DNA of 64,000 nt. Origin: an uncultured Gemmatimonadales bacterium. Lineage in GTDB: Bacteria; Gemmatimonadota; Gemmatimonadetes; Gemmatimonadales; GWC2-71-9. The position numbers were made by a program, and so were the translations under genes. The notes beneath the pieces are model-generated. The model made no database searches and was not told the origin of the DNA. It worked only from the letters and a program-made list of their open reading frames with translations. The stretch is taken from positions 640,001-704,000 of the forward strand of contig CAVOGR010000007.1 in NCBI GenBank assembly GCA_963695555.1, written 5' to 3'. Of this stretch, positions 1-64,000 are shown piece after piece (within the stretch, counting starts at the first letter, position 1; each line of letters opens with the position of its first letter).

Positions 1-106
1 AACACGGCGCACCACGCGATTCGGTTTCAGTAGATTAGATTGGTTGGAAGCGGCATTGGACAATATAACCGTCGATCCAAATCGTTACAACTCAGTGAGT
101 TAGCGC

Positions 107-1681
107 TTGCGACTCCTGCATCGCTACATCCTGGCGCAGCTGATGGCCCCGTTCATCTTCGCCCTCGGCGCGCTGACCAGCATCATGCTGCTCAACCAGG
201 TTGCCCGCCGCTTCGGCCGGCTGGTCGGCAAGGGACTGCCCTGGTCCGTCATCATCGAGGTGTTCGCGCTCAGCATTCCGTTCATCATCGCGATGACCTT
301 GCCGATGGCGATCCTGCTCGCCGTGCTCTACACCTTTACCCACCTCGCGGCCGATAACGAGATCACCGCCATGCGGGCCAGCGGCGTCAGCGTGGGGCAA
401 CTCCTCCGGCCCGTGGTGTTGACCGGGGTTCTGCTTGCAGCCGGCAACTTCGTGCTGGTCGATCAATACCTCCCGAGGACCAATGCGAAGCTCCGGAGCC
501 TGCTCATCGACATCAGCCGGAAGAAGCCCACGCTCGACCTGCGCGAGCAGGCCATCAACGAGATTCCACCCTCCCGGCTCTTCCTCAGGGCGAGCCGGAT
601 CGACGCGACCAGCGGCCGGCTTCGCGACGTCACCATCTTCGACATGAGTGCCCAGGACGGTCGGCGGGTGATCTATGCCGACAGCGGTCACATGGCCTTC
701 GCCCAGAACCAGACCGACCTCCTGCTCCGGCTCCACAGCGGAGAAATCCACGAGTTCAAAAATGCCGACCCGCACGACTTCCAGCTCACGGCCTTCCTGA
801 CAAATAACATCCTGGTCCGCAATGTGGCCAACGAGCTCGAGCGCGGCACCGTGGAGGCAGTCCGGGGCGACCGGGAAATGTCCACCTGCGAAATGCGCTC
901 GGTGGTGGCCGAGTCGGAGCGTGAGCGAGACGTGGCCGAGGGCGAGCGACGACGGGTGCTGCGCCAGGACCTCCGCAGCCTGCTCGCGCTGCCCGCGGCC
1001 GGGCCCGCCGCCGAGGTTCCCCTTGAGGAGGTCCGATGTGGAAGGTGGCCCTCGCTTCTCCGGTGGCTAGTCCCAGAGACGGCCCAGGCCCAGGACACCA
1101 CACACGCCCGCCGCCTGCTCCAGCAGCTCCGCGAGAAGCAGGGGAGGGCCGCCCCGGGGCCGGAAGTGGACCGGCTCGAGCTTGCCCCGCCGTCGGAGCT
1201 CCCCGACGGCCGCATTCCCGAGGGCGGGGTGACGCAATTCCGCCCCCGCCGGCTCCCGATCGCGTCCTGGAGCGAGATCTCGATGTCCCGCGACCTGGTC
1301 CAGGTGGCGGCGCGCAAGGCCAATCGCTATCGGATCGAGATCCATAAGAAGTGGGCCATCAGCGTGGCCTGCCTCGTGTTCGTATTGGTGGGGGTCCCGA
1401 TGGCGCTCCGGTTCCCTCGAGGAGGAATGGGCCTGGTGATCGGCGGGGGCCTGTTCGTCTTCGGCGTCTACTACATCGGCCTGACCGCGGGTGAGAGCCT
1501 GGGCGACATTGGCCGCGTGTCGCCGGTCTTTGCTATGTGGGCCCCGAATCTGGTGTTGCTGGTCGGGGGGGTCCTGGGCCTCCTCTGGGCCCGTCGGGCC
1601 TCGGGCTCCACCCGCGGCGGCGACCTCGGGGACCTCTGGGAGACCGTGCGGGGCGTCTGGCGCCGGCGGGCCGCACGATGA
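107..1681 (+). CDS. lptF: LptF/LptG (YjgP/YjgQ) family LPS export permease, long form
   Basis: N-terminus RLLHRYIL, motif LAADNEITAMRASGVS, C-terminal EIHKKWAISVACLVFVLVGVPM and WAPN; TTG start; first of a tandem pair. Confidence 0.88.
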   Translation: MRLLHRYILAQLMAPFIFALGALTSIMLLNQVARRFGRLVGKGLPWSVIIEVFALSIPFIIAMTLPMAILLAVLYTFTHLAADNEITAMRASGVSVGQLLRPVVLTGVLLAAGNFVLVDQYLPRTNAKLRSLLIDISRKKPTLDLREQAINEIPPSRLFLRASRIDATSGRLRDVTIFDMSAQDGRRVIYADSGHMAFAQNQTDLLLRLHSGEIHEFKNADPHDFQLTAFLTNNILVRNVANELERGTVEAVRGDREMSTCEMRSVVAESERERDVAEGERRRVLRQDLRSLLALPAAGPAAEVPLEEVRCGRWPSLLRWLVPETAQAQDTTHARRLLQQLREKQGRAAPGPEVDRLELAPPSELPDGRIPEGGVTQFRPRRLPIASWSEISMSRDLVQVAARKANRYRIEIHKKWAISVACLVFVLVGVPMALRFPRGGMGLVIGGGLFVFGVYYIGLTAGESLGDIGRVSPVFAMWAPNLVLLVGGVLGLLWARRASGSTRGGDLGDLWETVRGVWRRRAAR

Positions 1682-2766
1682 TGCGGCCGCTCAGAACCCT
1701 CGATGGGTACGTGGTGCGCACGTGGCTCCGCATCTTCGCCCTCACGGCCATTGGCTTGCCGCTCGTGTCCATTCTCATCAGCCTGACCGACGACCTGCGA
1801 AAGCTGCTCGACCGCGGGCTCACGTGGGGCGAGATCCTGATCAGTTACGTCTACTCACTTCCGGAGAACATCTTCCTGGTCATGCCGGCCGCGGTGCTCT
1901 TCGCGTCCGTGTTCACCGTGGGTGCCATGGGCCGCCATTCGGAGATCACGGCCGCCAAGGCGAGCGGTGTCAGCTTCCATCGCCTCGCGTTCCCCATCTT
2001 TGTGTGCGGCGCCCTGGCGACCTTCCTCGCCATCTTCATCGGCGAAGTGTCGCCGGGGGCCACGGCAAAGCAGCTCGAAATCCAGAAGAAGGACGAAGTG
2101 CGCCCCACCACGGTGCGATACGACTTCGTGTACCGCGCCGACCAGGGCTGGGTCTATACCGTGCGCGCCCTCGATACCAGGAACCGCCGGCTGCTCGACG
2201 TGGTGTTCGAGCGTCAGGGGTCGGGAGCCGATTATCCCGCCCTCGTGATCGCCGCCGACAGCGCCTCCTATGTTGATTCGCTGGTGAGTTGGCGGCTGTG
2301 GAACGGAACCAGCCGGATGGTGGTAGACGGGGCGCGAAACGCGGCCTTCTCGTATGCCAGCATGCGGCTTCGGGCCCTGACCCAGACCCCGACCGACCTG
2401 ATGGCCGAGCCCAAGGATCCCGAGGAGATGCGCTACGCCGAGTTGGGGCGCTATATCGACGCCCTCAGGCGCTCGGGCAATGACGTCAACAAGCTCATGG
2501 GCGAGCAGGCGCTCAAGCTCGCCCTGCCGGCCACGTGCCTGGTGATCGCGCTGTTCGGGGCACCCCTGGCCATCACGTCGGCCCGCTCGGGCATGGCGTT
2601 CGGCTTTGCGGTGAGCCTGGCCACCACGATCGTGTACCTCTTGATGATCCAGATCTCGCAGGCGGTGGGGGCCAGCGGCCTGATGCACCCCGTGGCGGCC
2701 GCCTGGCTCCCCAACGGGGTCTTCTTCCTGGCCGGGATCGTTCTGCTCTGGCGGGCCCGGACCTAA
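1678..2766 (+). CDS. lptG: LptF/LptG family LPS export permease
   Basis: ATGA overlap with lptF stop; LDGYV N-terminus, GRHSEITAAKASGVS, C-terminal AAWLPN. Confidence 0.88.
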   Translation: MMRPLRTLDGYVVRTWLRIFALTAIGLPLVSILISLTDDLRKLLDRGLTWGEILISYVYSLPENIFLVMPAAVLFASVFTVGAMGRHSEITAAKASGVSFHRLAFPIFVCGALATFLAIFIGEVSPGATAKQLEIQKKDEVRPTTVRYDFVYRADQGWVYTVRALDTRNRRLLDVVFERQGSGADYPALVIAADSASYVDSLVSWRLWNGTSRMVVDGARNAAFSYASMRLRALTQTPTDLMAEPKDPEEMRYAELGRYIDALRRSGNDVNKLMGEQALKLALPATCLVIALFGAPLAITSARSGMAFGFAVSLATTIVYLLMIQISQAVGASGLMHPVAAAWLPNGVFFLAGIVLLWRART

Positions 2767-2790
2767 CGTCCAGCTGGTTGGACCCGGACG

Positions 2791-2826
2791 CACGACGGCC
2801 CCGGGACGAATCCCGGGGCCGTCGTG
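2791..2826. terminator. Perfect 16-bp hairpin between convergent genes, probable bidirectional terminator
   Basis: CACGACGGCCCCGGGA-CGAA-TCCCGGGGCCGTCGTG. Confidence 0.75.
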
Positions 2827-2847
2827 TCACTACTGGAGCGGAAAGGG

Positions 2848-5800
2848 CTAGTAGGTCAACTTGGCCCCGAACTGCATCCGCCACCGTGAAGCGTTGTCCT
2901 GCACCCGCTCGAAGTTGGGCAGGGAGAGGCTGTAGATACCACGGTTGTTCACCGCGTCATAGCCCTCGAGCTCCACGATTTCCTCGCCGGAGAAGGCGCC
3001 GGTCTGCTTGATCAGGCCCCAGTCCCCGTCGATGAAGTTCAAGATGTTGAAGATGTCCCACGCCAGCTCGAGCCGCGCCCCCCGATACGTCGGAAGGCGG
3101 ATCGCGAGCCGGGTGTTGAGGAAGTTGGCCCACGGGTTCCGGCAGCTGTTCCGCTTGTTGAGCTGGCCGCGCTGCTCGCGCAGGCAGGGCTCCATCAGGA
3201 TCAGGTCTTCCAGGTCCTGATAGTTCTCGCCCGCGGCGAGCGTGATGTCGCTGGCATCCATCGGCACGTAGAACTCGTCGTTCAGCTGCCGGCCGTCGCC
3301 GATGCCGTCGGCATTGATATCGCCGTCGACGATGTAGCTGTACGGCGAGCCCGACACCCCCACATAGATCAGCGAGAAGTCGGCCGTTACGGGCCAGGAC
3401 TCAGGCAAAGGAAGATCCGCCGAGCCGCTGAGCGTCAGCTTGTGGCGGCGCTCGAACACCGACGTGGTGCGGTTCCGCTTGTCGAGCGTCCCGTCCAGCA
3501 CGTTGAACCCGTACTGTGAACTCGCCGTGCTCGAGGTCAGGTCGAACAGGTTTTCGGCATCGCTATAGGTGTAGCCGGCATTGAACGCGAGGCCGTTGGC
3601 AAAGTTCTTCTGCAGCTGAGCGGTGATCTGGTACGACCGATCCTCGCTCATGTCGGTGTTCAAGGCACCCGGGTTCTGACCGAACAGCACGTTGCTGGCC
3701 ACGGTGGCGTCCTTCAGGGCTTCAGCGCCGAAGCCACCGGTGACATCGCCGTACAACACCCGGCCAGCCTCGCCGGAAAGGGTACCCTGCGGACCCACCA
3801 GGTTCTCATCAGTGTAGTACAGCGTGTTCCGAGCCATGGTATAGAGCAGGTCCAGTGTCCCGACCATGCCCCAGGGCAGCTGCTGGTCCAATCCGAGGGA
3901 CAGCTTCCAGTTCTGCTGGAACTTGAAGTTGGGATCGAAGGCGTTGACCTGCGGAATCCCCGCGGAGACGCCACCGCCACCGGGGCAGACGTCCAGCACC
4001 GTGGTGGGATCGTCGTTGTAGGCCGCGGTCAGCGCCGGATCAGGGCCGAAGCAGTCGAGGTTGGCCTGCTCGACGCCGCTGTTGCTGAACGCATTGCTGA
4101 GCCACACGTAGGCCGGACGGCCCGCGAACAAGCCGGCGCCGCCGCGGACGACGGTGGTATTGTCGCCCTTGACGTCGAAGTTGAAGCCGACCCGTGGAGA
4201 CCAGAGGATGTTGCCGCTCGGGAAGTCGGCGGTATTGACCCCGATCGCGCTGGCCGCCAAGGCCGGGTTGGCATTGGGATCGTCCGGGAAAATCGGCACG
4301 TCCATCCGGATGCCACCGGTGAGGGTGAGGTTTGGAGTCACCGCCCACCGATCTTGGGCATACAGGCCCAACTGGATGACCTTCCAGCTCGCCTCCGGCC
4401 CATTCGGAACCAGCGCGATGGCGCGGTCGTACTTGGACGGGATGCCGGCCTCGAAGTCGTCGATCGAGTCGAACTCCCATTGCCCGAGTGACTGCGGGAA
4501 GAACACGTTCCGGAACTTGATGTGCTCGTTGTGGGTTCCGACGGTAATCCGGTGACCCTGACCGACGTCGAACGTGAAGTTGTCGGTCAGCTCCCACACA
4601 TCTTGATCCAGCGCGTTGTCATGGCTGAACCGCTCGGCCCCCGTCACCAACACGGCGGTGCCGGATTCGACCCGAACCGTCGGGAAGGTGGTAAAGGGTT
4701 CGCGGACGTCGCGGAGCCGCTGATACCCGACAATGAGCTCGTTCGAGAATCGGTCATTGATGACCGAATTCAAGTTGGCCCGGACGGAGTGGTTGTTGAA
4801 CTTCTGATTATAACTATGACCCGACAGGCCGTAGTCGCCGTTGGTGCTGCGAAGGATGGTACCCTCCCCGGCAGTCACGTAATTGTAGGTCAGTGCAAGT
4901 CGGCTGTTGTTGGCGACCTGCCAGTCGACCTTACCCAGGAACAGGTCGTTGGGTTGGTTGGAGACGTAGGGCCCCGCCGTGCCGGCATCGAGCCCCTGTG
5001 ACGCAAGCTTGGCCTCCATCCGGGTGACGTCGCTGGCCAGCCCGCCGGCCTCGGCCAGGGTCACGCCGTCGAACGGCGACGAGCGGTCCTGAATGTCGGC
5101 CGAGATGAAGAAGTGGGCCTTGTCGGGAACGATCGGGCCGCTAAAGGTGCCGCCGAATTGTGTGACCGAGAAGTCGGAGACCGTGTCTCCCACCTGGGTG
5201 TCGCCAACCAGGCGAATGCCGAGGTCTCGGCTCGACTGACGATAGCCGAACATCGAGAAGTGATAGTCGTTGTCACCGGACTTGGTGATGGCATTGATCA
5301 GACCGCCGGTGAAGTTGCCCTGCCGCAGGTCGAACGGCGCGATCAAGACCTGGAACTCCTTGACCGCCTCAACCGATACCGCTCGGCTTTGCACCTGGCC
5401 GCCGGGCGCGCCGGTCGAGCCCAGACCGAACAGGTCGTTGTTGACCCCGCCGTCGACCTGGAGTTCGTTCAACCGGTTGTTCTGCCCGCCGACCGACGTG
5501 CCCACGACTTGCGGCGCCGTCTGAATCAGGGAGGTGAAGTCCCGGCCCAGGAGTGGAAGTCGAGCGATCGCCGTGTCGGAGATCGTGGTCGCTGGACCGG
5601 TCCGGGCACTGTTGATGAGCGGATTCACCGCGGCCGAGACCGCCAGTTCTTCCAGCTCGACCGGAGAGGTCGAGAGTTCGAAGTTGGCCTCGTAACGCTG
5701 GCCCAGGTTCAGCATGATCCCGGTCTTGCGGGACGGCTGGAACCCGATGCCGCGCGCTTCGATGGTGAAGGGACCGCCGGTCGCCACGTTCTCGAGGAAG

Positions 5801-6018
5801 TAGCGCCCGCTGCTCCGGGTCACTGCTTGCCAGCGCCCGCCGGTGGACGTGTTGAGTACGGTGACGATCGCGCCCTCGACGGGTGCTCCACCCGTCTGCG
5901 TGATCGTCCCCACGATGGCGGCGCTGGTGACACCCTGCGCATTGAGCGAGCCCGCAAACAGCGCGACCGCGCCCAGACTCAGGAGTGCCAGCCTGACCTT
6001 ACGAATCCAAGAACTCAT
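2848..6018 (-). CDS. TonB-dependent receptor, Oar-like, with N-terminal carboxypeptidase-regulatory-like domain
   Basis: Signal peptide ending LNA-Q; plug motifs DGGVNNDLFG, EAVKEFQV, GNFTGGLINAITKSG; SPRVGFNFD; C-terminal MQFGAKLTY; start placed at MSSWIRK after AAGGG. Confidence 0.9.
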   Translation of the reverse strand: MSSWIRKVRLALLSLGAVALFAGSLNAQGVTSAAIVGTITQTGGAPVEGAIVTVLNTSTGGRWQAVTRSSGRYFLENVATGGPFTIEARGIGFQPSRKTGIMLNLGQRYEANFELSTSPVELEELAVSAAVNPLINSARTGPATTISDTAIARLPLLGRDFTSLIQTAPQVVGTSVGGQNNRLNELQVDGGVNNDLFGLGSTGAPGGQVQSRAVSVEAVKEFQVLIAPFDLRQGNFTGGLINAITKSGDNDYHFSMFGYRQSSRDLGIRLVGDTQVGDTVSDFSVTQFGGTFSGPIVPDKAHFFISADIQDRSSPFDGVTLAEAGGLASDVTRMEAKLASQGLDAGTAGPYVSNQPNDLFLGKVDWQVANNSRLALTYNYVTAGEGTILRSTNGDYGLSGHSYNQKFNNHSVRANLNSVINDRFSNELIVGYQRLRDVREPFTTFPTVRVESGTAVLVTGAERFSHDNALDQDVWELTDNFTFDVGQGHRITVGTHNEHIKFRNVFFPQSLGQWEFDSIDDFEAGIPSKYDRAIALVPNGPEASWKVIQLGLYAQDRWAVTPNLTLTGGIRMDVPIFPDDPNANPALAASAIGVNTADFPSGNILWSPRVGFNFDVKGDNTTVVRGGAGLFAGRPAYVWLSNAFSNSGVEQANLDCFGPDPALTAAYNDDPTTVLDVCPGGGGVSAGIPQVNAFDPNFKFQQNWKLSLGLDQQLPWGMVGTLDLLYTMARNTLYYTDENLVGPQGTLSGEAGRVLYGDVTGGFGAEALKDATVASNVLFGQNPGALNTDMSEDRSYQITAQLQKNFANGLAFNAGYTYSDAENLFDLTSSTASSQYGFNVLDGTLDKRNRTTSVFERRHKLTLSGSADLPLPESWPVTADFSLIYVGVSGSPYSYIVDGDINADGIGDGRQLNDEFYVPMDASDITLAAGENYQDLEDLILMEPCLREQRGQLNKRNSCRNPWANFLNTRLAIRLPTYRGARLELAWDIFNILNFIDGDWGLIKQTGAFSGEEIVELEGYDAVNNRGIYSLSLPNFERVQDNASRWRMQFGAKLTY

Positions 6019-6345
6019 GTGCACACCCTTGGTTGGAGGTTGGTTGATAAGAAAGAAGCCCGGTCGGACGAAATGCGACATTCGACTGTTGACATGAGCC
6101 GCGCCGCCGAAGGTCTTCTAACTTATTGTAATACAACAGTTTACAGAAGGGCCGCAGACGGATAGACCCCAGACCCCTGAGGCCCTGGTTCGGGGGTGCG
6201 GCCCATCCCCACGAGTCCATATCGCACTAGTATACCACCCCGTCATATGAGGTCAAGGACGGGTTTCGGAGCCGTTACAGGCCAGCTGGGGCCCGATAAC
6301 GGCCACTTTGGAGGGCCCACGATTGCCGGCCAAAAGTCCCCATTC

Positions 6346-7762
6346 TCACAGCACGAAACCGAACACCACGAACAGCACTAACGCCCCCGACGCCGTTATC
6401 AGGGCATACGGCAACTGGGTTCGCACGTGGTCGATATGATCGGTGGCCGAGGCCATGGAGGCCACAATGGTGGTGTCGGATATGGGGGAGCAGTGGTCGC
6501 CGAAGATCCCGCCGCCCAGGGCCGCCGCCAGGGTCAGGCTCGGCGGCAGGCCAAGAATGGCAATCATCGGGATCACGATGGGAATTATGATGGCGAAGGT
6601 GCCCCAGGAGGTCCCGGTGGAGAAGGCGATGAAGCAGGCCAGGAGGAAGACGGTGGCCGGCACCAGGCCCGGATGGAGCGCCGCCTGGGCCGCCTGGGCC
6701 ACGAACACCCCCGTGCCCAGGGCCCGGGTGGTGATGCCGATGGCGAAGGCCAAGGCCAGCACGATCACCAGCGGGATCAGGCCCTGGATGCCCTTGATGA
6801 GCGCTCTCGGTGATCTCCCCGATGGTCATGATGCCCTGGACCCGATAGATGACCGCCGCCAGCACGAGCCCGGTGATCACGCCCCAGAGCACCGCCCGCG
6901 ACCCGCTGCCCTGCATGATGTTGCCGTCCCCGGTCAGCCAGAGCACCACCGGCACCATGGCCACCATCGTGACAATCGGAACGACCATGTTGAGGGCCCG
7001 CTCCGGCGCTCCCGGTTTCTTCTGGGTCATGGCGACATCGGTCGCGATCATCGGTGTTGCGCCGTCTCGCAGCAGTTTGCCCTCTTCGCGCACCCGGCGT
7101 TCCGCCTCACGCATCGGTCCGATGTTCCATCCGGTCAGCACCACGATCAGCGCGAGCACGATGGCCAGGATGGCGTAGAAGTTGAGCGGGAGCGCCGCCA
7201 CCAGGAGCGGCACCGGGTTTTCGACCCCTTGGGCCATGAGCAGCCCGATGACGTAGGCGCCCCAGGCGTTGAGCGGGATCAGGATGCACTTGGGCGAGCA
7301 GGTGGCGTCGATGATGTAGGCCAGCTTCTCGCGCGAGATCCGGCACTTGTCGAACAGGGGCCGCGCCACCGACCCCGCCACCAACAACCCGAAGTTCGAC
7401 TCGAGAAACACTGCCATGCTCACGAGGATGGTGATGATCCCAACCGACCGCGGCGACTTGGCCAGCCCCTGCCGTTCGACCCACGTGATGAAGCCTTCCA
7501 TCCCGCCGGACAGCTGGGTGAAGATGATCATCGCCCCGATGAGGGCACTGAACAGCAAGGTGCGCGCGTTGTCGGGGTCGGTCACCGCGGCCACGAACAC
7601 GTCGACCGACTGGATCAGGCCGGCGAGCGGATTCCAGCCGTTCATGATGGTCCAGCCGAGCAGGATGTAGAGGCCGAGCGACAGATAGACCTGCTTGGTC
7701 TTGATGGCGAGGCCGATGGCGACGATGGGCGGAAGAATCGATAGCCAGCCGATGGTTTCCAT
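6346..7762 (-). CDS. Na+/H+ antiporter NhaC family protein, one +1 break near 6805
   Basis: WLSILPPIVAIGLAIKTK, SREKLAYIID, FSTGTSWGTF, GDHCSPISDTT, DHIDHVRTQLPY split over two frames; removing one base at about 6805 restores EALIKGIQG. Confidence 0.85.
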
Positions 7763-7963
7763 GCACCGCTCGAGGTAAAGATCGGGAAGAGAGTCGCGGC
7801 CGTTAAGGCGAACGCGGCCGCTCGGCGTGGCAAGACCGGTCAATATGGCGTCCGGACGATAGGCTTGACAAGGTCGGGCCGGCCGCCGTTTCTTGGTCCG
7901 GCCGGTGCAAGGTCGCGAGACGCCGGCCCGAAACGACCAATAGCCAATAGCTGACGGCGACCA

Positions 7964-8866
7964 ATGACATCCTACACTCTCCTTCGACGAACCGCCTACA
8001 CCGCGGTCGCTCTTTCGTTCGCGTTGATCGTGCTCGGCGGCATCGTCCGGATCACCGGCTCCGGCATGGGCTGCGGGGAGCACTGGCCCAAGTGCAACGG
8101 CGAGTGGTTCCCGCCGCTCGACCTGCCCACGTTCATCGAGATCTTCCACCGCTGGGTGGCGGCCCTGGTGAGCGTCGCGGTCCTGGTCACGGGGGCCGTG
8201 GCCTGGCGCCGGCACCGACACGAGCCCCGGCTGCTCGTGCCGGCCACGCTCGCCGTCCTGCTCTTGATTAGCCAGGTCCTGCTCGGCGCGGTGACCGTCA
8301 AGCTCGAGCTGCCTCCGGCAGTGGTGATCGTGCACTTCGTGAATGCGCTGTTGCTGTTGACGGCCGTGCTGGTGACGGCCCTCCGGGCGAGCCCGGAGCC
8401 GGCAATACCTCCTCCGGCCCAACGCCACCCGCTCCATCGCCTGGCCTGGGTCACGGCGCTCACCGGCTTTGCTACGGTCATCCTGGGGGCCTACGTGGCC
8501 AATCTGAACGCCGGCCCCGCGTGCCTGGGCTTCCCGCTCTGTCGGGGCGGAATCCTGCCACCGCCGGACCCGCTGGCCCATGTGCACCTGACCCATCGGA
8601 TCGTGGCCTACGCCTTCTTCGTCCTGCTCGTGGTGCTGGTCGTGAGGGCCACGAAGCGCGCGGACGCCGAGTCGCGGAGCTTCAAGCTGAGCGCCGTTGC
8701 TGCCCTGATGCTTGCCATCGTCCAGATCGGCATTGCCGCGGCGATGGTGCTGCAGTTCTTGCCGCCGAGTCTCAGGGGGCTCCATTTGCTGGCAGGAACG
8801 GCCATCTGGGCGGCCCTGGTGATCATGACCCACTACTCATCCCGGCCCAGGGTCTCGCCTTCATGA
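7964..8866 (+). CDS. ctaA: Heme A synthase, COX15/CtaA family
   Basis: GGIVRITGSGMGCGEHWPKC, EIFHR, second Cys pair ACLGFPLC, HLTHR, eight hydrophobic segments. Confidence 0.9.
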   Translation: MTSYTLLRRTAYTAVALSFALIVLGGIVRITGSGMGCGEHWPKCNGEWFPPLDLPTFIEIFHRWVAALVSVAVLVTGAVAWRRHRHEPRLLVPATLAVLLLISQVLLGAVTVKLELPPAVVIVHFVNALLLLTAVLVTALRASPEPAIPPPAQRHPLHRLAWVTALTGFATVILGAYVANLNAGPACLGFPLCRGGILPPPDPLAHVHLTHRIVAYAFFVLLVVLVVRATKRADAESRSFKLSAVAALMLAIVQIGIAAAMVLQFLPPSLRGLHLLAGTAIWAALVIMTHYSSRPRVSPS

Positions 8867-9109
8867 ACGGATCCAGTCGCGCAGTGCCACGATAGTCAGC
8901 TGGCACGTCTCCCGAGGACCGGCGCCTCGGGGGCCACGGCCCAACTAGCCTCGGCCGGGGCGGGCGCAGTGGTGTTCCCGGGTCGGATAGCTGACGGTAT
9001 CTTGCAGGGTGGCGGCCACCTATTCCCCCAGGCAGCCCTCGACCAGGTCCACTCTCCCGCCGGAGGCCGAGTGGAACAACCGACATCTCTCGTTCGTCAG
9101 GGTAGTCCT

Positions 9110-10486
9110 ATGTCGCGAACCCAGATCTTAGCCAGTAGTCTGCTGCTCTCTGTTGCTCTGGCCGGTTGTGGTGACGACAACGTGACCGCGCCGCTGGAGC
9201 CGGAATTCCGCAGTGCCGTCGCATCGGCCAATCCCAACAATACGATCAGCGCCGTTGTCACGGTGACCGCTGTCCGGTACGACAGTACATTTGTGCGTTA
9301 CTGGCAGGCCGGCCAGCCAACGGGCGTCACTCCCACCTACCCCTTCGACGGCGACAGCACACTCCGCATACCGGTCCTCGGGCTGGCTTCCACCTCCGAC
9401 TACTCGCTCGAGACCAACGTCTTCGTCGCCGGAATGGCGCCTGAGGCGGTCGATACGACGGTCTTCTCCAGTGGATCACTTCCTGCCTGGATTCCCCAGG
9501 CGGTCGCAGTTGGCACGGATACTTCGCCCGGCTTCTTGGCGTTGTCCTACCCGGGTGGCCCCGTGATCGTGGACAACACAGCTCGTGTCGTGTGGTACAA
9601 GGACTTCCCCAACGGAACGCTGAACACCTTTCAGGCTCACGATAACGGTTGGTACACCGTCATGGGTTTGGGCGATCCGGCCGGAGGGTTTCATGTGTTG
9701 GACGATTTGGGCGAGGAGGTTCAAGTCCTCACCTGTAACGGGCGGCCAACGCGGTTTCACGACCTCCTGGTCGAGGCCGACGGGAGCGCCTGGATTCTGT
9801 GCGATGAGACCCGCACTATGGATCTCTCCTCCGTTGGTGGGGTCGCGGCCGCGTCGGTCACGGCGACGGTGCTGCAGCACCTCGCCCCGAATGGACAACT
9901 GCTCTTCGAGTGGAACAGTTTCGACCACTTTGCGATCACCGATCTCCCGCTGGCCGATCGGACGGCGAGTCCAATCAACTTTACCCACGGCAATGGGATC
10001 GCGATCGACCACGATGGGAATCTCCTCCTATCCTTCCGGAGCCTGAGTGAGGTCACGAAGGTCGACCGCACGACGGGAGACATCATCTGGCGTTTCGGGG
10101 GATTGCAGAACCAGTTCACCATTCAAAACGACCCCAAGGGCTTTTTCGAGCGGCAGCATGGTATGCGGCCCGCCGGCCCGGGCCAGATTCAATTCCTCGA
10201 CAATGGTTCGGCCCCACCGAGTCGCATGGTGCGCTACCTCTTGAACCCGGCCTCCGGAACGGCGCTCCTGGTCATGGAGTTCATCGACGCTCCGTCCACC
10301 TTTACGTCCGTCGGGGGAAGCACTCAGTATTTCTCCAATGGCAACGGGTTGGTCTCCTTCGCACAGGCGGGGCGCGTGGTCGAGGTGGATCCCGTGGGGA
10401 ACCGGGCCTGGGAGCTCACCGGAATCGCCAACATTTATGTGTTTAGGGCTCAGCGCATAGCGTCACTCTATGCGCGCGGGAGGTGA
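9110..10486 (+). CDS. Arylsulfotransferase (ASST-like) lipoprotein
   Basis: Lipobox LAGC; motifs FHDL, FEWNSFDH, FTHGNGI, LLLSFR, IIWRFGG, QHG, DNG, YVFRAQR. Confidence 0.75.
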   Translation: MSRTQILASSLLLSVALAGCGDDNVTAPLEPEFRSAVASANPNNTISAVVTVTAVRYDSTFVRYWQAGQPTGVTPTYPFDGDSTLRIPVLGLASTSDYSLETNVFVAGMAPEAVDTTVFSSGSLPAWIPQAVAVGTDTSPGFLALSYPGGPVIVDNTARVVWYKDFPNGTLNTFQAHDNGWYTVMGLGDPAGGFHVLDDLGEEVQVLTCNGRPTRFHDLLVEADGSAWILCDETRTMDLSSVGGVAAASVTATVLQHLAPNGQLLFEWNSFDHFAITDLPLADRTASPINFTHGNGIAIDHDGNLLLSFRSLSEVTKVDRTTGDIIWRFGGLQNQFTIQNDPKGFFERQHGMRPAGPGQIQFLDNGSAPPSRMVRYLLNPASGTALLVMEFIDAPSTFTSVGGSTQYFSNGNGLVSFAQAGRVVEVDPVGNRAWELTGIANIYVFRAQRIASLYARGR

Positions 10487-10505
10487 ACATGTGCTGGCGG
10501 CACGA

Positions 10506-10544
10506 GAGAGGAGCCCCCAGCGATTGGCGCTGGGGGCTCCTCTC
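10506..10544. terminator. 17-bp hairpin between convergent genes; probable end of the TBDR-PorV operon
   Basis: GAGAGGAGCCCCCAGCG-ATTGG-CGCTGGGGGCTCCTCTC. Confidence 0.75.
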
Positions 10545-10567
10545 GTGCCTAACCTACCTGGATCCGA

Positions 10568-11620
10568 TTACGAATCGGCATCCCGGGTGATGTAGATCCC
10601 AATCCACGCCGGTGTTGTCCCGGCGAAGAGCTCCACGATGATCTCGTTGGAACCGGCGGTCAAGTTGGTCGTGACGGCCTCCGGCTGGTCATAGAAACTG
10701 AACCCGGAGCCAACGAAGAGATCTTCGTCGGCGCCGTTCGACCAATACAACGTGATCGTATATGTGCCGTCCACCGGAACGTCGAAGTTGTAGTACTTGT
10801 CTCCGGCTGCGTCGAATCCCGAGCCAGCGTCAAACGCGCAGGTGGTCTCTCCCACCGCGGCCGGCGTTGCCAGAGTCGGGGCGGTGAGTGGATCGTCCGT
10901 GCCGGGCAACGCCACGATGTTGGTCGTGATGTCGAGTTGTCCCGTCCCCGGAAGGGCAAGGGGGGTCGTGGGCAGGAAGCTGATAGCCACATCCGAGAAG
11001 TTCCCGCCGCCGCTCGATCCGGGAAGCGGGCAAACGGTAATGGACGAGCCATCGGCGGCCGCGCTCAGGATGGGCGCAACGAGCGAGATCGCGTTTGGAT
11101 CGAGCCCGAAGTCCAGAGCGGCGCTCGCCAGGAAGCTATAGCCCGCGGCCGTGACGGTGACCGCCGTGCCTGGGTCACCCGCGGCGGGCGTGAAGACGGC
11201 AGGAATCGCGGCGGGGATCACCTTAACCGGGATGTCCATCGACAGCCCGCTGCCCGACGCTGATAGGGTTCCATCCGTCCCGCCCACTCCGGACACGACG
11301 AACCGCGCCCGCGTCCAGGGATCCGGACGCGTTGCAACCCCGGCGGCATCGTACACCAGGTTGAACGCCGAGTCCTCGACTACGTTGATCAGAGGATCGT
11401 TCGAGACCATGGCGAAATCCGAGATCCCGAGCTCGTTCCCCTGGTCGTCCAAGACCTCGAGGACGACCAACTCGGACTCGCCTTGATTGACGAAGATGGA
11501 CGATGGGGATGCATCGACCTTGACCGCGTCTCCGCGGAGATCACCCTGCGGATCTCCCTTACAGGCCCATGCGCCCACTCCGATGGCGAGAACAGCCAAA
11601 CCACGCATAGTACGATTCAT
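10568..11620 (-). CDS. Hypothetical lipoprotein, beta-rich; C-terminus resembles a PPC-type domain
   Basis: GAGGGG RBS 6 nt before MNRT; lipobox AWAC; C-terminal YYNFDVPVDGTYTITLYWSNGADEDLFV. Confidence 0.7.
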   Translation of the reverse strand: MNRTMRGLAVLAIGVGAWACKGDPQGDLRGDAVKVDASPSSIFVNQGESELVVLEVLDDQGNELGISDFAMVSNDPLINVVEDSAFNLVYDAAGVATRPDPWTRARFVVSGVGGTDGTLSASGSGLSMDIPVKVIPAAIPAVFTPAAGDPGTAVTVTAAGYSFLASAALDFGLDPNAISLVAPILSAAADGSSITVCPLPGSSGGGNFSDVAISFLPTTPLALPGTGQLDITTNIVALPGTDDPLTAPTLATPAAVGETTCAFDAGSGFDAAGDKYYNFDVPVDGTYTITLYWSNGADEDLFVGSGFSFYDQPEAVTTNLTAGSNEIIVELFAGTTPAWIGIYITRDADS

Positions 11621-11672
11621 ACTCATCCCCTCGTTCATGATCGAATGTTCCGATCCGCGTAAGACACAAGCT

Positions 11673-13136
11673 TCAGTGAGCGTCAGAAATCCGGATTGGC
11701 CCGCCCCGGCTCAGGAAGTCGACCCCGAGATACCTGCTGATGTCGACGACTCCTTCCTCCGTCAAAATATCGAGCCAATCACCGCGCGAGACTTCGGTCA
11801 AGTCGTCGGTGTAGAGCAGTTGATAGTTCCCGAGCCCCGTCCGGTCCGCGAAGATGTAGTACCGGCCCCTGCCTCGCTGGTACTGCCAGACCGTATAGGG
11901 GGGAGCCTTCCCCGACCGCGTGCGCGACAGGCTGTCGGCCGGTGTGCCGTACTTTGCGAACACACGCCCCCGGTCCGTGCGCCATCCTTCCCGGCCCCGG
12001 CGTCCCGGCTCGGTGTAGTGCTGATTGGCGTAGTCGATCGCCGCATAAAACTGTTCACGCGCCTCGTTCTTCTCGGTTCCATCCGTCGGGTCCCGGCCTT
12101 GCCAGAACTCGGCCAGAAACCTTCGCTTGGCTGTGAGCGAGAGGTCCTTGAAGACCTTGAGGTTGTCCTTGGACTCCGCGATGTAGTCCAGCGGTTCCGC
12201 CGCGGCATCCAGCTCCGCCTCACTCATGGTTGCGAAGTACCCTGCATCTCCCACCCGCTCGGTCGCCCGCTTCATCGAATCCGCCACCAGCGCTGCATGC
12301 AGCCCCTGCATCTGGAACGGGCGCGTCCGCTCGACTGCCTGATCTCCCAGAGTCAGGGAGACGCGCATCTGATACGCGCCCTCGGGCAGGCCCGCCAGGT
12401 CCATCTGGCCCTTCAAGACCCCACCCCCGGCAGGCACGCCGACCACGGTCGGCGGCGTTCTCACTACCACCTGTCCGTCCTGAGACAGGATGGCCACCGC
12501 CATGGTCCCGCTGGCTTCCTGCTCGGCATAGGCCTCCAACAGGTAATAGGCCTTGGTCCTGAGCGGCGTGAGAATCAACTCCTCCGCCGGCGTCACGATC
12601 GTAGTGCCGAACTGAATCTGCCCGGCGCCTGGCATACTGTCCGCCTCGGTCGCCAACCGCATCTCGGGCGCCAACAAGAGATCCGAGGCCACCGGATTGG
12701 CCGCGAACGCTTCGATGGTCTTCGTACTGACGAAGCGCCGTCCCGTTACCGAATCGGTGACCGCCACTTCCAGCTGGTAGCGTCCCGCCGCCAGCGGGAA
12801 TTCCAAGACCTCCAACGCTCGCGCGCCCGCCATGCCGACTGCGACCGGAGCGCGCCCGCTCCACGATTCCTCGTGAAGGGTGAGGCCCGCGGTATCGGCA
12901 ATGCGGACCGCCACCTGATAGCTCACGTGCATTCCCGGGCTCGCGGCGGTCGGCTCGAGGAGCGCATACGGAATCGCGACAAACGCCTTGCACCGGGTTT
13001 GCTGGAACTCCGCTCGATAAAACCGAACCAGCTGAATCTCAGGGCCGGCCTGTGCCTCGACCGTCCCAGCCGCCGCTGGCAGCATGCCGAACCCGGCACC
13101 GATAACTGCCGCCAGTGCAAGACGGCGCTTCACCAT
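11673..13136 (-). CDS. GWxTD domain-containing exported protein
   Basis: FW..RDP...T..NE..E.FY..I.YAN, then GWRTDRGRVFAKYGTP; signal peptide ending VEA-Q. Confidence 0.88.
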   Translation of the reverse strand: MVKRRLALAAVIGAGFGMLPAAAGTVEAQAGPEIQLVRFYRAEFQQTRCKAFVAIPYALLEPTAASPGMHVSYQVAVRIADTAGLTLHEESWSGRAPVAVGMAGARALEVLEFPLAAGRYQLEVAVTDSVTGRRFVSTKTIEAFAANPVASDLLLAPEMRLATEADSMPGAGQIQFGTTIVTPAEELILTPLRTKAYYLLEAYAEQEASGTMAVAILSQDGQVVVRTPPTVVGVPAGGGVLKGQMDLAGLPEGAYQMRVSLTLGDQAVERTRPFQMQGLHAALVADSMKRATERVGDAGYFATMSEAELDAAAEPLDYIAESKDNLKVFKDLSLTAKRRFLAEFWQGRDPTDGTEKNEAREQFYAAIDYANQHYTEPGRRGREGWRTDRGRVFAKYGTPADSLSRTRSGKAPPYTVWQYQRGRGRYYIFADRTGLGNYQLLYTDDLTEVSRGDWLDILTEEGVVDISRYLGVDFLSRGGPIRISDAH

Positions 13137-13200
13137 GTATACCTGCCTTGAAATCCCGGTCGGGGGGTCCGAGAACCCCCCGCCGAGGTTCCGATAGTCC

Positions 13201-14325
13201 TTACCAACCAACACTCAGGGTGAAGAAGTTCGTCGGCCCGAGCACGCCCATGTACTTGTAGGCGTAGTCGAAGCCAACCTTGAACTGCCCCGCCCCGTAC
13301 CAGAGGCCACCGCCGAACGCGAGACCGCCGAGGTTTTCCTCGTCGGACAACGCGGTCACCAGGGTCGCCGGCTCCAGATTCCGGTCGCCGGTGTAGCTGT
13401 AACTACCGCGCACCGCCGCCCCGAACCCGGTTTCGCCGATCTGGTCGAGCGCCCACTCGAAGCCGCCGACAGCGCCGGCCCGATTGTTGGTGGGCTGATT
13501 GAAGTCGCCCAGGATCGTCACCCGATTGTTGGTTCCGGCGATCAGGTCGTACGCCAACCCGACCCGGAAGATCGTCGGAAGCGGGAACGCCTTGGTCCGC
13601 AACCGAGCATCCGCGGGCAGACTCGGGACCGGCTGTTCACCCGGCAGTGGATCCCGGGGGGAGCCCGTATTCAGGGCGTCACCCGAGTACGACAGGTTGG
13701 TGCCGAGGTTGGCCAGGGTAAAGGAGAAGCGCACCGGGTGATTGGCCAACATCGCGTGGAAGTTCGTGCCGAAGTCGACCGCGAACGCCGAACCATTGGC
13801 GTCGCCCAGCTGGTCGAACACGAACTTGGCGGTGATACCGGCGCTGAACCGGTCCGAGAAATTCTCCGCATAGGTGATGCCGGCGAAGGTCTCGTTCACC
13901 GAGTAGACCGAGCCGGTGCCTTCAGGTTGGGCCGCCGTGTAAACCGGCTGGTTGTCGAACCCGAAGGTACCCAGCTGGAAGCCGACGGCCCGCGCGCCAC
14001 CCGAGAACGGGAACGCGATACCGCCCCAGCTGTACTTGGTCTCCGCCACATAGTCATAGGTGCTGAACATCGCAGACGGCCGGTCCAGCAATGCCACGCC
14101 GGCCGGATTGTAGTACAGGGCACTCACGTCCTCGGCCAAGGCCGAAAACGCTCCGCCCAGGGCCGTACCGCGCGCACCCGCTCCGAGGAGCAGGAACTCT
14201 GCCGCCGTCGACCCATAGGGCGTGTTGTCCTGGTTGACCTGATCGGACTGCGCCGTCAACGCGACGGGCAGGCCCGCGACCAGCGTCGCTACCAGGGCCA
14301 ACCGGTGGAGGGTTGTGTGCATCAT
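13201..14325 (-). CDS. PorV/PorQ (UPF0164)-like outer-membrane beta-barrel
   Basis: AAEFLLLGAGARGTALGGA, ALYYNPAG, FAVDFG, NLG, LPTIFRVG, FDYAY; terminal aromatic residue (SVGW). Confidence 0.82.
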   Translation of the reverse strand: MMHTTLHRLALVATLVAGLPVALTAQSDQVNQDNTPYGSTAAEFLLLGAGARGTALGGAFSALAEDVSALYYNPAGVALLDRPSAMFSTYDYVAETKYSWGGIAFPFSGGARAVGFQLGTFGFDNQPVYTAAQPEGTGSVYSVNETFAGITYAENFSDRFSAGITAKFVFDQLGDANGSAFAVDFGTNFHAMLANHPVRFSFTLANLGTNLSYSGDALNTGSPRDPLPGEQPVPSLPADARLRTKAFPLPTIFRVGLAYDLIAGTNNRVTILGDFNQPTNNRAGAVGGFEWALDQIGETGFGAAVRGSYSYTGDRNLEPATLVTALSDEENLGGLAFGGGLWYGAGQFKVGFDYAYKYMGVLGPTNFFTLSVGW

Positions 14326-14383
14326 AGATCTCGACTCTCCGTGTTGGGAGGGACGGGCCGGAGCCCGCCCCCCACCCAAAGGG

Positions 14384-17300
14384 CTACTGGGCAAAGTTGA
14401 CGACGGTCATCCGGCCGACCCGTCGTGCGTCGCCGGATTCGATATGATAGAAATACACGCCGCTGGCGACCACCTGGTTGTTCCGATTCCGGACGTTCCA
14501 GTCTTCGAATCCGCCAAACTGCGTCGAGTTGTGCTCCAACAGGGCCACCAGCACCCCGCTCGACGAGTAGATCCGGATGATCGCTTGTTCCGGCAGGTTC
14601 ACGAACTTGATGACCTTCGAGACCGTCGTGGTCTCGAACTCATTGGTGACGTAGTACGGATCCGGCACGGTGTGGACCCTGGACAGGTCGTTCACCGATG
14701 CCGCGTTCACCTTGTTGGTCAGGTCGAACTGCACCCTGAGTTCGGTGCCGACCGCCGTCCACGACCGCGGCGGGTTGAAGTCTTGGTTGAAGATGTACGA
14801 ACCGTAGTTGCCGCCATCGCCGTTCCCGCCGACGATGCCGCCGATGTAGCTCCGGAGCGACCACACCGTGCCCGCAGCCGGCACTCCGCCGCCGGCCATC
14901 GCCATGGTGAAGAAGTCGCCGGACAGGTAGATGCCGAAGCCGGCATCCGCCCACACCGGATCGGTGCGGGACGCCGACAGCGACGGGCTGAACGGCACCA
15001 CCGGACCCGGAATGGCGGTCCGGCTGAGCGTATAGGTTGGCCCACCCGAGCAGTTCGCCGAGCCCGGGCTGTAGCCCGGCTGGTTCATCGGCGCGATGCA
15101 GTGCAGGTCGGTGTAGGTCAGCTCATCACGTGCATCGTACGACCCGGCCGACGGCAGTGCCGCCGACTGGTTCAGGATGCCCCAGGTGCCGGCCAGGTGA
15201 TCGGCCGCGAAGGGGACCTCCACGTTGTGGGTCACGTCGATCACCGAATCCACGGTGCCGCCGGCTCCCCAGTACACGTTGAAGTCGGCCGCGCGCCGGG
15301 CACCGCTTCGGATGCCTTCGGCCGGCCGCATCTCACCGCCGCCCACCGACTGGTAGGCCTGGGTGTTGTGGATCAGCGAGACCCCGGTCAGCTCCCCGCC
15401 GTTGTTGTAGTTGGTCATCGGGTCACCGCTGAAGTTGGCGGTATTCCCCGAGATGGGGTCGGCCATGGTCTCGTTGTTTTGCGGCGACGGGCCATCGAAC
15501 CACCGCGAGCCGTTATACGCGCACTCGCCATCGCCGCCGAAGTTCCGCCGGCCGTTCACACAGCCACGGCCGTAGAGCGAGTGATAGTCGGGGCCTTCCA
15601 TCTCCATCGACATGGCCCCGGCAAGGGAATAGGCCGCCGAGCCGCCGTAGCGCGACGCCAGGGTCCCGTCGACCTGAATCGACGGCAAATTGGCGCTGGC
15701 CGACTGGAGACCGATTTCCGCCGGCTGCGTGATCGGCAGCATGAGCGAAACAGCTGCACCGCCCGCATCGGCGGTAATCCAGTACTGGTGCGGCAACGCC
15801 GGGCTGCTGTAGGGCGAGCCCAGGACGATGCTATCCAGCCGGGCGGTCAGCGCGCCTGGCTGACTCAGCACCTCTTTCACGAACCCGGCCAGGCCGATTT
15901 CCCACGCGTTGCTGGCGGGGAACGGCCCTGCGAACCGGCCGGTGACCGGATCGAGCGCCGGACTCGGCGAGGTATGATCCAGCAGCTGGTCCCGACCGAA
16001 AATACCGGCGATGACGGTGGCCTCGTTTTCGTAGTTCGAGGCCGGCGCCCGCGGCACCACCGCCTTGGTGTTCCGGGCCGACTCCAGGTTGGAGGGACCC
16101 GACTGCCACGAGTTGATGTCGAACGCCGTCACCGAGTAGAAGTAGCGGAAGTTGCTGCGCACGCTGTTGTCGACGTACACGAACGGCACGCCGGCGTCCG
16201 ACAGCTGCGGGTAGCCGGCGCTGTTCCCGGTTACCGCAGTGTCCGCCACCAGCACGATCGCCGTCCCGTCCGCCAGCGCCGTCCGCTCGCCCAGCTTGAC
16301 CTGGACGATCTCGCCCACCAGCGGAATCTCGACGAACTCGATTCGCGGCAGGCCGGGCGTGAACGGCCCGAAGGACACGGCGCAGTTTGCCGTAATGGCG
16401 ATTTCGGGGGCGCAGAGCACGTCCGGATTGATCTGGCCTGCATAGTCGCTGATGCTGGTGCCGGTGTAGTCGAACTGCGCGATCAGCTGCAGTTCGTTCG
16501 GCGCATCCACCCGGCCGCGATACACTCGGTACCCTTCCACGTCGAACTCCCGATAGTTGGGATCGTAGAGGGCGTTGGTCGGGTCGCTTGCCACCGAGAA
16601 GAACGGATCGCCGTTGGCCTCCGACACGGTCGGCCGCCACAGCACCGTCACCTGGTTGTCGTTCGGCACCAGGAAGAAGTCCGGCGAGTCCGGCGCGAAC
16701 GGCAGCAGGAATTGGGCGTCGAAGATGGCCTGGGCCGTCAACGACTTACCGAGCAGCGAACCGGGCACCACGAGGTACTCGTCCTGCGTCACCTCCCCGT
16801 CGGCATTGGCATCGTTGAAGCCGAGGTAGCCCGCGATGCTGTCCGTAATCGGCACGCCCGGGCTGGTCATGAGCTGCGGATTCCCGTGGATCGGGTCGTT
16901 GCCCACCACCTGCTGTCCTGGCGGCAGGTCGCCGCAGGGCCCTGCCACGCAGCCGCCCACGGCCACAGGGGCCGCAAAGATGTACGACACCACGATGGTC
17001 CCGAGCCCGCCCGGCGTGAGCGCCAAGGGGGTCGAGGACTGGTAGAACCGCATGTCGAAGTGCCGCGAGTTGTTCAGGTAGCAGATTCTGCTCTGGGTCG
17101 GATCGCCCGAGTTACAGGGCTCGTCACCCGCGGCCACGCTGATCTGGCCCGAGAGGTAGCGATACAGCTGGGTGGTGTTCTGCGGGTCGCCGAACTGGCC
17201 ACCGTTTTCGGTGTTGCTGTACAGCTGAATCGCACCGGCGCCGGTCGGGCTCTTCAGGTACTTGACCCCGACGAAGCCGCTGCCGGCAAAGAACGGCGCG

Positions 17301-18286
17301 GAAAAGATGGCCGGATCGAAGGTCCAGCCGGCGAACCGATCGAACTCGCCGTCGTAGGTGGTGCCCAACGCGAACGGGAGGATGACGCCCGCCCAGTTGG
17401 TGCCCGCCGAGGCGACGTCCATGTCCGTGCCGAATGCGGCAAACAATGGATCGACCGTGTACCCGTCGGTGGGCAAGGTGATTCCGCTCGCGGCATTGTT
17501 CCGCGAATGGAACTCCTGAGCGCTTTCCACCAGGATATCGACCATCGAGGGCCGGATCCCCTGGGCCTCGTAGTCGCTCCGGTTGAGCGAGCTCACGTTA
17601 TAGAAGGTGTAGATGTAGTAGAGCAGGTCTTCATTCCCGGAGGGGAAGTTCCAGCCGAGCCCCCGGGTCTCGACGACCACGCCCAGCGGGTGCGGCCGCC
17701 CGGCCGAGAATGACGGATCGCCGTCCCAGGACATGAACCAGATGTCGCCCTGCGAGGCCGAGACCCGGCCCTGGAGCAGACTCTGGAACACATCCGCCTG
17801 CGGGTCGGGCGACGACGGCACCCGGGCTGGGTGGTTCGGGTCGGCGTTCACCTCCGCAAAATCAGAGGGGTTGTTCATGTTGTAGATCGGCCGGACCTCG
17901 AGGCCGTGCTGGGTGGTGCCCTTCGGATCGAAGAAGAACGCACCCGTAGTGTCGCCGGCCCACGGGCCGCCGTCGGTGCCAATGATCCCGGCCAGCTGGA
18001 GGCCCGTATTGAAGACGTACTGGTCGGCCGTCCCCTTGGGCCAGAACCCGCCACCGATGGTCGACGAGTTGGTCGAGTCAACGCAGATCTGCCCGTCGCT
18101 GCTCAGACCGCAGTAGATCCGGTTGATGGTCATCGCGCCCAGGCTCCGCGCGAACAGGCGGAACCCCCGCTTGGCGTTAGCTCCCGGCTCCGGCACCGCC
18201 GACGCCGTGGTCGGCGCTACCGCCGCCAGCACGAACGCCAGGAGTGTGGCCAGCAGGGCGCTGCGCGAACGAAATGTTGAATGCAT
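14384..18286 (-). CDS. Large (~1300 aa) secreted hypothetical protein with FN3-like segment and T9SS-CTD/FlgD-Ig-like C-terminus
   Basis: GAGAGGA RBS; signal peptide; VTVLW..EGYRVYR..YVD..YFYSVTAFD; C-terminal VHTVPDPY..IKFVNLP..IRIYSSSGVLV..WNVRN..VASGVYFYHI. Confidence 0.82.
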   Translation of the reverse strand: MHSTFRSRSALLATLLAFVLAAVAPTTASAVPEPGANAKRGFRLFARSLGAMTINRIYCGLSSDGQICVDSTNSSTIGGGFWPKGTADQYVFNTGLQLAGIIGTDGGPWAGDTTGAFFFDPKGTTQHGLEVRPIYNMNNPSDFAEVNADPNHPARVPSSPDPQADVFQSLLQGRVSASQGDIWFMSWDGDPSFSAGRPHPLGVVVETRGLGWNFPSGNEDLLYYIYTFYNVSSLNRSDYEAQGIRPSMVDILVESAQEFHSRNNAASGITLPTDGYTVDPLFAAFGTDMDVASAGTNWAGVILPFALGTTYDGEFDRFAGWTFDPAIFSAPFFAGSGFVGVKYLKSPTGAGAIQLYSNTENGGQFGDPQNTTQLYRYLSGQISVAAGDEPCNSGDPTQSRICYLNNSRHFDMRFYQSSTPLALTPGGLGTIVVSYIFAAPVAVGGCVAGPCGDLPPGQQVVGNDPIHGNPQLMTSPGVPITDSIAGYLGFNDANADGEVTQDEYLVVPGSLLGKSLTAQAIFDAQFLLPFAPDSPDFFLVPNDNQVTVLWRPTVSEANGDPFFSVASDPTNALYDPNYREFDVEGYRVYRGRVDAPNELQLIAQFDYTGTSISDYAGQINPDVLCAPEIAITANCAVSFGPFTPGLPRIEFVEIPLVGEIVQVKLGERTALADGTAIVLVADTAVTGNSAGYPQLSDAGVPFVYVDNSVRSNFRYFYSVTAFDINSWQSGPSNLESARNTKAVVPRAPASNYENEATVIAGIFGRDQLLDHTSPSPALDPVTGRFAGPFPASNAWEIGLAGFVKEVLSQPGALTARLDSIVLGSPYSSPALPHQYWITADAGGAAVSLMLPITQPAEIGLQSASANLPSIQVDGTLASRYGGSAAYSLAGAMSMEMEGPDYHSLYGRGCVNGRRNFGGDGECAYNGSRWFDGPSPQNNETMADPISGNTANFSGDPMTNYNNGGELTGVSLIHNTQAYQSVGGGEMRPAEGIRSGARRAADFNVYWGAGGTVDSVIDVTHNVEVPFAADHLAGTWGILNQSAALPSAGSYDARDELTYTDLHCIAPMNQPGYSPGSANCSGGPTYTLSRTAIPGPVVPFSPSLSASRTDPVWADAGFGIYLSGDFFTMAMAGGGVPAAGTVWSLRSYIGGIVGGNGDGGNYGSYIFNQDFNPPRSWTAVGTELRVQFDLTNKVNAASVNDLSRVHTVPDPYYVTNEFETTTVSKVIKFVNLPEQAIIRIYSSSGVLVALLEHNSTQFGGFEDWNVRNRNNQVVASGVYFYHIESGDARRVGRMTVVNFAQ

Positions 18287-18376
18287 GGCGTCCTCTCTCA
18301 AATGAAACATGTACGACGGCACGGCGGGTGACCTCCGGAGACTCGCTCCAGAGGCCGCCCGACCTGCCGCCATCCC

Positions 18377-21300
18377 TTAGAAGTTCAATTCAAAGCCCAA
18401 CCGGAGACGACGCGGCGTCCCGGTGAAGGCGTGAAGCCCATTGCCCTGCAAGTACGACGCATCCGACGCAGCGCGCTGTTCGGCCAACGTGAAGACCCCG
18501 TCGCCGTTTCCGTAGCGCTGCTCGGCACGGATGATGTAGATGCAGTTCGGCGCGTTCGGCTCGCCGCCCTGGTTGGTCCAGTTGCCGCACATGCCCGTCT
18601 GATTGGGCGTTCCGGTACCGAACGACATGTCCATCACGCCGGACGCATCGTCGTACACGTTGTTCCTGATCGCTTCGTTCGCCCACTGCGAGCTGTCCAC
18701 TCTCCAGATCCGCTCCTCGTTTGCCGCACTGCGGATGTCGTTCGTGGCGGCAAACACCTGGGTGATGTTCTCCAGGTTGAGGATGTTCCGGGCATCCGCG
18801 TACACCGTCACGTCGAGGCCGCGGAGCTGGAAGCCCTTGGTGAGCCGGAGGTCGAACTGCTTGAAGGTCGGCAACCGGGCGCCGTTCTGGTCGCCCTCGA
18901 ACTCCCGGGAGCAGACCGCGCCCGACAGCGTTGCCTCGTTGCCGCTCTCCGGCGGGCAGCGGGTGTAGGCCGTGCCGCTGGCCACCCGGAACGTCCCGAA
19001 CAGGCCGACGTTCTTCAGAATCCCACCGAGCGCTGTGCCTTCTTTCCAATCGTTCGGGAAGGTCAGCGCGAACGACCCGGCCAGGTTGTGCGGCCGGCTC
19101 GAGTTGAGCGGCAGAATCGCCTGCGGCGGCGGCTGGTTGCCGCCAGTGACCTGCTGCACGATACGCGAACCGAAGTTGATGTAGGTCCGCGGGTCGCTGC
19201 CGGTGGCCTTCGCATCCTGGAAGGTGTACGCCACCGAGCCGTTGAACATGTTCCCGAACCGCCGGTCGAGCCGGAGGTCGATACCCTTGGTGTTGCCGAA
19301 GTCGGCGTTGGTCATCAAGCGGATGTCCTGCTTGATGTTCTTGGCCGGGTCGGTCAGCCGGACGAGCCGGCCCGCGGCGTTCGAGATGTTGTCCTTGTTG
19401 TACGCCGCGATGTCCAGCACCATGTCGTCGTTGAACGAGTGACGGATGCCGAACTCGAACGTGATGGTCCGGCCGAAGTCGAGGTCGGCGCCATACACGT
19501 GGTTGGTGTTGGTGATTGCGAGATCGGTGTTGGTCCCGCCCAGGATCAGACCGAAGTCCGGCGTCTGCACCTGGTGAGCGTACGACAGCCGGAAGTTGGT
19601 CCGCTCGGTCACCGGGAAGGCGACCTGGATGTGCGGGCTCAAGTAGTTGTGGCTCTCGTCCTTCCGGAAGATGGTCAGCTCACGCCCATCGGACGCCGTG
19701 CCCTGATAGGTGCTGGTCCGCGGGAAGTAGACGTACTCGTTGAAGGTCTCGCTGTTCGCATCTAAATCCAGCAGATACGGACGCTCGGCCTTGCTGTCGT
19801 AGTAGTCGTACCGCAACCCGCCGACGAGTACCACGTCGCCCAGGTCCAGACGATCCTCGATGAAGGCGTTCCACCGGACCGGCTCTCCCTTGAACACTTC
19901 GGAGAAGGCCTGGCTAGTCAGCGTGTGCGAGTAGATGAACATGTCGTACTTGGTGTACTCGCCGCCCAGCTTGATCCGGTTGTAGCGATCGAGCTGCCAA
20001 TCGAGGTTGGCCTTCCCGATGTAGCGGTCTTCCTTGAACAACTGAAGCCGGCCCTGGGGGCCGCCGCCTTCGGAGACGCCCAGGCGCCCCTCGGCGTTGT
20101 TCCGGTAGTTGTCGATCTCGTTGTACTGGTCGCGCTCCTCGAGATTGAACGGACTCCGCCGCGAACCGTTGATGTTGTCGCGGTAGTTCTCGATCAACTG
20201 GTCGTTGAGCGGGAAGTTGTCGAAATCGAACAGGAATTCGTAGGGCTTGATGTAGAACCCGCCGAACGGCTGATAGCTGGCGCGCTCAGTCTCGCGGGTG
20301 AGCGGCGAGAAGATCTGCCGGTCTGTCTGATACGAGCCGAAGACCTCGAGCGCCAAGGCCCGCTCAGCCGACTTGGACAGGTTCTGGGTCCAGTTGACCG
20401 TCAGGTTCCGGTTCCAGTTCCGCGTCGCGAAGGCGTCGGCGGGATTGGACTGGTCGAAGTCGTTCCGGTTCTGGTCTTGCGTTGCCAGACCCGTGACCGA
20501 GATCCGCGAACCGCCGGCGAAGCTGTAGTTGAGCTTACCGCTCAGTTTCCAGTTGGTCGCCCCGGTGGCCGGCCGCCGGATGCCCTTGGCATCGTAGCCG
20601 TAGTTGCTGGCGATGCCCGCATTGGTGCTGTTGGCAAAGTCATCGACCTTGCCGGTATAGACCGCGTACTGTTCGACATCCACCCACGTGGTGTCGGCAC
20701 CGGCCGAAAAACTCGACGGTACCGCCACCGTGGTGTCGACCCCGGCCCGGACGAAGATCGGGAACTTGTCGCGATCCATCCCACCGGTGAATGACCGGAA
20801 GCCTTCGAGTTGGCCACCCAAGAAGAAGGTCAGCCCACCCGCAATCGGGCCGGCTAGCGAACCGTTGACAAAGTTCTGGCCGGGCATGGTGCCGCCAAAC
20901 ATCTCGTCGGTCCCGTACCCCAGCGAGCCGGTGAAGGCCGGCCCACCGGTCCGGGTCGAGATCGAGATGACGCCGGACTGGGCGTTGCCGAACTCGGCCG
21001 AGGACGACCCGGTGGTGATCGAGGCCTCCTCGAAGGCATTGGTGGCCACGAGGTCGGTGCCGGCGTTCCCGCTGCCCATGACGAACCCGGTGCCGCGGTT
21101 GCCGGCCGTGGTCGGCACGCCGTCGATGTAGATCACGGCCTCATCCGACCGGCCGCCCCGGATCGACAGCGTCCCACCGCCCTGGCTCGCCACCACGCCG
21201 GCTTGAAGCGCCAGTGCGTTCTGGATGCGGTCCACCGGCAGTTTGTCGCCGAAGTTGCCGCCCAGGCGCTGCTTGGTGGTGACCTCGTCGCGCGGCACCA

Positions 21301-21697
21301 GCGGTTGTGTTGCCGCCGTCACGGTCAACTCCTCGACCTGGAACGGTGTCGCCTCGAGCACGATGTCTTGGGTAACCGTCTGGCCGCCCAGGACTCGCAC
21401 GTTGGTCACCTGGGTCGACTTGTAACCGATAAAGCCGCCCTGCAAGGTGTACGTGCTCGCGGGAACATTGTTGATGAAGTAGTAGCCTTGAGGCGTTGTC
21501 TGGGCTTGGAAAGTCGTGCCCACGATAAATACCTGCGCATTCGCGATAGGTGCGCCAGCCTGATCTCGCACCCTGCCTTCGAGTTTCCCAGTCGTGCCCT
21601 GCGCCATGAGGGTCGAGGCCCCCAGCAGGGTCAGGACTGTCACGAGCACGCTCGCGCGGGCCCGTCGGACGAAGGCGCTCACACAACGTTGGGTCAT
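18377..21697 (-). CDS. TonB-dependent receptor with carboxypeptidase-regulatory-like N-domain
   Basis: AGGAGG RBS; TTGKLEGRV, SIRGGRSDE..YIDGVP, SAEFGNAQSGVI, SPHIQVAFPVTE; C-terminal RRLRLGFELNF. Confidence 0.9.
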   Translation of the reverse strand: MTQRCVSAFVRRARASVLVTVLTLLGASTLMAQGTTGKLEGRVRDQAGAPIANAQVFIVGTTFQAQTTPQGYYFINNVPASTYTLQGGFIGYKSTQVTNVRVLGGQTVTQDIVLEATPFQVEELTVTAATQPLVPRDEVTTKQRLGGNFGDKLPVDRIQNALALQAGVVASQGGGTLSIRGGRSDEAVIYIDGVPTTAGNRGTGFVMGSGNAGTDLVATNAFEEASITTGSSSAEFGNAQSGVISISTRTGGPAFTGSLGYGTDEMFGGTMPGQNFVNGSLAGPIAGGLTFFLGGQLEGFRSFTGGMDRDKFPIFVRAGVDTTVAVPSSFSAGADTTWVDVEQYAVYTGKVDDFANSTNAGIASNYGYDAKGIRRPATGATNWKLSGKLNYSFAGGSRISVTGLATQDQNRNDFDQSNPADAFATRNWNRNLTVNWTQNLSKSAERALALEVFGSYQTDRQIFSPLTRETERASYQPFGGFYIKPYEFLFDFDNFPLNDQLIENYRDNINGSRRSPFNLEERDQYNEIDNYRNNAEGRLGVSEGGGPQGRLQLFKEDRYIGKANLDWQLDRYNRIKLGGEYTKYDMFIYSHTLTSQAFSEVFKGEPVRWNAFIEDRLDLGDVVLVGGLRYDYYDSKAERPYLLDLDANSETFNEYVYFPRTSTYQGTASDGRELTIFRKDESHNYLSPHIQVAFPVTERTNFRLSYAHQVQTPDFGLILGGTNTDLAITNTNHVYGADLDFGRTITFEFGIRHSFNDDMVLDIAAYNKDNISNAAGRLVRLTDPAKNIKQDIRLMTNADFGNTKGIDLRLDRRFGNMFNGSVAYTFQDAKATGSDPRTYINFGSRIVQQVTGGNQPPPQAILPLNSSRPHNLAGSFALTFPNDWKEGTALGGILKNVGLFGTFRVASGTAYTRCPPESGNEATLSGAVCSREFEGDQNGARLPTFKQFDLRLTKGFQLRGLDVTVYADARNILNLENITQVFAATNDIRSAANEERIWRVDSSQWANEAIRNNVYDDASGVMDMSFGTGTPNQTGMCGNWTNQGGEPNAPNCIYIIRAEQRYGNGDGVFTLAEQRAASDASYLQGNGLHAFTGTPRRLRLGFELNF

Positions 21698-21901
21698 GGA
21701 AACGTCCTCCTACAAAGTGAAACGCAACAATCCACCAAAGAGCTTATGAAGCCAAACGCGTGCATCCCCCTTCCGACGCGTGCCGTCTTGGGGATGCGAC
21801 TGCGCTGCCCAGCGAAACCTGCGTGTGCTAGTAGAGAGCTCTAAACCAACTCGTTCTAAATATCCTCGGAAACGCCGGCCGCGGCCCGACCGACGCAGGC
21901 A

Positions 21902-21929
21902 ATATTACGCACGCCTTGGCCGCTGTCAA
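21902..21929 (-). promoter_or_regulatory. Sigma70-type promoter of the TBDR-PorV operon
   Basis: Minus strand TTGACA-16 nt-TAATAT, about 200 nt upstream of the ATG at 21697. Confidence 0.65.
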
Positions 21930-21930
21930 G

Positions 21931-21969
21931 GAACCGTCACAGAACCGTAACCAGTTGAAACGATTCAAC
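21931..21969. promoter_or_regulatory. Candidate operator sites abutting the -35 element
   Basis: Direct repeat GAACCGTCAC-A-GAACCGTAAC (11-bp period, 21931-21951) and inverted repeat GTTGAA-ACGA-TTCAAC (21954-21969). Confidence 0.45.
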
Positions 21970-22068
21970 ATGAATCCGCGACCGCCCGATTCCCGGCCGG
22001 TTCGGCCACCGGCATGGGACTGGGCGGACGCGCCAGTATAACCCGAGATCGAGGGCTTGGTAAGCCCC

Positions 22069-23250
22069 TCACCCGGCCGGGGTTATGAGCTCAACCTGGG
22101 GCCTGGCCGGAGTCACGACCGGGCCCGTAAGTGCCCAGTACATATTGATTTCGCTCCGCATACCGACATCGCCAGGCAGGTAGATTCCCGGTTCGATCGA
22201 AAAGCCCACCCCCGGCATGAGAAGGCGGTCGTCCAGTGTTTCGTAGCTGTCCAGGTGGGGACCCGATCCGTGGAGCTCCCGGTCGATGGAGTGCCCGGTC
22301 CGGTGGACGAAGGCCTCCCCGAAGCCCGCCGCCTCGATGACGGCGCGAGCGGCCTGATCCACCTGGTAGCCGGCCAGCGGCCGGCCCTCTGCTGCCGCGT
22401 CCATCACGGCGGCGATGCCCTGATCTCGGGCCTCCCGCACCGTACGCCAGATTCGCTGGATCCGCTCCGGAGGATTGGCGCCCGCGAAGCCCATCCAGGT
22501 CTGGTCGGCGAAAACGGTGGTCTTGGTCCGGCCGGCCCAGAGGTCGAGCAGCACCACGTCGCCGTCCCGGAGGGTCGCGTCCTTCCCTGCCATAGGCTCG
22601 TAATGAGGATTGGCACAATTGGCCCCGAAGGCCACGATCGGTAGGGTGTCGAGCTCGAGCCCCCCCGCCTCCATGGCCCGGATGACCTCCGCCTGCATGG
22701 CCGATTCGGTCAGCCCTTCATTAATAGAGGAAACCGCCTTTCTGATCGCATCCTGCGCAACCCGGGCCAGTACCTCCGCGGCAAAGGTGTGGTCCTCGAC
22801 CTCCGATGGCTGCCAGCGGGCGGCGAACCGGGTCACCAGCGGGGCCGACGAGACCACGGTCCCGCCCAGCTTGGTGATGAGTTGGACCACGCCGTGAGGG
22901 ACCCGGTCCAGGTAGGGAACGGCGTCCTCGGTGCTCACCTCCATCGCAATGGTACGGCCCGCCACCAGAGGCTCGAGCGCCTTGTGAAGCTCCTCCCAGC
23001 GGGCGTAGGGCACCACCTTCCCCGGGAACCCCTCGACCGGCTGGAGCTCGATCTTGTGGGCCACCGCCACGAAGTCGCCGGCGGCCGGCAGCAGCACGAA
23101 CAGGCGCCGGGTGGCCAGGCCGCCGGAAATTCCCAATACCCGGTTGGTGACGGGATTGATGCCGTGGAAATCGAACAGGAGCCAGGCGTCGGCGCCGATC
23201 TCTCGCAGGGTTTCGGCCAACTCGGCGCGGTCGAGCGTAACTGGACTCAT
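22069..23250 (-). CDS. Xaa-Pro aminopeptidase, M24 family
   Basis: ANPHYEP, LLDLW, FADQT, HRTGHSI, FSIEPGIY, RSE metal-ligand motifs. Confidence 0.9.
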   Translation of the reverse strand: MSPVTLDRAELAETLREIGADAWLLFDFHGINPVTNRVLGISGGLATRRLFVLLPAAGDFVAVAHKIELQPVEGFPGKVVPYARWEELHKALEPLVAGRTIAMEVSTEDAVPYLDRVPHGVVQLITKLGGTVVSSAPLVTRFAARWQPSEVEDHTFAAEVLARVAQDAIRKAVSSINEGLTESAMQAEVIRAMEAGGLELDTLPIVAFGANCANPHYEPMAGKDATLRDGDVVLLDLWAGRTKTTVFADQTWMGFAGANPPERIQRIWRTVREARDQGIAAVMDAAAEGRPLAGYQVDQAARAVIEAAGFGEAFVHRTGHSIDRELHGSGPHLDSYETLDDRLLMPGVGFSIEPGIYLPGDVGMRSEINMYWALTGPVVTPARPQVELITPAG

Positions 23251-23891
23251 GTAGTCTCCTCAGCCGCAAGGCTCCGCCAGCGACACTCCGGGTCGCCACG
23301 GCCGCAGCAGTTGTCGTGGACCAAGGCACCCTCGAACCCAGTGAGGAACCTCAGCAATTCGTGCAGCGCGGCGCCGTAAAAGGTGCAGGCACGTCCTCCG
23401 AAGCCAAGGGCGGGGGACGCGTCGGCCGCCATCTCCGCCTCCGCTCGGCCGGCACCGATGGTGAGCCGGGCGCCGAAGACGCGCCGCGAGAGCTTGGCGG
23501 CTCCTCGCGAGCCAACCCAAGACCTGACCACGTGCGGGGTGGCCCGACTGAGCACCCGGAAGGGCAGGCCCACCGATCGCGCGGCGTGTCGCGCGGCCCG
23601 CCGACCTGCGTCGGCCAGCACCAAGTCGGCGTCGGCCCGCCGGTCCACCAGCCGAAACACCGACGCCACCTCGTCGAACGGCACCCGCGCATCCCGGCGC
23701 GCCAACACTTGGTACCGCTCGATCTGACTGGCCACCGTGGAGCTCAACCCCAGTCGCTGCGTACGGGTCTCGTGGTTCGTCGCATCGACGCCGTCTTCCA
23801 CCGGACGGTCGAGACTACGCATGGCCTCGAGCAGGCTGAGAGGAAACACGGCATGCGCCGAATGGTTGGCAACGACCGGCCGATTGGTCAC
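23247..23891 (-). CDS. Hypothetical protein with V4R-like C-terminus
   Basis: C-terminal ACTFYGA..ELL..HDNCCGRGDPECRWR; ATGA overlap with the peptidase; GTG start chosen, uncertain. Confidence 0.6.
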   Translation of the reverse strand: MTNRPVVANHSAHAVFPLSLLEAMRSLDRPVEDGVDATNHETRTQRLGLSSTVASQIERYQVLARRDARVPFDEVASVFRLVDRRADADLVLADAGRRAARHAARSVGLPFRVLSRATPHVVRSWVGSRGAAKLSRRVFGARLTIGAGRAEAEMAADASPALGFGGRACTFYGAALHELLRFLTGFEGALVHDNCCGRGDPECRWRSLAAEETT

Positions 23892-23976
23892 AGGTGCAGA
23901 ACTTAGCGCTGCCCGGCCAGCCGGACCAGGCCGTCCACGCTTGCGGTGCGTGCGCTCCAAGGGAAACATTCCTCTC

Positions 23977-24543
23977 ATGACTCCGCCCGCCGAACTCACC
24001 GCCTCCTTCGAGGCCGAGGTGCTTCCTCACCTCGACACGCTGTACCGGGTCGCGCTCAGGTTGGCGGGCGACCACCATCGGGCGGAAGATCTGGTCCAGG
24101 ACACGATGCTGAAGGCCTTCCGCGCCTGGCATACCTACCGCCAGGGAACCAACGCGCGCGCCTGGCTGTTGACGATATTGCGAAACACGTTCATCAACGA
24201 GTACCGCAAGCAAGCCCGGGCGCCCACCCCGGTCGACTTCGAGGCCGCCGACCCCATGGCTATCTACCGGGCGGTCGCGGGGACCGACCCCGAAGGCAGC
24301 TTCTTCTCCCACATCATCGACGACCAGGTGTGGGCCGCGATCGACGCGCTCCCCGAGGAATTCCGGGAGGTTGTTGTCTTGAGCGACGTGGAGGAACTGC
24401 CGTATGGGGAAATCGCCGGCCTGCTGGGTATACCAGTTGGAACAGTGAAATCGCGACTTCATCGCGCGAGGCGCGTGCTGCAACAGGCGCTCTACCAGCA
24501 CGCCGTCGAGATGGGATACATCCGCGCCCGGGAGGATGCGTGA
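23977..24543 (+). CDS. ECF sigma-70 factor, SigR/SigH-like
   Basis: AEDLVQDT, GTNARAWLLTILRNTFINEYRK, YGEIA..LGIPVGTVKSRLHRAR. Confidence 0.92.
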   Translation: MTPPAELTASFEAEVLPHLDTLYRVALRLAGDHHRAEDLVQDTMLKAFRAWHTYRQGTNARAWLLTILRNTFINEYRKQARAPTPVDFEAADPMAIYRAVAGTDPEGSFFSHIIDDQVWAAIDALPEEFREVVVLSDVEELPYGEIAGLLGIPVGTVKSRLHRARRVLQQALYQHAVEMGYIRAREDA

Positions 24544-24794
24544 CGTTGGATATGGATTGCCGAAGCGCGGCGGAGGTGCTCCACGAATATCTCCGCCACG
24601 AATTGACACCCGAGATCGCGGAGCAGGTCCGGGCGCATATCGAGAAGTGCCGACACTGTCTCGATTCCGTGCACTTCGAGCAGAATTACTTGGCCCTGCT
24701 GGAAGCGAAGGCCAAGGCGCAGTGCTGCCCGGACGAGGTCCGCGAGCGAATTCTCGCCACCCTCCGGAGCGCGGCCCAGAGCGGGGAACCATAG
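24540..24794 (+). CDS. Zinc-binding anti-sigma factor (zf-HC2, RsrA-like), cytoplasmic
   Basis: GTGA overlap with the sigma gene; HIEKCRHC (HxxxCxxC) plus extra Cys; no transmembrane segment. Confidence 0.88.
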   Translation: MTLDMDCRSAAEVLHEYLRHELTPEIAEQVRAHIEKCRHCLDSVHFEQNYLALLEAKAKAQCCPDEVRERILATLRSAAQSGEP

Positions 24795-24803
24795 CACCTG
24801 GAC

Positions 24804-25052
24804 TTGGGCCCTGCGGTCCTCGTCGCGGCGGCACTGCGCCTGCTCGGCATGGCGACCGGTTCATTGCTGGGGGCGGTCGCGCAAGGGAAATTCCGGTGTG
24901 CCGCATGCCAACGTCCGAGCGAGCGGACCATCCATCAGTGCGGTATGCCTACCATTGTCGAGAAGGGATGGCGGTGGTTTTCAAACGACTTGGTCAGTTT
25001 CTGCGCCATCGGCATCGCAGCCTCCGTCGGCTGGGCGGTGTGGCTTTGGTGA
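24804..25052 (+). pseudogene. C-terminal fragment of a DUF92 (TMEM19-like) membrane protein
   Basis: SLLGAVAQGKFRCAAC..SERTIHQCG..T..KGWRWFSNDLVS matches the DUF92 C-terminus; no room for the N-terminal two-thirds. Confidence 0.55.
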
Positions 25053-25465
25053 GCCTGTCACTGCTCGCGCTTCTGGGCTGTGGCGCACACGACCGCGTCC
25101 CCACCGGCCCAGGTACCGCCTCGCCCACGCCGGGCGGACGCGGAACCCGCACCGGCGACACTCAGCTCCTGATCGGCACCTGGGAAAACATCCAGCTCAT
25201 CGCCGTTGTGGGTGACATCATCCGGGTCACCACCACCTGGGAGTTCCGGGCTGATGCAACGTGCCGCCACACCACCGTCCGATTGTCCCTCGCCGAGGGC
25301 GTGCCCCTCACCCAAGTTCGCGACTGCCGCTACCAAGTGCCGGGATCCGTGGTTCGCGTGACGTATGACGGCGCGCCCGAGAGTATCGACTTCGACTTCT
25401 CGCTCGCCAACTTCTCCCCCGATCGGCTCGTGCTCGGCGGCTTCGAGTTCGAGCGGCTTCACTGA
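24968..25465 (+). CDS. Hypothetical lipoprotein, lipocalin-like
   Basis: Lipobox LLGC followed by LIGTWE; start is ATG 24968 or GTG 25049. Confidence 0.6.
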   Translation: MAVVFKRLGQFLRHRHRSLRRLGGVALVSLSLLALLGCGAHDRVPTGPGTASPTPGGRGTRTGDTQLLIGTWENIQLIAVVGDIIRVTTTWEFRADATCRHTTVRLSLAEGVPLTQVRDCRYQVPGSVVRVTYDGAPESIDFDFSLANFSPDRLVLGGFEFERLH

Positions 25466-25485
25466 TCGGCCGACCCCAATCCACC

Positions 25486-26709
25486 ATGTCGCGCGCGCCT
25501 CTCCAAGTTGACGTGCTCGTGGTCGGCGCGGGCCCCGCGGGTTCGGCCACGGCCACGTGGCTGGCCGAAGCCGGGCGGCGCGTCGTGCTCATCGACCGGG
25601 CGCGGTTCCCGCGTGACAAGCCCTGTGCCGAGTACATGAGTCCGGAAACGCTGCGGTGGCTGGATCGCTTGGGAGTGTTAGGCGAACTCGAAGCCGCGGG
25701 CGGATGCCCGGTTGACGGCACGACCGTGGTAGGCCCGTACGGGGCGCGATTGAGCGGACGCTTCGCCGAGGCACACCCCCGGCCCTTTCGCAACACTGGG
25801 CTTGCGATCAGCCGCCGCATCTTGGACCACCGCCTGATCCTGCGCGCCGCGGCAGCGGGTGCAGTGGTGCACGAGGACACCAGCATGGTCGAGTTGCTGC
25901 ACACGGGCACGGCGGTATCGGGCGCCATGGTGCGGAAGGCCGGAGGCGAGCCGCAGCGGATCGACGCCCGGCTTACCGTCGGAGCGGACGGGCTCCGTTC
26001 CGTCGTGGCACGACGAATCGGGAAGCGGCGCTTCGGGCGCCCGCGTCGCCTTGCCTTCGTAGCCCATGTGGCCGGCGTTCGCGACATGGCCCAGGCGGCG
26101 GAGATGCACGTTGGCCGAGCGGGGTACGCCGGCCTCAATCCCATCGGCGCCGATCTCACCAATGTGGCGCTGGTTCTGCCCCAGCACCGTGCCCGGGCGG
26201 CCGGTGGCCGAGTGCGCGAATTCTTCTTTCAGGCGCTCGAGCAGGTTCCCGGCATTCGCGGGCGCCTCGAGCCGGACCGGCTGGCGCGTGACGTCTTGGT
26301 TACGGGGCCGTTCAGCGCCTGGTCGCAGCGCGTGGTGGCCGATGGGGTGATGCTGGTGGGCGATGCCGCCGATTTCTTCGATCCGTTCACCGGCGAGGGA
26401 ATCTGCGCCGCGCTCCATGGCGCGCGGCTCGCCGTCGAGACGGCACGCGAGGCCCTGACTCGGCCCGGCGTCGCGCAGGCGGCCGACCTCGAGCCCTACA
26501 CCCGCGCGCGTGCCGCGGCGTTTCGCGGCAAGTGGGCGATCGAACGACTGATCGGGCATGGTATGGCCGCGCCGCGCCTGTTCGACCGGGCAGTCGCGCG
26601 TATCGGCCGGCGGCCGCCCATGGCGCACACCATGATCGGCGTCACCGGAAACTTCGTACCGCCGCGCGCCGTCCTCAATCCTTGGTACCTCACCCGAATG
26701 GTGGTCTAG
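25486..26709 (+). CDS. NAD(P)/FAD-dependent oxidoreductase, geranylgeranyl-reductase/halogenase-like family
   Basis: VVGAGPAGS, FPRDKPCAE, GADG, LVGDAADFFDPFTGEGI. Confidence 0.88.
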   Translation: MSRAPLQVDVLVVGAGPAGSATATWLAEAGRRVVLIDRARFPRDKPCAEYMSPETLRWLDRLGVLGELEAAGGCPVDGTTVVGPYGARLSGRFAEAHPRPFRNTGLAISRRILDHRLILRAAAAGAVVHEDTSMVELLHTGTAVSGAMVRKAGGEPQRIDARLTVGADGLRSVVARRIGKRRFGRPRRLAFVAHVAGVRDMAQAAEMHVGRAGYAGLNPIGADLTNVALVLPQHRARAAGGRVREFFFQALEQVPGIRGRLEPDRLARDVLVTGPFSAWSQRVVADGVMLVGDAADFFDPFTGEGICAALHGARLAVETAREALTRPGVAQAADLEPYTRARAAAFRGKWAIERLIGHGMAAPRLFDRAVARIGRRPPMAHTMIGVTGNFVPPRAVLNPWYLTRMVV

Positions 26710-26712
26710 CTC

Positions 26713-27195
26713 ATGAGCGAGGTCGATCCGTCCCAGTTCCGCCAGCTTCTGGGCCGCTTCCCAACCGGCGTCGCGGTCGTGACGGCAAATGCCGGCGATG
26801 GAACGCCGGCCGGCATGACCGTGAACTCGCTCACGTCGGTGTCGCTGGTGCCACCACTCGTCTCCATCTGCGTGGATACCACCGCCGACATGCACCAGGT
26901 GCTGCACCAGACGGACCACTTCGTACTCAACCTGCTTGCTGCCGACCAGGAAATGATCTCCCGCCGGTTCGCGGGGCAGGACGCGAACCGGTTCGAAGGC
27001 ATCGGCTATCGGCTGAACGAGCACGGCCTGGTCGTGCTCGACGGCGTCATCGCCCATCTCGAGTGCGAGCGTCATGCGACATTCGAGGCCGGCGATCACA
27101 CCATCTTCGTCGCGCGGGTCACCGATGGCACGACGGCATCCGGCCGGCCACTGTTGTACTACCGGGGCGGCTACACCGCATTGTCCGACCAGTGA
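26713..27195 (+). CDS. Flavin reductase family protein
   Basis: FPTGVAVVT, GMTVNSLTSVSLVPP, GDHTIF, PLLYYRGGY. Confidence 0.92.
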   Translation: MSEVDPSQFRQLLGRFPTGVAVVTANAGDGTPAGMTVNSLTSVSLVPPLVSICVDTTADMHQVLHQTDHFVLNLLAADQEMISRRFAGQDANRFEGIGYRLNEHGLVVLDGVIAHLECERHATFEAGDHTIFVARVTDGTTASGRPLLYYRGGYTALSDQ

Positions 27196-27893
27196 CTACT
27201 GCTCCTGTGCGCGCAGCCAGCGGGACCGAACTGCTCGACGATCCATCAGCGGACCCCGCCATGGTTCGCACCAATCTCGAAGACCTCGCGCGAGCCAATC
27301 GGTGGTTCGGCGGCTGGGCGGCGGTGCGCTTCGGCTTGGCCACGACGCTCAGGGACCGCGTGGCGGGATCGCAGGTCTCACTGCTCGACGTGGGGCCGGG
27401 GGCCGCCGACCTGACAGCGGCTGCTCGACGCTGGGCAGAGCGCCGTGGGATTACCATCATCCCGATCGCCGTGGAGCAGAACCGCGCCGTGGCCCGGTTT
27501 GCCCATGCTCGGGAGCTCCCGGTCGCATGCGGCCGGGGCGGAACGATGCCGCTGGCCACCGACTCGGTGGACCTGGTCTTGGTGAGCCAAGTGGCCCATC
27601 ACCTGGAGCCGGATGGCGTGGTCGAGCTGCTCAAGGAATGTGATCGCGTTGCCCGGCACGCGGTGGTGGTTGCCGACCTCCGCCGCTCGGCGATGGCGCG
27701 TGCCGCATTCACACTCGGTAGCCGGCTGCTCGGCTTCCATCCCGTGACGGTGGCGGATGGTCTCACATCCATTCGCCGAGGGTACACCGCGTCGGAATTC
27801 CGGGAGCTCATGAGAATGGCAGGCCTCGAGGGAACTGTGACGCGGCGGCCGCTGTTCCGGCTGGTTGCCGTGTGGCATCCGAGGCGACCGTGA
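27192..27893 (+). CDS. SAM-dependent methyltransferase
   Basis: GTGA overlap; ELLDD..LARANRWFGG, LLDVGPGAAD, HHL, DLRRS, DGLTSIRRGY. Confidence 0.85.
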   Translation: MTTAPVRAASGTELLDDPSADPAMVRTNLEDLARANRWFGGWAAVRFGLATTLRDRVAGSQVSLLDVGPGAADLTAAARRWAERRGITIIPIAVEQNRAVARFAHARELPVACGRGGTMPLATDSVDLVLVSQVAHHLEPDGVVELLKECDRVARHAVVVADLRRSAMARAAFTLGSRLLGFHPVTVADGLTSIRRGYTASEFRELMRMAGLEGTVTRRPLFRLVAVWHPRRP

Positions 27894-28354
27894 TGCGAAC
27901 CCTCGATGCGAGAACCATCAGAGCACCGGCGGAGCGGGTGTTCGAGGTGGCGCAGGACGTGGAACGCTGGCCCGAGTTCTTGCCCCACTACCGCTGGGTG
28001 CGGGTTCGTGAGACCCGCCCCGACTGCCGAGTCGTGGAGATGGCGGCCTGGCGCCCGTTCGGCCTGTTCAAGTATCCCACGTGGTGGGTCTCGGAAATGT
28101 GGGTCGACCAACCACACCTTCAGGTGCGCTACCATCACGTCGACGGCATCACTCGCGGCATGTCCGTGCTGTGGTCGGTCGAGGCTTCGGGCTCGGAGAC
28201 CCGCGCTTCGATCGTGCATGAGTGGAACGGCCCTCCGTGGCCGTTGATTCGCCGGCCGGCGGCGGAGTGGGTCATCGGTCCGGTATTCATCCACGGCATC
28301 GCATCGCGCACCCTCGAGGGCATTGCCCGCTATGTCGAACATCGTGCGATCTAA
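27893..28354 (+). CDS. SRPBCC/START (polyketide cyclase-like) protein
   Basis: IRAPAERVFEVAQDVERWPEFLPHYR, GITRGMSVLW. Confidence 0.85.
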   Translation: MRTLDARTIRAPAERVFEVAQDVERWPEFLPHYRWVRVRETRPDCRVVEMAAWRPFGLFKYPTWWVSEMWVDQPHLQVRYHHVDGITRGMSVLWSVEASGSETRASIVHEWNGPPWPLIRRPAAEWVIGPVFIHGIASRTLEGIARYVEHRAI

Positions 28355-29592
28355 CGGCCGGAGGGTCGCCATCACCGGCATCGGCGCCATCACGCCGATC
28401 GGTGTCGGCGTCGAGGGGCTCTGGGAGGGTCTCCGCCGCCGGAAGTCCGCCGTTGGCCCTATCAGTCGATTCGATCCCGAGCCGTTCAAGTCGCGGATTG
28501 CCGCAGAAGTACCGGATTTCGTGGCGTCGGACTTCATGGAGCAACGCCGGGTGCGGCGACTAGATCGCTTTTCGCAGTTCGCCATTTCCGCAACCCGATT
28601 AGCGCTGGAAGACGCCGACGTGCATCCCGAACGCGAGGATCGCGACCGGGTCGGGCGTCATGATGGGCACGGCGCTGGGGGGCATCGCATTCGCCGAGGC
28701 GCAGCATCATCGATATGTCGAGCACGGCCTGCGCGGGGTGGATTCCGCCCTGGCGCTCATGGTGTTCCCCGGCGCGTCGAGCTGCAACATCGCGATCGAG
28801 TTCGGCTTCACGGGCCCCAATTCCACCAACGGGATGAGCTGCGCCTCGGGGACCATGGCAATCGGCGAGGCCTTCCGCTCTATCCGCCGGAATGACGCCG
28901 ACATCATGGTTGCGGGCGGTGCCGAGGCGCCGCTGGCCCCGCTCACGTTCGGGGCGTTCGCCATCATCCGCGCCATGTCCACCCGGAACGACGATCCCGA
29001 AACCGCCAGCCGCCCGTTCGACGCCGGTCGTGACGGCTTCGTGATGGCGGAAGGGGCCGTGACTCTCGTCCTGGAGGCGTGGGATCGCGCGGTGGCCCGG
29101 GGCGCTCCGGTGCTGGCCGAGGTGTGCGGCTTTGGCGTCACCAACGATGCCCATCACATGACCGCTCCGCGGCCCGATGGGTTACAAGCCGCCCGCGCGA
29201 TGCGGCTGTGCCTGGCCGAGGCGGGAGTCCAGCCGCATGAGGTAGGCTATATCAACGCCCATGGCTCGAGCACACCGCTCAACGATCCCACCGAGAGCGA
29301 TGCGATCAAGCAGGTCTTCGGGTCCCACGTGCCTCGCCTGCCCGTGAGCGGCACCAAGGGCTACTACGGCCACGCGCTTGGGGCGAGCGGGGCTATCGAG
29401 ACCGCCATTTGCGCGCTCGCGAGCCAGCGCGGCTGGCTGCCGCCCACCGTCAATCTCGAGACGGTCGGCGCCAGGTGCGACCTGGCGTTCGTCCCATCGG
29501 CAGGCCTGGAGGCGACGCCGGAGTACTTGCTCACCAACTCGTTCGGGTTTGGTGGCATCAACGCCGCCCTGCTGCTGCGCCGCGCGGAGTAG
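28332..29592 (+). CDS. fabF: Beta-ketoacyl-ACP synthase II-like ketosynthase, one +1 break at GGG 28653-28655
   Basis: RRVAITGIG, SCASG (Cys), INAHGSST (His), GHALGA (His), NSFGFGG; probably a paralogue rather than the core FAS copy. Confidence 0.85.
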
Positions 29593-29690
29593 CGCCATGA
29601 CCAGGACACCTTCCGCTCCCAGTGACCGGCCTCTACATTCGGCACCGACCGTTGCAGCCTGATTACCCGCTTCCATTACGAGGATAGCGC

Positions 29691-30374
29691 ATGTCCCAGA
29701 TCGTTCGCCGGATGACGGCCGAAGCCGTGGGCACATTCGGAGTGGTGTTCATCGCCGCCTCCGCCATTGTCGCCGAGAAATTCCCCGCCGCCAACTACGG
29801 GCTTTTGGGAGTGGGAATCGCCTACGCCTTGGCCTATGCCATCATGGTCACGGCCACGATGAACATCTCTGGCGGGCACCTCAATCCGGCGGTCACGTTC
29901 GGCGTGTGGGTCAGCCGGCGTATTTCCGCGCGCGACGCGGGGCTGTATCTCGTGGCGCAGCTCGGCGGCGCTGTCCTCGCCGGGCTCCTGATGAAGCTGG
30001 TCTTTCCCGCGGGCGTGGCGCGCGTGGTGCTCTACGGAACCCCGGTCATCGCGAACCACATCACGATGGGAACCGCCATCACCCTGGAAGCGGTGCTGAC
30101 CTTTCTCTTGGTCTCGGCCGTGTTCGGCACGGCGGTATCGCCAGACGCGCCCAAGGTAGGCGGCTTCGCCATCGGGTTGGTGGTGCTCTTTGCGATGGTG
30201 GTCGGCGGGCCGTTTACCGGAGCGGCCCTCAATCCGGCACGGGCCTTCGGCCCCGCGGTGGTCAGCTCCGCATGGGTTGGGCAGATCGCGTATTGGGTGG
30301 GTCCGCTCTTGGGGGCGCTGGCCGCCGGGTTGCTCTGGAGCACGGTCCTCCTGCCCAAGCGCCCGGAGGGGTAA
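29691..30374 (+). CDS. MIP/aquaporin family channel
   Basis: SGGHLNPAVT and ALNPARAFGP. Confidence 0.92.
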   Translation: MSQIVRRMTAEAVGTFGVVFIAASAIVAEKFPAANYGLLGVGIAYALAYAIMVTATMNISGGHLNPAVTFGVWVSRRISARDAGLYLVAQLGGAVLAGLLMKLVFPAGVARVVLYGTPVIANHITMGTAITLEAVLTFLLVSAVFGTAVSPDAPKVGGFAIGLVVLFAMVVGGPFTGAALNPARAFGPAVVSSAWVGQIAYWVGPLLGALAAGLLWSTVLLPKRPEG

Positions 30375-30395
30375 CGGCCGAGGCCGGATCGAGGG

Positions 30396-30524
30396 CTAGT
30401 CGTCCTCGGATTTGAGCATCAGCCGCGCCCGGCGCCAGAGCGAAATCGTATATCCCACATAGACCACTACGGTGATCACGTAGGCTGCGATCATGTAGCC
30501 GGCGTTGTCGGGGGTGCTAGGCAT
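30396..30524 (-). CDS. ccmD: CcmD-like heme exporter protein D (42 aa, absent from the ORF track)
   Basis: Translated by hand: MPSTPDNAGYMIAAYVITVVVYVGYTISLWRRARLMLKSEDD; overlaps ccmC 3' end; one TM helix then basic residues. Confidence 0.72.
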   Translation of the reverse strand: MPSTPDNAGYMIAAYVITVVVYVGYTISLWRRARLMLKSEDD

Positions 30525-31221
30525 CGGTGCCCTCCCGCGCGCTCTGTGCGGCCACCGCGCGAGCCAGACCGTAGCGGGTGGTCACAAATCCGATATAGAG
30601 CAGGGTAAAGGTGGCCAACGCGTAGAGCAGGGTGGCCAGCATCGGGTCCGGCAGCGATGGTTTGCTCGGCTTGAGCAAGATCGGTGCGGGGTGGAGCGTG
30701 CGGAACAGATACACGCTCAGGTGGATAAACGGCACCAGGACGAGTCCGAGGATCCCCACAACCGCGCTGAATCGCGCCCGCTCCGAGGGATCGCTCAACG
30801 CGGCCCGCAGCGTCAGATAGCCAAGGAACAACAGGAAGATCATGAGCGTCAGGGTCAGCCGGGCGTCCCAGGTCCACCAGGTGCCCCACACCGGCTTGCC
30901 CCAAATGGGGCCCGTGGTAAGCATCACCAGGCTGAAAGCCAGGCCCACCTCGGCCGAGGATGCGGCGAAGAGGTCGAGCCGCGGGTCCTTGAGCCACAGG
31001 TAGAGTGCGCTCACGATGCCGACCAATGAGAACGCCATGAGCGCGGCCCAGGCGGCCGGCGCATGGACATAGAAGATCTTCTGGGCGGCCCCCTGCCGCA
31101 CCTCGATCGGCGTGTACATGAGGGCCCGCACGTACACGCCCGCAACCGCGATGAGGGCAATGGCGGTCAGGGCGAATCCCAGCCGGATGATCCGGCGGGC
31201 GCTGGCGAGTTCCGAGGTCAT
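30517..31221 (-). CDS. ccmC: Heme exporter protein CcmC
   Basis: IFYVHAP, WGKPVWGTWWTWDARLT (WWD domain), RTLHP. Confidence 0.92.
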   Translation of the reverse strand: MTSELASARRIIRLGFALTAIALIAVAGVYVRALMYTPIEVRQGAAQKIFYVHAPAAWAALMAFSLVGIVSALYLWLKDPRLDLFAASSAEVGLAFSLVMLTTGPIWGKPVWGTWWTWDARLTLTLMIFLLFLGYLTLRAALSDPSERARFSAVVGILGLVLVPFIHLSVYLFRTLHPAPILLKPSKPSLPDPMLATLLYALATFTLLYIGFVTTRYGLARAVAAQSAREGTDA

Positions 31222-31898
31222 TCGTCCACCAAAGCGGGGAATACCATCACACAGAGCGTCACAAACACCACATCGTACACGGCGAGTAACCTAAGCCACC
31301 CCAGCATTTCACTCAACGGACGCCCGCTGAGGAGCCGGGTCGTAACCTGGACCGCGCCGATCAGCGGGGGAACCATGAACGGGAGCAGGAGGACGGGAAG
31401 CATCAGCTCCGCAAACCGCGTCTTGACGACCATTGCGCTGAAGATGGTGCCCACCGCGACGAACCCGATGCTGGCCAGGGCCATGACGCCAAGCAGGCCG
31501 CCGAGGGAGTCCCAGATGTCGACATTGAAGAACAGGACGAAGAGCGGCAGCGTCACCAACTCCACCGCCGCGACAAACGCCAGGTTCGCCAGAAACTTGC
31601 CGACGTAGATCACCCCGCGCGATATCGGCGCCAGGAGCAGCCCGCTCATGCTGGCGTTCTCGCGCTCCAGATTGAATGCTCGGTTGAGCGCGATCACGGC
31701 CGCGAAGGCGATGGTGATCCACAGGACACTGGGCGCTAACACGGTGGACGAAACCAGGGACGCGTCGCGCGCAAAATTGAAGACCACCAGGACCAACGCG
31801 GCGAAAACCAGCGACGAGAGGAGCGCCGTCTTGCTGCGGAGCTCGATCCGCAGATCCTTGGCTGCGATCAACCCCGCGAGCCGAAGCCAGCTAACCAC
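31218..31898 (-). CDS. ccmB: Heme exporter protein CcmB
   Basis: KDLRIELRSK, LNRAFNLEREN, LLLPFMVP; lies between ccmA and ccmC. Confidence 0.9.
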   Translation of the reverse strand: MVSWLRLAGLIAAKDLRIELRSKTALLSSLVFAALVLVVFNFARDASLVSSTVLAPSVLWITIAFAAVIALNRAFNLERENASMSGLLLAPISRGVIYVGKFLANLAFVAAVELVTLPLFVLFFNVDIWDSLGGLLGVMALASIGFVAVGTIFSAMVVKTRFAELMLPVLLLPFMVPPLIGAVQVTTRLLSGRPLSEMLGWLRLLAVYDVVFVTLCVMVFPALVDE

Positions 31899-32730
31899 GC
31901 AACAGCTCCCCGTACCGCGGCAGGAAATCGGACAGCTCAGGTGGGCACGGCTCGTAAAGCGCCCAGCGACCACCCAACAACACCCCGATGTGAGTCGCCA
32001 GCTCCCACACTTCGGCCAGCTGGTGAGTCACCAGCACGATAGCCCGGCCGCGCTCTAGCTCTCCCGCCAACACCCCGCGGAACAACTCGGCACCCACCAC
32101 ATCGAGTCCCGTGAAAGGCTCATCGAGCAGCACGATGCTCGGATCGTGCAGCAGCGAGCGGGCGATGGCGACGCGCTGGACGGTGCCGCGGCTCAGCTGA
32201 CGCAGCGGATCGAGCGCCCTGCCCGAAACTTCCAGCGCCTCGAGCGCCGCAAGCGCCCGCGGCTTGGGATCGGACAGCCCATAGAGCCGGGCCGCAAACA
32301 TGAGATTCTCGAGCGGCGTCAGATCGTCGTAGAGCAGCGTCTGGTGGGACAGGAGACCAATGGGCCGGCGGGTCTCGGGCTCGTGCGAGCGCACCGGATT
32401 ACCCATGATCTCGACCGTACCCGCTGTCGGTCGCATGAGTCCGGCCAGAATACGCAGCAGGGTGCTCTTGCCCGCGCCGTTCGGCCCGAATACGACCAGG
32501 GCCTCGCCCTGGTGGATAGCCAGATCGAGGCCGCGGAGCACCCTCAGGCTCCCGAATGCCCGCTCGATTCCCTTCCCCTCCAACACCGGAAGGTCAGTGC
32601 CGCCCGACAACGGCGTCTCGGTCGCCGCGGATTGGGCCGGCAGGTCGGGAGTCAGTGACGATGATGGCAACTGGGATCCGTCGGTTGGGGCCGGCGGGGG
32701 GGGTCGTTCCGCGCAGGACGATGGAAGCAC
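31891..32730 (-). CDS. ccmA: Heme ABC exporter ATP-binding protein CcmA (start uncertain)
   Basis: [23 protein letters not shown]. Confidence 0.88.
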
Positions 32731-32854
32731 AGGGCGGCACGGCGCGGCCCGCGTGTCGATGGCGGCCGGTCCCGGGCCTCGGATGAGGCGGGGAAACGGC
32801 TGGGCCAGAAGATACTCTGAGGGGTGTGAACTGAGAAGAGCACCGGCGCCAGGC

Positions 32855-33175
32855 TCAGGCCGGTTTCGTTCCCGAGACCTCGAACAGGTCGTCCAGCTTG
32901 GTGAGGGTCAGCAAGAACCTCAGCTCGTCGCTCGCGCCTTCGAGCGCAACGATCTGGCGATGCTCGGCCGCATGCCGCTGAATGAGCATGAGCGCGCCGA
33001 GCCCCGCGGAATCGACATGGGCCGTGGGCGCCAGGTCGATGACCAGACGCCCGCGACCCTCCGGCAGGGTGTCCAGCAGGTCGATCGCCGCGCGACGGAA
33101 TTCGTGGCGCGTGTCCAGCCCGAGAGTCTCCGGGGCGGCGATTCTGCGAGGCACGGCGTTGTTGCTACTACTCAA
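32855..33175 (-). CDS. STAS domain protein (anti-sigma factor antagonist)
   Basis: [29 protein letters not shown] 9 nt before TTG 33175. Confidence 0.85.
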
Positions 33176-33243
33176 GCTCGAGGTCTCCTCCGAGGAATCA
33201 TTGGGCCAGGCCGACCGACTGGGCGAGGCTACCCCCGTGCAGG

Positions 33244-33258
33244 GCCAGAGCGGTGCCA
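33244..33258 (-). promoter_or_regulatory. Possible sigma54 promoter of the STAS gene
   Basis: Minus strand TGGCAC-CGCTC-TGGC (GG-N10-GC); IHF-like site at 33266-33290. Confidence 0.45.
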
Positions 33259-33439
33259 ATGCCCGAAACTACTTGTCCTACATGATGTTACAGTCATCGC
33301 TGACACCCAAATCCGGCTATTCTACCCCGCGAACCGCGGTGGGCTACGGGATTCTGCAAAGCACCTTCTTGCACACCGGGTGACCGCCCTCACAGGCTGC
33401 GACTTCACAAAGGCAACAACCGCGAGTAACATCTGCCGA

Positions 33440-35395
33440 ATGAACACACAAATCTCGACACTCCTATCGGAGCAGCGCCGCTTCACGCCACCGCCATCGT
33501 TCGCGGCCCAGGCAAACGCCACCGAGACGATATATGACGAGGCCGCCCAGGATCGTGAAGCTTACTGGGCCAACCAGGCCCGCACGCTCGATTGGATCGA
33601 GCCGTGGACCCAGGTGCTCGACTGGCAGCCGCCACATGCCCGTTGGTTCGTGGATGGCAAGCTGAATGCCGCCGTCAATTGCGTCGACCGCCACCTCACG
33701 GGACCGCGTCGGAACAAGGCCGCCCTCATCTGGGAGGGGGAGCCGGGTGACCGGCGGGTCCTGACGTACTGGGACTTGGCACGCCAAGTCAATCAGTGCG
33801 CCAATGCCCTGAAGAACCTGGGAGTCAAACGCGGCGACCGAGTCGCCATCTATCTCCCGATGATTCCTGAAGCCGCCATCGCAATGCTCGCGTGCGCCCG
33901 GATCGGCGCCGTTCACTCCGTGGTCTTCGGTGGCTTCTCCGCCGACTCGTTGCGCGACCGGATCATCGACGCCCAGGCTGTGGCCTTGATCACGGCCGAC
34001 GGCGGCTACCGCCGGGGGCAGGTGCTGCCGCTCAAACGGGTCGCCGACGAAGCGGTGGCCGATTGCCCGTCGATTCGCCACGTGGTGGTCGTACGACGCC
34101 GCCCCGGCGGCGCGGGCGACGAGGCCTGGGCCAACATGCAGGAAGGCCGCGATCACTGGTGGCATCGCATCGTTGACACCGCCGCCGCCACCTGCCCGCC
34201 CGAGCCGATGGACGCGGAGGATCTCCTGTTCATCCTGTACACCTCGGGCACGACGGGAAAGCCCAAGGGCATCGTCCACACCACCGGCGGATACCTCACC
34301 CAGGCCGTCGCCACGACGAAGTACGTCTTCGACTTGAAGGAAGACGACGTCTTCTGGTGCACCGCCGACGTGGGCTGGATCACCGGACACTCCTATATCG
34401 TGTACGGCCCGCTGGCCAACGGCGCAACGATCGTGATGTACGAAGGGGCTCCGGACTGGCCCGATCGCGATCGGCTATGGGAAATCGTGGAACGCTACGG
34501 CGTCACCATCTTCTACACCGCGCCCACGGCCATTCGCGCATTCATGAAGTGGGGGCCGAGCTTCCCCAGCCGCCGGAACCTCTCGACCCTGCGCCTCCTC
34601 GGCACCGTGGGAGAGCCGATCAATCCCGAGGCATGGATGTGGTACCACGAGCACATCGGCGCGGGACGCTGCCCCGTGGTGGACACGTGGTGGCAAACTG
34701 AGACGGGCGGCATCATGATCACCCCGCTGCCGGGAACCACCACGACGAAGCCGGGCTCCGCCACCATTCCCTTCCCGGGCATCACGGCTGAATTGGTGGA
34801 CGCCTCCGGCGAGCCGATGGATCGCGGCGGGGGCTTCCTGACCCTGACACAGCCATGGCCCGGGATGCTGCGCACCATCTACGGCGACGACGAGCGCTAC
34901 CGTGAGACGTACTGGAGCCGTTTCCCGGGACGGTACTTCGCCGGCGACGGCGCCAAGGTGGACGAGGACGGCTATTGGTGGATCCTGGGCCGGGTGGACG
35001 ACGTCTTGAACGTCGCCGGCCACCGCATCGGCACCATGGAGATCGAGAGCGCTCTGGTGGACTTCCCCGCCGTGGCGGAGGCTGCGGTGGTAGGCAAAGC
35101 CCACGAACTCAAAGGCCAGGCCATCGCGGCCTTCGTGACGCTAAAGGAGGGGTGCAAGCCGACCCTCGATCTCAAAGACGACCTCAAGGAGCACGTCGCG
35201 AAGAAGATCGGCGCGATCGCGCGCCCCGACGACATCATCTTTGCCGCCGATCTTCCCAAGACCCGGAGCGGTAAGATCATGCGCCGGTTGCTGCGCGACG
35301 TGGCCGAGGGACGGGCCTTGGGAGATACCACCACCCTGGCAGACCCGAAGGTCGTCAGTACGCTGCAGCAGAAATACGAGGCCGACGAGGGATAG
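33440..35395 (+). CDS. acs: Acetyl-CoA synthetase
   Basis: [34 protein letters not shown]. Confidence 0.96.
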
Positions 35396-35416
35396 GCCGG
35401 CTCGGAGCCGAGTGCT

Positions 35417-37300
35417 CTACAGTCGCACCTGCGCGCCCAGCTCGACCACGCGATTGGGTGGGATCCCGAAGAACGCCGTGGCGCTCTGCGCGTTCCGGGA
35501 CATCACGATGAAGAGGACCTTCCGCCACAGGGCGAACTTGCTGGTGCCCGAGCGCAGGAGCGTTTCCCGCCCCAGGTAGTAGGTCGTTTCCATCGGCTTG
35601 ACCATGAAGCCCACGTCTTTGAGTTGCTCCAGGATCGCCGGCACGTCGGGCGTCTCCATGAACCCATAGCGCGCGACCACCTGGAAGAACCCCTCCCCCA
35701 GTTCCTCGAATTCCCAGCGCTCCTCGGCGGGCACCGTGGGGAACTCCTCCGACGCGACGGAGAACATCACCACCCGCTCGTGGAGCACCTTGTTGTGTTT
35801 GAGATGGTGGAGCAGCACCGACGGAGCGCCGCCGGGGTCCGGGGTCATGAACACGGCCACCCCGGGCACGCGCTGCGGCTTCCGTTCCTTGATGTCGTGC
35901 AGGAACAGCTCCATCGGCAGCGTGGACTGCCGCTTGATCCCCGCCAGGATGGCCCGGCCCCGCTTCCACGTGGTCATCACGGTGAAGACCAGGGCGGCGA
36001 CGAGGAGCGGAAACCAGCCGCCATCGGGAATCTTGATCAAGTTGGCAAACAGAAACGAGAGATCCACCGCGAGGATCGGCACGGCCACCAGCGCAACTTT
36101 CAGCCAGCTCCAATGCCACCGTTCCCGCGCGACCGCGCTAAACAGCAGCGTCGTGACGGTCATCGTCCCGGTGATGGCCACACCGTACGTACCCGCCAGG
36201 TTCGACGCGGACCGGAACCCGAGCACCAACCCGAAGCACGCGAAGCCGATGAGCCAGTTGACCTCGGGGATGTAGATCTGACCGGCTTCCGTATGCGAAG
36301 TGTGGATGATGGTGACCCGAGGCGTGTAGCCCAACTGGAGTGCCTGCCGGGTGAGGGAGAACGAGCCGGAAATGAGCGCCTGCGAGGCAACGACCGCGGC
36401 GCCGGTGGCAATGACGACCATGGGATAGAGCGCCCAGGACGGGACCAACTCGTAGAATGGGTTCCGGATCGCCTCAGGATTGCTGATCAGGAGCCCGCCC
36501 TGGCCGAAGTAGTTCAACACCAACGCAGGCAAGACAACTGCGAGCCACGCGAGCCGGATGGGTCGCTTGCCGAAGTGCCCCATGTCGGCATACAGGGCCT
36601 CGCCACCGGTGACCACCAGCACCACGACGGCCAGAATGAAGATGCCCTGAAAGCCGTGACGGGCGAAGAAGGCGACGGCGTGATACGGATTCACCGCTTG
36701 GATGACGCTGGGCTCCCGCAGAATGCCGGACACCCCGAGCGCGGCGATGCAGGAGAACCAGACGAGGGTGAACGGCCCAAAGATGGCCCCGACGCCGGCG
36801 GTGCCCCACTTTTGAACCCAAAACAGCGCGAACAGAATCACCAAGGAGAGCGGCACAATCAACGGCTCGAATGCGGGCGTCGCGATGCTGAGGCCCTCGA
36901 CCGCGCCTAGGACCGAGATCGCGGGCGTGATGACCCCATCACCATACAGGAGGGCGGACCCGAAGAGGCCGATCCCGACCAGGAGCAACCGGCGTTTGGT
37001 AGTTGCCCGGGCTGGCCTGAGCAGGGTGAGTAGGGCGAGTACCCCGCCTTCGCCGCGGTTGTCGGCCCGCATCATCAGCGAGAGGTACTTGTAGGTAATG
37101 AGGAAATTGAGCGACCAAAATATCAGCGACAGCACGCCGAGCACGTTGTCTTTGGAGAGCGGGACGCCAAGCGGGCCATCAAACGCTTCCTTCATGGCGT
37201 AGAGCGGGCTGGTCCCGATGTCGCCGTACACCACCCCGACCGCTCCGATGGCGAGGGCTGCCAGGGCTTTCCCGCTGGGAGGCTTACCGTCCAGGGTCAT
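35417..37300 (-). CDS. kup: Potassium transporter Kup
   Basis: GVVYGDIGTSPLYA, GGEALYADMGHFG, RVVELGAQV. Confidence 0.96.
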   Translation of the reverse strand: MTLDGKPPSGKALAALAIGAVGVVYGDIGTSPLYAMKEAFDGPLGVPLSKDNVLGVLSLIFWSLNFLITYKYLSLMMRADNRGEGGVLALLTLLRPARATTKRRLLLVGIGLFGSALLYGDGVITPAISVLGAVEGLSIATPAFEPLIVPLSLVILFALFWVQKWGTAGVGAIFGPFTLVWFSCIAALGVSGILREPSVIQAVNPYHAVAFFARHGFQGIFILAVVVLVVTGGEALYADMGHFGKRPIRLAWLAVVLPALVLNYFGQGGLLISNPEAIRNPFYELVPSWALYPMVVIATGAAVVASQALISGSFSLTRQALQLGYTPRVTIIHTSHTEAGQIYIPEVNWLIGFACFGLVLGFRSASNLAGTYGVAITGTMTVTTLLFSAVARERWHWSWLKVALVAVPILAVDLSFLFANLIKIPDGGWFPLLVAALVFTVMTTWKRGRAILAGIKRQSTLPMELFLHDIKERKPQRVPGVAVFMTPDPGGAPSVLLHHLKHNKVLHERVVMFSVASEEFPTVPAEERWEFEELGEGFFQVVARYGFMETPDVPAILEQLKDVGFMVKPMETTYYLGRETLLRSGTSKFALWRKVLFIVMSRNAQSATAFFGIPPNRVVELGAQVRL

Positions 37301-37312
37301 CGGCCGTCGACC

Positions 37313-37756
37313 TCAGGCCGCGCCTGGCGCGGCCTGCCGAGAGAATCGGCGCCGGTCGAGGACAGCCACCACGACCACGGCAGCAACGATCACCGCCGAC
37401 GCCACGCACCACCGGCAGATGGCGTGGATGATGAACAGCTCGAGATAGGTGAGATAGATGGCGAACAGGAGCCCCACGCCTGATGCCGCGATCAGCATCG
37501 CACTGACGCCGCGGCTCTCGCTCCACCGTGGTTGGAGTCCGGCCAGAGATAGGACGAGCAGCGCAGCATAGCCCGCCAGTCCGATCAGCGCCACGTCGAC
37601 GCCGAAGAACGTGCTCCAGCGGCTGAGCTGAACTGTCTCACATCCCCCGGCGCCGCACGCCAGGCTGCCGATCTTTCCGAGTTTGTACAGGTACAGGTAG
37701 GCCGAGACGAACACTCCGCTCAAGCTGAGGAGTGCCGCGGCCATCCGGTATTTCAC
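37313..37756 (-). CDS. Vitamin K epoxide reductase family protein
   Basis: Loop pair ACGAGGC and active-site CRWC; GTGA overlap with dsbA. Confidence 0.88.
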   Translation of the reverse strand: MKYRMAAALLSLSGVFVSAYLYLYKLGKIGSLACGAGGCETVQLSRWSTFFGVDVALIGLAGYAALLVLSLAGLQPRWSESRGVSAMLIAASGVGLLFAIYLTYLELFIIHAICRWCVASAVIVAAVVVVAVLDRRRFSRQAAPGAA

Positions 37757-38418
37757 GGCGCCGTTGGTGGTGAGAGGCTGTCGACGAGAACCTTCAGGCG
37801 ATCGTAGGACACCGCGGCCGCCGTGGCCGGCCGGCCGTTCACGAAGAACGTCGGCGTCGAATTCACGCCAAGCCTGACACCGCTCTCCACGCTCGCCTGG
37901 ATCCGGCCGGCATACTTGGCCGAACGCATGCAGTCATCATACGCCCCCATGTCCAATCCGAGGCGCTCGGCGTAGGAGCGGAATTCCTTGGCCGCATTCC
38001 TGGCTTCCGACCACTCGGCCTGGCCCTCGAAGACGGCGTGATGTTGCTCCCAATAGCGGCCCTGGTCATCGGCGCAGGCGGTGGAGTGCGCCGCGGTGTG
38101 CGCGGCCGGGTGCTGCTCCAGGGGGAAATCCCGAAAGCGCCAACGAACCTGCCCACCGTCGATCAGGCGCTCCTTGACCGTGGGGAACTGGATCAGCGCG
38201 AAGCCCTGGCAATAGGGACATTGGTAGTCCGAGTATTCGATGACCTCCACCGGGGCCGATGGAGAGCCGAGGACGTAGCCGACAAAGCCGGCGGTATCGG
38301 CGGGGGCGACAACGATGTTGGCGGGAATGCCGACCTCGGCCGGACGCCGCACCATGTACACCAGAATGCCGGCTCCGACGATCGCGGCCGCGCCCAGCAC
38401 CAGGTAGAAATTCCTCAT
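37753..38418 (-). CDS. DsbA family thiol:disulfide oxidoreductase
   Basis: EYSDYQCPYC, FPL..H, GVNSTPTFFVNG; N-terminal membrane anchor. Confidence 0.9.
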   Translation of the reverse strand: MRNFYLVLGAAAIVGAGILVYMVRRPAEVGIPANIVVAPADTAGFVGYVLGSPSAPVEVIEYSDYQCPYCQGFALIQFPTVKERLIDGGQVRWRFRDFPLEQHPAAHTAAHSTACADDQGRYWEQHHAVFEGQAEWSEARNAAKEFRSYAERLGLDMGAYDDCMRSAKYAGRIQASVESGVRLGVNSTPTFFVNGRPATAAAVSYDRLKVLVDSLSPPTAP

Positions 38419-38723
38419 TCCGACTCCTTTCGCCGCCACGGTTTGTCGTCATCGTGGTCGTCGTCAAGCGGCGCGGCCTCTGCCCGACGAGCCTCCTCCA
38501 CGATCCGGCGGCTCTCGGCCAGTTCCGGCGTGTCATAGGTCGACCGGACTTCGTAATGGAATAGCTCGCTCCGCGCCTCGCCAAAAAGCCGCATCAACTC
38601 AGGCACGCCGGTCAGCAGCCGTCCTTCCCGGTCCAATCGCTGGATCCGGTCTGCGATGCGTCGTAGGAGATCGACCAACCGGTTTCGCCGGTCCTCTCCA
38701 TAGGTCTCGTCGTGGTTCGTCAT
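38415..38723 (-). CDS. Hypothetical helical protein (102 aa)
   Basis: GAGGTGA upstream; ATGA overlap with dsbA. Confidence 0.65.
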   Translation of the reverse strand: MTNHDETYGEDRRNRLVDLLRRIADRIQRLDREGRLLTGVPELMRLFGEARSELFHYEVRSTYDTPELAESRRIVEEARRAEAAPLDDDHDDDKPWRRKESE

Positions 38724-38818
38724 CCGTCGCGCGTCTCACCTCCACTGCGCGCCGGAGAACCCGGCGGCAGGCGGTCAAATCTAATGGACTCGCGCCCATC
38801 ACAAAGCGGCGGCCTCGA

Positions 38819-38847
38819 TTGCACCAATCGGCCGGCACCTCTATATT
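38819..38847 (+). promoter_or_regulatory. Sigma70-type promoter
   Basis: TTGCAC-17 nt-TATATT upstream of 38905. Confidence 0.55.
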
Positions 38848-38904
38848 CTCAGCGCGGCTATCAGTAGTCCGTGAAACGAGTTACCCAGTTGCCAAGGACG
38901 GTGC

Positions 38905-39177
38905 ATGACCAACAAGACGTCTGAGTCGTTTTCGCCGACGCCGGCTTCGTTCGACCACGCTCGCGATGAACTGTACAGCCACATCCTGCGGTGCGGTGTG
39001 TTGGAGGCCACGGAAGAGCATCGGAAAGAGTGGTTCGACGACACCATTCAGTATCTCGCCGAACGCTACGAGGAACTCACCGACGAGCAGGTGCACATGC
39101 TCCGCACGTTGGGCGAGCGCTATTGCCAGCCTGTGGTGCAGCGTAACGAGGCTACAGTCGGGTCCCCAAACGACTGA
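38905..39177 (+). CDS. Hypothetical protein (90 aa)
   Basis: AAGGA RBS, own promoter, protein-like composition. Confidence 0.7.
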   Translation: MTNKTSESFSPTPASFDHARDELYSHILRCGVLEATEEHRKEWFDDTIQYLAERYEELTDEQVHMLRTLGERYCQPVVQRNEATVGSPND

Positions 39178-39231
39178 ACGCGACGCGCGTCGTGTCGATT
39201 GAGCACACCTGAGGCCTGCGCCGTTGTCGGC

Positions 39232-39696
39232 TCAGCCACCCGGCACATACTGCCCCCGGACGCGACGCCACCGGTAGCTCGCCGATAGTCTGAGCCCGCC
39301 CCCTACACCCACCTCCAACGCCCAGCCAGATCCCGCACCCGGTCGCGCTTCGAGCCCCAGAATCAGTACCACGAACCCCTCCGTTTCGGGCCCGCCGGTG
39401 ACGGCGATTCCGCCACCCCCGTAGGCCCCGACTCCGCGCCGCGCACGCGGCGTGAGCAGGAACTGCCAGAGCAACTCGCCGCGCCACGCAAAGGCATCGT
39501 CCGACACGCCCGCACCGACGAGGGCCGCGACCCGGACCCGGGATGACGGCCGCACGGCACCGTAGAGCCCGCCCACCCACACCGCCGGATCGGCCGCGAG
39601 CAGGGTCGCGTGGATCCCGACCTCTGTGACGCGTTGCGCGTGAAGGGCGGGCGCCTGGCCCGCTCCGAGCAGCGCGACGACGACGCTACGCCACAA
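39232..39696 (-). CDS. Hypothetical exported protein, possible small beta-barrel
   Basis: Signal-like N-terminus ending LHA-Q, alternating Gly/aromatic strands, late YRW; start uncertain. Confidence 0.5.
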   Translation of the reverse strand: MWRSVVVALLGAGQAPALHAQRVTEVGIHATLLAADPAVWVGGLYGAVRPSSRVRVAALVGAGVSDDAFAWRGELLWQFLLTPRARRGVGAYGGGGIAVTGGPETEGFVVLILGLEARPGAGSGWALEVGVGGGLRLSASYRWRRVRGQYVPGG

Positions 39697-40096
39697 CCAC
39701 GCGCGACGCAATCGCGATATCCGGCGCGAGGGAATGCACGACGGAGCAGTACTTCTCCAAGGACAACGTGACGGCTCGCTCGGCCTTGGCCTGGTCCAAC
39801 CCGTCACCCGCCATGTGATATACCAAGGTCACCGCCGTGTAGCGTCGGGGTTCCTCCTCCCTCCGAGTCCCTTCCACTTCGACCCGGAGCGACTGAAGCG
39901 TCACCCGCATCTTGGTCAGGATGAGCACGATGTCCGCGCTGCTGCAGGACGCAACCGCCAGCAGCAGCAGCAACATGGGGCCCGGCGCCTCCGCATTCTC
40001 GCCATCGATCGCGACCCAGGGGCGCCCAGGTTCCCCACCTTCGAAGCGCAGATCGCCTCGCCACTCCAACGCCACGTGTTTCACCGAAGGCTTCAC
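39686..40096 (-). CDS. OsmC family protein
   Basis: PMLLLL..ASCS, SLEKYCSV. Confidence 0.88.
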   Translation of the reverse strand: MKPSVKHVALEWRGDLRFEGGEPGRPWVAIDGENAEAPGPMLLLLLAVASCSSADIVLILTKMRVTLQSLRVEVEGTRREEEPRRYTAVTLVYHMAGDGLDQAKAERAVTLSLEKYCSVVHSLAPDIAIASRVVVA

Positions 40097-40106
40097 CGCA
40101 TCCTCG

Positions 40107-40655
40107 CTAGAGTCGTCGGCCCGCGACCGGCGCCGCACGGTAGTAGTCCCGGATCGAATAGGCCGCCACCAGGGTAGTCAGCCAGGCGAGCGGTCTCAGG
40201 ATGGGCCACTCGCCCAGAAAGGCGAACAGGGTCAGGACCTGGGCGGCGGTGACGGCCTTCCCGCTCCACCGGGCAGGGATGGCCGTCGGCCGATGGGCCG
40301 CCACCGTCCGAACGAACATCACGGTGGCCACGATGTCCCGCAGCAGCACTCCGACGATCTCATACCACGTGAGAGCGCCGGAAAACGCGACCACCCCGAA
40401 GGCCGCGGCCATGAAGAGCTTGTCCGCCACCGGATCGAGCACCAGACCCAGCCGCGACCCGCCCACGTGCCGGGCCAGGAGGCCGTCGAGCAAGTCGCTG
40501 AGCGACGCCACGGCCACGATGACCGCACGCCACACCGGGTTCCCGATCAGCACAAATGCCACCGCCAGCGGTAACCGGATGACCGTGAGCACATCGGCCG
40601 CGGTGAAGCGCCACGTCGCTTGCTGCCCCCGAGGCGCAGGACTACCTTCGGTCAT
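40107..40655 (-). CDS. CDP-alcohol phosphatidyltransferase family protein
   Basis: SDLLDGLLAR..G..LDPVADK. Confidence 0.88.
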   Translation of the reverse strand: MTEGSPAPRGQQATWRFTAADVLTVIRLPLAVAFVLIGNPVWRAVIVAVASLSDLLDGLLARHVGGSRLGLVLDPVADKLFMAAAFGVVAFSGALTWYEIVGVLLRDIVATVMFVRTVAAHRPTAIPARWSGKAVTAAQVLTLFAFLGEWPILRPLAWLTTLVAAYSIRDYYRAAPVAGRRL

Positions 40656-40664
40656 CGCTCACTC

Positions 40665-41141
40665 ATGGGTGTGCCGATCCCGATGCACCTCGACATTCTC
40701 CGCACTACCTCCATCTTCTCCGCCCTCGATGACGGTGAATTGGCACGCGTCGCCGAAACGTGCCAGGAACAAACATATCGAACCGGCCAGAAGATCTTCA
40801 CGGAAGGGGAGGCCGGTGATCGGCTGTTCATGGTTGCCTCCGGCAAGGTCCGGATCAGCCGACTGATCCCCGGATCGGGCGAAGAGGCGCTGGCCGTACT
40901 CCAGCGGGGGGCGTGCTTTGGAGAGATGGCGGTGTTCGACCGGTCGACCCGATCGACCGACGCGATCGCCGAGACCGACTGCACTCTCATCACCATCTCC
41001 CGCGCAGACTTCGAGACCCTGCTCGACTTCAATCGCGACCTTGCCGTCAAGGTGCTGCGGTCGGTCGTGCGCCTGCTGAGCACCCGACTGCGTCAGACGA
41101 ACGACAACCTGCGCGCCTTCCTCGCCATGTCCATGTTCTAG
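40665..41141 (+). CDS. Stand-alone cyclic-nucleotide-binding domain protein
   Basis: IFTEGEAGD, FGEMA..RSTDA; no HTH; start 40665 or 40683. Confidence 0.88.
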   Translation: MGVPIPMHLDILRTTSIFSALDDGELARVAETCQEQTYRTGQKIFTEGEAGDRLFMVASGKVRISRLIPGSGEEALAVLQRGACFGEMAVFDRSTRSTDAIAETDCTLITISRADFETLLDFNRDLAVKVLRSVVRLLSTRLRQTNDNLRAFLAMSMF

Positions 41142-41143
41142 CG

Positions 41144-41479
41144 GTGAGCAACACCTTCCGTCAACTATGCGTGGAGCTCGAGGGCATTCCCGGAGCGACA
41201 CTCGGTGACCAAGCCGGACTTTCCGGCGTCGTGATTGCGGCAGCCGCGGCCATCGGACTGTCGCCCTATGGAGCCCCGCTCGCACGGTCGGGACCGCGCG
41301 GCACGGTGGTGGCCGTGCTGTGCCACGGAGGACACGTGGTACTCCACGCGCTCCCGGAACAGAGTATGTGTCTGGTCGATATCGTCGCCGGCGGAACGCA
41401 GCAGATCGAACGCGGCGTCGACGTCATCGCCAAACGGCTGGGAGCCACCAGCCGGCGCTCCTCCGGCGAGCGGCGCTAG
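41144..41479 (+). CDS. S-adenosylmethionine decarboxylase (SpeH)-like protein lacking the catalytic residues
   Basis: GPRGTVVAVLCHGGHVVLHALPE..LVDIVAG aligns by eye with PxGxSxxxLLAESHxSxHTWPE..xDxFTCG. Confidence 0.6.
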   Translation: MSNTFRQLCVELEGIPGATLGDQAGLSGVVIAAAAAIGLSPYGAPLARSGPRGTVVAVLCHGGHVVLHALPEQSMCLVDIVAGGTQQIERGVDVIAKRLGATSRRSSGERR

Positions 41480-44100
41480 TGCCCGCCGACACCCCGCACG
41501 ATTCCGATCGCGAGACGGCCAGGGTCTAGAAACGACGCGGCCATGGCACGGATGTCTTCCGCGCCGACCGCGCGATAGTCGGGCGCAGGGTCCCCAAGCT
41601 CTTCGAGTCCCTCGCCCGAGAGCCAGGCATCTCGGATTTCCGCCACCACGCTCGCCCCAATCTGGCGCCGCACCTCGGCCTGCCCGGTCACGTAGTTGAT
41701 CGCCTGATCCAGCTCCGCTCCGCCCACCAGCTCGCGGCCGAAGACCCCCAGTTCGTCGAGCATCGCCTGCCGAGCTTCCTCTTCCCGCTCGGGAGACGTC
41801 GCTATGTACCCTGCCAGCGCCCCTGCGTTTCGACGCAGCCAAGGCGTCGCCACCACGGTGTACGCCAACGAGCGCCGCTCCCGCAGCGCTTCGAACAGCC
41901 GCCCGCCCAACCCACTGGCCACGGCGGCCCAGACCTCGGCCACGTGGCGCTGCCTGTCTGGGCGTGACGGACCGGGGAACAAGAAGGCCAGCGCCGACTG
42001 GGCCTTGTCGCGCTCCGAGGTGCGCTCCACGGGTCCATCGTGCACGGCCCAGGGTCCCTCGAGCCCATCACCCGGCCGACCGGCACCCGGCCATGCGTCG
42101 AAGATGGCTGCCAGCTCGCCCAGCGCCCGCTCTGGCTCGAAGTCGCCCACCGCAACCGCGAGCAGCCGAGTCCGCCCGAGCCACTCGCCGTGCCACGACG
42201 CGACGTCCGCGCCCGCGAGCGCCTCCACGGTGGTGGGAAGGCCCACTGACGGGAGGCCATAGCCTCTGTCGGAGAAGGCGCACCGGAAGGCGAGTTGAAA
42301 TGGATAGCGAAACATGTCGTCCGATACCTGCCGCGACTCGGCGAGCAGGACAGTGCGCTCCTCCTCGACCGCCGCCGGCGCGAAACTCGGCTCCGACAGG
42401 GTCCGGCGGAGCAAGAGCGCGGCGGGCGCCAAATGGTCGACGAGCACGGACGTATCGAGTCCACTCCAATCGCTCGAGACCCGCGGCACTACCGCCCCGC
42501 CAAGGCGCTCGAAGGCGAACGCCAAACCGGCTGCATCCATCCCTGCGGCACCTCGCACCACAGAGCGGAGGGTCAAGGCGCCCAGGCCGGCTGCTTCGGG
42601 CGGATCGAACGCGTGGCGCAGCGCATACACCCCAACCGTGGCGAGCGGCGCTCCCGGTTTGCGGCGGACCAACACATCCACTCCTGGAAGTGCCGCGTGA
42701 TACACCGCGTGACGAACTTCGGGCTCGACCACCACCGCAGCCGGAGCCTCGAGATCGAGGTTGGGCGGACTCGTAATCGGCCGAATCGTGACATCGGTGA
42801 ACAGTTGCTCGAGCTCGTCGGCCTGCAGCTCCAGGGTGGCCTCTCTCGGCACCTGTGCCAAGACCGCGAGCTGCGCGGGTCGAAGGTAGCGGGCCGCCGC
42901 CTCGCGCACCTCGTCGGCCGTGACCCCGACGAGCCGGGCATACTGATCATCCAGTACATCCACGTCGCGCAGCGCCTCGGCACCGGCAAGCGCCGAGGCG
43001 CGGCCCTCCATGGGCTCGAACCCGCGGGCCCACCGCATCAGGACCAGGCGGCGCGCCCGTTCGAGGTCGGCCTCGCTCACGCGCTCCTGGCCCAGGCGGC
43101 CGACCGCCTGGGCAATCTGGTCGAGCGCGGGCGCCACATTCTCCGGACGCAGCTCTGCCCCAATGGTGAACATGCCAAGTTCGGTGGGGGCGAAGTGTCC
43201 CGCCGACACCGCCGTCACGAGCCCCCGCTCGCGGAGGGTGCGATACAGCCAGCTGCCCCGTCCGTCCGTCAACACCGCCGCCGCGACGTCGAGGGCGGCG
43301 GCGTCCGGATCGAGCGGCGGTACGCCCGGCCAGCCGCAGAGCAGTTGTGCAAGCGTGATGTCCCCGCGCAACGTCTCGACGCGAAGCCCGGAGTGCGGCG
43401 GCTCGTCGGGAGACGGCTCGAGCGGCACCGTTCGAGACGGCCACGCCGCGTAATGCTCGCGGGCCAGGTCGAGCGCCTCGGCCTCGTCGATGTCGCCAAC
43501 GATGCTCACAATGGTGCGCGACGGAACGTAACGCGACGTGTAGTAGGCCCATACGTCGGCCCGGGTCAGTCGGGAAAGCTGCTCCTCGGTGCCGATCCTC
43601 CACCGCCGGATCCGGTGCCGGTCGAACATCAGGGCGTGGAGTCTTTCGCGCGCCACCGCGGCCGGCGTGTCGAGCTTTCGCTTGGCCTCTTCGATGATGA
43701 CCCGAAGTTCGCGCGTCAATTCGCCTTCATCGATGAGGGCATGCTGCAGCGCGTCCGCCTGGACCCGGAGCCCGGCGGCCAGCGACCGAGCTGGGAGCAC
43801 CGCGTAGTAGATGGTGAAGTCGTAGGAGGTCCCGGCATTGAGATACCCGCCGGCCGCTTTGGTTTGCCGGGCAATCTCTCCGACGCCGCGCGACGGCGTC
43901 CCCTTGAAGAACATGTGCTCCAGCACGTGGGAGATTCCCACCCACTTGTCGGGCTCATCGAAGAACCCCGCCTTCACATGTGTGACGATGCCAACCACCG
44001 GGGCCGACGGATCGCGCTGCACCACGACGGTGAGGCCGTTCGGCAGCACCTCTCGGCGTACGCCGGTAGTCCAGGTGGCGCGCGTCGAGGCGACACTCAT
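41476..44100 (-). CDS. M16 family zinc peptidase (two-module)
   Basis: LPNGLTV, GISHVLEHMFFKGT (HxxEH), RLFEALRERRSLAY. Confidence 0.92.
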   Translation of the reverse strand: MSVASTRATWTTGVRREVLPNGLTVVVQRDPSAPVVGIVTHVKAGFFDEPDKWVGISHVLEHMFFKGTPSRGVGEIARQTKAAGGYLNAGTSYDFTIYYAVLPARSLAAGLRVQADALQHALIDEGELTRELRVIIEEAKRKLDTPAAVARERLHALMFDRHRIRRWRIGTEEQLSRLTRADVWAYYTSRYVPSRTIVSIVGDIDEAEALDLAREHYAAWPSRTVPLEPSPDEPPHSGLRVETLRGDITLAQLLCGWPGVPPLDPDAAALDVAAAVLTDGRGSWLYRTLRERGLVTAVSAGHFAPTELGMFTIGAELRPENVAPALDQIAQAVGRLGQERVSEADLERARRLVLMRWARGFEPMEGRASALAGAEALRDVDVLDDQYARLVGVTADEVREAAARYLRPAQLAVLAQVPREATLELQADELEQLFTDVTIRPITSPPNLDLEAPAAVVVEPEVRHAVYHAALPGVDVLVRRKPGAPLATVGVYALRHAFDPPEAAGLGALTLRSVVRGAAGMDAAGLAFAFERLGGAVVPRVSSDWSGLDTSVLVDHLAPAALLLRRTLSEPSFAPAAVEEERTVLLAESRQVSDDMFRYPFQLAFRCAFSDRGYGLPSVGLPTTVEALAGADVASWHGEWLGRTRLLAVAVGDFEPERALGELAAIFDAWPGAGRPGDGLEGPWAVHDGPVERTSERDKAQSALAFLFPGPSRPDRQRHVAEVWAAVASGLGGRLFEALRERRSLAYTVVATPWLRRNAGALAGYIATSPEREEEARQAMLDELGVFGRELVGGAELDQAINYVTGQAEVRRQIGASVVAEIRDAWLSGEGLEELGDPAPDYRAVGAEDIRAMAASFLDPGRLAIGIVRGVGGH

Positions 44101-44169
44101 GCCGGGCTCGGGAGCGTTGTGGTGGGGATCATGATTCGACGGGCTGGAGGGCGGTGCCGGGACGGCGCC

Positions 44170-45288
44170 TCACCGAATGATGCGCAGCACGCCGGCCCGT
44201 GCGCTTCCGCGGATGAACGCCTCGGCGTCGGTCAGCGGGATTACGACACCGGTCTCGGCGCGCCCGCGTCGGGCCACGCTGGCCATGAACTCGCCCATCG
44301 AGACGGCGGCCAGCTCTCCGTCCGCGGATTTCATCTGCACCAGGATCTCGTCCCACGTGCCCTTGAACAGGTGACCGGCCAATGTGGCCACGATGTGGGA
44401 ATCTCCCGGACTGCCGCGGCGCAGCATGCTCTGGGGGTCCGTCACCAATGCCCCGAAGAGTTCGAGTTGGTGGGGGTTGCGAATCGAGCCGTCGGGCTGC
44501 TGCGATTCGAGCTCGGCCAGCAGGATGTCGATGTCCTCGCGTTCCCCGGCAACGCCGGCCAGGCGCTCGAGCCACGGCCGGAGCGAAGGATCGCCGTCCG
44601 TCAACCGACGACAGGTCTTCTTCAGGTCGATGGTCCGCCACAGGGACAGTTCGTCATAATGATCGTCCGGAATCGTTTGCTCGAAATGATGCAGCGCGGC
44701 GTCCGACTCGCCGCGATCGTACAGCAGATTGGCGAGGTAGATCCGGGCCTCCGCATGATGCGATTCGAGTGCGAGGGCTCGCCGCAGCCAGAAGAAGGCG
44801 GCACCCTCCCGCCCGAGCCGGTGCGACACATAGCCAACACACGCCGAGGCGTCCGCCGAGTCGGGATGGGCCGTCACCCCGTACTCGAAATACCGAAGGG
44901 CCTGGGCCACCAACCCGTCGCGAAACAGCGCCCGCCCAATCTGCAGCATCAAGTCGTGATCGTCACGGAAGCCCAACTCGAGCACTCGCTCAAAATGCTC
45001 CAACGCGTCGGTGCGCTGCCCCAGCTGGAGCAACACCTCGCCGTAGCCGGCCAGGGCGTCCTCGTGATCGGGATCGAGTCCCAACGCGCGTCGGAAGCTC
45101 TGCCGCGCCCACGCATATTCCTCGCGCACGAGATACGCGTAGGACATCCCAACATGAAGCTCGGTGGCGTGCGGATAGAGCCCGGTGCCTTCCTTGAGAA
45201 GACCTAGGGCATCGTCATAGCGTCCTTCGTTGTACAGTCGGTGGGCCAGTTCATCGTATTCGTCGGAGCTCATGAAGCGAGCCGACAT
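44170..45288 (-). CDS. Tetratricopeptide repeat protein
   Basis: Repeated A..F..AL.LDP helical pattern; GGAGG RBS. Confidence 0.85.
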   Translation of the reverse strand: MSARFMSSDEYDELAHRLYNEGRYDDALGLLKEGTGLYPHATELHVGMSYAYLVREEYAWARQSFRRALGLDPDHEDALAGYGEVLLQLGQRTDALEHFERVLELGFRDDHDLMLQIGRALFRDGLVAQALRYFEYGVTAHPDSADASACVGYVSHRLGREGAAFFWLRRALALESHHAEARIYLANLLYDRGESDAALHHFEQTIPDDHYDELSLWRTIDLKKTCRRLTDGDPSLRPWLERLAGVAGEREDIDILLAELESQQPDGSIRNPHQLELFGALVTDPQSMLRRGSPGDSHIVATLAGHLFKGTWDEILVQMKSADGELAAVSMGEFMASVARRGRAETGVVIPLTDAEAFIRGSARAGVLRIIR

Positions 45289-45548
45289 CGGCAGGGCCTC
45301 CGTGGTGGTGTTTGCAAAGGTAGGAGCATCCGAAGAGACGAGCAAGAGAGTGGAGCAGACCGAAGTCGGAAAGTGGGAGGTCGGTTCTCATATGGCGGGT
45401 ATGCGACAGGATACCCACCTGTGCAGTAAGCGGTGGTCGCCGTAGCGTGCCGCGACGCGCAAACGTCGGAGTCATCTGATTGGGGCAAGGAAGGCCATAG
45501 TCCGGCTGCCGAGCGAAGCCACACGCTCGGGTGTGCCGAATCGCTCAG

Positions 45549-47177
45549 TTACTCCGACTCCATGTACGGATATCGATAATCCTTGGGCGGATCGAAGGTC
45601 TCCTTGATGGTTTGGGGCGAAATCCACCGCAGTAGATTGAATGTCGACCCTGCCTTGTCGTTGGTGCCGCTCGCCCGGCCACCTCCGAAGGGCTGCTGGC
45701 CAACGACGGCGCCGGTCGGCTTGTCGTTGACGTAGAAGTTGCCGGCGGCGAAGCGGAGCGCCCGGCTGGCCTCGAGGACGGCTCCCCGATCCTGGGCAAA
45801 GACGGCGCCGGTGAGGGCGTACGGGCTGGTCCGGTCCGTGAGGGCAAGCATGTCCGCCCACGCGGCATCGGGATAGACGTACACCGTCAGCACCGGACCG
45901 AACATCTCCTCGCACATGGCCACATTGGCGGGGTCGTCGACCCGGAGCAGCGTCGGCTGGATGAAGTAGCCCTCGCTGTCGTCGGATCCGCCGCCCGCCA
46001 CTACCTCGACCTTCGGGTCTTGCTTGGCGGCCGCGATGTACGTGGTGATGCTGGTGAACGCCTTCCGGTCGATCACCGCACCCATGAAGGTTTGGAAATC
46101 GGCCACGTCGCCCATCCGGATGTCCGCGATCATATCGGTGACTCGTTCGCGCACGGCCGGCCAAATCGACTTCGGGATGTACGCCCGCGAGGCGGCACTG
46201 CATTTCTGGCCCTGGTATTCATAGGCCCCCCGCACCATCGCCACGGCGAGCGCGTCGACATCCGCACTCGCATGGGCCACGATGAAATCCTTCCCTCCGG
46301 TCTCACCGACCAGCCGGGGATAGCTCGCGTAATCCGAGAGATGCTCTGACACGGTGCGCCACAGCATCCGGAAGACGCCGGTCGACCCGGTGAAGTGGAT
46401 ACCGGCCAGGTGGCGGTGCGCGAGCACCTGCTTCGTAATCGCCCCGGAATTCCCGGACACAAAGTTGATGACGCCGGGCGGCAGCCCGGCCTCTTCCAGA
46501 ATCTTGAACAGGTAGTAGTTGCTCAGCGTCGCGGTCCGCGCCGGCTTCCAGAACACCACGTTGCCGAGAATGGCGGGGGCCGTGGGAAGATTGCCGCCGA
46601 TGGAAGTGAAGTTGAACGGCGTGATGGCGTATACGAACCCTTCCAGCGGGCGATAGTCCATCCGGTTCCACACCCCGGGGCCCGACGTCGGCTGCGCTGC
46701 GAGCAGTCGTTCGGCGAAATACACGTTGAACCGCAGGAAGTCGATCATCTCGCAGGCGCTGTCGATCTCCGCCTGATGGGACGTCTTGCTCTGGCCCAAC
46801 ATCGTCGCCGCGTTGACGGTCTGCCGCCACGGTCCGGCCAACAACTCGGCCGCCTTGAGAAAGACCGCCGCCCGATCCGAGAACGACCACCGTGCCCACT
46901 CGCGTTGCGCCTCCACGGCGCTGGTGATCGCGGACGCGATGGTTGCCTCGTCCGCTTCGTGCACCGTGGCGAGCACGTGACGGAGATTGTGCGGCGCGAC
47001 GACGTCCCGGGTGGTGCTCGAACGCACCTCGCGGCCCGCCACGACGCATGGGAGGTCGGCCCGCTCGGCACTCATCCGGGCGAGGACCGCCGTGAGGTCG
47101 GCACGCTCGGGTGTGCCCGGCGCATACGATGAGACCGGCTCGTTGTGCGGAGCTGGGATATTGGGAAAGACGCTCAT
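45549..47177 (-). CDS. pruA: L-glutamate gamma-semialdehyde (P5C) dehydrogenase
   Basis: GETGGKDF, YQGQKCSA, NDKPTGAVVGQQPFGGGRASGTNDK. Confidence 0.95.
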   Translation of the reverse strand: MSVFPNIPAPHNEPVSSYAPGTPERADLTAVLARMSAERADLPCVVAGREVRSSTTRDVVAPHNLRHVLATVHEADEATIASAITSAVEAQREWARWSFSDRAAVFLKAAELLAGPWRQTVNAATMLGQSKTSHQAEIDSACEMIDFLRFNVYFAERLLAAQPTSGPGVWNRMDYRPLEGFVYAITPFNFTSIGGNLPTAPAILGNVVFWKPARTATLSNYYLFKILEEAGLPPGVINFVSGNSGAITKQVLAHRHLAGIHFTGSTGVFRMLWRTVSEHLSDYASYPRLVGETGGKDFIVAHASADVDALAVAMVRGAYEYQGQKCSAASRAYIPKSIWPAVRERVTDMIADIRMGDVADFQTFMGAVIDRKAFTSITTYIAAAKQDPKVEVVAGGGSDDSEGYFIQPTLLRVDDPANVAMCEEMFGPVLTVYVYPDAAWADMLALTDRTSPYALTGAVFAQDRGAVLEASRALRFAAGNFYVNDKPTGAVVGQQPFGGGRASGTNDKAGSTFNLLRWISPQTIKETFDPPKDYRYPYMESE

Positions 47178-47269
47178 GGTCGAACCGCTTGCGGTGCGGG
47201 TGGATGATGCGGGGTTTCAGATTGGGGGGAGATTAGACGCTTTCGATCCGACTGGCAACACTCGCTCCA

Positions 47270-48283
47270 CTACGGTGCACGGAGGTCCACGAACAGGCCC
47301 CGCACGCTCGCCGGCGGGACCCCAGGCCCGCCTGCGACCGGCCGCTCGAGCGGGGTGAGATTCGCCCCCTCCAAAATGGCGCGCCCATCGTCCGAGACGA
47401 TGAACGCGACGAAGGCCGCCGCCACGTCGGGGTGGGGTGCGTCTCGCGGGATGGTGAGCGCATACGCGATCGGGGCGCCTCGAAACTCCAGCGAATCACG
47501 CCCGGCCAAGGTGGCACCGGGTAGACGAACCGTCGCGCTGTGGTACCAGTCCGCCAGCGTAGGGTCGCCCAGCGTCACCTCGGGGGGCAAGGCCACGAAG
47601 GGCAATCCGTGCACCTTGGCCAGCGACGTGTAGGTCCACGCGTAATCCAGCTCGCCGAGCTGAACGAGGGCAATGAGATCGGCGCTCATGCCCCGCATGT
47701 ACCGTGGATCGGCCGCCGCGTTCAGCCGCACTGCGAGCCCGGGCTCCTGGTAGTGACGCTCCGCGAGTTGGAACGCCATGAGTGTGCGGTAGCCCGCCGG
47801 ATCCAACGCCGGATCGGCAAATCCCCAGCGCACGCCGGGGCGCTGGAGCACCCGGTACCAGTTCTGGCCGGTTATCTCGGCTGCCCCCACCGATTCTCTC
47901 GAGTACATCAGCGTCAAGGAGTTGGTCGCGAAGGTGGCATACCAGGTCGCGAATCGTGGAACGAGCAGTTTGGGAATGACGGTATAGTCGGCGACGGCGA
48001 GAACGTCGGGGATCTTCCCCAATTCTGAAAGCTTCCTGGCCGCAGCCAGGCTCCCCGAATTCTCCTGGGCCGGCTTCACCCCTGGGTGCCGACTGGCGAA
48101 CGCACGCAGCAACCGGTTGAACGGCACGGCCAGGCTGCCCGCGTTGTACACCTCGAGCGGACCCGAAACCGGCTCCTGCGCCCCGAGCGGAACGCCCGCA
48201 CCAAACGCCGCAAATAGCGTGAGCCAAAGCCAGCGCAGGCGGCAGGCGGGCCAAATTGCGCGGCTCAGAACTCGACGTGCCAC
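47270..48283 (-). CDS. WtpA-like tungstate/molybdate substrate-binding protein (start uncertain)
   Basis: AGSLAVPF, GSLAAARK, DPALDPAGYR, DYAWTYTS, PIAYALTIP. Confidence 0.78.
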   Translation of the reverse strand: MARRVLSRAIWPACRLRWLWLTLFAAFGAGVPLGAQEPVSGPLEVYNAGSLAVPFNRLLRAFASRHPGVKPAQENSGSLAAARKLSELGKIPDVLAVADYTVIPKLLVPRFATWYATFATNSLTLMYSRESVGAAEITGQNWYRVLQRPGVRWGFADPALDPAGYRTLMAFQLAERHYQEPGLAVRLNAAADPRYMRGMSADLIALVQLGELDYAWTYTSLAKVHGLPFVALPPEVTLGDPTLADWYHSATVRLPGATLAGRDSLEFRGAPIAYALTIPRDAPHPDVAAAFVAFIVSDDGRAILEGANLTPLERPVAGGPGVPPASVRGLFVDLRAP

Positions 48284-49026
48284 GCGACGCTCAAGCCCCG
48301 AGGCCCGGCAGCGACTCCGGGCGGCCGGATCCCGAAGACCCGCCAATGCCCGTTCGCGACCTTGGCGGAGAACACCCCGAGCATGGCACCCGCGGCGACG
48401 TCACTCAACCAATGTTTGTTGTCGTTCATGCGGGACCACGCGACCAATCCTGCCCCGCTGTAGAGCACCGCCGTGGCCCACGGCCGCCGAATTTCGTCCG
48501 ACAACGATGTGGCGATACCGAACGCCACTGACGTGTGACCCGATGGGAAGGCCTGCGCACCACTGAAGGGATGGAAGCTGGTGGCGCTGGTCCCGCTGAG
48601 CGGCCGATCCCGCCCGGTCGCCAGCTTGCCCACCTGGGTCAGGCCGCCGGCGATCGCCAACGTCAGCGCGAGGCGACCCCCCGCCCTGGTCACTCGCGTG
48701 TCGCCGGAGATGAGCCCGGCCGCGACGGTGCCCCCGACGAGGCTGAGGTACACCGCCGGCTCACCAAACGCTCGGACACCTGCCAGGTCATCCAGGGTCG
48801 CGGTTCGGTTGTCCTGCACGAAGTCAGACACCGGGTCGTCGACCACCATCAACAGCGCCGCCCCGCCGAGCACCAGCACCGGCTGCCACCAGCGGATCGT
48901 CGCCGAAGGCTCGGGCAGCCGCTCTGCCTGCGCCCACAGGAGAGCGGGCTGGGCCACGGTCCCCAGCGTCAGGACCAAACAGAGCCAGGCTGTAGGGCAC
49001 CGAGTGAATGGCGGGTGCAGCTGCAT
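48265..49026 (-). CDS. PAP2 family phosphatase
   Basis: KLATGRDRP, FPSGH, SRMNDNKHWLSDV. Confidence 0.88.
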   Translation of the reverse strand: MQLHPPFTRCPTAWLCLVLTLGTVAQPALLWAQAERLPEPSATIRWWQPVLVLGGAALLMVVDDPVSDFVQDNRTATLDDLAGVRAFGEPAVYLSLVGGTVAAGLISGDTRVTRAGGRLALTLAIAGGLTQVGKLATGRDRPLSGTSATSFHPFSGAQAFPSGHTSVAFGIATSLSDEIRRPWATAVLYSGAGLVAWSRMNDNKHWLSDVAAGAMLGVFSAKVANGHWRVFGIRPPGVAAGPRGLSVAWHVEF

Positions 49027-49107
49027 GCGAACCCTTGGTAGATCCCGATCTATACGATACAATTGGAGCATTCTCCTAGCCAATGGCGTCAAACCGGGCA
49101 CCGACTG

Positions 49108-49497
49108 ATGAAGCGCGGATACGCAATCTTAATAGCAGCGGTACTCTTCGGCGGCTGCCGAAGCTACGACCGCTACACTCCGCTGGTCGATCAAGACGGG
49201 CTCATACCGGCCGACCGGTTCGCCCTCTACGGCCACGAGCAGGCCCAGGTGATTGCCATCGGACGGGAGTTCGGCTCGGCGCTCGCCACCAAGTCCGCCG
49301 AGGGGTTCGCGGAGCAGACTGCGGCCGCCGTCGCGTACGCGACATCCTTGCCGGACGTCGTCGCGGTCCAAGCGGACACGATCGGTCACTTGCTGACCGT
49401 CACCTTCCGCAGCGGGTGGCGTACCGCGGTCCTTCCCATTGCGGATGGCAAACGCGGCAGCGAAACCGAGGGCCTGCCGCCCGGCGCCCGCCAATGA
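49108..49497 (+). CDS. Hypothetical lipoprotein
   Basis: MKR + hydrophobic stretch + FGGC lipobox. Confidence 0.7.
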   Translation: MKRGYAILIAAVLFGGCRSYDRYTPLVDQDGLIPADRFALYGHEQAQVIAIGREFGSALATKSAEGFAEQTAAAVAYATSLPDVVAVQADTIGHLLTVTFRSGWRTAVLPIADGKRGSETEGLPPGARQ

Positions 49498-49519
49498 GCG
49501 CAACACCCGGGCCCGCGGC

Positions 49520-49852
49520 GTGACCCAGATCCTGCAGGTTACGACCACGCTCGAAGATCGCGCCGGGGCCGAGCACCTTGCCAACACCCTGGTCCGGGAA
49601 CGGCTCGCGGCCTGCGCCCAAGTGGCAGGCCCCATCACCAGCACCTATTGGTGGAACGGGGAAGTGACCACGACCACCGAATGGTATTGCCATTTCAAGA
49701 CAACCAAGGATCGGTTTCCGGCGCTTCGGGAACGCATCGTTCGGCTGCACCCGGCCTCGGTACCGGAACTGATCGCGCTGCCCGTGTTCGGAGGGCACGC
49801 CGAGTATCTCCAATGGGTGGAGACTGAAGTCCGCGCCGACGCGGCCAAGTAG
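49520..49852 (+). CDS. cutA: Divalent-cation tolerance protein CutA
   Basis: LVRERLAACAQ, STYWWNG, LHP..VPELIALP. Confidence 0.9.
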   Translation: MTQILQVTTTLEDRAGAEHLANTLVRERLAACAQVAGPITSTYWWNGEVTTTTEWYCHFKTTKDRFPALRERIVRLHPASVPELIALPVFGGHAEYLQWVETEVRADAAK

Positions 49853-49894
49853 TCGCTGCCGGGTCCGGCCCGTTCACCCTCTCTCGAAGGTGGG

Positions 49895-50623
49895 ATGCCC
49901 ATGACCTCCTCACCCGAGCCACAAGCCTCCTCTTCCTGGTGGGAAGACTTCCTCGAGATCTTCGTTGCCCCGAGCAAGGTGTTCGCCCGGCGGGAGAAGT
50001 CGAACTTCCTCCTACCCCTCGTCGTTCTCACTGTGCTCATTACGGTGGTGTTCCTGGGAACGCGAGGAGCGATTCAGCCGGCCTACCAGGCGGATGGCGC
50101 GCGACGCATGGCCGCTGCTCTGGAGGCGAATCCACAGCTCACAGCTGAGGCGCTCGAAAGTGGGGCCCGCACCATGGAGCGGTTCATCCCGGTTATTGTC
50201 TTCGTCGCAATGCCGATAACGATCCTCCTCACCGGTCTCTTACTGTGGGTCGCGGGCAAGTTCGTAGGCGCCAAGCAGGCCCTCGGCGCGGCCATGGTTG
50301 TCGCCACGTTCGCCAACTTCCCCAGACTGATCCAATCCCTCGTGCACGGCATCCAAGGGCTCGTGCTCCCGGCTGAGTCGCTCGACGGTATGTCCAGCCT
50401 GAGCATCGGCCCCGCCCGGTTCCTCGACCCGAATCTGGCGTCCCCACTGACGCTCGCGTTGGCCATGCGGGCTGATGTGTTCATCATCTGGGTCACCGTA
50501 CTACTGGCCATCGGCCTCAAGGTGACGGGCCGAGTCACCATGGCCGCGGCGGCCGCGGCGGCCGCCGTGGTTTACGTGGTCGGTGCGTTCCCCACGATCT
50601 TGGGCGCGCTACGCGCGGGATAG
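49895..50623 (+). CDS. Yip1 family membrane protein
   Basis: IFVAPSKVF N-terminal motif, about five TM helices. Confidence 0.78.
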   Translation: MPMTSSPEPQASSSWWEDFLEIFVAPSKVFARREKSNFLLPLVVLTVLITVVFLGTRGAIQPAYQADGARRMAAALEANPQLTAEALESGARTMERFIPVIVFVAMPITILLTGLLLWVAGKFVGAKQALGAAMVVATFANFPRLIQSLVHGIQGLVLPAESLDGMSSLSIGPARFLDPNLASPLTLALAMRADVFIIWVTVLLAIGLKVTGRVTMAAAAAAAAVVYVVGAFPTILGALRAG

Positions 50624-50635
50624 GAGAAGCGGATC

Positions 50636-50905
50636 ATGAGCAGCGGGAAGGTCGCAACGATCGTTGCCATCGTGGCATTCGTCGTCCTGTTGCTCTGGTC
50701 GACCCTGTCGGCTCAACGGGTAGAGTGCGAAGTCTGCGTCGAGTTCCAGGGCCGGCGAAACTGCGCCACCGCGTCGGCCGCCACCGAGGACGAGGCCGCG
50801 CGCTCGGCCCAGACGACCGCGTGCGGTACGCTGGCCGGCGGTATGGCGGAAACGGTGTTCTGCGGCAACGCGACCCCGACGAGCCGCCGCTGCGCGCGGC
50901 GCTAG
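50636..50905 (+). CDS. Small Cys-rich membrane-anchored hypothetical protein
   Basis: AGGAG RBS; N-terminal TM; six Cys including CEVC. Confidence 0.68.
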   Translation: MSSGKVATIVAIVAFVVLLLWSTLSAQRVECEVCVEFQGRRNCATASAATEDEAARSAQTTACGTLAGGMAETVFCGNATPTSRRCARR

Positions 50906-50924
50906 GAGGCGCCGGCCAACATCC

Positions 50925-51383
50925 TCAGTGCATCCCGGCGCGGCTACCGGCCGTCAGGGCCTCCATCACCTTCCGGTCGGCCAACCCGACATGCCGCCCG
51001 AGTTCCTGCCCGTTCCGGAAGGCCATGAGCGTCGGAATGCCGCGAATCTCGAAGCGCTGTGAGAGGGAGGGGTTGGCGTCGGTATCGACCTTGACCACGA
51101 GTACCTGCCCCTTCGAGGCCAAGGCAAACTCGTCGAGCGTGGTGGCCATCATCCGGCACGGGCCACACCAATCCGCGTAGAAATCCACCAGCACCAAAAC
51201 GTCGGTGCCCTGAATGACCCGGTCGAACTCGGTGTGGGAGATCTTGAGCGGACGGTCCAACCGCATCGGAGTGGCACAGTCACCACACTTGGGCAGGTCG
51301 GCCACCCGAGCGGCATCGACCCGATTCAGCTTGCCGCAGAATTGGCACTTGGCAATGAGAAACTGAGCCGCTGCTTCGGCCAT
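50925..51383 (-). CDS. trxC: Thioredoxin 2 with N-terminal zinc finger
   Basis: CQFC..CGDC plus WCGPC; GAGGAG RBS. Confidence 0.88.
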   Translation of the reverse strand: MAEAAAQFLIAKCQFCGKLNRVDAARVADLPKCGDCATPMRLDRPLKISHTEFDRVIQGTDVLVLVDFYADWCGPCRMMATTLDEFALASKGQVLVVKVDTDANPSLSQRFEIRGIPTLMAFRNGQELGRHVGLADRKVMEALTAGSRAGMH

Positions 51384-51580
51384 GATGGAGGGCTCCTCGT
51401 TGGTGTGTCGTAATGGACACAATGTCACGGGGCGTGGGTCTGAAATGGGACAGGCCACCACACGGGCCAGGTGGTCCGTTCAGGGCCCGTCGGCGGGCCT
51501 GTCACCTACCCCGTTCAAGAATAACCAGTTGCGGAAGTGGGGGCCGACCTTGAAGGCCCCCATTTGGGGCGCGGAACCGC

Positions 51581-51595
51581 TGGCACTCAGGTTGC
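51581..51595 (+). promoter_or_regulatory. Sigma54 promoter
   Basis: TGGCAC-TCAGG-TTGC, consensus -24/-12, about 50 nt upstream of the GNAT start. Confidence 0.65.
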
Positions 51596-51646
51596 GTATT
51601 ATATGGTGGGAACGGGGCAGTTCGGGAACGCAGAAGGGAGAGCCGC

Positions 51647-52084
51647 ATGAGCGACGTCACCATTCGAGAGATGGAACAGGACGAGGAGTTCGCGGCCTGG
51701 TTGTCCGATCTCTTACAGGAGGAGGCGCTCACGACCGGGTCCGACTCGCTTGCGGAGGCCAAGTATCTGGCGCTCACCAACGAAATCGGCGACTGGGTCG
51801 GCGGGCTGAGCTACACCCTCCACGGTGGCGTGGCGCACCTCACGGAGATCGCCGTGGCCCCGACGGAACGACACCAGGGGCACGCCCACATGATGTTGGC
51901 TGCGTTCGAGGTCCACGCTCAAGAGAATGAGGCCCACCTGGCTGAATTCTGGACCGACGATCAGCGCTCGGAAGCGCTTCTTGCGGCCCTGGGATGGCGC
52001 GTTGTTCTGCGGCGCCCCAACTACATCGCGGGCCAGACCTGGGCGCTCATGGAGAAGCCCCTCGACGAGGGCCCGGAGGAGTAA
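51647..52084 (+). CDS. GNAT family N-acetyltransferase
   Basis: IAVAPTERHQGHA acetyl-CoA loop, terminal MEKPL. Confidence 0.8.
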   Translation: MSDVTIREMEQDEEFAAWLSDLLQEEALTTGSDSLAEAKYLALTNEIGDWVGGLSYTLHGGVAHLTEIAVAPTERHQGHAHMMLAAFEVHAQENEAHLAEFWTDDQRSEALLAALGWRVVLRRPNYIAGQTWALMEKPLDEGPEE

Positions 52085-52103
52085 TACCCCGGACAGAATA
52101 GCG

Positions 52104-52136
52104 ACGGAGGCGGCCCTGGCCGCCTCCGTTTGTCTT
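52104..52136 (+). terminator. Rho-independent terminator
   Basis: ACGGAGGCGGC-CCTG-GCCGCCTCCGT then TTGTCTT. Confidence 0.75.
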
Positions 52137-52215
52137 GTGGCCACGCCCCTGCCGCGCCCGCGGCATTCCATTAGCTTCAAGCGACGTACCAGACCACCCG
52201 CAGCAATCAGAGGGC

Positions 52216-53193
52216 ATGATGGGTTTGACCGATAGCGCCCGCCGCCTCGTGGCCAAGTTCGAGGTCCTCCAGGATCTCGAGACGAGGGTGCGCGAGCTGA
52301 TGGCGGAGCACGAGGCGAAGCGCCAACTGTGGTTTCCCTCCGAGTTGCTCGGGCCCGACGAGGGCGAGTCCCCCGAAGAGCACACCAAGGAGCTGCGGCG
52401 GCGCGCGGCGGGGATTCCCGATGCGGCGCGAACGGCCATCGCACTCAACCTGCTGACCGAAGAAGGCCTGCCGCATTTCCACCGCATGCTGGCCGTCTAT
52501 CTGGGCGACGACAGTTTCTGGCGTACGTGGAATAACCTCTGGACGGCAGAAGAAGATCGGCACGGGGTGGTGCTGCACGATTACGTCCGCGAATCACACC
52601 TGCTGGACCAGCGCGGCCTCGACAAACTCCAGTTCGAGTATCTGCGGAGCGGGTTCCACCCGGAATGGGATCGCGATCCCTACCGGGTGTTTGCCTACAC
52701 CAGCCTCCAAGAACGAGCCACCCAGCACTCGCATAGCGAGGTCGGAAAGCAAGTGGAGGAATACGAGCCACGGCTGGCCAACGTGCTCCGGCTCGTGGCG
52801 GGAGAAGAGGCGCGCCACTACAGCTTCTACCGCACGATCTTCAGCGAGATCCTGGCGCGTGATCCGAATGAGGCCCTCTACTCCGCATCGCTGATCCTGC
52901 CGTCGCTCCAAATGCCCGGCGTGAACATGCCGGGGTTCAGCAAGTTCGCCGACGTCGTGCGGCGCGCCGGGATTTATGGCCCGCGTGATTATCTCCGCAT
53001 CGCCCAAGAGCAGATCCGCCTCTGGAAGATCGATGGCCTGACCGGACTCAACGAGCTGGGCCAGAAGGCGCAGGAAAAGATCATGGCGATCCCCGAGCGG
53101 CTCAGACGTGTGGCCGACCATATCGAGCTCCGGAGCGACGCGAAGACCTTCAGTTTCGAGGTGGTGTTCAATCGTGAGTTTGCGGTTCCCTGA
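52216..53193 (+). CDS. Soluble di-iron acyl-ACP desaturase
   Basis: NLLTEEGLP, WTAEEDRHG, LQERATQHSH, EEARH. Confidence 0.9.
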   Translation: MMGLTDSARRLVAKFEVLQDLETRVRELMAEHEAKRQLWFPSELLGPDEGESPEEHTKELRRRAAGIPDAARTAIALNLLTEEGLPHFHRMLAVYLGDDSFWRTWNNLWTAEEDRHGVVLHDYVRESHLLDQRGLDKLQFEYLRSGFHPEWDRDPYRVFAYTSLQERATQHSHSEVGKQVEEYEPRLANVLRLVAGEEARHYSFYRTIFSEILARDPNEALYSASLILPSLQMPGVNMPGFSKFADVVRRAGIYGPRDYLRIAQEQIRLWKIDGLTGLNELGQKAQEKIMAIPERLRRVADHIELRSDAKTFSFEVVFNREFAVP

Positions 53194-53647
53194 TCTGCTG
53201 AAGCTTCCGGCACTCGCCCTCGCCGTGGCAGCCTTCGGGTGCGGCGGCGGAGAGAGCGCACCCCCCGCCGGGAGGGCGGCGTCCGGTGCGCCCACCGTGA
53301 CCAAGCAGGTGACCAGAGATGCCCAGGCGCTTGGTCAGGAAATCTTCGAGCTGACGGACCGGACCATGGATTATGTCGGGTCACATCGCGGCCGCCTCCC
53401 CACTTCCCTCCGCGAACTCGGGATCGACAGCCTCACGCCGGCGACCGCGCGCCATCTAATCATTCGAGACAAGATCCCGGTCATCACCGTCGAGTACCGA
53501 CGGCCCGACGGACATCAGCTCGCCGCATGCTCGGGCACCCACGAAGTCCTCGAGCAGTCACTCATTCACGGTGAGTTCCTCCTGACGTGCCGGTGGCCCT
53601 CCGGAGCAGAGGACACGCTGCGCGTGAGCCGGGAGGTCGGCCGCTGA
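53180..53647 (+). CDS. Hypothetical lipoprotein
   Basis: Lipobox AFGC; pilin-like GRLPTSLREL segment and a Cys pair; start uncertain. Confidence 0.6.
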   Translation: MRFPDLLKLPALALAVAAFGCGGGESAPPAGRAASGAPTVTKQVTRDAQALGQEIFELTDRTMDYVGSHRGRLPTSLRELGIDSLTPATARHLIIRDKIPVITVEYRRPDGHQLAACSGTHEVLEQSLIHGEFLLTCRWPSGAEDTLRVSREVGR

Positions 53648-53655
53648 GCATCCTC

Positions 53656-54228
53656 GTGATCGCCCGGGCATTGGTGGCCCTGGCGCTTGTCTATGCCTCC
53701 GCCGTTGCTCTCACCGACTGGGCGATCCGCACCAAGCGGCTGAGCCCCATCGGCGGCTGGCAGCGCTTAATGCGGCGCATCAGCGAACCGGTTATCCTCC
53801 CGCTCGAGCGCCGCGTGATTCGCGCCGGAGGCAATCCCAAGGACGCGCCGTTCTGGCTGTTCGGCCTGGTGGTGGTCGGGGGCCTCGTGCTCCTCGGGCT
53901 GATCAGCTGGGCCGGGCGGCCACTCCATCGCTATGCCCGGATGTTCGCTGCGGGCCCCGGCGGCTGGATGCTGGCACTGGTCGAGATTACGTACACGGTG
54001 CTCACCGTGGCCCTCTTCATCCGGGTGATCGGCACCTGGATCGGGGCCGGAGAGTTCGGCGGGGTGATGCGGCCGGTGCGCAAGCTCACCGACTGGATCG
54101 TCGAGCCCATCCAGCGGGTTCTGCCGCCGTTCGGCATGTTCGACTTGAGTCCCCTTGCCGCCTGGCTCCTGATTCTCTTGGCCCGGACGCTCATGGTGGC
54201 CATCATCACACCGCTCCTGCCCCATTGA
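53656..54228 (+). CDS. YggT family membrane protein
   Basis: LTDWIVEPIQRVLPPFGMFDLSP; start uncertain. Confidence 0.85.
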   Translation: MIARALVALALVYASAVALTDWAIRTKRLSPIGGWQRLMRRISEPVILPLERRVIRAGGNPKDAPFWLFGLVVVGGLVLLGLISWAGRPLHRYARMFAAGPGGWMLALVEITYTVLTVALFIRVIGTWIGAGEFGGVMRPVRKLTDWIVEPIQRVLPPFGMFDLSPLAAWLLILLARTLMVAIITPLLPH

Positions 54229-54518
54229 ACCCAATCAGCGCCACCCGGGACGGCGTCTCCATCCGGGTCCACATTCAACCCCGTGCCTCACGAACCGAAG
54301 TCCTTGGCCTTCATGGCGACGCCCTCAAGATCCGCCTGGCCGCGGCCCCGGTGGATGGGGCCGCCAACGACGCCTTGATCCGACTACTAGCCTCGCTCCT
54401 CGGCGTACCCCGGTCGGCCGTCATTGTCACGAGCGGGCGGTCGGGACGCCGCAAGATGGTCAGCGCGGCGGGAGTGACCCCGTCCCAGGTTGCAGAGGCC
54501 CTAGGCCTCGAACTCTGA
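54225..54518 (+). CDS. DUF167 (YggU) family protein
   Basis: VHIQPRASR, LKIRLAAAPVDGAAN. Confidence 0.9.
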   Translation: MNPISATRDGVSIRVHIQPRASRTEVLGLHGDALKIRLAAAPVDGAANDALIRLLASLLGVPRSAVIVTSGRSGRRKMVSAAGVTPSQVAEALGLEL

Positions 54519-54582
54519 CCGCGTGGCGCGGGCCTTGATTCGAGGCCCAGACGATGTAGACTGTACGATACAATCGAGTCGT

Positions 54583-54633
54583 CCGTGGTGATTTGCGCAG
54601 CTTGCGGCCACGCTAAACAAACCGCTAAAACGC
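54583..54633 (+). ncRNA. SAM-II (SAM-alpha type) riboswitch aptamer
   Basis: CCGUGG-UGAUUUG..CUUGCG-GCCACG-CUAAACAA..GCUAAA; P1 CGUGG/CCACG; directly upstream of metH. Confidence 0.8.
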
Positions 54634-54637
54634 CCGG

Positions 54638-54669
54638 CCCGGAGCGCTTTAGCTTCGGGTTCTTGCATT
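54638..54669 (+). terminator. Candidate riboswitch-controlled terminator
   Basis: CCCGGAGC-GCTTTA-GCTTCGGG then TTCTTGCATT. Confidence 0.5.
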
Positions 54670-54682
54670 GTAGGAGTCACCG

Positions 54683-54738
54683 TTGACCGAGTCTTTCGAG
54701 CCAATCCTGCTGCCGGCCGCACCTGGCCACCCCGCTCC

Positions 54739-54748
<10 letters not shown>
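54683..54748 (+). CDS. Candidate 21-aa leader ORF coupled to metH
   Basis: AGGAG 6 nt before [24 protein letters not shown]; its TGA overlaps metH-frame GTG 54745. Confidence 0.35.
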
Positions 54749-58470
<3,722 letters not shown>

Positions 58471-58487
<17 letters not shown>

Positions 58488-60326
58488 GCTGCTCGACGAC
58501 GGTCGCGTCCATGTGATGGACGGCGCCATGGGTACCGAGCTCTACAACCGGGGGTTCTTCGTCAACGTGTGCTACGACGAGCTGAACCTCACCGAGCCCG
58601 ACCTGGTCCGCGAGGTACACGAAGCGTACGTCGCCGCCGGAGCCGAGATCATCGAGACCAACACGTTCGGGGCCAATCCGGTCAAGCTGTCGAGCTTCGG
58701 GTTGGACGAGCGTACCGAAGAAGTCAATCGCGCCGCGGTGCTCATCGCTCGCGCCGCGGTTCGCGGACGGGCCAGCGTGGTCGGCGCCATCGGCCCACTC
58801 GGCATCCGAATCGAGCCCTGGGGCCCGACATCCAGGGAAGAAGCCCGTGCCTTCTTTGCCCGTCAGGTGCGCGGTCTGCTCGAGGGCGAGGTCGACGGTT
58901 TTCTGCTCGAGACCTTCAGCGATCTCGATGAACTCCGCCAGGCCCTGCACGCTGTCCGTGACGCGAGCGACCTGCCGGTGATTGCGCAGGTGACCATCGG
59001 AGCCGACGAGAACACCACGTTCGGCACGTCGGTCGAGACCGTCGCCACCCGGCTCACCGAGTGGGGCGCCGACGTGGTCGGCCTCAACTGCTCCGTCGGC
59101 CCGGCCGTCATGCTCGACGCCATCGAACGGATGGCCGAGGTAACCGACCGGCCGCTCTCGGCACAGCCCAACGCCGGGCTGCCTCGCGCCGTGGGCGATC
59201 GTCAGCATGTACTTGGCGAGCCCGGAGTACATGGCCCAATACGCCAAGCGCATGATTCAGGCGGGTGCCCGCTTCGTGGGGGGATGTTGCGGTACGACCC
59301 CGGAGCACATCAAGAAGATTGCAGGCCACGTCGCGAGCCTCCAACCACGGCTCACCACCGTGTCCACCCCCACCGCGGAGCATGCGGCGCATCGAGTGGA
59401 GCCGGTTCCCCTCGCCAGTCGATCGGCCTGGGGCCGGAAGCTTGCCACGGGCGAGTTCGTGACCAGCGTCGAGATCCTGCCACCCAAGGGCTGGGATGCC
59501 ACTCCCATGCTCGAGGCGTGCCGGTCGCTCGCCGCATGCGGCGTCGATGCATTGAACGTGGTCGACACCCCGCGGGCGCAGAGCCGCATGGGGGCGCTGC
59601 CTGCCGCGCTCATTATCCAGAGCAAATTGGGTCTCGAAACGGTACTCCACTACACGTGCCGCGACCGCAACATGCTCGGCATGCTGAGCGACCTGCTCGG
59701 CGCGGCCGCAGGCGGTCTCCACAACCTCTTGCTCGTCACCGGTGACCCGCCGACCATGGGGCCCTACCCCGACTCCACGGCCGTGTTCGACATCGACAGC
59801 ATCGGACTCACGAACGTGGCGCACCGGCTGAACCAGGGGCTCGACCCGGGCGGTAACCCGATCGGCGCGCCAACCGAGTTCGTCGTGGGAGTGGCGCTCA
59901 ACCAGAGCGCTTCCGACCTGGAGCGGGAAGTGAGTCGCTACGCGTGGAAGGTCGATGCCGGCGCGGAGTTCGCGGTCACCCAGCCGGTGTTCGAACCGGC
60001 ACGAACTCGAGGCGTTCCTCGAGCGCATCGCCGACCGGGCCATTCCCATCATTGCCGGTATCTGGCCGCTCACGTCGCTTCGGAGCGCGGAGTTCCTGGA
60101 GAACGAGGTACCCGGGGTCCATGTGCCGGCGCCGCTCATCGATCGCATGCGCGCGGCGCAGGAACGGGGTCCCGAGTCGGCCCGGGCGGAAGGTGTCGCG
60201 ATCGCCTGCGAGGTGTTCGAGCGGGTTCGCGGATTGGTGCAGGGGATCCACGTGAGCGCACCGTTCGGCCGGGTCGAGCCGGCCCGGGCGGTACTCGAGC
60301 GGATCAGCGCTCCAGCGTCTCCATGA
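58471..60326 (+). CDS. yitJ: Bifunctional homocysteine S-methyltransferase / methylenetetrahydrofolate reductase (YitJ-like), two +1 breaks
   Basis: [54 protein letters not shown]; breaks near 59202 and 60000. Confidence 0.88.
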
Positions 60327-61182
60327 TGCGGCGGTAGCGCCGGTCCACGCCGCCGAAGCCCAGATTGCTCACATAGACCTTGGTTGCGCCGAGGTCGCGC
60401 AATGCCTGGATGGTGCGCACGCACATCTCCTCGGCCGTGACTCCGGCCTCGAACTCGCGCGTCACCGCTTCGGCGGGCACCGGCAAAAATGTGGCGAGCC
60501 GAGCCAGGGTCTTCGGGTTGGCGCTGCGATAGGCGAAGACACCGAACACCATCGGCAACTGCACGCCCCGCTGCGCGGCTCGATTCAAGAACCGCTCCAC
60601 CACCCCCAGCTCGTGATGTGACACGATCTGAGTCAGGAAGAAGTCGGCGGCGAAGCTCTCCTCGAGCAGGAAATCGACCTGCTCGTCGGGGTCGCGATGC
60701 GGATTGGACCATCCGCCGAGCCGCAGACCGGGAACCCGCTCGCGCAGCACCCGCCGGAGGGCCGAGGCGTGGGGCACGCAGCGCGGAGGTCCGACGGTCC
60801 GGTCGCCCCCGACCACGGTGAGCGCCTGGAATCCGAACGAGGCGGCCCGGGTCGCGTGCAGCACGCAGTAGTCGAGCGAATGCTTGCAAGTCAGGAACGG
60901 CACCACGATCGCGGGATCGACGTCCGTTGCCAGGTTCGCCGTCAGGTGCGCCAGGTTCTCCTCCTCGGACTGCCCCACCGCATTGTCCGTGAGGAAGATC
61001 AGCGTGTCCTGCCGGGCCAGCCGCTGGATGGAGTGGTACATGTCGATCCAGACGTCCATGCTCTCGGCGTAGGACATCCCGCTCCGCGGCGGGCGGAGCT
61101 CGACCGCGACCAGGGGACGATCGTCTCGAAGGCGGTCGAGGAATCGAGACTGGGGTGGCACAGGGGCCTGGGGCATCGCCAT
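60304..61182 (-). CDS. Methylenetetrahydrofolate reductase-like protein (divergent)
   Basis: VELRPP, LTDN, PFLTC, VGGD, SNP, FLTQ follow the MTHFR motif order. Confidence 0.68.
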   Translation of the reverse strand: MAMPQAPVPPQSRFLDRLRDDRPLVAVELRPPRSGMSYAESMDVWIDMYHSIQRLARQDTLIFLTDNAVGQSEEENLAHLTANLATDVDPAIVVPFLTCKHSLDYCVLHATRAASFGFQALTVVGGDRTVGPPRCVPHASALRRVLRERVPGLRLGGWSNPHRDPDEQVDFLLEESFAADFFLTQIVSHHELGVVERFLNRAAQRGVQLPMVFGVFAYRSANPKTLARLATFLPVPAEAVTREFEAGVTAEEMCVRTIQALRDLGATKVYVSNLGFGGVDRRYRRIMETLER

Positions 61183-61218
61183 AACCTAATATGCCCGAGC
61201 GAGATGACCCCCGGGTAA

Positions 61219-61247
61219 TTGAACCCGCTCAACGGACCGGGTATTAT
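61219..61247 (+). promoter_or_regulatory. Sigma70-type promoter
   Basis: TTGAAC-17 nt-TATTAT upstream of 61304. Confidence 0.55.
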
Positions 61248-61303
61248 CACGCCCAGGCTCGAATCTCCAGGACCACGCGGTCCTGCCATCAGAAAGCGTC
61301 CTC

Positions 61304-62471
61304 ATGACTACTGGCCTAGCTGACGTACCCGTTCCCCTCACCAAGCTCTCCGAAGAAGAGGTCCTCTTTAAGGAAACCGTGCGCGAGTTTGCGGAGACCG
61401 AGATCCGGCCGCACGTCACGGCCATGGACGAGGCCGCGGAGTTCAACCTCGATATTCTGCCCAAGTTCTTCGCGCTCGGCCTCATGGGAATCGAGGTTCC
61501 CAGAGCAACATGGCGGCGCGGGCGGGAGCTTCTCCCTCGCGACCCTCGCCATCGAGGAGCTGGCCCGGGTGGACGCCTCGGCCTCGATCTACGTCGATGT
61601 CCACAACACCCTGGTCAACAATTGCGTGCTTCGCTGGGGCAACGAAGAGCAGCATGCACGGTATCTGCCACGCCTCGCCGGCGACACCTTGGGTGCGTTT
61701 GCCCTGTCCGAAGCCGGCAGCGGCAGCGACGCCTTTGCCCTAGCCTGCAAGGCCGACCAGAAGGGCGATCATTGGGAACTCACCGGCCAGAAGCTTTGGA
61801 TCACCAACGGCGCGGAAGCGGGTCTCTACATCGTATTCGCCAACACCGATTTCTCTCAGGGCTATAAGGGCATCACCGCCTTCCTGGTCGAGCGTGATTT
61901 CGAAGGGTTTTCGGTCGGGAAGCGCGAGAAGAAGCTCGGCATCCGCGCCTCCAGCACCACGGAACTCATCCTCGAGAACTGCAAGGTGCCGAAGGAGAAC
62001 GTGCTCGGCCCGGTGGGCAAGGGCTACAAGATTTCGATCGAGACGCTGAACGAGGGCCGGATCGGAATCGGGGCCCAGATGATCGGCATCGCCAAGGGCG
62101 CCCTCGAGGCCGCGACCCAGTTCTGCAAGGAACGGGAGCAATTCGGCAAGCCCGTCGCCGAGTTCCAGGGGGTGCAGTTCCAGCTAGCCCAGATGGACAC
62201 CGAACTCGAGGCCGCGCGTCTCACGGTCTACAACGCCGCGCGGCTCAAGGACGCGGGTCTACCCTTCGTACGCGAAGCTGCCATCGCCAAGCTGTTCAGC
62301 TCCCAGGTAGCGGAGCGGGTCACCTCGGTCTGCGTCGACCTGTTCGGCGGCTACGGATATTCCCGGGAGTATCCGGTGGAGAAGTTCTATCGCGACGCCA
62401 AGATCGGCACCATCTACGAGGGCACCAGCAACATGCAGTTGCAGACCATTGCGAAGATGATGCTGAAGTAG
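61304..62471 (+). CDS. Short/branched-chain acyl-CoA dehydrogenase, one +1 break at CCC 61499-61501
   Basis: FALSEAGSGSDA, KLWITNG, REQFGKP, RDAKIGTIYEGTSNMQ. Confidence 0.9.
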
Positions 62472-62499
62472 GGACTAGGGAGTAGGAGTAGGGAGTAGG
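62469..62499 (+). repeat. Short tandem heptamer repeat TAGGGA(G/C)
   Basis: TAGGGAC-TAGGGAG-TAGGAG-TAGGGAG-TAGG starting at the stop codon. Confidence 0.75.
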
Positions 62500-62501
62500 T
62501 G

Positions 62502-62533
62502 AGCGGGGCGACGTAAGCCGCCCCGCTTTGTTG
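62502..62533 (+). terminator. Rho-independent terminator
   Basis: AGCGGGGCG-ACGTAAGC-CGCCCCGCT then TTGTTG. Confidence 0.7.
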
Positions 62534-62612
62534 TCGTAGTACTGGAGGACGACCCGGTGGCGGCCACGACGCGGGCAGAATAGAATCCACCATCACTCTT
62601 CCAGAGGACACC

Positions 62613-63518
62613 ATGCGGAGGACACTAGCGGCGTTTGCCGTCTTCCTGACCCTCGGGTGCGCGAGGCAGGACACCCCGGCCCCGAAGGTACTGCTCATCG
62701 GGCTCGACGGCGTGCGGGTCGACGTCCTCGCCGCCGCCTCGACCCCCGTCATCGATTCGCTGATTGCCGGGGGTTTCTTCAGCGATAGCGCCATCACCCG
62801 CCAACGGACCGTGAGCGGGCCCGGGTGGAGCAGCATGCTGACCGGCGCCGGGCAGGACAAGCACCGGGTGCGGAACAACGATTTCCGGAACAACGCCTAC
62901 CCCTCCTACCCGGACTTCCTGACCCGCCTCGAGCAGATCGACACAGCCTACACCACGCTCGCTGTCGTCGATTGGCCGCCACTGGGGGATACGACCGACG
63001 GCGGACCCCTGATCGGCGATGCGGTCGACACCAAGATCCTGATCAACGGCGACGCAGAAGAGTACGACCGGGCCGACTCGCTGAGCGTCGTGGCCGCAAT
63101 CGACCACCTGGCCGACCCCGCCCTCGACGCGGCGTTCGTCTACCTCGGCAACATCGACGTCGTGGGACACGAGACCAGCTCGCTCTCGGCCGAGTACCGT
63201 GCGGCGGTCGAGACGGCGGACCGCCAGGTGGGCATGCTGCTCGACGCGCTCCGACGGCGGCCCGAGTACGCCCGGGAAGATTGGCTCATCCTTCTTTCGA
63301 CCGACCACGGGCGCACCGATGACGGCGGCCACGGAGGCGAGTCACCAGCGGAACGGAATATCTTCTTCTTGGCATCCGGACCGTCCGTCCGTGCCGGCCC
63401 AATCGAAGGCGTACCGCACATCGTCGATGTGGCCGTCACGGCCCTCACCCACCTCGGTGTCGCAATCGACCCGGCGTGGGGGTTGGATGGACGGGCGATC
63501 GGATTACGGGCTCGTTAG
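62613..63518 (+). CDS. Alkaline phosphatase superfamily (NPP-like) lipoprotein
   Basis: Lipobox TLGC; IGLDGVR, TVSGPGWSSMLTG, DVVGH, STDHG. Confidence 0.85.
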   Translation: MRRTLAAFAVFLTLGCARQDTPAPKVLLIGLDGVRVDVLAAASTPVIDSLIAGGFFSDSAITRQRTVSGPGWSSMLTGAGQDKHRVRNNDFRNNAYPSYPDFLTRLEQIDTAYTTLAVVDWPPLGDTTDGGPLIGDAVDTKILINGDAEEYDRADSLSVVAAIDHLADPALDAAFVYLGNIDVVGHETSSLSAEYRAAVETADRQVGMLLDALRRRPEYAREDWLILLSTDHGRTDDGGHGGESPAERNIFFLASGPSVRAGPIEGVPHIVDVAVTALTHLGVAIDPAWGLDGRAIGLRAR

Positions 63519-64000
63519 TACTCGTCGCTGAATCCGAACGTCGGTTTGCGCGTGACCCACCGGCCGCCGGTGAAGTCGGGAAACGCCTGGGGCGCACCCC
63601 CGGCCGCGATCGACCGCTCGGACAGCGGGCTGATGACGCTCCACGCCGCGGCGTCGTACACGTCGAGCGGGGTCGGCTCACCACGCTTGACCGCCTCGAT
63701 GAAGCCGTGAAGCACGAAGAAGTCCATGCCGCCGTGCCCGGCGCCCGCCGCGGAGCTCTCCCAACGACGCCACAACGGATGATCGTACCGTTCTAGGTAA
63801 GGGCCCGCGTCTTCCCACTGATGGGGATCGGGACTCACGCCCTCGATGTAGAGCGATTGGTTGTCCCGCATCCAGAGGCCGCGTGTGCCCTGCACCCGAA
63901 AGTTGAGTGAATAGGGACGTGGCAGGTTGGTGTCGTGACTGACCACGACGGTCTCGCCGTTGGCGCACGCGATGACGGTCGTGACGATATCGCCCAGGGC
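63515..64000 (-). CDS. Gfo/Idh/MocA oxidoreductase, GH109-like, 3' part only
   Basis: HDTNLPRPYS, VQGTRG, GHGGMDF, DVYDAAAWS, FPDFT; frame open to the window edge. Confidence 0.82.
   Translation of the reverse strand, partial: ALGDIVTTVIACANGETVVVSHDTNLPRPYSLNFRVQGTRGLWMRDNQSLYIEGVSPDPHQWEDAGPYLERYDHPLWRRWESSAAGAGHGGMDFFVLHGFIEAVKRGEPTPLDVYDAAAWSVISPLSERSIAAGGAPQAFPDFTGGRWVTRKPTFGFSDEY

Follow-up and report, generated by a model that had tools for sequence, protein, structure and literature searches.

The SusCD system is the textbook route of polymer uptake in FCB bacteria. In the stretch of DNA analysed here (the window, 64,000 nucleotides from an uncultured Gemmatimonadales bacterium), the gene for a TonB-dependent receptor precedes genes for a giant exported protein, a small outer-membrane barrel, a GWxTD protein and a lipoprotein, which raises the question of what a receptor does in such company. 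The earlier note suggested an import or adhesion machine, working independently of SusD, in which all five proteins take part.

Organization of the locus

An ORF check recovered five open reading frames on the minus strand of the window, at the coordinates assigned to them beforehand. Intergenic gaps were 90, 61, 67 and 52 bp and GC3 was 0.77-0.88. The five genes are real, and their description as co-oriented with short gaps was borne out. Export signals of all five proteins were read from the sequences by eye. The lengths below assume the likeliest start codons.

18377..21697, minus strand: TonB-dependent transporter, gene 1 (1106 aa; Pfam CarboxypepD_reg and Plug)
14384..18286, minus strand: cargo, gene 2 (1300 aa; AlphaFold2 model and profile matches of the tail)
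13201..14322, minus strand: PorV/PorQ-family barrel, gene 3 (373 aa; NF033709, PDB profile, tree and modelled complex)
11673..13133, minus strand: GWxTD protein, gene 4 (486 aa; TIGR04514)
10568..11620, minus strand: lipoprotein, gene 5 (350 aa; Big_2/TIG and PPC in neighbours and homologues)
21901..21929, minus strand: candidate sigma-70-like promoter (10 of 12 positions matched; site count at chance level)
about 10499..10549, no strand assigned: strong hairpin, likely transcript end (-50.6 kcal/mol, z -7.9)
22069..23250, minus strand: M24 (Xaa-Pro) peptidase gene (Peptidase_M24; membership in the module uncertain)
1..15, minus strand: start of sprA, encoding the translocon of a type IX secretion system (T9SS) (TIGR04189, 473.8 against a cut-off of 200, in frame)

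Candidates were found for the proposed upstream promoter and downstream terminator. A site resembling TTGACA-16/17-TAATAT is present at 21929-21901 but is a weak candidate, because a scan found 3 such sites where 2.1 ± 1.6 were expected by chance. The hairpin, located between the lipoprotein gene and a convergent arylsulfotransferase gene, was stronger than all of 200 shuffled sequences; a U-run is lacking, and the hairpin was not among the sites listed by the terminator scan of the window. The M24 peptidase gene lies upstream of the receptor gene in most family-level loci.

A three-gene core and two lineage-specific additions

All 20 of the Gemmatimonadetes loci that were informative had the five genes in the same order (13 picked via a PorV match, the remainder via a cargo match), so that the expected conservation of gene order was found. 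In one set of loci the trio of receptor, cargo and barrel was intact in 9/9. Among 19 loci from the Bacteroidota side that were chosen by cargo alone, a receptor gene was located upstream in all 19 and a PorV gene downstream in 18. The same core was encountered in records of Ignavibacteria, Calditrichota and Marinisomatota, with congruent trees. Tree distances of the three proteins across 36 trios correlated with r 0.94-0.96, a value reached by none of 999 permutations, and paralogous modules within one genome sorted by module type. Such co-inheritance is evidence of a common operon, not of binding. Orphan cargo copies lacking a barrel or receptor of their own (two on G000:C8, others at loci L135 and L143) and a locus without a barrel (L116) indicated that cargo and barrel are not paired strictly one to one.

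Because GWxTD was absent from all 19 of the cargo-picked Bacteroidota-side loci and from most other lineages, the five-part machine of the earlier note gave way to a three-gene core. The trio, previously undescribed, is the core, to which this lineage has added the GWxTD protein and the lipoprotein, presumably as accessories. Gene 4 scored 84.6 against a cut-off of 28 for TIGR04514 and encodes a signal peptide, two Ig/FnIII-like domains, a helical region and an alpha/beta GWxTD domain (model pLDDT 91.8); its fold matches were generic Ig domains (best Z 12.3) and the tail HMM found no T9SS tail. Gene 5 reached no family cut-off in Pfam or NCBIfam. In its product, Ig-like (Big_2/TIG) and PPC-like domains follow one another in a chain: its Atlas neighbours carry Big_2 and PPC, one homologue matched PPC and TIG, and a lipobox-like Cys pattern was present in 10 of 11 homologues. 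It is the most variable of the genes (32-38% identity, against 42-69% for the core genes).

This distribution bears on the idea that barrel and cargo form a canopy that helps a neighbouring barrel to assemble, as BamG/H/M do at BamA, with GWxTD as periplasmic helper. According to PMC12611786, BamG is likewise a small FadL-family barrel that anchors surface proteins as an extracellular canopy over a larger barrel. Some trios have a rotamase gene before or after them. However, BamG/BamH/BamM belong to an essential assembly machinery anchored by a lipoprotein, whereas the module's cargo has a T9SS tail. The module is also patchy (26 of 44 genomes of its own family), multi-copy and tied to catabolic loci, and most trios lack GWxTD. 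We regard an assembly device as highly improbable.

A TonB-dependent transporter outside the SusC models

The product of gene 1 consists of a signal peptide, a CarboxypepD_reg N-terminal extension, a TonB-box-like strand, a plug, a barrel and a terminal Phe. CarboxypepD_reg and Plug both exceeded their Pfam cut-offs. No Pfam model reached the barrel itself, and TonB_dep_Rec_b-barrel passed in co-aligned homologues. The box-like stretch aligned across 36 module receptors and is presumably the TonB box. Plug, box-like strand, terminal Phe and the barrel model obtained through homologues identify a TonB-dependent transporter. An NCBIfam search yielded no match to a SusC model.

No SusD-like lipoprotein is encoded next to the receptor, as had been noted, and PF07980 had no match in the 87%-complete genome, while the positive control matched. 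Cargo-positive genomes contained a median of 1 SusD (none in 19 of 40), compared with a median of 10 in GldM-positive genomes; the other 21 of the 40 keep some SusD.

The cargo and its dedicated barrel

The AlphaFold2 model of the cargo (pLDDT 89.8) showed an N-terminal beta-supersandwich of about 490 aa, an Fn3-like domain (assigned by strand pattern and conservation), more beta domains and a C-terminal T9SS tail resembling those of PorZ and PorU. The best fold matches of the supersandwich (top match Z 19.1, rmsd 3.2, 251 residues aligned) are, going by entry titles, N-terminal domains of GH15/GH94/GH65-type enzymes. Foldseek returned weak matches only. The supersandwich fold by itself reveals no function.

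The cargo might instead act as an enzyme at the cell surface, with an epimerase-, lyase- or hydrolase-like supersandwich, and trim polymers for the receptor, SusG-like rather than SusD-like. Some supersandwich matches are catalytic domains, for example aldose 1-epimerases with Z about 13, and cargoes of Gemmatimonadetes share conserved Asp, His and Arg residues. However, the supersandwich most resembles N-terminal domains of enzymes, and in the model no helical barrel follows it; the alignment showed that the His/Arg set is not conserved across phyla; no enzyme Pfam was found in 13 scanned cargoes; and a single family adjoins enzymes for starch, xylan, glucan, peptidoglycan and peptides. An enzymatic role thus appeared unlikely.

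In family searches only the C-terminus of the cargo matched anything. Its TIGR04183 scores, 18.7 bits for the protein alone and 24.1 when the genome was searched, lie on either side of the cut-off of 23 for type A tails. The best PDB profile matches were PorZ (5m11, E 0.003) and PorU (6za2, E 0.005), the two T9SS tails that are left uncleaved (PMC10947112, section 3.3). These matches agree with the earlier description of a protein of about 1300 aa with a T9SS-type tail, the assignment to type A being borderline. The PorZ equivalog NF052228 scored 26.5 against 260, in the tail region only. Arg occupies the usual Lys position of the last strand; across 38 tails this residue was Arg in 19 and Lys in 19.

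Gene 3 matched NF033709 (PorV_fam) with 140.8 against a cut-off of 90, and its PDB profile matched Flavobacterium johnsoniae PorV with E 4e-19, compared with 0.02 for TodX; the PorV-like reading thus held. A FadL/TodX channel was rejected (Toluene_X 19.6/29.7, residues 73-121 only), as were a PorQ equivalog (NF033711, 62.4/220) and a housekeeping PorV orthologue (NF033710, 50.8/250). Since the PorV tree united 10 era-linked and 2 porU-linked PorVs (SH 100) apart from 50 module barrels, the module barrel is a dedicated paralogue distinct from housekeeping PorV, in line with the 'private' paralogue proposed earlier.

Contact between tail and barrel, a further element of the earlier proposal, was modelled with confidence: the complex scored 0.91 and the best control 0.00, on a scale where 116 of 157 solved pairs and 2 of 215 mismatched pairs attained the mark, although resemblance to PorV-CTD complexes already solved may lie behind the score. 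Runs shared at least 89% of contacts, with a partner pLDDT of at least 79. The modelled contact suggests that the small barrel probably holds the giant protein in place at the surface. Of the three outcomes named in the earlier note as refuting its proposal (gene order not conserved, no confident tail-barrel contact, a barrel grouping with FadL channels), none was observed.

In the attachment complex of Porphyromonas gingivalis, with its pairs PorQ-PorZ and PorV-PorU, an uncleaved tail likewise fastens the surface protein to a PorV-family barrel; for the module the contact is modelled and non-cleavage deduced from the absence of PorU. It is the PorZ and PorU tails that the tail of the module cargo resembles most. 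However, the cargo resembles PorZ in its tail only, the module's class lacks PorU, and the module pair has a constant place after a TonB-dependent transporter and comes in many paralogous copies. Cargo-specific carriers encoded directly downstream are also known for type B CTD cargoes and PorP/SprF of F. johnsoniae (PMC12618676), whereas the module combines a type A/PorZ-like tail with a PorV-family carrier, and type A cargoes of F. johnsoniae share one PorV.

A type IX system without a detectable motor

sprA (2023 aa, G000:C7:633944-640015) extends past the left edge of the window, 10.5 kb from the module; 13 family genomes have it downstream, on the module's strand, at a distance of 10-21 kb. 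SprA (TIGR04189) exceeded its cut-off in the own genome and in 81 of the phylum's 101 genomes; for the PorV family the count was 79 of 101. All 50 cargo-positive genomes of the phylum had SprA and none of the 20 SprA-negative genomes had the cargo; on the Bacteroidota side SprA accompanied the cargo in 39 of 40 genomes. The module thus tracks sprA and is not self-contained.

A genome check for sprA and for porL, porM and porN gave a divided outcome, with sprA found and GldL, GldM and GldN below cut-off. Across the 101 own-phylum genomes, none exceeded the cut-off for GldM (control 19/81), GldN/PorN (control 4/5) or GldL (3 weak matches; positive controls covered GldM and GldN only). A very divergent motor could evade the HMMs. 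PorU was found in 0 of 86 genomes of the module's class and in 15 of 15 of other classes, so the cargo tail is probably retained in this class. Canonical Bacteroidota T9SS share SprA, PorV-family carriers and tailed cargo with this genome and differ in GldL, GldM, GldN and PorU, which were undetected here. SprA without detectable GldL/M/N occurred in 81 of 101 Gemmatimonadota and 44 of 81 second-phylum genomes.

Release of cargo from SprA is thought to need GldLM. Consistent with this, removal of the motor trapped cargo in F. johnsoniae (PMC10994853), a result that conflicts with cargo leaving SprA without GldLM. The receptor might be an energy coupler through which TonB-ExbBD pulls the barrel-cargo pair off SprA, in place of GldLM. 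Among SprA-positive genomes of the second phylum, strong cargo matches occurred in 39 of 44 without GldM and in 0 of 19 with GldM, a comparison confounded by kinship, and both the missing motor in the own phylum and the nearby, co-oriented sprA would suit a coupler. However, the exclusion of GldM probably follows class boundaries, of the 81 own-phylum genomes with SprA, 31 have neither the cargo nor GldM, and many copies per genome in substrate-specific contexts suit transport better. Such coupling appeared very unlikely.

Import context and proposed mechanism

No glycosidase or regulator gene adjoins the module in this window, so its import context is borrowed from paralogous modules, about 20-30% identical. 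Annotation of hand-picked neighbouring ORFs (74 and 53 proteins) placed trios of relatives beside LacI, ROK or RpiR regulators, glycosidases (GH13/CBM20, GH10/CBM9, GH144/GH3, GH16/GH2, GH28, GH36), amidases, peptidases, and SSF and ABC transporters. In the second phylum the trio was often found amid glycosidases, peptidases and LacI regulators. For the present locus, peptides may be the substrate, a weak guess in view of amino-acid permeases in the vicinity and the conserved M24 peptidase.

Because of this gene context in relatives, import is better supported than adhesion, which retains one half of the earlier alternative and leaves the other less supported. If the cargo, held on its barrel, were an adhesin or a structural surface protein, the receptor would only share its regulation and would work by itself or together with the lipoprotein. 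The cargo is large with many beta domains, orphan copies exist, no degradative genes adjoin this copy, and in F. johnsoniae those cargoes whose own carrier is encoded directly downstream are adhesins, known or predicted (PMC12618676). However, the receptor preceded the cargo in every cargo-picked Bacteroidota-side locus, the genes co-diverged across phyla, and paralogues sit in distinct catabolic clusters; we give the adhesin reading a small chance.

We consider it somewhat probable that the trio is a SusD-free, TonB-powered importer that receives its surface partner from a stripped-down, motor-less type IX system. Judging from their signal peptides, the five proteins would cross the inner membrane by Sec. 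By analogy with Bacteroidota, recognition of the cargo tail would take place at SprA, and the module's own barrel would collect it. Without PorU the tail would stay on, and the cargo would be held on the barrel at the surface as PorZ is on PorQ. Beside or over the transporter, it would bind substrate in SusD's stead, and TonB-ExbBD, for which an exbB-exbD-exbD-tonB-like cluster is present (C4:31854-34592), would open the plug for substrate entry.

As in SusC/SusD loci, a transporter with an N-terminal extension is followed by a surface partner gene, and in relatives both stand amid glycosidases and regulators. An Ig-chain lipoprotein after the transporter also recalls the surface glycan-binding proteins of SusCD loci. 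However, SusD is helical and lipid-anchored, whereas the partner here is a beta protein held by a T9SS tail and a barrel, with a putative lid role, and the receptor falls outside the SusC models. Tentatively, motor-less T9SS may, as one of several conserved tasks, deliver barrel-anchored lids to TonB-dependent importers throughout FCB bacteria outside the GldLM-bearing Bacteroidota, forming a SusD-independent class of utilisome. Such a second class would possibly be older than SusCD, with export not driven by GldLM; TonB-ExbBD acting via the receptor is one candidate.

Many of the Ignavibacteria-side genomes sampled have few or no SusD genes, yet several trios within catabolic clusters. If the cargo is the lid, the uptake systems of these genomes can be annotated, and a class of loci that SusCD-based predictors overlook comes into view. 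SprA, carriers and cargo without detectable GldL/M/N also make the energy question testable. In the xylan locus of Rhodothermus marinus, a receptor, a tailed hypothetical protein and a further hypothetical protein are encoded in the same order (PMC6987092, Table 1); this match, by pattern only, suggests a cultured organism in which the trio could be tested.

The Five-Gene Module and Its Ends

The operon is real and conserved, and it combines known parts in an arrangement that we found undescribed: full-text searching of the literature yielded no description of the trio of TonB-dependent receptor, T9SS-tailed cargo and PorV-family barrel. New here are the catabolic context of its paralogues, its exclusion with the T9SS motor protein GldM, the missing sortase, the barrel paralogue tree and the cargo fold. 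The five co-oriented genes reported in the earlier note were recovered as open reading frames, all on the minus strand and separated by short gaps (52-90 bp). The names that databases give to close homologues put the genome in the Gemmatimonadales.

Genes of the module in the window, with results of the family scan
18377-21697, minus strand: receptor, TonB-dependent transporter (CarboxypepD_reg and Plug)
14384-18286, minus strand: cargo, 1300-aa protein (T9SS tail, borderline score)
13201-14322, minus strand: barrel (PorV_fam, score 140.8, cut-off 90)
11673-13133, minus strand: GWxTD protein (GWxTD, score 84.6, cut-off 28)
10568-11620, minus strand: lipoprotein (no family match)

Of the two transcription signals previously proposed, the upstream promoter has a candidate site, but such sites occurred at chance level; in place of the downstream terminator, a strong hairpin that has no U-run closes the cluster. 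Fourteen RNA-type runs matched part of the stretch, only one of them with more than half of its words. Contig depth in four RNA-type runs was equally flat across the cluster and its flanking genes (window 8820-10800 uncovered), so that the RNA signal was indistinguishable from DNA. A gene for an arylsulfotransferase-family lipoprotein (9110-10486, plus strand) converges on the cluster; it was also present in a same-genus locus and missing from most other relatives.

Conservation of the Module and of the Trio

Gene order, on which the earlier note had made its reading depend, was conserved: wherever a locus had a close orthologue of the cargo on a sufficiently long contig (20 of 20, 13 of them picked via a PorV match), all five genes stood in the same order; at a 21st locus the contig stops after the barrel. 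Among 11 stretches picked by cargo, eight held the trio, two were extra cargo copies without a barrel of their own and one was a short unrelated match. The trio alone, lacking GWxTD protein and lipoprotein, occurs again in further families of the phylum; genomes of family f9 carry it several times. It was found in 9/9 loci retrieved with a single divergent barrel as query (one Gemmatimonadota record and eight named Caldithrix/Calditrichaceae, Ignavibacteria or Neomarinimicrobiota). Nineteen loci were selected on the cargo alone, within the phylum to which an Ignavibacteriaceae record belongs. All of them had the receptor upstream of the cargo (once with an intervening gene), 18 had the barrel downstream, and GWxTD was detected in none. 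A five-gene unit everywhere was thus ruled out, GWxTD protein and lipoprotein being restricted in distribution.

Receptor, cargo and barrel trees agreed over 36 trios (r 0.94-0.96), and paralogous modules within one genome sorted by module type. These trees show that the trio is inherited as a unit; the agreement says nothing of physical contact. Extra cargo copies without own barrel (G000:C8:1703-9480 in the window's own genome, G000; L135:7803-11750 and L143:8100-11966 in relatives) were approximately 50-65% identical; the two on G000:C8 are frameshifted in the assembly and the L135 copy is intact. A PPIC-type rotamase gene lay directly 5' of the receptor or 3' of the barrel in four loci (L117, L122, L124, L126). 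Other pairs of cargo and own barrel, namely an M6-like inactive metalloprotease with PorV, and porU-porV, occurred in loci L072-L076 and L079 (families f9-f11).

The Cargo and Its Barrel

The cargo family is large (1634 matches among 7999 scored candidates; 769 cluster representatives). In a model of residues 60-1230 (pLDDT 89.8), the first 490 residues formed a beta-supersandwich, followed by an Fn3-like domain that is the best-conserved cargo region. The fold search, informative essentially for residues up to 500, matched the supersandwich best to N-terminal domains of glucoamylase- and phosphorylase-type enzymes (Z 19.1, rmsd 3.2, 251 aligned). No helical catalytic barrel follows it in the model, and a role of the cargo as a surface enzyme appears quite improbable. 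In a profile search, the closest solved relatives of the cargo tail were PorZ and PorU, whose tails stay uncleaved according to PMC10947112. The sortase PorU itself was detected in 0/86 genomes of the class Gemmatimonadetes and in 15/15 genomes of other classes. A 124-aa protein consisting almost entirely of T9SS-like tail, with no evident signal peptide, is encoded at G000:C1:1124604-1124978.

The barrel profile matched PorV of Flavobacterium johnsoniae (4e-19) over TodX (0.02), which together with the family scan ruled out a plain FadL channel. Near era, prfB and lysS, many relatives have a further gene of the PorV family. Ten such era-linked and two porU-linked PorVs formed one group (FastTree, SH 100), outside which fell 50 module barrels in two supported subgroups; this separation upheld the earlier view of the barrel as a dedicated paralogue. 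Support for the union of the subgroups was 57, too low to show a single origin of all module barrels. In L102, L107, L109 and L110, close to dnaE/accA-like genes, a divergent PorV-like gene follows the gene of a large protein, which in L107 has a TIG domain; these PorV-like genes formed a separate clade. Era-linked PorVs were also seen in genomes with SprA and without the module, and in eight loci (L059, L082, L083, L085, L087, L088, L106, L108) the PorV-family gene of the era...prfB-lysS region was followed by a second barrel-like gene.

One PorV-family gene was counted in G000, but the era/lysS region, site of the housekeeping PorV in relatives, gave no close match in an assembly of 87% completeness. 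The idea of the barrel as sole PorV of G000 was dropped; an assembly gap probably accounts for the count of one. In the near-complete relatives G023 and G041, whose era region was not located, no PorV-family gene besides the module barrel was over cut-off, and some genomes may use the module barrel alone.

The proposed contact of tail and barrel was reproduced in complex models, with scores of 0.91, 0.91 and 0.89 against 0.00 for controls, contact agreement between runs of at least 89% and partner pLDDT of at least 79. The score mark is reached by 116/157 solved and 2/215 mismatched pairs; because PorV-CTD complexes have already been solved, the pass may reflect likeness to them.

A T9SS With No Motor Detected

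A search for the translocon gene, suggested earlier, located sprA in G000: its start is at window base 15, 10.5 kb downstream on the module's own strand, and the gene continues past the left edge. In 13 genomes of the same family it lies 10-21 kb downstream. It is divergent from what we take, from sequence, to be an lptF/lptG-like pair, and after sprA come what look like a peptidase gene and genes for type IV pili (window 1-2766, G000:C7:612000-640015); L091 and L112-L114 show the identical order.

GldM and GldN were searched for in G000 and neither was found. Across 101 genomes of the phylum, SprA was present in 81 and PorV over cut-off in 79, with GldM, GldN and GldL over cut-off in none; positive controls elsewhere gave GldM in 19/81 and GldN in 4/5, the GldL search being without one. 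G000 holds an exbB-exbD-exbD-tonB-like and a Tol-Pal-like cluster (ExbD by HMM, the rest read from sequence). All 50 cargo-positive genomes of the phylum had SprA. A need for the module wherever SprA occurs was ruled out by the 31 of 81 SprA-positive genomes without cargo, which include complete genomes with only an era-linked PorV over cut-off. That the module couples energy to SprA is very unlikely, and that it forms an assembly canopy is more improbable still.

In a second sample (81 genomes of a phylum on the Bacteroidota side), strong cargo matches (E below 1e-30) occurred in 39/44 SprA-positive GldM-negative genomes, in 0/19 GldM-positive genomes (two weak matches near 1e-22) and in 1/18 SprA-negative genomes. 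These genomes are related to one another, with a probable division along class lines, and motor-less lineages supplied the cargo profile; the count is therefore a pattern and no proof of cause.

Genomic Context and Proposed Role

No SusD was found in a search of G000. SusD numbers per genome had a median of 1 in cargo-positive genomes (none in 19/40, maximum 5) versus 10 in GldM-positive ones. Trio neighbours in other lineages (74 hand-picked ORFs, then 53, four of them cargoes) included LacI, ROK and RpiR regulators; glycosidases (GH13 with CBM20, GH10 with CBM9, GH144-type glycoamylase with GH3, GH16/GH2/GH3, GH28 and GH36-type melibiases); N-acetylmuramoyl amidases; M14/S51/S9/M28 peptidases; and SSF, TRAP and ABC parts. 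The remainder were unrelated or nameless. In those lineages the trio thus shares the genomic position and company of SusCD. No such catabolic neighbours stand beside the window's own module, upstream of which an M24 peptidase is conserved; a role of the cargo as an adhesin is nevertheless unlikely.

We consider it moderately likely that SprA would export the cargo, that the module's own barrel would collect it and retain it via the uncleaved tail, and that the cargo would act as binding partner of the TonB-driven transporter. By step, and as a rough judgement of the authors, export through SprA is very likely, retention on the barrel nearly as likely and an import role of the module probable; direct contact of cargo and receptor is only slightly favoured.

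Other receptor genes were seen in G000. An Oar-like one (OMP_b-brl_4; window 2848-6018, minus strand) has no adjoining cargo, barrel or SusD. A paralogue of the module's receptor (G000:C2:136169-139095), also without adjoining cargo or barrel, lies in two frames and matches only from residue 134 on, the N-terminal extension being absent. A membrane transporter-like gene (window 6275-7762, minus strand) has a C-terminal part that runs on in another frame (ORF 6346-6768), possibly an assembly error.

Accessory Proteins

The model of the GWxTD protein shows a pair of Ig domains together with helices and an alpha/beta domain. Structure searching for its function returned generic Ig matches only, and the GWxTD domain itself was scarcely covered because the Ig part filled the match lists; literature searching on GWxTD gave nothing relevant. 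The lipoprotein is a variable chain of Ig/PPC domains. Three more GWxTD proteins are encoded in G000 without trio linkage (G000:C2:414532-415728; G000:C1:777457-781821), and a stand-alone GWxTD-only gene (199 aa) lies behind one module (L044:13299-13898).
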